Shown here one piece after another: positions 1-32,000 of a DNA stretch of 32,000 nt. The position numbers and the translations under genes were made by a program. The first letter of the stretch is position 1. The number at the start of each line of letters is the position of its first letter. The stretch spans positions 555,489 to 587,488 of the forward strand of contig CAXXWR010000003.1 of assembly GCA_963666805.2 (NCBI GenBank), written 5' to 3'. The notes under the pieces are model-generated. The model saw only the letters and a program-made list of their open reading frames with translations. It did not search any database and was not told the origin of the DNA. Source of the DNA: an uncultured Fusibacter sp. GTDB taxonomy: Bacteria; Bacillota; Clostridia; Peptostreptococcales; Acidaminobacteraceae.

Positions 1-128
1 TCCGCTAGCGTTACTAAAAAGAGGAAAAAATTTCTATAATTTTCACTAATCATCCCTATCAAATAACTCATAACACAGGCCACAAAAGGGATGACAACTA
101 AACAAACTAATAGGGTTTCTTTGGTCAT
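1..128 (-). CDS. N-terminal fragment of a polytopic membrane protein that runs off the window; by operon context probably a third NuoL/M/N-MrpD-family subunit
   Basis: ATG at 128..126 (minus) lies just downstream of GGAGGAG (132..138) and directly after the stop of 139..1572. The translation MTKETLLVCLVVIPFVACVMSYLIGMISENYRNFFLFLVTLA looks transmembrane. It is absent from the ORF track because the window edge truncates it. The family call rests on context only. Confidence 0.4.
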   Translation of the reverse strand, partial: MTKETLLVCLVVIPFVACVMSYLIGMISENYRNFFLFLVTLA

Positions 129-138
129 ACACTCCTCC

Positions 139-1572
139 TTATAATCCTAAATACGTAATCACGTGAGTTTCAAGAAAGTGAATCACAGGATTCGGAAAAA
201 TACCTAAAAGCCCGCTCACTATGAGTAACACTAACATGGGAATCTTCATTTCAATATCTGTCTTTTTCACTTGGATCGTCTGATTTTCTGGCTTAAAGAA
301 CGCATTAATGCCTATAGGTAGAAGGTAGATTGCAGTCATAAATGCACTTAGCAAGATAACCGCTATAAACCCTACTTCTCCTTGGTCGATTGCGCCTATC
401 GCCAAATGCCATTTGCTTACAAAGCCATTGGTTGGCGGCAATCCCATAATGGATATAGAAGAAAAAAGAAAGACACCGAATGTGAAAGACATTTTTTTCC
501 CTAGTCCATTGATTTCTTTAAACAAGGTTGCGCCTGCATCTTTATACATACTCCCTACACAGAAAAAGAGCATCATTTTGATAACAGCGTGGTTAAGAAG
601 ATGCAATAAAGCTCCTAATAATGCCATACCATTTCCAAGCACAATTCCTAGCATAATATACCCCAGCTGGCTAATCGTCGAATAAGCCAACCGTTTTTTT
701 AGATTCTGCTGGTGATAGGCTAAAAAAGCTCCTGTCAAAATAGAGACAGTAATCACTAATAGAAGACTTTTTTGAAGAACTGGATGCCCTGTAATAAAAG
801 CTACTCCAAATAGATAATAGGTTAATCTGACAAGTCCAAAAATCCCCGACTTCACCACTGCTACCGCATGTAAAAGTGCACTCACCGGTGTTGGGGCAAT
901 CATAGCAGAAGGCAACCAACTGTGAAAAGGGACTAAAGCCGATTTTACACCAAAACCAAGAAAAATAAATAGGTAGCTGACAACCATCAAGTAATGGTCT
1001 GGAATAAGTGCTGCCTTCCCAGCAAAAAATTCTAAATTGCCCATCTTATTAAAATAGATACTCATGCCCACCAGCAAAAAAGTAGACCCCATAAAGCTAT
1101 AAAAAAGATACTTTTTACCGAGTCTTAATGCCTCGTCTGTCCCTCTAAAAATAATGAGCGGAAAAGTAGAAAACGTTAATAGTTCATAGAAAATGTAAAG
1201 TACCATTAAATTAGAAGATAAACAAATTCCAATAAGTGCTGATAGCACAAGAAACATGTACGTATAAAAGATAGGTTCTCGATTAGCATTTCTCATATAA
1301 GAAAAGCTGTAGATTAGAGCCATCAACCACATAAAAGTAGCAATAGTCATCATGTAGAAGCTCAGTCCATCTAATCGAAGATTAAAACGAACACCTTCAA
1401 CTAATGTAAATCCTTGAATAACTAAACCTGCTTCTTTGTTATAAATTTTAAAAAGCAAGACTTCTTCAATCAACAAGACAGCCACTAAAAAGGGTTTGCG
1501 TATCTTTTCAGGAATCACCATCGCCATAAGCCCACCCAATAAAGGGATCATAATCAATAGCCAAAGTAGCAT
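139..1572 (-). CDS. Proton-conducting antiporter-like membrane subunit (NuoL/M/N - MrpD/MnhD family)
   Basis: 477-aa hydrophobic ORF. Family hallmarks are readable: LYIFYELLTF (TM5-type Glu), SWLPSAMIAPTPVSALLHAVAVVKSG (TM7 Lys), AYSTISQLGYIM, LLNHAVIKMMLF (TM12 Lys). GGGGGAG Shine-Dalgarno upstream. Only 1 nt separates it from the stop of the upstream gene (1574). Confidence 0.85.
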   Translation of the reverse strand: MLLWLLIMIPLLGGLMAMVIPEKIRKPFLVAVLLIEEVLLFKIYNKEAGLVIQGFTLVEGVRFNLRLDGLSFYMMTIATFMWLMALIYSFSYMRNANREPIFYTYMFLVLSALIGICLSSNLMVLYIFYELLTFSTFPLIIFRGTDEALRLGKKYLFYSFMGSTFLLVGMSIYFNKMGNLEFFAGKAALIPDHYLMVVSYLFIFLGFGVKSALVPFHSWLPSAMIAPTPVSALLHAVAVVKSGIFGLVRLTYYLFGVAFITGHPVLQKSLLLVITVSILTGAFLAYHQQNLKKRLAYSTISQLGYIMLGIVLGNGMALLGALLHLLNHAVIKMMLFFCVGSMYKDAGATLFKEINGLGKKMSFTFGVFLFSSISIMGLPPTNGFVSKWHLAIGAIDQGEVGFIAVILLSAFMTAIYLLPIGINAFFKPENQTIQVKKTDIEMKIPMLVLLIVSGLLGIFPNPVIHFLETHVITYLGL

Positions 1573-1573
1573 A

Positions 1574-3019
1574 CTACACTCCCCCTCTCACATTGAGCAG
1601 TTCTATGAAAAATAAGATGCGATTTGAAAAAATACCAAATCCAATAACCCCCACTACGAGAATCATCATCGGCACAATTTCTTTAAAAGGCTTTACTTTA
1701 CTGGCAAAGACCTTATTATCAACATTTCGTTTACCATAAAACCCGTTAATAATAATTGGAAAATAATACGAAGCATTTAGAAGCGATGAAATAAGTACCG
1801 CAATAAGTGGCACAATTGATCCCATTTGAAGCGATCCTAAAAGAATATTCCACTTGGTAATAAAACCTGGAAAAAGAGGAATCCCCACCATTGATAAAGC
1901 ACAAATGGCAAAACAAGTTAAGGTAATTGGCATTTCCTTACCTATCCCCCTTAAGGCATCGGTATCAGTGGTGCCTACTTGTTCATAAATTGAGCTAGTT
2001 GCAAGGTAGAGTGCTACCTTGGTGAGGGTATGAGCCATCAACTGATAGATAGCAATTGCCATTCCATATTGATTACCTAATCCAAGTGCCAAATAAATAT
2101 ATCCCAGCTGAGATACAGTCGAATATGCCAGTATTTTCTTAAGATCAGTCTGCCTAATGGCAATCAGTGACCCCGATATCATGCCTCCAACACCTAAAAA
2201 TACAAGAATAGTATCTACGTGTAATCTTTGCATGCCTATACTGCCATAGCCCGTCAATATAATTTTCATTAAAAAAAGAGGTGCTGCTTTCACTGTAATC
2301 CCCGATAAAAGTGCACTAAGTGTAGAAGGTGTTTTGTAAAAAAGATTGGGCATCCAAGAAAAGAAAGGAAAAAGTAGCCCAAAGATACCAAGTCCAAGCA
2401 CACAAAGGGTTAAACTCAGCGTATAGAAATTTAGATTGCCTTTCATGTTTAAAAAAAGATGACTGTTAAAATAAGATAAATCAACGGTTTGACTTTGTAG
2501 AATCATCATCATTAATCCGATAAATAGAAAAATAAGGCCAATACCATTAATCAGTAAAAATTCACGTTTTTTAGAATCCTTATTCCGAATTCTCATCATA
2601 ATAAAGGTGGTCAATAGAACGCCTAAGTAGGCTAGAAACATGACAATCATATTTTGAGATATGATTAACAGTGTCAATGCAGCGATCATGATTAGAAAAC
2701 TGCGATAATAAATCGGTATCTGTTCATTTGGTATATAGACGCTTAATGCGTAATAAGAAAACCATACTATAAGTAGTATCGTCAAATAGAAGACAAGCAA
2801 GATTAGCATCGTTCCTTTAGACATTTGTAATCTGCCAATCAAAGGAAGTATAAGCTCTGTCTGTCCATAATTAAAGAAATAAAAAAACATCAGAAAAAAC
2901 GATAGCATAAAAACACTCACTATCAGCTGATGAATTCGCTTTAAATCTTTAATCCTTTTCAAGTAAAATGCACTAATCATCAACAAAATAATACAGAGAA
3001 CTGGTCCATAACGAATCAT
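1574..3019 (-). CDS. Divergent antiporter-like membrane subunit (NuoL/M/N - MrpD family paralogue)
   Basis: 481-aa hydrophobic ORF with SWMPNLFYKTPSTLSALLSGITVKAAP, AYSTVSQLGYIYL and LMAHTLTKVALYL. GGAGG lies 7 nt upstream of the ATG at 3019. By eye alignment the TM5-type Glu of the family is replaced (NMIVMFLAYLGVLL versus NLMVLYIFYELLTF in the neighbour). Confidence 0.8.
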   Translation of the reverse strand: MIRYGPVLCIILLMISAFYLKRIKDLKRIHQLIVSVFMLSFFLMFFYFFNYGQTELILPLIGRLQMSKGTMLILLVFYLTILLIVWFSYYALSVYIPNEQIPIYYRSFLIMIAALTLLIISQNMIVMFLAYLGVLLTTFIMMRIRNKDSKKREFLLINGIGLIFLFIGLMMMILQSQTVDLSYFNSHLFLNMKGNLNFYTLSLTLCVLGLGIFGLLFPFFSWMPNLFYKTPSTLSALLSGITVKAAPLFLMKIILTGYGSIGMQRLHVDTILVFLGVGGMISGSLIAIRQTDLKKILAYSTVSQLGYIYLALGLGNQYGMAIAIYQLMAHTLTKVALYLATSSIYEQVGTTDTDALRGIGKEMPITLTCFAICALSMVGIPLFPGFITKWNILLGSLQMGSIVPLIAVLISSLLNASYYFPIIINGFYGKRNVDNKVFASKVKPFKEIVPMMILVVGVIGFGIFSNRILFFIELLNVRGGV

Positions 3020-3057
3020 ATTATTTCCTCCATTTTTGAATGGTGATTAGCAATGTA

Positions 3058-3225
3058 TTACCGGTTAATAAATATCTCGTAGACACTTAAAACAAGCATA
3101 ATTGTAAAGAATATTAAGATAAAATATGCCAGTACTAATCCACCTTTAATGATGGATAAAAGTGCTATAATGCCTATTAACGCCAGTACTACTTTGCCCC
3201 TCGTTGTTAGTTTATATTTCTTCAT
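3058..3225 (-). CDS. Small (55 aa) two-TM-like membrane peptide, first gene of the minus-strand antiporter-like operon
   Basis: My own translation of the minus strand gives MKKYKLTTRGKVVLALIGIIALLSIIKGGLVLAYFILIFFTIMLVLSVYEIFINR, with stop TAA at 3060..3058. A weak GGGGTGA Shine-Dalgarno precedes the ATG at 3225..3223. It ends 38 nt upstream of the next gene. It is below the ORF-track length cut-off. Confidence 0.4.
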   Translation of the reverse strand: MKKYKLTTRGKVVLALIGIIALLSIIKGGLVLAYFILIFFTIMLVLSVYEIFINR

Positions 3226-3453
3226 AATTCACCCCACGAATCATTCTCTTAAAAAGATTTTACAACAATTTCATATTAATTTCCAGTCTTTTGTTAAATA
3301 CAAAACATAAAGCAACTTATTTCCTCCACTTCTTAATTGATTTAGGAGAAGAAAAAGACCGCTTTTGAAACCCCATGGTGTAGGGGGTGTTGATTTCAGC
3401 TAATATCAGCCCTTCAAGCCTCATCGGTTAAACTCGTGAAAGCTTTAACTTAA

Positions 3454-3482
3454 TTGAAAATAGTTTTCACTTCATATATAAT
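3454..3482 (+). promoter_or_regulatory. Sigma-A-type promoter for the ccdA operon
   Basis: TTGAAA (3454..3459), a 17-nt spacer, then TATAAT (3477..3482), about 40 nt upstream of the ccdA ATG. Confidence 0.5.
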
Positions 3483-3523
3483 AATGACATTACTATCACC
3501 TAAAATACGATAAGGAGTGGCTA

Positions 3524-4228
3524 ATGTTATTTGAAGTTAATGGCTTAACAGCTTTCACAGCAGGTGTTGTGAGTTTTCTCTCTCCCTGCTTACTGCCTCT
3601 TATTCCCGCTTATATTATGTATCTGACAGGCAGTTTTGATTCTACGGGTAAAACCCAACTGAAAAAAACACTTGTACAAACCCTCTCTTTTATCCTTGGG
3701 TTTACACTGGTTTTTATGTTGCTAGGCATCTCAGCAAGTGCTCTAGGACAAGTCTTTTCGAGACATAAATTATTACTTGCTAAAATTAGTGGTCTTTTTA
3801 TCATTGCTTTTGGAATACACATGACTGGTCTTGTTAAGATACCCTTTTTATCTCGAGACTATCGCCAAAACAAACCTTTAAAGAAAACAAATATGCTATC
3901 GGCAATTGGCATGGGAATGGCTTTTGCTTTTGGATGGACACCTTGTTTCGGCCCTGTTCTTGGTGCTATTTTAGCATCTACTGCTGCTTTTTCAAATCAT
4001 GTTATAGATGGTGTTATCATGTTGGGAATTTATTCACTCGGCATGGCAATTCCTTTCTTAATTACAGCCTTATTTATTGGTTTCTTTGACCAATATATAG
4101 TCAAGATAAGTCGCCATACTGAGTGGCTTAACAGAGTTGCTGGTTTCGTTATGATTGTTTTTGGAATACTCATGTTAACAGGCAAACTCACCATTATTGC
4201 TAATTTTTTACTGAACCTCATTGGTTAA
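3524..4228 (+). CDS. ccdA: CcdA / DsbD-family thiol:disulfide electron-transfer membrane protein
   Basis: 234-aa polytopic ORF carrying the two conserved Cys motifs of the family, FLSPCLLPLIPAY and GWTPCFGPVLG. AAGGAG Shine-Dalgarno upstream. Confidence 0.85.
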   Translation: MLFEVNGLTAFTAGVVSFLSPCLLPLIPAYIMYLTGSFDSTGKTQLKKTLVQTLSFILGFTLVFMLLGISASALGQVFSRHKLLLAKISGLFIIAFGIHMTGLVKIPFLSRDYRQNKPLKKTNMLSAIGMGMAFAFGWTPCFGPVLGAILASTAAFSNHVIDGVIMLGIYSLGMAIPFLITALFIGFFDQYIVKISRHTEWLNRVAGFVMIVFGILMLTGKLTIIANFLLNLIG

Positions 4229-4255
4229 ATCTAACTCAACAAAGGAGATTATCTT

Positions 4256-4954
4256 ATGAAACGACATATTGGGGTCATTGGCTTGATCCTTTTAATGACA
4301 ATCGCACTTATTGGATGTTCATCAGCGAATGGTCCAGCCGTTCCTGAAACGCTCAATGATACAATCGAAAATAACCAGACATCAACAGATAAAGATACTG
4401 ATGATTCTGTTCAAGACGCTGATAAAGATACACCTAATCAAGAACCAGCTGATAAAGAAAATGAAACCAATCAAGAGGATCAAGAGAATTCATCTGAAAG
4501 CGAGAATGCTGGCGACACCGAATCAGAAAGAGAACCTTATTATTTTGACAATTTAGAACTCACTACTCTTGACGGTGAAACCGCTCATCTCCATGACTAT
4601 GAAGGTCAGCTCATTATTCTTAATTTCTGGGCTACTTGGTGTAAATACTGCGTTAAAGAAATGCCTCTTCTTGATGAGCTCAACGCAAAAGATGGCTACA
4701 CTGTCCTCGCAGTTAATGTCGGAGAAGATCCTGATACTGTCAATACTTACCTTGAAGACTATGATTATAGCATGCCTATTATGATGGATGAAAAAAATGA
4801 ACTGGCTGCCTCTTTTGGTGTTAATGCTTTTCCGACCAGTATTTTTATCGGTCCTGACTTTGAGTACTATTATACTTTCCCTGGTATGATTGATGATGCT
4901 ACTCTTAACCAATTGCTAGATGCTATCCAATCTTATCAAGATTCTAAAGAATAA
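4256..4954 (+). CDS. Thioredoxin-fold thiol-disulfide oxidoreductase lipoprotein (TlpA/ResA-like)
   Basis: Signal peptide with lipobox LIGC (Cys21). A roughly 70-aa D/E/N/Q-rich linker follows, then a thioredoxin-like domain with FWATWCKYC (CxxC) and AFPTSIF (cis-Pro region). It lies immediately downstream of ccdA. AAAGGAG Shine-Dalgarno. Confidence 0.85.
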   Translation: MKRHIGVIGLILLMTIALIGCSSANGPAVPETLNDTIENNQTSTDKDTDDSVQDADKDTPNQEPADKENETNQEDQENSSESENAGDTESEREPYYFDNLELTTLDGETAHLHDYEGQLIILNFWATWCKYCVKEMPLLDELNAKDGYTVLAVNVGEDPDTVNTYLEDYDYSMPIMMDEKNELAASFGVNAFPTSIFIGPDFEYYYTFPGMIDDATLNQLLDAIQSYQDSKE

Positions 4955-5005
4955 ACGTGATACAATAATGATAGATTGAATAAAACACATGGATAGGAGG
5001 TTAAT

Positions 5006-6043
5006 ATGATTCAACTCAACCAATCATACTTTATGGCAAAAATTGAAACACTCTTAAACACAGACAGTCCTAGTGGCTACACTCATCAGATGATGGAAAC
5101 TATCGCTCAATGGACAGACTCTCTTGGTTACGAATTTGAATATTCTAATAAAGGTGGCGGGATTATTACCGTTCCTGGAGAAAACCAACACCACACAATT
5201 GGATTGTCCGCTCATGTGGATACACTTGGTTGCATGGTGAGAAGTATCACCTCAAAAGGCACTTTAAAATTCACCTTAATTGGGTCACCGATTCCACCTA
5301 CTCTAGACAGTGAATATGTGAGAATCTATACCCGTGAAGGAAAGGTTTATACAGGCACTATTTTAAGTGAATCTCCTGCTGCACACGTTTTTAAAGATGC
5401 CGCTTCAAAAGAACGTAAACCCGATACTATGGAAGTCAGATTAGATGAAAAAGTGACTTGTAAAGAAGATGTCGAAAAATTGGGGATTATGACTGGTGAT
5501 TTTATTTGTATTGATACTAAAACCACCTTTGTAAATGGTTTTGTTAAATCACGTTTTCTCGATGATAAAGCTTCTGTAGCTTGTATCTTTGGGGCACTTG
5601 AATACTTATCAACTCACAATATCAAACCACGTCATCAAACCAAAATATTAATTAGCAACTACGAAGAGGTCGGTCATGGGGCTTCCTTTATTCCAAGCGA
5701 CATCGCTGAAATGCTTGCCGTTGATATGGGCTGTATTGGTGATGATCTTTCTTGTACAGAGTACGACGTTTCCATATGTGCCAAAGATTCTAGCGGTCCT
5801 TATGATTACCACATGGTTTCACGCTTGATTGAACTGTCAAAGAAATATGAACTGCCTTATGCTGTTGATATTTATCCTTATTATGGTTCCGATGTCAGTG
5901 CTGCACTTAGAGCGGGTAATAATATTAAAGGTGCTTTAATCGGCCCCGGTGTGCATGCCTCTCATGGGATGGAAAGAACGCATTATGAAGGACTTGAAGC
6001 TACTATGAAATTGATTATTGCTTACCTGACTGAAGCTGAATAA
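5006..6043 (+). CDS. M42-family metallo-aminopeptidase (FrvX / glutamyl aminopeptidase-like)
   Basis: 345-aa ORF with metal-ligand-type motifs SAHVDTLG, FLDDKASV, NYEEVGHGAS and GVHASHGMERTH. TAGGAGG Shine-Dalgarno. Confidence 0.8.
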   Translation: MIQLNQSYFMAKIETLLNTDSPSGYTHQMMETIAQWTDSLGYEFEYSNKGGGIITVPGENQHHTIGLSAHVDTLGCMVRSITSKGTLKFTLIGSPIPPTLDSEYVRIYTREGKVYTGTILSESPAAHVFKDAASKERKPDTMEVRLDEKVTCKEDVEKLGIMTGDFICIDTKTTFVNGFVKSRFLDDKASVACIFGALEYLSTHNIKPRHQTKILISNYEEVGHGASFIPSDIAEMLAVDMGCIGDDLSCTEYDVSICAKDSSGPYDYHMVSRLIELSKKYELPYAVDIYPYYGSDVSAALRAGNNIKGALIGPGVHASHGMERTHYEGLEATMKLIIAYLTEAE

Positions 6044-6079
6044 TCTAAAATTAAAATCACACATGCCTTAAAACTTGAA

Positions 6080-6130
6080 CCGCCCACCAAAATGAGTTCT
6101 TCAACACTCACTTTTGGTGGGCGGTTTTTT
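6080..6130 (+). terminator. Rho-independent terminator after the ccdA-tlpA-M42 unit
   Basis: A perfect 13-bp stem, CCGCCCACCAAAA (6080..6092) with TTTTGGTGGGCGG (6112..6124), is followed by TTTTTT (6125..6130). Confidence 0.75.
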
Positions 6131-6181
6131 ATTCAGAGGGGTGAATTTTTTTGGTTGAAAAAACGTTTATCTGGGTATACT

Positions 6182-6190
6182 TGTTACAAT
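6182..6190 (+). promoter_or_regulatory. Candidate extended -10 promoter for the mrp-like operon
   Basis: TGtTACAAT (TGn + TACAAT) lies about 37 nt upstream of the mrpE ATG. I saw no good -35 element. Confidence 0.3.
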
Positions 6191-6226
6191 ATGACTATTT
6201 ACCCCTTTATTTTAAAAGGAGTGCCT

Positions 6227-6703
6227 ATGAAACGTCAACTCTATTACATTCAAATTTTTGCAATACTCACACTCTTTTGGGCTATATTAAGAGAATCTTT
6301 TTCGGTTCAATCATTACTCTTTGGCCTTTTAATCTCTGTTATTACTGTTTTTTCATCTGAAAAATTCTTGCTCAAAGATTCCTACTATGACCGCTATCCT
6401 TATCATATCATTCACATGATTGTTTACGGTTTCTTTTTAATCATCGAAATCTACAAAGCAGGATTAAGTGTGGCTCTGTCCATTATTACTGGCAATATTA
6501 ATATAGATGTCGTTGATATCACAACAGATATTAATGACCCTTATAAGAAAAGTATCTTAGCCAATTCAATCACCTTAACACCTGGGACAGTTACACTGGA
6601 TATGAACGGAAACCTGATTAAAGTTCTTTGGCTTAATACCCAGACTAAACAACCTATTATTGCAGGCAAAATGATAAAAGGACGATTAGAAAGGAGACTC
6701 TAA
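6227..6703 (+). CDS. mrpE: Mrp/Mnh antiporter subunit E (MbhA-like)
   Basis: Start moved to ATG 6227, which has AAAGGAG 6 nt upstream. The longer ORF-track start at 6092 crosses the terminator hairpin. Two N-terminal TM segments and the MrpE-type motif SITLTPGTVTLD. Its stop overlaps the next start (TAATG). Confidence 0.75.
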   Translation: MKRQLYYIQIFAILTLFWAILRESFSVQSLLFGLLISVITVFSSEKFLLKDSYYDRYPYHIIHMIVYGFFLIIEIYKAGLSVALSIITGNINIDVVDITTDINDPYKKSILANSITLTPGTVTLDMNGNLIKVLWLNTQTKQPIIAGKMIKGRLERRL

Positions 6704-6957
6704 TGATTTACGCCATTATCATACTGATTATTTTGAGCCTCTTTACTGCCCTAAGAATTATTATAGGACCTACGATTTGGGATCGTTTATTAGGTCTTAA
6801 TCTCTTTGCAGCTCAGCTCTTAATCCTGATTGTTCTTATTGCTCTTTTTAGAGAGACAACCTATATTTTAGATTTAGCACTTGTTTACGCACTTTTTGGC
6901 TTTATAGGGATTATCTTTATCTCTATCTATATACAACAAGGAAAGGATAAATACTGA
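6703..6957 (+). CDS. mrpF: Mrp/Mnh antiporter subunit F (MbhB-like)
   Basis: 84 aa with three TM-like segments. The motif IIGPTIWDRLLGLNL matches the GPxxxDR signature I associate with MrpF/PhaF. Translationally coupled on both sides. Confidence 0.7.
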   Translation: MIYAIIILIILSLFTALRIIIGPTIWDRLLGLNLFAAQLLILIVLIALFRETTYILDLALVYALFGFIGIIFISIYIQQGKDKY

Positions 6958-7250
6958 TGTTCGAAACCATTGGCATTGTACTCATCTATATTGGCATCGC
7001 TTTTATTGCACTAGGGGTGATTGGCATCTATCGTTTTAGAAATCTTTACCCACGTGCACTCGTTGCCTCACTTATTGACACCGTTGGTTTTATAACGATT
7101 ATGACTGGCATCATCTTTTACAAAGGCTGGTCTAATTTTTCATTAAAATCAATCTTGATTATTGTCATTGTTCTGACTATTAACCCCCTCATTACACACT
7201 CTATTGTGCGTTCCGCTTATAAAAGTGGCTACAAGGTGAAAAAAGGGTAA
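6957..7250 (+). CDS. mrpG: Mrp/Mnh antiporter subunit G (MbhC-like)
   Basis: 97-aa membrane protein. GVIGIYRFRNLYPRALVAS resembles the MrpG G-x-x-R-F-x-D-x-x-x-R motif region. Position is after F. Confidence 0.7.
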   Translation: MFETIGIVLIYIGIAFIALGVIGIYRFRNLYPRALVASLIDTVGFITIMTGIIFYKGWSNFSLKSILIIVIVLTINPLITHSIVRSAYKSGYKVKKG

Positions 7251-7270
7251 TTGGAAAAGGAGTAACTTTT

Positions 7271-7801
7271 ATGATTCAAATGCTACTTATTCTATCCATT
7301 ATATTGGCTGTCATGGCCATACAAACACGAAAACTTAGAAACTCCGTCATCTATCTCGGTGCATTTTCTATGTGTTTAGCCCTCATCTACTTACTTTATC
7401 ATGCACCTGATGTGGCAATTGCAGAAGCCATTATTGGAAGTTCACTCTCGACCATCCTACTGCTGGTGGCACTTCAAAAATATAAAGTATTTAATATCTA
7501 CTATCAAATCAATGAAGAAGAAGTTCAAGACTCTCATGTCTTTTCAACACAGAAACAACAACTGCTTAAAATTATTGAATCCTATTGCAACAAACAAGAA
7601 CTTGAAGCACATGTTATCTACACAGTAGAAGAAGTCCCTCAAATCCTTCATCACGACTATGCGCTTGTGATTGAAGAAAAAGAAGGACAGATTAATATAT
7701 ATGGGCATCCAGAAAACTACAAATTTAATGCCTTAATTAACCTACTTCAGGGGTCTCATCCTGAAATTACCTATATTCAAGTGAAGGAGGAGATTATATG
7801 A
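7271..7801 (+). CDS. MbhD-like / DUF4040-type (MrpA C-terminal-like) membrane subunit with a hydrophilic C-terminal extension of about 100 aa
   Basis: The N-terminal ~75 aa are TM-like and carry YHAPDVAIAEAIIGSSLSTILLL (the APDVA-x-x-EA-x-x-G signature of the MrpA-C/MbhD region). The rest (roughly nt 7496..7801) is charged and soluble-looking, and I do not recognise it. Confidence 0.6.
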   Translation: MIQMLLILSIILAVMAIQTRKLRNSVIYLGAFSMCLALIYLLYHAPDVAIAEAIIGSSLSTILLLVALQKYKVFNIYYQINEEEVQDSHVFSTQKQQLLKIIESYCNKQELEAHVIYTVEEVPQILHHDYALVIEEKEGQINIYGHPENYKFNALINLLQGSHPEITYIQVKEEII

Positions 7802-8070
7802 GGCGAAAGTTTTTAGCAGGTTTTATAAGCATTATCGGGCTTGGAACATTAATCGCTTTTAACTATCAAATTCCCCATCCAATTCTCCCTATGAGACAAT
7901 ACTATTTAACCCATGCCCTGCTTGAAACCGGTTCTCCTAATGTCGTCACTGCGATTTATCTAAATTATCGCTATTATGATACCCTTTTTGAAGCATTAAT
8001 GCTCCTCATTAGTATTATTGCAGTTATCTTTATGTCTGTTCACGAAGAAGAGGAGGTAGACGATGAATGA
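7798..8070 (+). CDS. MbhE-like small membrane subunit (MnhB-domain N-terminal part)
   Basis: 90 aa. ETGSPNVVTAIYLNYRYYDTLFEALMLL matches the N-x-V-T-A-I-x-x-x-Y-R-x-x-D-T-L-x-E signature of the MrpB/MrpA-C family. ATGA overlap with the upstream gene. Confidence 0.55.
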   Translation: MRRKFLAGFISIIGLGTLIAFNYQIPHPILPMRQYYLTHALLETGSPNVVTAIYLNYRYYDTLFEALMLLISIIAVIFMSVHEEEEVDDE

Positions 8071-8449
8071 TCATTCAGAATTACTTTCGGTTTCACTGGG
8101 GATTCTTTACCCGATTATCTTAATATTTGGAATTTATGTCATTGTAAGTGGTCATCTTTCACCCGGTGGCGGTTTTCAAGGGGGTGCCATCCTCTCTGCT
8201 GTTATGATTGTTAAATACCTTATTCAACCAATCAATGACACACCCCTCAATAAAATTCAAACCATTGAAAAGCTTACATTACTCTTAATACTTCTCATCC
8301 CCCTCTTATTTATTTATATGGGGCTCAACCAAATCTTTCCTGCACTTAATCCTTACTACTTAATTGTTGTTAATAGCCTTATCGGTCTTAAGGTCGCTTG
8401 CGGGATGACTATCATTTTTATACGCTTTGTCTTTTATGAAATACGCTAA
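8063..8449 (+). CDS. mrpB: Mrp/Mnh antiporter subunit B (MbhF-like)
   Basis: 128-aa membrane protein with GHLSPGGGFQGG, the characteristic MnhB motif. Overlaps the upstream gene by 8 nt. Confidence 0.7.
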   Translation: MNDHSELLSVSLGILYPIILIFGIYVIVSGHLSPGGGFQGGAILSAVMIVKYLIQPINDTPLNKIQTIEKLTLLLILLIPLLFIYMGLNQIFPALNPYYLIVVNSLIGLKVACGMTIIFIRFVFYEIR

Positions 8450-8502
8450 TGCGCTCAAATTTTTAAGGAAGCGCAATCAAATTATATCGAAAGGAGACAC
8501 CG

Positions 8503-8844
8503 ATGACAGTTATTAATGGCGAAACGGTTGGCATTATCTTATTTTTTGTTGGCATTTATGGTATCATTGCACGTCGCAATATTATTAAAACCATCATTAG
8601 TCTATGCATCATACAAGCCGCCGTCATTTTATTTTTTATTTCCACTGACGCACAAAGTGCCCCTATTGGGACAGTGCTTCCAACAACAGCTGCCGATCCC
8701 GTGCCCCAAGCACTTATGATTACAGCAATCGTTGTAGGTATTTCTGTCACTGCGGTTTCTTTAACCATGTTTATTACGCTTTATCATAAATACGGTTCAA
8801 CTAACTGGAATAAAGTTAAAAAGAAAAGGGAGGAACAACTATGA
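8503..8844 (+). CDS. mrpC: Mrp/Mnh antiporter subunit C (NuoK-like, MbhG-like)
   Basis: 113 aa with three TM-like segments and a NuoK/MnhC-like N-terminus, GIILFFVGIYGIIARRNIIKTIISLCIIQAAV. AAAGGAG Shine-Dalgarno. Confidence 0.75.
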   Translation: MTVINGETVGIILFFVGIYGIIARRNIIKTIISLCIIQAAVILFFISTDAQSAPIGTVLPTTAADPVPQALMITAIVVGISVTAVSLTMFITLYHKYGSTNWNKVKKKREEQL

Positions 8845-10454
8845 TTGTATTTATTCTTCTTCCCATCTTTTTAGGCCTTATCTTATATGTCTTTAAAAGT
8901 AAATATGCCCAGTATATAACCCTGATAATCCAATTTGGACTTTTGGTGTATTTAACAATGATTGGAAGTCCTGATACACCTGTCACTTATAATCTTACAG
9001 GTTACGATGCCCCTTTTGGTATGCGTTTAACTTATGACCGTCTAAGTTTTATGATGCTCTTGCTCAACAATCTTATCTTTTTTGTATCCATGCTTTATAA
9101 CCTATACAAATCTTATATGAATAGGCTCTTTTTATTTATATTTTTAAGTGTCCAAGGGATTATAAACGGCATCTTTTTATCAAGCGACCTCTTTAATATT
9201 TATATTCTAATGGAAGTTTCAGCAGTCGCTGTCAGTATTCTTATTATGTATAAAAAAGATTCTCAATCCATGTATGACGGCATGATTTATCTCCTAGCCA
9301 ATATGTTTTCCATGACCTTCTTCCTCATGGGGATTGGTATCCTCTATAAGCAGACGGGATTACTGGATATTTATACTTTAAAACCGGTCTTAAACGATCC
9401 AAAGACACTCGCCTTGCCTTACGCTTTTCTATTAACCGGTGTGTCCCTTAAATCAGCTATTATGCCTCTCTTTAGTTGGCTTCCCAAAGCACATGCAACT
9501 GCCAGCGCACCGTCTATTGTATCGGCTGTTTTATCTGGAATATATGTGAAAACAGGTATCTATCTTTTAATTCGACTTCACACTCTTTTTGAGGTGGTCA
9601 ATATCCATAATCTGATTATTATTGTCGGTTTTTTCACCGCTATTCTTGGTTTTCTCTTTGCCATTTCTCAAAAGGATATTAAAAGGATTCTCGCCTACCA
9701 CACTATTTCTCAAATCGGTTTAATCTTAATTGGAATCGGCAGTACCAATGACGCTGCTTTTTCAGGTGGAATTTATCATATCTTTAATCACGGTATTTTT
9801 AAGGCACTCTTATTTCTGATTGCAGGTAATTTAACCACCCTTTATCATACAAGAGATATCACCCAAATGAACAATCTTTGGTCTAAGTCTAAATTTCTAT
9901 CCATTATATTAATGGTTGCCATTTTCAGTATCACAGGAGCGCCTTTCTTTAGTGGTAGCTATTCAAAATACTATATTGGTTATGCGACGTCTTTTCATTC
10001 TTTGATGATTATCATTAACCTTGGAACCCTTTACTCATTCAGCAAATTCGTCCATGTTATTTTGCCTTCAAGTAAAGTCAGCATTGATCCCCATCACGAA
10101 TCCTCTGACCATGCAATCCACATTTCTTCAACAGGTCATAGCATTATGAATAACCAAAAAACGTCTTTAATGATTCTTGCCTTACTTTCGCTTTGTCTGG
10201 GAATTCTAGGCGACTTTTTAATTCAATGGCTCGTTGGATTTGAAGGTCACTTGCCACTTATGTCTCAACTTCAAAAGATTCCAGAATATCTGATTTTACT
10301 TGCGGTCACTGGTATCTTGTATCATTTTAAAATTCATGATTTTAAACTTTTCAAATTTTTTAAAGGGATTGACTTAAACTTCAATCAAATCTGCATCGCC
10401 GTGGTATCTTTCTTTGCACTGATGTTTTCTTATCTTGAGTTTATTGTCATTTAA
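8841..10454 (+). CDS. mrpD: Mrp/Mnh antiporter subunit D (NuoM/N-like, MbhH-like)
   Basis: 537-aa ORF with ILMEVSA (TM5 Glu), SWLPKAHATASAPSIVSAVLSGIYVKTG (TM7 Lys), AYHTISQIGLILIG and IFNHGIFKALLFL (TM12 Lys). ATGA overlap with mrpC. The C-terminal ~150 aa include a His-rich hydrophilic loop (DPHHESSDHAIHISSTGH). Confidence 0.85.
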   Translation: MIVFILLPIFLGLILYVFKSKYAQYITLIIQFGLLVYLTMIGSPDTPVTYNLTGYDAPFGMRLTYDRLSFMMLLLNNLIFFVSMLYNLYKSYMNRLFLFIFLSVQGIINGIFLSSDLFNIYILMEVSAVAVSILIMYKKDSQSMYDGMIYLLANMFSMTFFLMGIGILYKQTGLLDIYTLKPVLNDPKTLALPYAFLLTGVSLKSAIMPLFSWLPKAHATASAPSIVSAVLSGIYVKTGIYLLIRLHTLFEVVNIHNLIIIVGFFTAILGFLFAISQKDIKRILAYHTISQIGLILIGIGSTNDAAFSGGIYHIFNHGIFKALLFLIAGNLTTLYHTRDITQMNNLWSKSKFLSIILMVAIFSITGAPFFSGSYSKYYIGYATSFHSLMIIINLGTLYSFSKFVHVILPSSKVSIDPHHESSDHAIHISSTGHSIMNNQKTSLMILALLSLCLGILGDFLIQWLVGFEGHLPLMSQLQKIPEYLILLAVTGILYHFKIHDFKLFKFFKGIDLNFNQICIAVVSFFALMFSYLEFIVI

Positions 10455-10497
10455 CCTTAAAATCAATGTCCCTCACTTAAGGTCATTCTAAGTCAAA

Positions 10498-10527
10498 ATA
10501 AGCCCACTCCAAAGGAGTGGGCTTATT
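10498..10527. terminator. Bidirectional rho-independent terminator between the convergent mrpD and degV genes
   Basis: AATAAGCCCACTCC-AAA-GGAGTGGGCTTATT is a perfect 14-bp stem, A/T-rich on both flanks. Confidence 0.75.
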
Positions 10528-10553
10528 AATATAATCATGCCATGTTATTCATT

Positions 10554-11393
10554 TTATTTAAAATAGGCTATCCCAATGACGCCTTCTCCTGTGTGCGTTC
10601 CCACAACAGAACCCAATTCAATTTTGATAATTTCTTGGATTTGAAAACGTTCTTTTAGAAGTGTTACCAATTGATCTGCTTTAGATTCATCCCCTCCAAA
10701 AGCTACTGCTACGTACTCTATGGCGGTATTACCACAATCCTTGTCTAATTGGTCTAACATCCACTTGCTTCCCTTAGCACTTCCCCTTGCCTTGTAGGCA
10801 ATATTGACACTACCGTCTACGACTTCAATAATCGGTTTTAAATTGAGCATTTTACCAATCATAGCTGCACCGCTGGAAAGTCTGCCACCTTTTTTGAGGT
10901 TTTCAAGAGTATCTAACATGCCATAAAGTTGAGCCCTATCAATCAAATCATTTGCTGTTTGAAGCAATTCATCCATTGACTTACCTTGATCAATCAAGGT
11001 CTGAATTTTGAGAATAATCAGTGCCAAAGAAAAAGAAGTTGTTTTGGAATCAAGTATGAAAATATCATCACTTGCAAGCATATTTTTAGCAATTGATGCT
11101 GATCGAAACGTCCCACTCAATTCACTGGATAAAAAAATCCCAATGACTTGATTGCCGTTTGAAAGTTCCTTTTCAAAATAATCATAGAACTCACCTGGAT
11201 TAACTTGTGATGTCGTTGGCAATTGTTCACTTTCTCTCATTTTCTCATAAAAGGCTTTCGTGCTTATATCTATTTTGTCTACATATTCTTTTTCGCCAAA
11301 TAGTACTTTTAAAGGCAACATACCAATGCCTTTTTGATTTAAAAGATCCAATGATAAATCACATGTACTATCTGTTACTAATTTAATTCCCAT
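10554..11393 (-). CDS. DegV-family fatty-acid-binding protein (FakB-type)
   Basis: N-terminus MGIKLVTDSTCDL is the typical DegV start, and the fold-length ORF fits. The ORF track extends to ATG 11408, 5 codons upstream. I prefer 11393 because the family N-terminus begins there. Neither start has a strong Shine-Dalgarno. Confidence 0.8.
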   Translation of the reverse strand: MGIKLVTDSTCDLSLDLLNQKGIGMLPLKVLFGEKEYVDKIDISTKAFYEKMRESEQLPTTSQVNPGEFYDYFEKELSNGNQVIGIFLSSELSGTFRSASIAKNMLASDDIFILDSKTTSFSLALIILKIQTLIDQGKSMDELLQTANDLIDRAQLYGMLDTLENLKKGGRLSSGAAMIGKMLNLKPIIEVVDGSVNIAYKARGSAKGSKWMLDQLDKDCGNTAIEYVAVAFGGDESKADQLVTLLKERFQIQEIIKIELGSVVGTHTGEGVIGIAYFK

Positions 11394-11411
11394 TATTAGC
11401 CATCTCATTTA

Positions 11412-11432
11412 TTAGTTTGAATTTCAAAGTAT
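11412..11432 (-). promoter_or_regulatory. FabT-box-like operator upstream of degV
   Basis: Minus-strand ATACTTTGAAATTCAAACTAA has an imperfect palindromic core, ACTTTGA-N3-TCAAACT. By my count it is identical at 17 of 21 positions to the perfect palindrome at 12003..12023. It starts 2 nt downstream of a TACAAT -10 element. Confidence 0.5.
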
Positions 11433-11434
11433 TT

Positions 11435-11463
11435 ATTGTAAAAAAAGACCACCTGTTGTTCAA
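11435..11463 (-). promoter_or_regulatory. Candidate sigma-A promoter for degV
   Basis: Minus strand reads TTGAAC (11463..11458), a 17-nt spacer, then TACAAT (11440..11435). Confidence 0.4.
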
Positions 11464-11515
11464 TGGTCTCTTGCTCTATGCATTTATAGTAACTTTTGCT
11501 ATCCTTTGTGCCTAT

Positions 11516-11974
11516 CTACTCATCCAATGTAGGATTGTACTTTTTATCAAAGTATAAGGTTAATTTAGACAGTGTATTAACGAGGACATCCATTTCAGGT
11601 TCTTCTAAACCTTCCATTGTAAAAGTAACCATCTCTTCATGAAAGGCTTGATGATGTTCAAAAGCTCTCTTACCGCTTTCAGTCAGCTCTGCCAATACAA
11701 CTCTTTTGTCTTCTACAGCTTTTTTTCGTGTAACATAGCCTTTCCGAATTAGTGTATTCATCGCTGTTGTCAGCGTTCCCATTGTCACCCCAATGTCTGC
11801 CGATATTTGAGACATATTTTTGGGATTACCAATACCAATCGCCTCAATAACATGCAATTCATTCAAAGTCATATTTTTAAACTCACCACGTCTTAAAGCT
11901 CTTTCTTCAATTGTCAAAATATTGTTAAATAGTACCACCAACAAATTGTTGATGACCTCTCTTTTTTCAGACAT
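11516..11974 (-). CDS. fabT: MarR-family winged-helix regulator, FabT-like (fatty-acid synthesis repressor type)
   Basis: 152 aa. LFNNILTIEERALRRGEFKNMTLNELHVIEAIG, VTMGTLTTAMNTLIRKGYV, EDKRVV and LTESGKRAFEHHQAFHEEMV parallel the motif series I remember for streptococcal FabT. It lies next to a FakB-type gene and has a FabT-box-like palindrome in its own promoter. The symbol is tentative. Confidence 0.6.
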   Translation of the reverse strand: MSEKREVINNLLVVLFNNILTIEERALRRGEFKNMTLNELHVIEAIGIGNPKNMSQISADIGVTMGTLTTAMNTLIRKGYVTRKKAVEDKRVVLAELTESGKRAFEHHQAFHEEMVTFTMEGLEEPEMDVLVNTLSKLTLYFDKKYNPTLDE

Positions 11975-12002
11975 GACTACCTTCTTTCACACAATAAAAC
12001 AA

Positions 12003-12023
12003 ATACTTTGATATTCAAAGTAT
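12003..12023 (-). promoter_or_regulatory. Perfect 21-bp palindromic operator (FabT-box-like) in the fabT-like gene promoter
   Basis: ATACTTTGA-TAT-TCAAAGTAT has perfect 9-bp arms. It sits 6 nt downstream of the -10 hexamer, so it overlaps the expected transcription start. Confidence 0.65.
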
Positions 12024-12029
12024 ATTGAC

Positions 12030-12058
12030 ATTATAGACATTTCATCATGACTTGTCAA
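12030..12058 (-). promoter_or_regulatory. Consensus sigma-A promoter of the fabT-like gene
   Basis: Minus strand reads TTGACA (12058..12053), a 17-nt spacer, then TATAAT (12035..12030). The -35 element lies within the last codons of the NhaC-family gene. Confidence 0.65.
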
Positions 12059-13469
12059 GCGTCTGAATGGGTTTAAACTCTGAACCCTTCGTGCTCAATC
12101 TTCCCGTCTTATTCTTAAAAATCACTTGAAAGATAATGATTAAGATGAGGGTTGACCAGTTCAAAATCATATAAGGCGCATAGTCAACCGCCCCTATCCC
12201 TGTAATTGCCAAAATAATAATTGCGTTAACATTCCATGGCATAAGAGGTGAAAAAGCCGTCCCTGAATTTGCAATCACCTGTGCCAAATCAACACTTGAC
12301 TGTCCCTGTTTATTAAAAGGCTTAAGACAGGTCTTGCTCGGAATAACAATGCCTATGGTTTGATCACAAGTTAGAGCATCCAGTCCTATGGAGAGAAGAG
12401 CAGTACGCCTCACAAGTTGTTGAGGCGTCTTCGCACTATGAATCAATTGATTGATTAAAGGGTCAAACCAATTTCTCTTCTCATAGAGACTGCTTAATGC
12501 CATTCCTAACATAATAATCACAATGACCTCCAGCATACCTATCCCCCCACCAATTTCTAGGGTCTTTACAATGCCGCTGGCTTGATCCGCCCTATAGCCC
12601 ACCAACATATACCTTAACACTTGCCATAGTGACTGATGTTGTAAAAAGAGGGTTAAAAACATACCAAGTCCCGTTCCTAAATAAAGTGCTCTTTGACTAT
12701 TGCCACTTCTCACAACTTCAACAAGCACGAGTAAAGGAACTAACATTAAGAGGGGATGGAGAAAAAAATGTTCTCCCAAATCTGTTTTATATTGAACAAT
12801 TTGCGCCACTAACCCTTGCCCACTTACTGCCTGCTTTCCACCTAGTATAAAGCACATAACCAACGTTAATATAAAGGCTGGTAACATGGCTTTCGCGACT
12901 TTTCTAGCATAGTCTTTATAAGCAATTCGGTTGGTTTCACAAGTGAATTGAACCAGTGCTGAAAGCGGAGACAAGCGATCGGCAACATAAGCACCTGAAA
13001 GGATAAAGCCTAACACGAGTGGCCCAGGCAATGTCATGACACTTCCCAGTGTAAAAAGTGCCACTCCAACAGTACTAAGTGTCCCTAGTCCTGTCCCCAT
13101 AAACAATGCCATAAGCGCAGTCATTAAAAAAGTAAACAGGAGGAAATGAACATGTCCTATCACTTCAAAACCATAAAAAATCATAGAAGGTACTACACCC
13201 GAACTAATCCATAAAGCGATATTAAAACCAATTAAAATAATCATTAAATAAATACGTTTAACACTGAAAATCCCTTGAACAATATCATTCACAATAGGGC
13301 GATATGTTTTCTCTTGTAACAATAGTGATCCACAAATAATCACTAAAACCCCTAAAAAACCCAACCACAGAGCATATCCTTTATAAAGGCAAACCATTAA
13401 AGTCAGTGCCAATAAGCCACCATAAATCAAACCTTGATACTTTTTTAATCCTTCCCCCATCGTTTTCAC
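12045..13469 (-). CDS. NhaC-family Na+/H+ antiporter-like transporter
   Basis: 474-aa polytopic ORF. SGAYVADRLSPLS resembles the conserved NhaC S-G-A-Y-x-G-D-K-x-S-P-L-S segment. GTG start at 13469 lies 4 nt after AGGAGG. The in-frame ATG 3 codons downstream is an alternative start. Confidence 0.7.
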   Translation of the reverse strand: MKTMGEGLKKYQGLIYGGLLALTLMVCLYKGYALWLGFLGVLVIICGSLLLQEKTYRPIVNDIVQGIFSVKRIYLMIILIGFNIALWISSGVVPSMIFYGFEVIGHVHFLLFTFLMTALMALFMGTGLGTLSTVGVALFTLGSVMTLPGPLVLGFILSGAYVADRLSPLSALVQFTCETNRIAYKDYARKVAKAMLPAFILTLVMCFILGGKQAVSGQGLVAQIVQYKTDLGEHFFLHPLLMLVPLLVLVEVVRSGNSQRALYLGTGLGMFLTLFLQHQSLWQVLRYMLVGYRADQASGIVKTLEIGGGIGMLEVIVIIMLGMALSSLYEKRNWFDPLINQLIHSAKTPQQLVRRTALLSIGLDALTCDQTIGIVIPSKTCLKPFNKQGQSSVDLAQVIANSGTAFSPLMPWNVNAIIILAITGIGAVDYAPYMILNWSTLILIIIFQVIFKNKTGRLSTKGSEFKPIQTLDKS

Positions 13470-13566
13470 ACGTCCTCCTACTTCTTCATAAAAGCCTTTA
13501 TCTCATTATAATTTTAGCATATTCTTTATTCATTAAGAGTAAATTTCAAAAAAATACGGAAAACAC

Positions 13567-13597
13567 TTGACTCTTTATTAAAATATGTTAATATAAT
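13567..13597 (+). promoter_or_regulatory. Candidate sigma-A promoter of the his operon leader
   Basis: TTGACT (13567..13572) pairs either with TATAAT (13592..13597, 19-nt spacer) or with the overlapping TAATAT (13589..13594, 16-nt spacer). Spacing is non-ideal in either case. Confidence 0.4.
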
Positions 13598-13622
13598 GAA
13601 TAAATACTAATTGCGAGGCAAA

Positions 13623-13697
13623 ATGATGAATAAAAATACACAATCAAATTTAAATGGAAAACTTCATCATCATCATAGATCAGGGTTTTATCTCTAA
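13623..13697 (+). CDS. his operon leader peptide (24 codons, four consecutive His codons)
   Basis: GAGG (13615..13618) is followed by ATGATG. The ORF translates to MMNKNTQSNLNGKLHHHHRSGFYL, with CAT x4 at 13665..13676 and stop TAA at 13695..13697. It lies directly upstream of a terminator and of hisZ. Confidence 0.65.
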   Translation: MMNKNTQSNLNGKLHHHHRSGFYL

Positions 13698-13782
13698 ATG
13701 AAAACGTTATTTTCATTATAGATATAAGCCCTATTAATCGTTAGCGAATAGGGCCTCGTATCTATGATGAACTCGAAATATT

Positions 13783-13823
13783 AAGAGTCATATAGGACAG
13801 TGTCCTATATGACTCTTTTTTTA
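13783..13823 (+). terminator. Attenuator terminator of the his leader
   Basis: AAGAGTCATATAGGAC (13783..13798), a 3-nt loop, then GTCCTATATGACTCTT (13802..13817) form a perfect 16-bp stem followed by a T-run. It sits 40 nt upstream of the hisZ start. Confidence 0.8.
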
Positions 13824-13864
13824 TACCCATTTAAACGCCGACTGGCGTGAAGAAAGGAACACAC

Positions 13865-15076
13865 ATGAGACCTAAAAGAATAAACACCCTTAAAACCTTG
13901 CAAAATCAATCACTTATGATTTCAAAACTCATTAGACTTTATCAGTCCCATGGCTTCCGCGAAATGGACATCCCCGTCCATCTCAAGGCCTCTAATCAAA
14001 CCACTGCTTTAGATACTGTGAGATTTGTTGATTCAGAAAAAGGCATTGTCAAGCTCCAAGATGATCCCACCCAATCTATCTTAGAATTGCTAGAATCTGA
14101 ATCATTAAACTGTCCGCTTAAAATCTGTTATGAAGCTAAAACATTTAAATATCTCGACAAACAAATTGATGAAATGACACAAGTTGGAATTGAATCTTAC
14201 GGCGAATCAGGACCCTCTGTAGATGCAGAAACTGTTGCCATGGCAATAAAATCACTCCTCATTTTTGACAGCCAAATTCTCGTAGAAATCAGTGAAATCA
14301 CCTTTTATAAGGCCATCATGAACCTGATTCAAATGGAAAGTCATCAGCCCTTAATTGAAAAAATCATTCAAAGTAAAAACAAAGTCAGACTGGAAAAATT
14401 GGATTGTATTTCAGATGAATTGAAAAAGACCCTCATGGCTTTTATTGACTGCAACGGTTCAATCGAACAAGTTCTTCCTAAAGTAAAAGACCTAAGTCAA
14501 ATGCCACTTGTTATAGGGAATGACAACTTACAACATGCAGTCACTTACTTAGAAAATATCACTCAATTAATTCAAGCCTACAACTTATCCAGTCAACTTA
14601 GAATAGACATCACCTTAAAACCAGATTTTGATTATTATACAGGCATTATCTTCAAAGGCTATACTCAAAAATATCCTGAACCCATCTGTACAGGCGGTCG
14701 CTATGACCGAGGCGTTATTGAAGCATTACCCGCAATTGGTTTTGCTATCAAAGTTAACTATTTACTAACCATAATGGAGGAAAATAAAATGTACGAAAAC
14801 GGAACGATTTGTATCTATGAAAAAAGTATCACTCAAAAAAGTATCAAGCTAGCTGAAGTTTACCGCGAAAAAGGCTATGACGTCGATATTCAAAAATATG
14901 ATTCAGAAAAATATGCAATTGATAGTGCCACAACAAGAGCCGTTGAAACCGTTGTCATCATCGACCAAGATGTGGCTAAACTGATTAATCTAAGAACCGA
15001 AAAAATAGAGAAATACCCGCTTGGGCAAGTAACCGCTAACCCTAGCCTTTTACTCTCCAACGAAAGTATTCACTAA
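13865..15076 (+). CDS. hisZ: ATP phosphoribosyltransferase regulatory subunit HisZ (HisRS paralogue)
   Basis: Class-II HisRS-like motifs are present (DFDYYTGIIFKGY, TGGRYD), but the motif-2 region is degenerate (KTFKYLDKQIDEMTQVGIE). It lies directly upstream of a short-form hisG. Start set at ATG 13865 (AAAGGA 7 nt upstream). The ORF track begins at a GTG 6 codons earlier. Confidence 0.8.
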   Translation: MRPKRINTLKTLQNQSLMISKLIRLYQSHGFREMDIPVHLKASNQTTALDTVRFVDSEKGIVKLQDDPTQSILELLESESLNCPLKICYEAKTFKYLDKQIDEMTQVGIESYGESGPSVDAETVAMAIKSLLIFDSQILVEISEITFYKAIMNLIQMESHQPLIEKIIQSKNKVRLEKLDCISDELKKTLMAFIDCNGSIEQVLPKVKDLSQMPLVIGNDNLQHAVTYLENITQLIQAYNLSSQLRIDITLKPDFDYYTGIIFKGYTQKYPEPICTGGRYDRGVIEALPAIGFAIKVNYLLTIMEENKMYENGTICIYEKSITQKSIKLAEVYREKGYDVDIQKYDSEKYAIDSATTRAVETVVIIDQDVAKLINLRTEKIEKYPLGQVTANPSLLLSNESIH

Positions 15077-15108
15077 TCAAGATAAGAAAGAACAAGAAAG
15101 GACAATCC

Positions 15109-15729
15109 ATGCCTAATCAACCTACAGCCAACTCATTAACGCTCGCACTTGCTAAAGGTCGCATTTCAGAAGAATTTTTCAAGGCCTATTCTGAAAATGT
15201 AAAAGCCATTAAAATTGAATCGCGAAAACTCATTTACATCATTGATAATCTCACTCTTATTTTAGTCAAACCCGTCGATGTTCCCACTTATGTCACAAGC
15301 GGTATAGCCGACATCGGCATCGTTGGACGAGATGTGGTTATGGAATCAGGACATACTTTTTTTGAACTGAATGAACTGAACTTTTCAAAATGTAAAATGT
15401 CAATCGCTGGTTTTGATCAAGAAGGACCTCTCCCAGAGAGAATGACCATTGCCACCAAGTACCCACGTATTTGTAAACAGTTTTTTCCTAAATCAGAAAC
15501 CATCTATCTCAACGGATCAGTCGAGCTTGCACCGCTTATGAATTTATCCGATGTCATCTTTGACATTGTGGAAACAGGTGCAACCCTCAAAGAAAATGGA
15601 CTCACCGTCTTAAAAGATGTGATTGATATTAACCCTATCCTCATTGCAAACGAAACCTCTTATAAATTTAATCAAACCGCCATAGAATCTATTAATAACG
15701 TACTCACACAAGGAGGCCTCAATGTATAA
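15109..15729 (+). CDS. hisG: ATP phosphoribosyltransferase, short form (HisG-S)
   Basis: 206 aa with LTLALAKGR, GIADIGIVGRDV and IVETGATLKENGL. The short length is consistent with dependence on HisZ. Confidence 0.9.
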   Translation: MPNQPTANSLTLALAKGRISEEFFKAYSENVKAIKIESRKLIYIIDNLTLILVKPVDVPTYVTSGIADIGIVGRDVVMESGHTFFELNELNFSKCKMSIAGFDQEGPLPERMTIATKYPRICKQFFPKSETIYLNGSVELAPLMNLSDVIFDIVETGATLKENGLTVLKDVIDINPILIANETSYKFNQTAIESINNVLTQGGLNV

Positions 15730-16756
15730 GGCAGAACAAAATAAAGATATCCGCATTCGTCTCAATGCAAATGAACTCAATATTCCATTTGATCAAGAAT
15801 GGTTAGATGAAATGAAAGCCGCTATCACTTTTGATGACATCAACCGTTATCCTGAAACCAATTCAGATGGGCTCTTAGCTGTCGCTTCAGACAAATTCAA
15901 AGTGCCAGCCTATCAGATCGTAGCAGGGAATGGTTCCGATGAACTCCTCGACATTGTCTACAAAGCTTTTACGTCTCCCGGCGACAAAGTGCTCGCTTTT
16001 ACCCCTAGTTTTGTTATGTATGAAATCATTAGCGATATCTACCAAACCGATTTCAAAACCTTTAATGTCATGGACTCTACCACCATTGATGTCGACGCCC
16101 TTATTGACGTTATGAAAAAAGAAAAACCGCAACTCACTTTCATTTGCAACCCCAATAATCCAACTGGTCAATTACTCAGTCACACCTCTATTGAAAGAAT
16201 TATTCAAACTGGCATTGGCACCATTGTTATTGATGAAGCCTATGGTGAGTTTATCGGTCCTGATTTTATGGCTTACAGTGCCATTGACTTAATTGATAAG
16301 TATGACAATGTCATCGTCTTAAAGACCCTTTCAAAAGCATACGGCCTTGCTGGCTTACGGGTTGGTTTTTCACTTTCAGGTGAATCTGCAAGCCAACAAT
16401 TACTCGCCAATAAGTACCCTTACAACCTCAACCAATACTCACAGCAATTTGCAATGGCACTCTTAAATGAAAAATATACTGATAAAGTCATGAAACGCGT
16501 TGAATTAACGCTCATCCAACGTGAACGCACCCTAGCCGCCTTAAATGCAATTGAGGGCATTACCCCTTCGCCTTCTGCAGGTAATTTTATCTGGTTTTAT
16601 ACAGAATATCCCGAACTTAAAAATGCCCTCCTCGATCAAGGTATCCTCATTCGTGCTTTCGATCATCTCAAAGGCTACTACCGCGTGACAATTGGTACAG
16701 AAGCTGAAATGTCTATTTTTATAGACGTTATCACCCAACTGTTTAAGGAGGTTTAA
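15722..16756 (+). CDS. hisC: Histidinol-phosphate aminotransferase
   Basis: 344-aa class-II aminotransferase with LNANELN, GNGSDELLD, NPNNPTG, DEAYGEF, the TLSKAYGLAGLRVG PLP-Lys motif, and IRAF...YYRVTIG. Overlaps the hisG stop. Confidence 0.9.
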   Translation: MYKAEQNKDIRIRLNANELNIPFDQEWLDEMKAAITFDDINRYPETNSDGLLAVASDKFKVPAYQIVAGNGSDELLDIVYKAFTSPGDKVLAFTPSFVMYEIISDIYQTDFKTFNVMDSTTIDVDALIDVMKKEKPQLTFICNPNNPTGQLLSHTSIERIIQTGIGTIVIDEAYGEFIGPDFMAYSAIDLIDKYDNVIVLKTLSKAYGLAGLRVGFSLSGESASQQLLANKYPYNLNQYSQQFAMALLNEKYTDKVMKRVELTLIQRERTLAALNAIEGITPSPSAGNFIWFYTEYPELKNALLDQGILIRAFDHLKGYYRVTIGTEAEMSIFIDVITQLFKEV

Positions 16757-16757
16757 A

Positions 16758-17327
16758 ATGCGTACGTCTACTCTATTGAGAGAAACCAACGAAACTCAAG
16801 TTATCGTTACCTTGGATTTAGATCAAACTGTGGGATCTGATATTCGCACTTCTATCCCTTTTTTTAATCACATGCTAGAGCAATTGGGCAAACACAGTGG
16901 TTTTGCCCTTACTGTTAAAGCTTCAGGTGATGACGTCCACCACATCGTTGAGGATGTGGGCATTACCTTAGGTGAAGCTTTTTTAGAAGCTATTGGCGAC
17001 AAAAAAGGCATCGAACGTTATGCTTCTATGATGGTCCCTATGGATGAATCCCTTATCAATGGTGCGATTGATATTTCAGGTCGACCTTATCTTAACTTCA
17101 ACTGTCAATTGCCATCACCTATGACCAGTGGATTTGAGTCTGAACTCGTTAAAGAATTTCTCTTGGCCTTCGTAACACACGCTAAAATCACCCTACACAT
17201 GATTCAAATTCAGGGCGATAATACTCACCATATTATTGAGAATGTCTTTAAACTCTTAGCTAGACTCTTAAAAACGTCTGCTGCTATCACCGGTAAATCT
17301 CTCCCCTCTACGAAAGGAGTCTTGTAA
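16758..17327 (+). CDS. hisB: Imidazoleglycerol-phosphate dehydratase (monofunctional)
   Basis: 189 aa with RETNETQV, FFNHMLEQLGKHSGF, DDVHHIVEDVGI, GDNTHHIIE and LPSTKGVL. Confidence 0.9.
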   Translation: MRTSTLLRETNETQVIVTLDLDQTVGSDIRTSIPFFNHMLEQLGKHSGFALTVKASGDDVHHIVEDVGITLGEAFLEAIGDKKGIERYASMMVPMDESLINGAIDISGRPYLNFNCQLPSPMTSGFESELVKEFLLAFVTHAKITLHMIQIQGDNTHHIIENVFKLLARLLKTSAAITGKSLPSTKGVL

Positions 17328-17942
17328 ATGATTGTTATTGTTAATTATGATATTGGCAACGTCTTTAATGTTCAAAACGCCCTCAATCATATGGGTTATC
17401 CTTGCCTTTTGTCCTCTGATCCAGATGTTATCTTAAAGGCTGATGCCATTATACTTCCCGGCGTAGGTGCCTTTAGAGACGCTATCCAATCCCTTGAAGA
17501 CAAAAAGCTCATATCAGTCTTAAAAGAAGCCGTCACTAAAAAGATTCCCCTGCTTGGCATTTGTCTTGGAATGCAATTGCTTTATGAAAAGAGTTTTGAA
17601 AATGGTGAATATGAAGGTTTGGGATTCCTAAAAGGTGACATTGTCAAATTTGATGAAAGCAGAGTGTCCCAAATCCCTCAAATGGGCTGGAACAACCTTG
17701 AATCTGTAAATGATTCTCCCTTTAGTCAGTCAGAAGGTGACGTTTACTTCGTTCATTCTTACTATGCTCAAGGAAATACAAGTCAAATCTTATCGGTTGT
17801 CAATTATGAAGGTGTTAAAGTCCCAGCCATTGTAGGTGAATTTCCTGTCTATGGTATGCAATTTCACCCTGAAAAAAGTGGAAAAGAAGGACTTAAAATA
17901 CTCAAAGCTTTTTTAAACATCGTGCCCACTTATATCAGATAG
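17328..17942 (+). CDS. hisH: Imidazole glycerol phosphate synthase, glutaminase subunit
   Basis: 204-aa class-I amidotransferase with LPGVGAF, GICLGMQLL (catalytic Cys), VHSYY and QFHPEKSG. Confidence 0.9.
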   Translation: MIVIVNYDIGNVFNVQNALNHMGYPCLLSSDPDVILKADAIILPGVGAFRDAIQSLEDKKLISVLKEAVTKKIPLLGICLGMQLLYEKSFENGEYEGLGFLKGDIVKFDESRVSQIPQMGWNNLESVNDSPFSQSEGDVYFVHSYYAQGNTSQILSVVNYEGVKVPAIVGEFPVYGMQFHPEKSGKEGLKILKAFLNIVPTYIR

Positions 17943-18010
17943 GTTCAATTAAATCCTAGTCATTCAGAAATGAGTAACTAGATAAATCAATAAGATTAGG
18001 AGTGTCATAT

Positions 18011-18724
18011 ATGATTATTTACCCCGCAATAGATTTATTAGATGGCAAGTGTGTTCGCCTGCAAAAAGGCGATTTTAAAAAGTCTACCACCTACTATGAA
18101 GACCCTTTAGACGCCGCTCGCTTTTGGAAAAAGAGTGGTTCCGACTACCTACACATTGTTGATTTAAACGGTTCAAAAGACGGCATTTTCTATCATCTTG
18201 ATCTCGTCAAATCAATCATTGAAGAAACAGGTCTCTCCATCCAATTTGGAGGTGGTATTCGTTCTAAAGAACAAGTCGATCAACTGATTCAAATTGGTGT
18301 TGATCGACTTGTTATTGGCTCACTCGCTGTAAAAAATGTTGACCTCTTTCAAAGAATACTTGAAGATTATGGTGATAAAATCGTATGTGCTATTGATGCT
18401 AAAAATGGCTATGTCGCAACTGACGGCTGGACAAGTGCCAGTCAGCTAAGCTATATAGACTTTGCCAAAGCACTTGAACGTATGGGGTGTACCCAAGTAC
18501 TTTACACCGATATTGAACGTGACGGCATGCTCACCGGTCCTGACCTAAAAGGTTATGAACACCTCAAAAAAGAAACCTCTTTAAACATTGTTGCTTCGGG
18601 TGGAATTGCCACTCTTGAAGATGTTAATCAACTCAAATCGCTTGATGTCTACGCGACCATTATTGGCAAAGCTTTCTATGAAAAGCGGTTTAGCTTAGAA
18701 CAAGTTCTCACTTTAATCCAATAG
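18011..18724 (+). CDS. hisA: ProFAR isomerase
   Basis: [31 protein letters not shown] and [11 protein letters not shown]. Start set at ATG 18011 (AGGAG 9 nt upstream). The ORF track begins at GTG 18002. Confidence 0.9.
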
Positions 18725-18771
18725 GTGTTCATCCTCCTATGTCTATCAAAAGCAAAAGAAAGGAATTGACT

Positions 18772-20145
18772 ATGATTAAAAAACGTATTATCCCATGTCT
18801 TGATATCGCTGATGGCAAAGTCGTCAAAGGGATTAACTTTCAAAATATAAAGACCATCGCTGACCCTGTAGAGATGGCAACCTTTTATTCTAAAACTGGG
18901 GCAGATGAGCTGGTCTTTTATGATATAACTGCTTCTTATGAAGAAAGAGGAACATTTGTCGATATGGTTAAAGCAGTGGCACAGAGTGTCTTTATTCCCC
19001 TTACAGTTGGCGGTGGTGTCCGCTCGGTTGCTGATTTTGACTTACTTTTAAAATCAGGTGCCGATAAAATCTCAATCAATAGTTCAGCTATTAAAAACCC
19101 CGACCTCATACAAGAAGCCAGCCAACGTTTTGGTTCTCAGTGTGTCGTTCTCTCCATGGATGTCAAACGGGTTAATGGTGTCTATAAAGTTTTCGCCAAG
19201 GGCGGTCGTGAAGAAACAGACCTTGAAGCCGTCGCTTGGGCACAACAAGGCGTCTCACTTGGTGCCGGTGAATTGGTCATCAATTCTATTGATACCGACG
19301 GGGTTAAAGGTGGCTTTGATATCGACCTATTAAATGCTATTTCAGAAGTGGTATCAGTACCTATTATCGCTTCTGGCGGTGCAGGTTCTATGTCAGATTT
19401 CAAAAAACTCTTTGAAACCACTACTATAGATGCAGGGCTAGCCGCTTCTATCTTTCACACGCAGCAAGTGATGATTCAAGACTTAAAACTCTACCTCGCT
19501 AAAAATAAAATTCCTGTTCGCTTTGGATTTATAGGTGATCAGCTCATACCTGCCGTCGTTCAATCTGCAAAAAGTAAAAAGGTCCTCATGCTTGCCTATA
19601 TGAACGAAACAGCACTCCAAAAATCTATGACAATTGGGGAAACTGTCTTTTACTCTCGCTCAAGACAATGCTTATGGCACAAGGGAGAAACTTCTGGTAA
19701 TACTCAAAAAATCGTTGATATTCAATTTGATTGTGATCAAGACACCTTACTTGTCAAGGTTGAAGAAGCAGGCCCTGCCTGTCACACAGGAAGTGAAACC
19801 TGTTTTGATCGCTATGAGGATTATAAGAACTATGAAGACTATGAAGACTATAAAGACTACGAAGCAGATTCTCCCCTTCTCAAACGACTCTATGATATCG
19901 TTATGGACCGTAAACTCAACCCCACCGAAGGCAGTTATACCAATTATCTCTTTGAAAAGGGCGTTGATAAAATTCTGAAAAAAGTGGGAGAAGAAACAGC
20001 CGAAGTTATCATTGGTGCTAAAAATACCAACGAAGAATTAATCTATGAAACAGCCGATCTCTTTTACCATGTCATGGTGCTCCTCGTCAACCAAGGCGTT
20101 ACTTATGAATCAATCGCAGAAGAACTCAAAAAAAGAGAAAAGTAA
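18772..20145 (+). CDS. hisF/hisIE: Single ORF fusing HisF (IGP synthase cyclase), HisI (PR-AMP cyclohydrolase) and HisE (PR-ATP pyrophosphohydrolase)
   Basis: HisF part: [44 protein letters not shown] and ASGGAGS, ending about nt 19521. HisI part: [42 protein letters not shown] and [12 protein letters not shown]. HisE part: [20 protein letters not shown] and [11 protein letters not shown] saw no in-frame stop anywhere along the ORF. Start set at ATG 18772 (AAAGGAA Shine-Dalgarno). Confidence 0.85.
19813..19866 (+). repeat. Six tandem in-frame copies of a 9-nt unit (TAT-GAR/AAR-GAY type) encoding the (Y-E/K-D/N)6 linker between HisI and HisE
   Basis: TATGAGGAT TATAAGAAC TATGAAGAC TATGAAGAC TATAAAGAC TACGAAGCA translates to [18 protein letters not shown]. 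Confidence 0.85.
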
Positions 20146-20196
20146 GTTTAAATAATCTGAACATAAATTTATTGAAAAATAAATCTATTGAAAAAT

Positions 20197-20245
20197 AAAA
20201 AAACTTCATGACCCCCTATACTTTAGGCGATCGTGAAGTTTTTTT
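20197..20245. terminator. Bidirectional terminator-like hairpin between the convergent hisF-IE and EamA genes
   Basis: AAAAAAACTTCATGA (20197..20211) pairs with TCGTGAAGTTTTTTT (20231..20245): 15 bp with one G-T pair and a 19-nt loop. The loop and 3' arm contain the last codons and stop of the EamA gene. Confidence 0.5.
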
Positions 20246-21148
20246 ATAATTAACAATAAATAGACCCATTGAAACACTGACTAAGCCTACTATCATCATT
20301 TGAGAAAAGTTCTCACCAGGAATGAATACCGCCGATAAGAAACTTCCAACGATGGGAACAGTAAACTTATAAAGTGTCACCTCACTGGCTTTATTATCTT
20401 TGAGAAGCATAAACCATAAACTAAAAGCCGTTGCAGAAATAAAGGCAGCATACAGCAAGAGTCCTCCTGACGCAAGGTTAAAATGAAGACTATTGACACC
20501 AGAGGTGGCAAATCCAATCACTAATAATACAATAGACCCTAACATCATTTGATAAGTCGTTACTTTAAAAGGATGAATCGTCTGGCCTGCTGATTTGGCT
20601 AGAAGTGTGCCTATCGTGCCAGAAATTCCAGCAAATATCATAAAGCCTTCTCCTATCCATTTAAAATCAAAACTACCAAAACCAGCATTAATATTAATTA
20701 AAACAATCCCTAAAAAGCCAAAGACTAGGCCCAGTATTTTTTTAACATTGATTTTATCATCTTGATAAACAAAGTGGGAGGCAATCACCACTAGAAAAGT
20801 ACTGATACTTTGTAAAATGGCTGCCTTTATCCCTGACGTATTGGCTAAACCATTGTAAAAGAAAAAATACATTAAACTGGTATTAAAAAGTCCCAATACC
20901 AATACTTTTATCAACTCACGCTGACTTAATCTCATATTAAGTTTAAGTCCAAACTTAGAAACCATAAAGAGGGCACAGGATGCTATAAAAAAACGCATGC
21001 CCGCAAAGGCAATTTTGCCATTAAAATCCGACGGACTTAGGTTTAATAATTCATAACTCTTTTTTAATACAGGAAATGCACTTCCCCACAAGACACAGCA
21101 GAAAAGTGCAATGATAACAACTTTTTTCTTATCTTTAAACATATTCAT
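20216..21148 (-). CDS. EamA/DMT-superfamily transporter
   Basis: 310-aa polytopic ORF with two similar five-TM-like halves. The N-terminal region CCVLWGSAFPVLK is typical of EamA repeats. Confidence 0.75.
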   Translation of the reverse strand: MNMFKDKKKVVIIALFCCVLWGSAFPVLKKSYELLNLSPSDFNGKIAFAGMRFFIASCALFMVSKFGLKLNMRLSQRELIKVLVLGLFNTSLMYFFFYNGLANTSGIKAAILQSISTFLVVIASHFVYQDDKINVKKILGLVFGFLGIVLININAGFGSFDFKWIGEGFMIFAGISGTIGTLLAKSAGQTIHPFKVTTYQMMLGSIVLLVIGFATSGVNSLHFNLASGGLLLYAAFISATAFSLWFMLLKDNKASEVTLYKFTVPIVGSFLSAVFIPGENFSQMMIVGLVSVSMGLFIVNYKKTSRSPKV

Positions 21149-21249
21149 AATTGACTACTTCCTAGCTCTATCCTTTAGCACTTCTCAAAGTGTTTAAGGT
21201 CATCTTCTTTTTTTATTCTCACTATCTTAACACGATTTTGACAAGCCGT

Positions 21250-22155
21250 CTATAAGAGTTTTCCTACAAGATAATGAATATAGAAGTTTAGCGCATCTGT
21301 AAATTTACGGATATCGTAACCCGTTGCCGTTTCAATTTTATTCAGTCTATAAATCAAAGTATTACGGTGAATGTAAAGTTTATTGGCGGTTTCTGTGACA
21401 TTGAGATTATTATTGAAAAAATTAATCGCTGTTTGTTCTAATTCTTCATCCCCCAGCTTTTTGACTTGATTTTTAAAGACGCTCTCTATCACATCATGCT
21501 GTCCCGTACTTTTCAGTTTCCATAATAAATAAGGCATTATCATTTGGTCAAAGCGTAGCACTTGTTCATTGATTTTAATCTGACCGCCAACCTTTTGCAG
21601 GTCAATGATTTGCTGATAACTTTTATGAATTTCACCAATATGCGTACAGCGATCACCGATGACAATCTTAGCCGATGTCAACGCTTCAGTCTCAATCATT
21701 CCAATAAGTTCATACGGCGAATGCCCAAAATCTGTAACGAAAACAATCATTTCATTATGATTCATCATTACGATTTCATCATTTGCAAAAGTAGATTTTA
21801 AGATTGCAAAAACATCATCAAAATTATTTTTAAAACTAATATGCCAAAGTTTCAGTGGAAATTCAAGGGCTGTTTGATAGCGGGTATAACCTTCCTCATC
21901 TAATAAGAGTTGCTTACCCGAGGTCTGCATCATTTCTAGCGATTTTTTAACCAAAGACGCTATAAGATGTCTTTCACGTTCATTAAGATTGGCATGCGAC
22001 ATAAAAAGCTCAATGTGGTAGTGATTAAACTTAATCGTCATATGTTGTGGATATTCTTCAAAATGATCTTCTGGAAAAAGCAAGTTGTGATTCACACGCA
22101 TAGCAAATTGATTACCCAGTAATTGTTTCAGTTCTAAATAGATTTTTTCAAACAT
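21250..22155 (-). CDS. PucR/CdaR-like transcriptional regulator
   Basis: C-terminal PucR-type helix-turn-helix, NVTETANKLYIHRNTLIYRLNKIE. ATG 22155 is preferred over the adjacent GTG 22158 (AGAGGTG Shine-Dalgarno). Confidence 0.65.
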   Translation of the reverse strand: MFEKIYLELKQLLGNQFAMRVNHNLLFPEDHFEEYPQHMTIKFNHYHIELFMSHANLNERERHLIASLVKKSLEMMQTSGKQLLLDEEGYTRYQTALEFPLKLWHISFKNNFDDVFAILKSTFANDEIVMMNHNEMIVFVTDFGHSPYELIGMIETEALTSAKIVIGDRCTHIGEIHKSYQQIIDLQKVGGQIKINEQVLRFDQMIMPYLLWKLKSTGQHDVIESVFKNQVKKLGDEELEQTAINFFNNNLNVTETANKLYIHRNTLIYRLNKIETATGYDIRKFTDALNFYIHYLVGKLL

Positions 22156-22198
22156 CACTACACCTCTTCTGAATTCTAAGACTGTTTTATGACTAAAG

Positions 22199-22229
22199 AA
22201 AAAATAGCCATATACTATGACTATTTTTC
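22199..22229 (-). terminator. Terminator-like hairpin downstream of the ABC ATPase gene
   Basis: AAAAATAGCCATA (22200..22212) pairs with TATGACTATTTTT (22216..22228): 13 bp with one mismatch. It is followed by a T-run on the minus strand. Confidence 0.5.
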
Positions 22230-22253
22230 CTTAATATTATTATATCAAAAGGT

Positions 22254-23348
22254 TTACAACAAAATTGATTTTTCTGTTTCTTTATCAAATAAATGTACTT
22301 TGTGGTTTTCAAAAGCCACATAAATATCATCATTGATTTTTAATTCATGGTGACCTTCTTCTTTAGCAATGTATTGTTTCTCATTGAAACTAAAGTAGAT
22401 ATTAAGATCACTTCCTAGAAGTTCAGTTACTTCAACTTTGGCTTTAATGCCTTCTCCTTTAGGAACTACTTTAATATTTTCAGGTCTTACCCCAATAGTA
22501 ACATTTTTATTAAGGTAACCTTTGCTTTTTACTTTATCAGCTGATTCTTTTGGAAGTTCAATTTCAAGACCATCAATTATCGCAAATACTTTACCATCTT
22601 TATCTGTTAACGTACCGTCTAAGAAGTTCATTTGAGGTGCACCAATAAAACCTGCAACAAACATATTAGCTGGTGAATTATAGATTGTTTTAGGATCAGC
22701 TACTTGTTGAATCACACCTTCATTCATAACACAAATTCTTGAACCCATTGTCATGGCTTCTGTTTGGTCATGTGTTACATAAACAAAAGTCGTTTGAAGG
22801 TCATTGTGAAGTTTTATAAGTTCTGCTCTCATTTGAACCCTTAATTTAGCATCAAGGTTTGAAAGTGGTTCATCCATTAAGAATACTTCTGGTTTTCTAA
22901 CAATGGCACGACCAAGAGCAACCCTTTGTCTTTGACCACCTGATAATTGTTTTGGTTTTCTATCCAGTAATTGTTCAATTCCTAAAATTTTAGCTGCTTT
23001 TTCAATTCTTTCTTTAATTTCAGTTTTAGGTGTTTTTTGAAGTTTTAATCCAAAAGCCATGTTATCATATACTGACATATGAGGATAAAGGGCATAATTT
23101 TGGAACACCATTGCAATATTTCTGTCTTTAGGTGCTACATCATTTACCATATTCTCACCAATGAAAAGTTCACCTTCTGAAATTTCTTCAAGTCCCGCAA
23201 TCATACGTAGTGTTGTCGTTTTACCACAACCCGATGGGCCTACCAAAATCATGAACTCTTTGTCTTGAATATCTAAGTCAACACCTTTTACTGCGTGAAA
23301 TCCATTAGGATATACTTTATTGATTTGATCGAGAACAACTTTAGCCAT
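22254..23348 (-). CDS. Sugar-type ABC transporter ATP-binding protein (MsmK/UgpC/MalK family)
   Basis: 364 aa with Walker A GPSGCGKTT, signature LSGGQRQRVALGRA, Walker B FLMDEPLSNLD and H-loop YVTHDQ. The C-terminal regulatory (TOBE-like) domain is typical of MalK-type ATPases. Confidence 0.9.
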   Translation of the reverse strand: MAKVVLDQINKVYPNGFHAVKGVDLDIQDKEFMILVGPSGCGKTTTLRMIAGLEEISEGELFIGENMVNDVAPKDRNIAMVFQNYALYPHMSVYDNMAFGLKLQKTPKTEIKERIEKAAKILGIEQLLDRKPKQLSGGQRQRVALGRAIVRKPEVFLMDEPLSNLDAKLRVQMRAELIKLHNDLQTTFVYVTHDQTEAMTMGSRICVMNEGVIQQVADPKTIYNSPANMFVAGFIGAPQMNFLDGTLTDKDGKVFAIIDGLEIELPKESADKVKSKGYLNKNVTIGVRPENIKVVPKGEGIKAKVEVTELLGSDLNIYFSFNEKQYIAKEEGHHELKINDDIYVAFENHKVHLFDKETEKSILL

Positions 23349-23498
23349 TTGCTACCTCCAATATAAATCTTTGTGTCCTATCTTGATGATAGTCCAATCA
23401 TTTATTATAGATTTATTATATCGAAATGGTCTTTTAATTGATATTGGATGATTGCACAAAAATCATTGTAGGTTTTGTTCATCCGACAACGAGACATC

Positions 23499-23527
23499 AA
23501 AAAAGTGCCCCCTAAGGCGCACTTTTA
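23499..23527 (-). terminator. Rho-independent terminator after the 162-aa membrane protein gene
   Basis: A GC-rich hairpin (AAAAGTGCC..GGCGCACTTTT, about 10 bp with one bulge) lies immediately downstream of the stop at 23532. It is followed by TTTTTTG on the minus strand. Confidence 0.6.
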
Positions 23528-23531
23528 TTTT

Positions 23532-24020
23532 TTAATCTTCCCATCCGTTATCGTAGTCATCTTCATATTGAGCTTCATCATCATACCCACGAGGTCTTAC
23601 ATCTTTAAAATCATCTTCTTTAATCATTTTTTTCGTGAAATCAGTCCACGACTCAGGATAATCTGCTGGAATGGTAACGCCTTCTATGTAGCATTCTCCC
23701 TTAAACCTTTTATCAATTGTTTCCATTGAATAATTCGGTAACTGAGAAAGCTTGGTATCAGGGTTTTTCATGACATAGAGTTTTCTGAGATCTTCTCTAC
23801 GTGCCACATAATATTTTCGATTATAGAAAAAATGCCAACTGCTGAGGTTAAAGGCAAGTAACAAGACCACAATATAGACAATACGTTCATCCTGTATTAC
23901 CCAACTAAAATTCAAGACGATTAATGGGATGACTATCATATCTACAATCACTGCTATAATCCTTATAATCCTTGATTTTATGCGAAGATGGCTTTTCTTT
24001 GGCTGATTCGTCTCTGTCAT
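23532..24020 (-). CDS. Hypothetical membrane protein (two N-terminal TM segments, acidic aromatic C-terminal tail)
   Basis: AAGGAGA Shine-Dalgarno and its own terminator support it as a gene. Two hydrophobic segments are followed by a soluble domain ending in YDDEAQYEDDYDNGWED. I recognise no family. Confidence 0.6.
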   Translation of the reverse strand: MTETNQPKKSHLRIKSRIIRIIAVIVDMIVIPLIVLNFSWVIQDERIVYIVVLLLAFNLSSWHFFYNRKYYVARREDLRKLYVMKNPDTKLSQLPNYSMETIDKRFKGECYIEGVTIPADYPESWTDFTKKMIKEDDFKDVRPRGYDDEAQYEDDYDNGWED

Positions 24021-24105
24021 GTAGTCATTCTCCTTATTCTTTACTATACTCTATATAACATTCATCATTTGCAACAAGGGAATAGAGCCATTTATTACCG
24101 CGCAA

Positions 24106-24948
24106 TTAGCTCAAAAAACCTTCCCCTAGTACTTCTCTAACATTAGCAACTGTTACAAACGCTTTCTCGTCAATACTTTTAACGTACATTCTAAGTCGAA
24201 CAAATTCTTTCTTCCCCATCACTGAATTGACGATTTCCTTGTTTGAGCTGGTATATCCCCCTTTAGCAGTATATATAGTTGCTCCACGGTTAAGTTCTTC
24301 ATAGATAAACTTTTGAATTTCTTCAGAATGATCCGATATCACGGATACTGACACTTTCATTGAAAATCCTTCTATGACATTATCAACAATAATACCATTG
24401 AGTATAACCCCTAAGAGGGCATAAATGGCAAGTTCGATACCAAATACAAAACTAGCAAGTAAAACGACCACCATATCTGCCATCAATAATGACTTTCCTA
24501 TATCTGTGTGGAAGTATTTATTAAGAATTTTGGCAATGATATCCGTTCCACCTGTAGAGGCGTTTTGATTAAAGACAATTCCCAATCCTATTCCCGAAAT
24601 AATAATACCAACAATTAAATTCACTAAAAGATCATCTACCAGAGGTTCTTTCAAAGTTATCATGCTGTCAAAAACATAAACAAGCCCTGACAATAAAAAA
24701 CTGGTATAAATTGTTTTAGCACCAAATTGTGGTCCTATTGCAATGAAACCCACTACGAATAAAATAACATTGAGTACAAATAAGATACTCCCTATTTCAA
24801 ATTGGGGCAATACATGATTAATGACCATAGCAAGCCCTGTCACACCACCTGTTGCCAAATCAGCAGGAATCAGGAAAAAGGACAATCCCATGGCGACAAT
24901 CGCCGCACCTATGGTCACTAATACAAACTCTTTTATCTTTTTCTTCAT
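24106..24948 (-). CDS. YitT-family membrane protein (with DUF2179-type C-terminal domain)
   Basis: ATGGVTGLAM and STGGTDIIAKIL are the GG-T-G/D motifs of the YitT repeats. The soluble C-terminus reads GATIYTAKGGYTS...FVTV. GAGGTGA Shine-Dalgarno. Confidence 0.75.
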   Translation of the reverse strand: MKKKIKEFVLVTIGAAIVAMGLSFFLIPADLATGGVTGLAMVINHVLPQFEIGSILFVLNVILFVVGFIAIGPQFGAKTIYTSFLLSGLVYVFDSMITLKEPLVDDLLVNLIVGIIISGIGLGIVFNQNASTGGTDIIAKILNKYFHTDIGKSLLMADMVVVLLASFVFGIELAIYALLGVILNGIIVDNVIEGFSMKVSVSVISDHSEEIQKFIYEELNRGATIYTAKGGYTSSNKEIVNSVMGKKEFVRLRMYVKSIDEKAFVTVANVREVLGEGFLS

Positions 24949-24993
24949 CTTTCTTCACCTCATTTATTATAAGTCTTCTCTAAAACTATACCC

Positions 24994-25029
24994 ACAAAAA
25001 ACATAACTATCGAAAGCGTCGATAGTTAT
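24994..25029 (-). terminator. Strong hairpin plus T-run in the 255-nt gap upstream of yitT
   Basis: ATAACTATCGA (25003..25013), loop AAGCG, then TCGATAGTTAT (25019..25029) form a perfect 11-bp stem. GTTTTTTG follows on the minus strand. It is either the terminator of the upstream 220-aa gene or an attenuator for yitT. Confidence 0.55.
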
Positions 25030-25203
25030 TGTTTGATTAACCTTTATAGTCATTGTTTTTACAAAAGTCTTTTTACTCTATGATAGGTTATTGTACCTTA
25101 TTATAGCATAGGTTAAGTGGATAAAAAAGACCCCTGAAAAGTCCCTCTTATTAGAGTGTCTTTCTAAGGCTATTCACTTATAATATATACTATTTAATCC
25201 CTG

Positions 25204-25830
25204 CTATAAGCTTATACTTTCCACATAAGGTTTAAGTCGTTTTAAATGTGCACGCCCTGTAATGATGGCTATCTTATGATGGGGATAAGCATTAATAATC
25301 GCCGATAGATTTTGACACATCTTATCTTCCCGTTCATGTTGATAATCATTTATGTCATTATAACCTTTTGATGCTAAATGACTCTCTATCTTTTGATCAA
25401 TCATCACTTCTTTATCACACAAGGGGTCTTTTTGGCACTCATCAAAATGACAAGACGTCAGAAAATCTTCCATTAAGGCTTTCCTTTCCATGATGTACTT
25501 CTTTAAGTTCTCATCATCTTCCATCAGTTCCCACACTTTAGGTAAACCGTTATCACGTGACATCTTCTTGCCTTCTAAAACCTGTCCTCTCCAGTCAAAA
25601 CCTATAACTTTAGCTGACCCAAAATTTCCAGCTGCTGCCATCACCATTTCCGGCGGATAGACCGTCTCTAAAAAGGATAGGGGTTCTTGCAAATCTTCTT
25701 GTCTCATTTCTATGACAAGGATATCCGGGTCAATACCTTTTAAGACTTCCTTTAAATCATCGTAGGTATAGTTGGGATTGACTTCGTGGGTAGTGTGGAG
25801 AGTGCCGATTAGGTTGATGTTTTTATTCAT
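25204..25830 (-). CDS. Hypothetical protein, possibly TraB/GumN/Tiki/ChaN-superfamily-like
   Basis: The N-terminal LIGTLHTTH, then ILVIEMRQED, and the C-terminal IAIITGRAHL resemble the GTxH ... E ... GxxH arrangement of that superfamily. ATG 25830 is preferred. The ORF track starts at GTG 25866. The functional call is weak. Confidence 0.4.
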   Translation of the reverse strand: MNKNINLIGTLHTTHEVNPNYTYDDLKEVLKGIDPDILVIEMRQEDLQEPLSFLETVYPPEMVMAAAGNFGSAKVIGFDWRGQVLEGKKMSRDNGLPKVWELMEDDENLKKYIMERKALMEDFLTSCHFDECQKDPLCDKEVMIDQKIESHLASKGYNDINDYQHEREDKMCQNLSAIINAYPHHKIAIITGRAHLKRLKPYVESISL

Positions 25831-26004
25831 TGGATTTTCTCTTTCTGTTATCTCTCTTTTTGTCACTTAAAACAAAGCAACATACGACTTTTTATTGATA
25901 CCCTTTCAATATTATTCTATTCTTCTTGTATTTAATAAGTTTTGTAATGGTTAATGGAAACTAAAATGTCAACGGTACTAACTGAAAGCGAATTCAAATT
26001 ACTC

Positions 26005-27552
26005 ATTTCAATACATCTAATGTTAAGGTTCAACTAATTTAGGAACTATCAATGGCTTAGTATTTATTGAATTTCAATACATCTAATGTTAAGGTTCAAC
26101 TTCAGCGTGTCATTTTCATCCCAAAAGAATTTCTTTATTTCAATACATCAAGTGTTAAGGTTCAACCAAAAAGAAATACCGTCTTAGAAGTAAGATTAAT
26201 GGATTTCAATACATCAAATGTTAAGGTTCAACTATTTTTTTTATGTAGTAAGCGGATTCCTTTGCTTTATTTCAATACATCAAATGTTAAGGTTCAACGG
26301 ATTAAACCCAATGGTGGACAGAAAGACCATCGAAATTTCAATACATCAAATGTTAAGGTTCAACTCTGCTTTAGAGCTTTAATATACTCTAACTCTGTTA
26401 ATTTCAATACATCTAATGTTAAGGTTCAACAGAGCTGACTGAATACTTTAAATCGTTGCCAGAGTTATTTCAATACATCTAATGTTAAGGTTCAACGTTG
26501 CTATTTTCAACTGGTTTTGATGTCACTTCATTATTTCAATACATCTAATGTTAAGGTTCAACTAATTTGATAGCACAGCAAAAGGGTGTCAATGCGACAT
26601 TTCAATACATCTAATGTTAAGGTTCAACAATGTTCACGACACAGGGCAATGTAGCCTTAATGAAATTTCAATACATCTAATGTTAAGGTTCAACCTGCAC
26701 ATGCAGAAAAAGAACTAAATCAAAAAGATCAATTTCAATACATCTAATGTTAAGGTTCAACTTGGTTCCCAATTGTGGCAGCACACAGAAAAGCAGAATT
26801 TCAATACATCTAATGTTAAGGTTCAACATGTATATTGACGTGCAAATTCCCACCAACTATTGCATTTCAATACATCTAATGTTAAGGTTCAACTGGTGGA
26901 GTAAGCGAAGATATTGCACAAGCTATTTTATTTCAATACATCTAATGTTAAGGTTCAACTTGATTATAAATCTGTTTACCTTCGCTAACTGATATATTTC
27001 AATACATCTAATGTTAAGGTTCAACTTTTCTGATTCAACATTTTCTTGACAAGAAAAACGAATTTCAATACATCTAATGTTAAGGTTCAACTAATTAGAC
27101 CACACAATATTGGGAAGAACATTATACATTTCAATACATCTAATGTTAAGGTTCAACACAGATTTAATAGAATCATCGAGTTTACGAATAATTATTTCAA
27201 TACATCTAATGTTAAGGTTCAACAAAGTGGGTTGCCAGTGATCACACCAACTACATCAGATTTCAATACATCTAATGTTAAGGTTCAACCACGAAGGAGG
27301 ACAAGAAAACATGGACTTAAAACAATTTCAATACATCTAATGTTAAGGTTCAACTTATTGTCAGCAGGGAAAAACGTCATTTTGTAATATATTTCAATAC
27401 ATCTAATGTTAAGGTTCAACTTATCTAGCATATTTGAATTGGATTATACCAATTTCATTTCAATACATCTAATGTTAAGGTTCAACTTTTGAAAAAGCAA
27501 TTAAACAGCAAGTGAGTATTGAATTTCAATACATCTAATGTTAAGGTTCAAC
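26005..27552 (-). CRISPR. CRISPR array with 24 repeats of 30 nt and 23 spacers (21 of 36 nt, one of 37, one of 35)
   Basis: The plus-strand repeat is ATTTCAATACATCTAATGTTAAGGTTCAAC. Repeat starts are 26005, 26071, 26137, 26203, 26269, 26335, 26401, 26467, 26533, 26599, 26665, 26732, 26798, 26864, 26930, 26996, 27062, 27128, 27194, 27260, 27325, 27391, 27457 and 27523. The minus-strand form GTTGAACCTTAACATTAGATGTATTGAAAT ends in ATTGAAAT, the usual type I-B 5'-handle end. The leader lies next to cas2, so transcription is inferred on the minus strand. Confidence 0.97.
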
Positions 27553-27657
27553 TACCGAAAAATAGCCATTTTTAACAGCATACAACTTCTACATACTCTC
27601 TTATTACTATATCACAGTTTTTTTAGAAAATGATTGTTATGTTTTTGTCAATTAATT
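27553..27657 (-). promoter_or_regulatory. CRISPR leader (AT-rich) with a candidate extended -10 promoter
   Basis: This 105-nt AT-rich stretch lies between the cas2 stop and the first repeat. On the minus strand there is TGaTATAGT (27614..27606), and a TTGACA lies further upstream. Confidence 0.55.
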
Positions 27658-27948
27658 TCATATAAAAAATTCTTCTTCGCCTTTTAATTCTTTAGTTCCT
27701 AGTATCTCTTCTTCAAAATAATGTTGACTCAAAAGTTTTATAATCACAACATCATCTTTCTTTTTATTGATGACTTTTAACAATTCAGCTTTTAAAGAAA
27801 TGATTTGTGAAGGTGTAATTCGCCCCCTAAATACAGAGAGTTGATAATGCGTAAGGTACTTTTTACAAACTTTAAAAACTTTTTGACATCGCTTTTCTTC
27901 AACATCATAAAATACAAAAACATAGTTGTAATTATATTTTTTAGGCAT
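27658..27948 (-). CDS. cas2: CRISPR-associated endoribonuclease Cas2
   Basis: 96 aa. YVFVFYDV....KR...V.K.C..Y is the typical Cas2 N-terminal ferredoxin-fold start. 1-nt overlap with the cas1 stop (TAATG). Adjacent to the array. Confidence 0.9.
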   Translation of the reverse strand: MPKKYNYNYVFVFYDVEEKRCQKVFKVCKKYLTHYQLSVFRGRITPSQIISLKAELLKVINKKKDDVVIIKLLSQHYFEEEILGTKELKGEEEFFI

Positions 27949-28937
27949 TACATTTTCTCCTTTTCACTAAAAGGCATAAACGGCTTATCTTCAATAAAAT
28001 GCTTAATCAGCTTATAACCCTCAAATTTAATCGCAGTTTCATAACTAACAGGTCTATTTAAAGATTGATGCTTGAAAGTGGAACTGAGTTTCTTTTCAAG
28101 TTCAACAATAAATTTTTTACGCCCTTCTTCATTCAGATAGCAATAATTAAGATTTTTATCAAAATGTTCAATCACCGTAATCATTCGTTTATTGATCATT
28201 GTCACTATGACTGGGAATACAATAATCAATTTAAAAACTTCAGCAACATCTAAAGAAAGTGAAAATCGGCCTTCACTGGGTTCATGTAAAAAGCTAATAC
28301 CTTGATCCACATGAGTGTGGTACAATTGCGAAATTACTTTTGAATATAACCATGAATTTCCAAAAGAAATCATCGCATTTAGTGGATTATCCGGTGGTCG
28401 TTTAACACGTTTATTAGATATGAAAGATTCATCAATAATTTGATTAAGCGTTTTATAAAAATACTGCCACAATTCGCCTTCAGCTGCTAAAAGTCTTTTG
28501 ATATCTTCTTGCTCTACATCTACTGACCGAATCAAATGACATGCTTCATTGATTATATCTGAATCTTTATATTTTTTGCTCTTCAAGTAATAAATCATAT
28601 TTTCTTGAATCGCTGATACAAATGGAACAGCAAGTGACATTCTCTCTTGACTGTAGGCTAGTGCTTGTTTAACTGTAACTTTTCCACTCAAATATTTATC
28701 CTTTGGATAATAAGACCCACTATAGTAACCATAATAGTTAAAGAAATGAACACATATCCCTTGATGTGATAAAAAATCAAGTAACTTAGTATTTATAGTC
28801 ACTTCATTCATCATATAAAGTTCTTTAATCCCTTCTATCGGCATATGAACTAACCCTTTTTCAGACCTAAATGTCAAAGAATTATCTTTACGATGTAATT
28901 CACCCATTGAAAAAATATAGCGTGTTGCACCTTTCAT
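27948..28937 (-). CDS. cas1: CRISPR-associated endonuclease Cas1
   Basis: 329 aa of Cas1-type sequence (EGELWQYFY, RPPDNPLNAMISFGNSWLY, HEPSEGRFSLSLDVAEVFK). Position is between cas4 and cas2. Confidence 0.9.
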   Translation of the reverse strand: MKGATRYIFSMGELHRKDNSLTFRSEKGLVHMPIEGIKELYMMNEVTINTKLLDFLSHQGICVHFFNYYGYYSGSYYPKDKYLSGKVTVKQALAYSQERMSLAVPFVSAIQENMIYYLKSKKYKDSDIINEACHLIRSVDVEQEDIKRLLAAEGELWQYFYKTLNQIIDESFISNKRVKRPPDNPLNAMISFGNSWLYSKVISQLYHTHVDQGISFLHEPSEGRFSLSLDVAEVFKLIIVFPVIVTMINKRMITVIEHFDKNLNYCYLNEEGRKKFIVELEKKLSSTFKHQSLNRPVSYETAIKFEGYKLIKHFIEDKPFMPFSEKEKM

Positions 28938-28946
28938 TAAACCCTC

Positions 28947-29438
28947 CTAAATATAACAATAATCAAAATAAGCACATTTCTTACACCTGTTTGTTTTGAT
29001 AGGTTCTGGCGGAACATTTTGTTCAAGCAATATCTGAATACTTTCTACTACCTTTTCAAGTTCAACTTCTATTTCATTTGTTAGTTCAAGTTCTAATCGT
29101 TTCTCTGTTTTTGTTTTATTTTCAAAAAAGATGAGTTTCCCTTTTTTTTCAATACCTTTTGCTTTCAAAACAGATAGGTACAAATAGACTTGCCATTTAC
29201 AGGCTTTGAGATCACTATTTGATTTCTTATATTCAATTAAATAGTCGCCTTGAATTTTATCTATTTTTATTTGTTCAATTGCTACCTCAGAATATTGAGT
29301 CTTTCTCTTAGTTTCATGAAGTGCTTTTCCAATTTTCACGTTTTCACTATTATCCTCTAAATTGATGCGATTCCCAGCCAAATAGCATTGCCTTTTACAA
29401 TGAAAATAATAATTAATCAGTGTGCCGGTCACTTTCAA
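28947..29438 (-). CDS. cas4: CRISPR-associated exonuclease Cas4 (RecB-like, Fe-S)
   Basis: 163 aa with an N-terminal Cys (YFHCKRQCYL), the nuclease core D-x-E-x-K region (GDYLIEYKK), and the C-terminal CKKCAYFDYC cluster. The TTG start at 29438 has GAGGAG 8 nt upstream and overlaps the cas3 stop. Confidence 0.9.
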   Translation of the reverse strand: MKVTGTLINYYFHCKRQCYLAGNRINLEDNSENVKIGKALHETKRKTQYSEVAIEQIKIDKIQGDYLIEYKKSNSDLKACKWQVYLYLSVLKAKGIEKKGKLIFFENKTKTEKRLELELTNEIEVELEKVVESIQILLEQNVPPEPIKTNRCKKCAYFDYCYI

Positions 29439-31915
29439 ATCATCAACTCCTCAACATTTAAAACGCCCATTCCATTCGTTTCATTATAGGCCTTTCGATC
29501 AAATTTACCATCAACTATATAAGCATCTGACTCCAATAGATAGACTCTCTCACCAATTGATTCGCGATACATTAAAGGAAGATAACGCACATTATAAGTA
29601 AAATATGAAAATGTCTTATTGATTTGAGATAACTTAATTTGTTTTTCAGGATAAGATAATTCTGTGTTATTCAATAATTCATTATATTGATTCCAAACTT
29701 CTTTTCCATCAATACTTACCTTCTCAACATTTATAACTGTTGGAATAAAAATTGTAATATCGTCATTATCAATTAATCTTAAATATTTTCTTGTCTCATC
29801 AAACTTCAAATCCTTTACCAATTTATAGAACTGTTCAATATTATGTTTATTAAAACGACTTTTTTCATTATTTAAAACCTTTAAAATTTGCTCAAAATAG
29901 GCTTTGAAATTTTTATCCTTATAGACATCTCTTATAAAGGGATTTCTAAGTGAAAATTGAGTTCTCACATCATCTTTATAAATAACCTTTTCATTAAATA
30001 GATTAAAAAAATAGATGCGCGCATTTTCACGTTTACATGATCGATTGATCCGTCCCGCAAACTGTTCTTCATTGTCTAAAATAGAAATGTCTTTATAGCC
30101 TTTGTTCATATCTATATCAACGCCTGCTTCTATAACCTGCGTTGCAACTACTATAACGTCTTGTAATAAATAACGCCCCTTTTCATCAACTTGTTTTAAA
30201 CGCTGTATGACGTCTTCTCTAAAATAGCTTGGATCATCTCCCGTTAACTCTAAAACTTGATAATTTGAATGGGTTAGTTTTGATTTTAATTGCAGATAAA
30301 ATGCTCTCGCATTGACTTTATCAATAAATTCAATCAAAATACGTGGTTCTTGATTTTCAACATCCTTCACTAAAATTTCTACAAGGTCATCTAATTCAAT
30401 CTTATTTTCAAGCAAAGTAAAATCTGGCACTGTCCTATCTTTAAAAATAGGATGATTGTAATAGTCTTGAGGACTCTTGATTAACATCGTTGCTCTTTCA
30501 TCAATAAGTTCACTCATTTTAGGCAAAGTCGCAGACATAATAATAAATTTTATATTATAGTGTTTTGCGTAAAGGTGTATTATTTCAATGAGCTCTTTCC
30601 AAATCATGTTTTTATAGCTTTGTATTTCATCAATAATCACGATACTGTTTGCCATATGTGAAAGCATCAAATGTGATTCTCTTGACGTCCCTATTAAAGC
30701 ATCAAAGAAACGGACATGACTCATCAACAAAATGGGAAAATGTATCATAATATGGTCAAGATACATCTTTTGATAATCTTCATCTTTTATCGTTTTGATA
30801 GGCTCAATGCTATTAATGAGACCTATATCCTTACTATCAAACAATTCATTTAGAACATTGGCTGTTTGTTCTATTAATGTATTGAATGGAAAGACATAAA
30901 AAATCCGCTTAATATTAGTTGCTTTTTCTATTGCTTTAACTGCAAGATTAATGGATGTTCTAGTTTTTCCAGAACCTGTAGGAGCTTCTAGGTAAAAAAC
31001 AGAATCATTTATATTCTCAATAAAATGCTTAGATGCTTCTTGTGACATTTTTGTTCTTAAATCGTTTATTTCTAAATTATTGTGTAATTTTATCTCTTTC
31101 AAACTATTTTTGACAATTTCATCATCATAGTATTTTTTGGTGAAGCTTGATATATCTTCAATTTCTCCAAAATAACTTGTTCCTTTTCCACTCATATAGT
31201 GTCCTGTTGCATAAAAATCACAAGTGACAATGTGACTAAAAAGGGTCTTGAGGAGTAGCCAAAAAATCAGCGGCTGATTATTATCTTGATGAGCAATACT
31301 TTCTTTTCCTTTAATCATTGTCCTTTTTAGTTTATTCAACATCACTTCAGACTGATTCTTAAGCAATTCAATCAAGCTATATTCTTCTAAAAATACAGAA
31401 TCATCTACAATATCATAGATTCCCGTCTCAAGTGACGTTAAGAAATCACCTATATCTTTTAAATAGCCATGATGTTTAGAAATCATATAGGCATACCCTA
31501 TACATATCTTTCTAAGCTCTGTTTTGAGTTTTCTATCTAGCCGACACTCTTCTTCAAAAATATGTAGATATATAATGGCTGAATAAATACTATGTTGTGT
31601 TCGTTCAGTACACTTGTTGCCGAATAAAGTGTTTTTCATTTTGCTAATCTGAAAATTTCGGTTAACTTTCCCTATATCATGAAGATATATGGCTTTTTCG
31701 TACCATAGAATGCCTTCTTGTATGAGTATCGGATTTCCTCTAAAATAATCTCTTAAAAGGTTATCAACACAGTTATTATTTTTTGTCAATTTCAAGTAGT
31801 AATCATAAACAAGATCAGAATGTTCTCTAAGCGTTTCCTTCTCTAACTTTCCATTACCTTTTAAATGGGCATAGTATGTATAATTGTTTTTAAGATAATT
31901 ATTTATAGACTTCAT
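29435..31915 (-). CDS. cas3: Cas3 HD-nuclease/helicase fusion
   Basis: 826 aa. The N-terminal HD domain has LREHS, YLHDIGK and SKHHGY. The SF2 helicase motifs are APTGSGKT, IIDEIQ, SATLP, ATQVIEAGVDID and QFAGRINR. Confidence 0.9.
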   Translation of the reverse strand: MKSINNYLKNNYTYYAHLKGNGKLEKETLREHSDLVYDYYLKLTKNNNCVDNLLRDYFRGNPILIQEGILWYEKAIYLHDIGKVNRNFQISKMKNTLFGNKCTERTQHSIYSAIIYLHIFEEECRLDRKLKTELRKICIGYAYMISKHHGYLKDIGDFLTSLETGIYDIVDDSVFLEEYSLIELLKNQSEVMLNKLKRTMIKGKESIAHQDNNQPLIFWLLLKTLFSHIVTCDFYATGHYMSGKGTSYFGEIEDISSFTKKYYDDEIVKNSLKEIKLHNNLEINDLRTKMSQEASKHFIENINDSVFYLEAPTGSGKTRTSINLAVKAIEKATNIKRIFYVFPFNTLIEQTANVLNELFDSKDIGLINSIEPIKTIKDEDYQKMYLDHIMIHFPILLMSHVRFFDALIGTSRESHLMLSHMANSIVIIDEIQSYKNMIWKELIEIIHLYAKHYNIKFIIMSATLPKMSELIDERATMLIKSPQDYYNHPIFKDRTVPDFTLLENKIELDDLVEILVKDVENQEPRILIEFIDKVNARAFYLQLKSKLTHSNYQVLELTGDDPSYFREDVIQRLKQVDEKGRYLLQDVIVVATQVIEAGVDIDMNKGYKDISILDNEEQFAGRINRSCKRENARIYFFNLFNEKVIYKDDVRTQFSLRNPFIRDVYKDKNFKAYFEQILKVLNNEKSRFNKHNIEQFYKLVKDLKFDETRKYLRLIDNDDITIFIPTVINVEKVSIDGKEVWNQYNELLNNTELSYPEKQIKLSQINKTFSYFTYNVRYLPLMYRESIGERVYLLESDAYIVDGKFDRKAYNETNGMGVLNVEELMI

Positions 31916-31940
31916 AGATTCTCCATTGTTTTTTTAAAAT

Positions 31941-32000
31941 TTAAGATGACTCGCCTACTACCATTAAGTAGACGATATCATCTTTTAAGACATAAGTGAG
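31941..32000 (-). CDS. 3' end of the gene upstream of cas3 (cas5 would be expected from type I-B gene order)
   Basis: My translation of the minus strand gives ..LTYVLKDDIVYLMVVGESS, with stop TAA at 31943..31941, 25 nt before the cas3 start. Identity is inferred only from the canonical cas6-cas8b-cas7-cas5-cas3-cas4-cas1-cas2 order. Confidence 0.3.
   Translation of the reverse strand, partial: LTYVLKDDIVYLMVVGESS

Follow-up and report, generated by a model that had tools for sequence, protein, structure and literature searches.

Which device governs the hisZ-first histidine operon of this uncultured Fusibacter sp., and is it encoded in the leader that lies ahead of hisZ? Within the window (the whole stretch of DNA analysed here, 32,000 nucleotides in length), the operon is preceded by a predicted promoter, a mini-ORF with consecutive histidine codons, a series of mutually complementary RNA segments, and an intrinsic terminator (Table 1). 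This entire element is on the operon strand, between the promoter and hisZ and 42 nt upstream of the latter, and no separate hisZ promoter was detected. An initial annotation had taken the element for a His attenuator that works by ribosome stalling ahead of a hisZG-type operon, and this is supported by its position, its conservation, the compensating changes in its helices, and its published relatives. From our modelling, we consider it likely that transcription of the hisZGCBHA-F/IE operon is attenuated here by a ribosome-mediated, histidine-responsive switch of the six-segment type. The operon would most likely be switched on when charged histidine tRNA is scarce.

Table 1. Features of the his leader and of the operon downstream (window coordinates).
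Feature	Position	Strand	Details
Predicted sigma-70-type promoter	13567-13594	+	-35 TTGACT 13567-13572; 16-nt spacer with TG extension; -10 TAATAT 13589-13594
Shine-Dalgarno (SD) GAGG of leader ORF	13615-13618	+	aligned and kept in all homologs
Leader mini-ORF	13623-13697	+	MMNKNTQSNLNGKLHHHHRSGFYL; 24 codons (23 from ATG 13626); stop TAA 13695-13697
His run, proposed stalling site	13665-13676	+	CATCATCATCAT; CAT x4; sole CAYx4 run in window
Segment A ('sense' copy 1)	13665-13685	+	His codons plus AGA TCA GGG; pairs with D
Segment B ('antisense' copy 1)	13683-13704	+	GGGTTTTATCTCTAAATGAAAA; last ORF codons, stop codon and 7 nt; pairs with C
Segment C ('sense' copy 2, decoy of A)	13709-13731	+	ATTTTCATTATAGATATAAGCCC; partner B or D
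Hairpin Hb	13728-13754	+	GCCCTATT ... AATAGGGC; arms 13728-13735/13747-13754; nested in both A:D and C:D
Segment D ('antisense' copy 2)	13755-13774	+	CCTCGTATCTATGATGAACTC; mutually exclusive partners A, C or E (antiterminator)
Intrinsic terminator	13783-13822	+	E = 5' arm 13783-13798; F = 3' arm 13802-13817; T-run 13816-13822
Putatively regulated operon hisZ-G-C-B-H-A-F/IE	13865-20145	+	NCBIfam assignments; hisD absent
hisZ	13865-15076	+	
hisG	15109-15729	+	
hisC	15722-16756	+	
hisB	16758-17327	+	
hisH	17328-17942	+	
hisA	18002-18724	+	
Fused hisF-hisIE	18739-20145	+	

The translational signals of the leader are those first annotated, with the GAGG and the 24-codon ORF with its four CAT codons all in place. 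Here, the GAGG is spaced 4 nt from the ATG at 13623 and 7 nt from the ATG at 13626, with the better SD spacing belonging to the second of these. One CAYx4 run is observed in the 32-kb window against 0.11 expected, and at least one such run is found in 7 of 100 shuffles. Moreover, a promoter of the form TTGACA / ~17 nt / TAnnAT occurs at the equivalent place upstream of all homologous leaders.

Homologous loci were found with the HisF-IE fusion as the query. With HisZ as the query, the homologs do not exceed 30% identity and could not serve to compare synteny, and a HisZ search of the genome contigs returned only one locus, which is alphaproteobacterial and unrelated. An exact match to the HisF-IE sequence of the window is not on record, and the contig of the 98% relative (L002) begins within hisZ and hence is without a leader. 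For the hisZ-upstream comparison that the initial annotation had called for, seven other Fusibacter-type loci (eight with the window) keep the mini-ORF, the HHHH-RSG core, all of the pairing segments, and the terminator, and the gene order hisZGCBHA-F/IE is common to all of these loci and to the published hisZGCBHAFIE operons. An ORF of between 21 and 25 codons with (L/F)HHHHRSG as its core is present in each of L003, L008, L007, L011, L025, L009, and L023, with the His run being interrupted in L009 (HSHH), and the run, its SD, and its start are kept in 8/8 loci with synonymous CAT/CAC changes. Among the parts that drift are the N-termini of the peptides (the N-terminal two thirds are unconserved) and the loop sequences. 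In fact, column identity in the leader RNA is 68-72% versus only 32-38% identity for the adjacent HisZ protein, and purifying selection acts much more strongly on the leader than on the hisZ gene next to it. Among Fusibacter isolates, F. paucivorans, F. ferrireducens, and sp. 3D3 have the homologous leader. The element is real and conserved.

The folding of the leader is far from what shuffled sequences give, with z = -7.57 for 13600-13830 and z = -5.27 for 13660-13778 (terminator excluded), and with 0/200 shuffles folding as well in either case. As had been annotated, the stretches TCATCATAGAT (13670-13680) and ATCTATGATGA (13760-13770) are 100% complementary, and 13683-13685 with 13755-13757 adds to this A:D pairing, whose duplex energy of -14.8 kcal/mol compares with -5.7 for shuffles (p<=0.017 in 8/8 Fusibacter-type leaders). 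The two hairpins said to be enclosed by this helix, namely 13688-13727 and Hb, are both contained in the minimum free energy (MFE) structure, and the GCCC/GGGC core of Hb is invariant, with its inner pairs variable. More to the point, 13700-13723 is a 79% direct copy of 13657-13680 in the A region, and the copy has two partners of its own, i.e., B (B:C duplex -15.5 against -4.3 for shuffles; p<=0.003 in 8/8 leaders) and D, with 13712-13731 being complementary to 13752-13771 (C:D duplex -15.9 against -4.4 for shuffles; p<0.05 in 7/8 leaders). Segment D can also pair with the 5' arm of the terminator (13762-13774 with 13785-13795), an alternative that the initial annotation had put at about 12 bp and that we count as 11 bp with two single-nt bulges; this duplex comes to -9.3 kcal/mol, where shuffles give -4.7 (p = 0.027 in the window; p<0.05 in 7/8 leaders). 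The terminator itself, also in agreement with the first description, has a perfect stem of 16 bp with a 3-nt loop (17-nt arms in the inverted-repeat listing) and a T-run; the E:F pairing is better than shuffles in 8/8 leaders, and the core GAGTCATATAGG..CCTATATGRCTC with its T-run is invariant in 8/8 loci.

Some changes in these helices match. In L007 and L011, AGAU has become AGGU in both A and C, matched by AUCU to ACCU in D, and in L009 and L025 segment C has changed solely via G-U wobbles. The RNAalifold consensus consists of C:D, Hb, and E:F with 6 double-change pairs, in a sample of 10 sequences from ~4 lineages in which most pairs are invariant, and so the structures rest mainly on conserved complementarity. 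Since column covariation on the MAFFT alignments is unreliable, owing to register shifts (L007/L011 bulges and the Hb loop) and few true double changes, we relied on per-sequence duplex energies instead. Two further pairings, A:B and B:E, were rejected as conserved ones, both being no better than shuffles; B:E does occur in the MFE structure of the window. A pairing of the start-codon region AUGAUGAA with UUCAUCAU is window-specific and unconserved, and therefore was dropped from the model.

How many of these segments take part in the switch is a question on which the initial annotation and our analysis part ways, as its stalling logic is retained here and its four-segment scheme, which omits the decoy segment C, is not. 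In a four-segment attenuator of the trp type, A:D, the D:E antiterminator, and E:F would do the work, with B:C and Hb being passive spacers and C:D irrelevant. Such a layout draws on A:D as the strongest conserved long-range helix (11+3 bp, in the MFE structure and significant in 8/8 leaders), on the conservation of D:E and E:F, and on the masking of A by a stalled ribosome. However, it leaves C unexplained as a copy of A that forms with D a duplex as stable as A:D, that is conserved as such in 7/8 leaders with changes matching those in A, and that provides the upstream helix of the alifold consensus. Moreover, masking of A would leave D to pair with C, again with a terminator as the outcome, and a distance of 60 nt separates the stop codon from D, so that a terminating ribosome cannot mask D, unlike in E. 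coli trpL. We regard the four-segment layout as unlikely. Because C also pairs with D, which would leave the terminator intact under stalling unless B sequesters C, the layout we favour is the six-segment architecture of the Salmonella his leader.

In this six-segment model, transcription would start ~25 nt upstream of the 24-codon ORF, and the leader RNA would carry three 'sense' segments, namely A (His codons plus AGAUCAGGG), its decoy C, and the 5' arm of the terminator, E (CAUAUAGG), in alternation with three 'antisense' ones, namely B at the end and stop of the ORF, D, and the 3' arm of the terminator, F. When histidyl-tRNA is plentiful, the ribosome would reach the stop at 13695 and cover B, with C then pairing with D and E being left free for F, such that the 16-bp terminator would form and the transcript would end near 13822. 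Without a ribosome, A:D would enclose B:C and Hb, and again the terminator would form. When histidyl-tRNA is scarce, the ribosome would stall on the His codons and mask A, leaving B free to take C, whereupon D (or B itself) would occupy E before F is made, the terminator would be blocked, and RNA polymerase would read into hisZ. Here, we infer where transcription starts, that the ORF is translated, that ribosomes stall on its His codons, in which kinetic order the segments pair, and that the leader responds to histidine.

Folding with ribosome masks, which the initial annotation had suggested, follows this scheme in part. When the His codons are masked before F has been transcribed, 5/6 leaders have B:C plus D:E as their MFE structure; when the stop codon is masked, C:D forms. 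These masked states depend partly on base pairing between the SD region and D, and they differ when the 5' part is omitted. In five of the eight homologs (window included), the terminator 5' arm is sequestered when the ribosome is at the His codons and not when it is at the stop, the mean probability of E being paired upstream (stalled versus stop) being 0.64-0.71 versus 0.20 in the window, 0.88-0.90 versus 0.16 in L023, 0.74-0.81 versus 0.38 in L009, 0.71-0.87 versus 0.45 in L008, and 0.87-0.89 versus 0.67 in L003. This shift is absent from the equilibrium measure in L007, L011, and L025, which belong to one clade. Computationally, the leader behaves as a leader-peptide attenuator in that the His codons lie in A and the masked-fold outcome differs in the window and in 4/7 homologs. 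Once D is transcribed, C:D plus Hb (-27.0) is more stable in the window than B:C plus Hb (-20.0), and so antitermination would need kinetic trapping or help from B:E.

Searches for other RNA classes bear on whether the leader might instead bind a ligand or a protein, i.e., be riboswitch-like (such as a relative of the trpB motif) or a T-box, with the mini-ORF and its His codons being incidental. No RNA class reached the Rfam threshold in the scan for his leader and T-box models that had been proposed at the outset. The T-box model (RF00230) had no match in the window at its gathering score, none in 13450-13900 at E<=10, and none in the homologous loci, consistent with the earlier remark that a T-box-like sequence is absent, and His_leader (RF00514) likewise had none in the window at gathering or in 13450-13900 at E<=10. 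A sub-threshold match to the trpB motif (RF04312) covers 13715-13824, and the C-Hb-D hairpin is well conserved, both of which would suit a ligand-binding leader. Yet the score of this match is 40.9 bits (E=2e-4, 451 nt searched), short of the gathering score of 59, trpB is not listed at E<=0.1 in five further homologous leaders (L008, L009, L023, L025, and L011), and it is found at the gathering score in none of the homologous loci. Reciprocally, a covariance model built from ten His leaders misses the near-threshold trpB-like L016; it finds no further copies in the window or in any locus, and leaves L012 and L016 unlinked. What is more, the His run with its SD and start recurs in an unrelated leader (L012, MNLNRSICISATFKHHHHL) besides being kept in all eight loci, and the sequence conserved in the hairpin is nothing other than the antisense or the decoy of the His-Arg codons. 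We consider a ligand-binding leader very unlikely.

Less probable again, in our judgement, is that a small His-rich peptide with a function of its own is made from the mini-ORF, or that the ~220-nt terminated transcript is a trans-acting sRNA with the terminator as merely the transcript end. For this speak the conserved C-terminal core HHHHRSG(F/I/V)(Y/I), the '5'UTR hisZ' RNA annotated in C. difficile, and the existence of attenuator-derived trans-acting sRNAs (rnTrpL of Sinorhizobium). Against it, nucleotide conservation runs far past the stop and tracks pairing partners, not codon positions, the N-terminal part of the peptide drifts, and the codons conserved 3' of the His run coincide exactly with the nucleotides that form A:D and B:C; moreover, the element is always directly 5' of hisZ on the same strand, with a separate hisZ promoter not detected. 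Equally improbable is that the hairpins are real and not histidine-specific, acting as a constitutive or general-translation-sensing pause or terminator, or that a repressor such as HisR mainly controls the operon: the histidine link of the element is a computational prediction, HisR is the commonest his regulator in Clostridia by the account in PMC9413887, and a hisR gene could be elsewhere in the genome, of which the window is 32 kb, but four tandem His codons fall exactly on segment A in all homologs (HSHH in L009), the HisR-box core TTTA-N6-TAAA is absent from the 32-kb window, and the attenuator-bearing relatives in that same account are without HisR.

One of the known systems that the leader resembles in part is the trpB motif. 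RF04312 is an orphan strong riboswitch candidate of Firmicutes and Fusobacteria, in which a hairpin is followed by a terminator and the antiterminator is in the P1 right shoulder. Narunsky et al. (2024; PMC11109978) 'cannot rule out' that it is a classic attenuator. As in the window, the right shoulder of the hairpin can pair with the 5' arm of the next intrinsic terminator, the downstream genes are amino-acid-related, and there is a partial resemblance in sequence (A.AGAUA..../..UAUCU.U). In contrast, trpB is without his-gene association, and the window scores below gathering. The likeness is a resemblance of design, not membership.

Apart from the his leader, we observed that the 5' strand of the outer helix in RF02863 ('Enterococcus sRNA 2410') is the end of SD-preceded ORFs, with C-termini of ..AYFSYFR-stop (L027) and ..TYFYGYFR-stop (L029), and that L016, the near-threshold example of RF04312, is preceded by the ORF MSNSKINELNIRWQSQY-stop. 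All three are upstream of homologous ABC substrate-binding proteins. A metagenome pattern scan with the trpB-motif consensus gave eight loci, with only L016 being relevant and the rest high-GC chance hairpins. We raise tentatively, as a possibility more doubtful than not, that the window is one instance of a broader and largely unrecognised Firmicute design of leader-peptide attenuator, with RF02863 and RF04312 as its Tyr/Phe- and Trp-responsive members. In such a design, the 3' end of the mini-ORF (regulatory codons and an AGAU-like tail) would pair with a distal strand around two nested hairpins, and an internal decoy copy of the codon segment would make the switch a parity counter. If this is true, two Rfam entries would change from an sRNA and an orphan riboswitch candidate to leader-peptide attenuators, which would matter more than the window element.

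His T-boxes (RF00230), such as those of the Lactococcus lactis his operon and the Peptostreptococcaceae hisXYZ transporters, are found in the same phylum as the window and share its predicted signal (uncharged versus charged tRNA-His) and its output (antiterminator versus terminator). They differ in sensing the tRNA directly by RNA-RNA contact, with translation unneeded. A further group is that of the His attenuators of the Bacillus cereus-group hisZ / hisS* and of Erysipelotrichales, comparative-genomic predictions that also pair a His-run short ORF with attenuator and terminator hairpins before hisZ-first Firmicute operons (PMC2965389; Ashniev et al., 2022). These are described there as independently acquired and their operons have hisD; no sequence similarity is reported for them, and it is by description only that they are set apart from the window.

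The His attenuator of C. difficile was reportedly first noted by Vitreschak and co-workers in 2004. Candidate His attenuators upstream of hisZGCBHAFIE are given for Peptostreptococcaceae (C. difficile, Intestinibacter, Terrisporobacter, and Acetoanaerobium) and Lutispora in the parts of Ashniev et al. (2022; PMC9413887) that concern his regulation, and these are likewise computational predictions. Judged by its sequence, the window element is clearly homologous to those of Terrisporobacter, Lutispora, C. difficile, and Intestinibacter. As in the published descriptions of these, the operon is without hisD and has the F/IE arrangement, and an SD-preceded mini-ORF, with 3-5 His codons then AGA U (CATx4 in the window), is directly upstream of hisZGCBHAF(IE). 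The T. glycolicus blocks printed there (CATCATCATAGATCC..GGG; TCATAGATACAAGCCCTATT; GGGCTTGTAGCTATGATGG; CCTATAGG..CCTATATGG plus T-run) align with the window column for column. After the stop, the published 'attenuator hairpin' (..CATAGRTACAAGCCCTRTT .. GGGSTTGTAGCTATGATGG) has its counterpart in TTATAGATATAAGCCCTATT .. AGGGCCTCGTATCTATGATGA, which aligns with T. glycolicus and L. thermophila and equals C:D plus Hb of the window. A terminator with a U-run and an alternative antiterminator are also present, with the 3'-arm core CCTATATGG being common to the window and the published sequences. As for differences, the terminator stem of the window is longer and perfect (16 bp), and the genome set of Ashniev et al. 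(2022) is without Fusibacteraceae, the window thus being from a different lineage. Moreover, the relevant text of that paper names a leader, an attenuator hairpin, a terminator, and a 'potential antiterminator', and does not spell out the long-range A:D helix, C as a decoy, or the role of B.

It follows that novelty had been overrated in the initial annotation, given that Firmicute His leader-peptide attenuators were predicted in three lineages (PMC9413887) and Naville and Gautheret had described a leader peptide for Bacillus hisZ in 2010 (PMC2965389). Its picture of comparative predictions without experiments agrees with the literature we found, where experiments on Firmicute his attenuators were none beyond those on C. 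difficile, for which the hisZ TSS is mapped and the annotated '5'UTR hisZ' RNA is infection-induced. Since the same device is already predicted in related clostridia, the window offers a new example and not a new mechanism.

In the Salmonella and E. coli his leader, A:B, C:D, and E:F lead to termination, and B:C and D:E to read-through. Like this enterobacterial hisL (RF00514), the window element would rely on ribosome stalling at tandem His codons and on six alternating complementary segments whose parity decides terminator formation, with termination under full translation and under none. Unlike hisL, to which its sequence and covariance-model similarity is nil, the window element has 4 His codons rather than 7, in its untranslated state A would have D, not B, as its partner, with B:C nested inside, and it precedes a Gram-positive operon of hisZ and short hisG. 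Conceptually, then, the element repeats the enterobacterial logic. With it, the predicted clostridial His attenuator class now reaches Fusibacteraceae and related uncultured lineages, and the explicit six-segment layout with its decoy, which is missing from Rfam, could seed a covariance model for annotation. The practical value is better annotation, and the element would serve well for testing classical His attenuation by experiment, for the first time, in a Gram-positive.

The reading frame proposed in the initial annotation is present in the window, where a Shine-Dalgarno GAGG (13615-13618) is followed by two successive ATG codons (13623 and 13626) and a TAA stop (13695-13697), the product being MMNKNTQSNLNGKLHHHHRSGFYL. 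Its four CAT codons (13665-13676) form the only CAY run of this length in the 32 kb, with 0.11 expected. A repeat search returned both of the claimed pairings, these being the perfect 11-nt long-range helix (13670-13680 with 13760-13770) and the hairpin Hb formed by GCCCTATT and AATAGGGC (13728-13735 with 13747-13754), together with a small hairpin (13697-13704 with 13710-13717) and the terminator arms (13783-13799 and 13801-13817). The terminator scan likewise gave the 16-bp stem, 3-nt loop, and T-run described earlier. The proposed nested hairpins plus the terminator are exactly the minimum free energy (MFE) fold of 13600-13830 (-65.5 kcal/mol, z = -7.57), and 13660-13778, from which the terminator is excluded, still has a z of -5.27. 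This terminator follows the promoter and precedes the first his gene, all on one strand, and it ends no upstream gene. We also noticed that the start region AUGAUGAA (13623-13630) is perfectly complementary to UUCAUCAU (13663-13670, Leu-His-His codons) and paired with it in the MFE fold, which could occlude the start codon; this pairing is not kept among the homologs, whose ORFs begin ATGTAT or ATGAAT.

HisZ had no close match in the protein database (≤30% identity), and the HisF-IE fusion matched one 98% relative and then others at 60-68%, in clusters with members from Fusibacter sp. 3D3, F. ferrireducens, and F. paucivorans. The window, of about 36% GC, thus comes from a relative of Fusibacter (Clostridia; Eubacteriales; Fusibacteraceae). 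From contigs encoding these HisF-IE relatives came seven more regions upstream of hisZ: L003 (with L004 and L006), L008, L007, L011, L025, L009, and L023. When aligned, all seven were found to have a 21-25 codon ORF, a TTGACA/TAnnAT promoter, a GAGG Shine-Dalgarno sequence, and the same downstream blocks. The leader alignments contain long invariant blocks and average 68-72% column identity, and the adjacent HisZ proteins share only 32-38% identity. Variation falls in the peptide N-termini and hairpin loops, the His codons vary synonymously (CAT/CAC), and nucleotide conservation extends 3' past the leader stop codon. Such a pattern marks a structured RNA through whose His run ribosomes would also have to translate.

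The repeat search also found a 79% direct repeat, 13700-13723 copying 13657-13680, and the 3' part of this copy, segment C (13709-13731), pairs with segment D (13755-13774), as does segment A at the His codons (13665-13685). Because C copies A and binds D, the leader has sense and antisense segments in alternation, three of each: A, C, and E are sense, and B, D, and F are antisense, where B is the ORF end GGGUUUUAUCUCUAAAUGAAAA and E and F are the terminator arms, the 5' one being CAUAUAGG. The stalling-attenuator scheme of the initial annotation is supported, though its four segments become six, the decoy C having been missed; its alternative D:E pairing exists, with 11 bp (about 12 bp counted by hand) and two bulges. 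Per-sequence duplex energies compared with shuffled partners in the eight Fusibacter-type leaders were significant for A:D, B:C, and E:F in all eight and for C:D and D:E in seven, and gave no significance for A:B or B:E. Substitutions in the segments are coordinated. In L007 and L011, AGAU becomes AGGU in both A and C, AUCU becomes ACCU in D, and E ends in AGGU; L009 and L025 alter C solely by G-U wobbles, and L023 keeps B:C through a U-A to G-U change. For the C-to-F part, RNAalifold gave C:D, Hb, and E:F, with double changes in 6 of 33 pairs. Coming from about four independent lineages, such covariation is suggestive and not statistical proof.

Each leader was also folded with a 27-nt ribosome mask. 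For transcripts ending just before F, masking of the His codons made B:C plus D:E the MFE structure in five of six leaders; masking of the stop codon gave C:D, and no mask gave A:D. With RNA 5' of the ribosome omitted, upstream pairing of the E core had a higher mean probability with the ribosome stalled than at the stop in five leaders (see the table), and no such shift was seen in L007, L011, and L025. In a growth series for the window, B:C formed earliest (-8.5 at 13731; -20.0 with Hb at 13757), and once D was transcribed C:D plus Hb (-27.0) was more stable, the freed B pairing with E. A ribosome on the His codons would thus leave two antisense segments for C and E, B being free, and E would be taken before F is made. 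A ribosome terminating on B would let D go to C and leave E for F, and in an untranslated leader A:D would enclose B:C and the terminator would form. In these models, the parity of the segments appears to be the robust part of the mechanism. We infer translation of the ORF, stalling at its His codons, the kinetic order of pairing, and the response to histidine.

Table. Features of the His leader, its homologs, and their surroundings; E-core values are probabilities of upstream pairing (stalled; stop)
Feature	Locus	Position	Strand	Details
Sigma-70-like promoter	window	13567-13594		TTGACT, 16 nt, TG-TTAATAT
E core paired upstream	window			0.64-0.71; 0.20
Leader peptide; E core	L003			MYNTVFSLSQLHHHHRSGFIFKSA; 0.87-0.89; 0.67
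Leader peptide; E core	L008			MYKYSFSITQLHHHHHRSGFIFKKA; 0.71-0.87; 0.45
Leader peptide	L007			MNIYTILSSQFHHHHRSGIYHPMK
Leader peptide	L011			MNNYTFLSSQFHHHHRSGIYHPMN
Leader peptide	L025			MNNYTFSSSQFHHHHRSGIYHPMN
Leader peptide; E core	L009			MNIYPIYLLQLHSHHRSGVYH; 0.74-0.81; 0.38
Leader peptide; E core	L023			MKVLQILSSQFHHHHRSGICH; 0.88-0.90; 0.16
his operon	window	13865-20145	+	single 468-aa HisF-HisI-HisE fusion
NhaC-family (PF03553) transporter	window	12045-13469	-	divergent from leader promoter, adjoins his operon
NhaC-family (PF03553) transporter	L007	1330-2700; 9423-10763	-; +	
NhaC-family (PF03553) transporter	L009	1187-2560	-	
NhaC-family (PF03553) transporter	L011	700-2070	-	
NhaC-family (PF03553) transporter	L025	205-1575; 8257-9630	-; +	
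CRISPR array	window	26005-27552	+	30-nt repeats, ~66-nt period; 20 matches to Rfam RF01316 CRISPR-DR3
cas1	window	27948-28937	-	flanks array
cas4	window	28947-29438	-	flanks array
cas3-like helicase	window	29435-31915	-	flanks array

The genes 3' of the leader are hisZ, hisG (short form), hisC, hisB, hisH, hisA, and the fused hisF-hisIE, with no hisD in this operon. On its 5' side, divergently, lie an NhaC-family transporter gene and then a FabT-like MarR regulator (NF050133, 134 bits, below cutoff) adjoining a DegV/FakB-type fatty-acid-binding protein (10554-11974, minus strand), a pair whose synteny with the his locus holds in most relatives. The transporter gene is conserved beside the his operon in L007, L009, L011, and L025, and L007 and L025 have another copy immediately after hisF-IE, in the orientation of the operon. 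YuiF belongs to the NhaC family (PF03553). As 'histidine permease YuiF' is a common his-regulon member (Ashniev et al., 2022; PMC9413887), the gene beside the his operon may be a histidine transporter; a search with our His-leader covariance model found no attenuator copy 5' of it. The hisZGCBHAFIE order recurs in published Peptostreptococcaceae operons, with hisD located elsewhere in T. glycolicus (PMC9413887). Among other neighbors, a SAM riboswitch match (42.5 bits versus 44.4) runs off the end of L009 (12114-12203, minus strand), 5' of homoserine O-succinyltransferase and Cys/Met-metabolism genes flanking the his operon, and the CRISPR system of the window is type I, given the cas1, cas4, and cas3-like genes around its array.

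Turning to known RNA families, the window matched none in Rfam at gathering thresholds, and neither T-box nor His_leader appeared even at E ≤ 10 in 13450-13900, in keeping with the initial annotation, which saw no T-box; the HisR-box core (TTTA-N6-TAAA) is absent as well. The sole notable sub-threshold match was the RF04312 'trpB motif' at 13715-13824 (40.9 bits versus 59), an orphan riboswitch candidate for which its authors left a classic attenuator possible (PMC11109978). A search of five sister leaders listed no trpB match at E ≤ 0.1, and the covariance model, built from ten His leaders, recovered its training loci alone, missing the trpB-like L016 and the L012 leader. On account of the low score and these negatives, we regard the resemblance as one of design, not membership. 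L016 (metagenome ERZ791897 NODE-39) has a near-threshold trpB motif at 209-442 (52.7 bits versus 59), preceded by TTGACA/TATAAT, a Shine-Dalgarno sequence, and a 17-codon ORF, MSNSKINELNIRWQSQY* (272-325), with one Trp codon. Just 3' of that codon stands AGCCAG, the complement of CUGGCU from the right shoulder of P1, and an ABC substrate-binding protein is encoded downstream. This arrangement fits the 'classic attenuator' that the authors of the motif left open. On plasmids of Enterococcus gallinarum and Streptococcus suis, homologous transporters lie downstream of RF02863 'Enterococcus sRNA 2410' (L027, NZ_CP116511.1, 1120-1348, 89.5 bits, above the threshold of 61; L029, NZ_CP135066.1, 124-384, 36 bits), which sits in the leader of ABC transporter operons. 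ORFs preceded by a Shine-Dalgarno sequence, MKLLLSPQLNIAYFSYFR* in L027 and MLQMCQNHSANHTYFYGYFR* in L029, supply with their 3' ends the 5' strand of its outer helix. The layout is that of the window, with the end of the ORF in a long-range helix that encloses two hairpins, followed by more hairpins and a terminator, and RF02863 looks like a Tyr/Phe leader-peptide attenuator rather than an sRNA. Sampling of two or three loci suggests that the RF02863 and RF04312 entries may be aromatic-amino-acid leader-peptide attenuators.

Comparable His leaders have been described by Ashniev et al. (2022; PMC9413887), who searched Firmicutes without HisR and His T-boxes and listed candidates in three lineages, namely the B. 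cereus group, five Eubacteriales (C. difficile, Intestinibacter, Terrisporobacter, Acetoanaerobium, and Lutispora), and six Erysipelotrichales. Their Additional file 6B sequences 5' of hisZGCBHAFIE align block for block with the window, sharing CATCATCATAGATC.., TCATAGATACAAGCCCTATT, GGGCTTGTAGCTATGATGG, and CCTATAGG..CCTATATGG-Tn, and Fusibacter is absent from their data (PMC9413887). Earlier, a His leader peptide was reported before Bacillus hisZ (Naville and Gautheret, 2010; PMC2965389). These data being decisive for novelty, the class is already known and not new. Our literature search gave no functional test of these predictions, in agreement with the initial annotation. For C. difficile, a hisZ TSS has been mapped and a '5'UTR hisZ' RNA annotated. 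Leader-peptide attenuation in itself is experimentally established in Firmicutes, as for the S. aureus ilv-leu operon. A different His leader, with ORF MNLNRSICISATFKHHHHL and two tandem terminators (CCACCATTTGATGC..GCATCAGATGGTGG-T7, then AGCTGCTATCT..AGATAGCAGCT-T6), was seen at 1908-2090 of L012, a Logan ERR10775737 contig of an unrelated lineage (52% HisF-IE; hisD-hisZ-hisG... operon, hisD first); the same principle was apparently invented there independently. No His leader was visible in the high-GC relative L014. Overall, the observation in the window is confirmed, its interpretation as a His attenuator is supported, and its architecture is now seen to comprise six segments, one of them a decoy, a neat parity design in a known class that was predicted by comparative genomics and is missing from Rfam. 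The Salmonella and E. coli his leader follows the same parity logic, with the difference that in the window the partner of A is D, across a nested B:C, instead of B.
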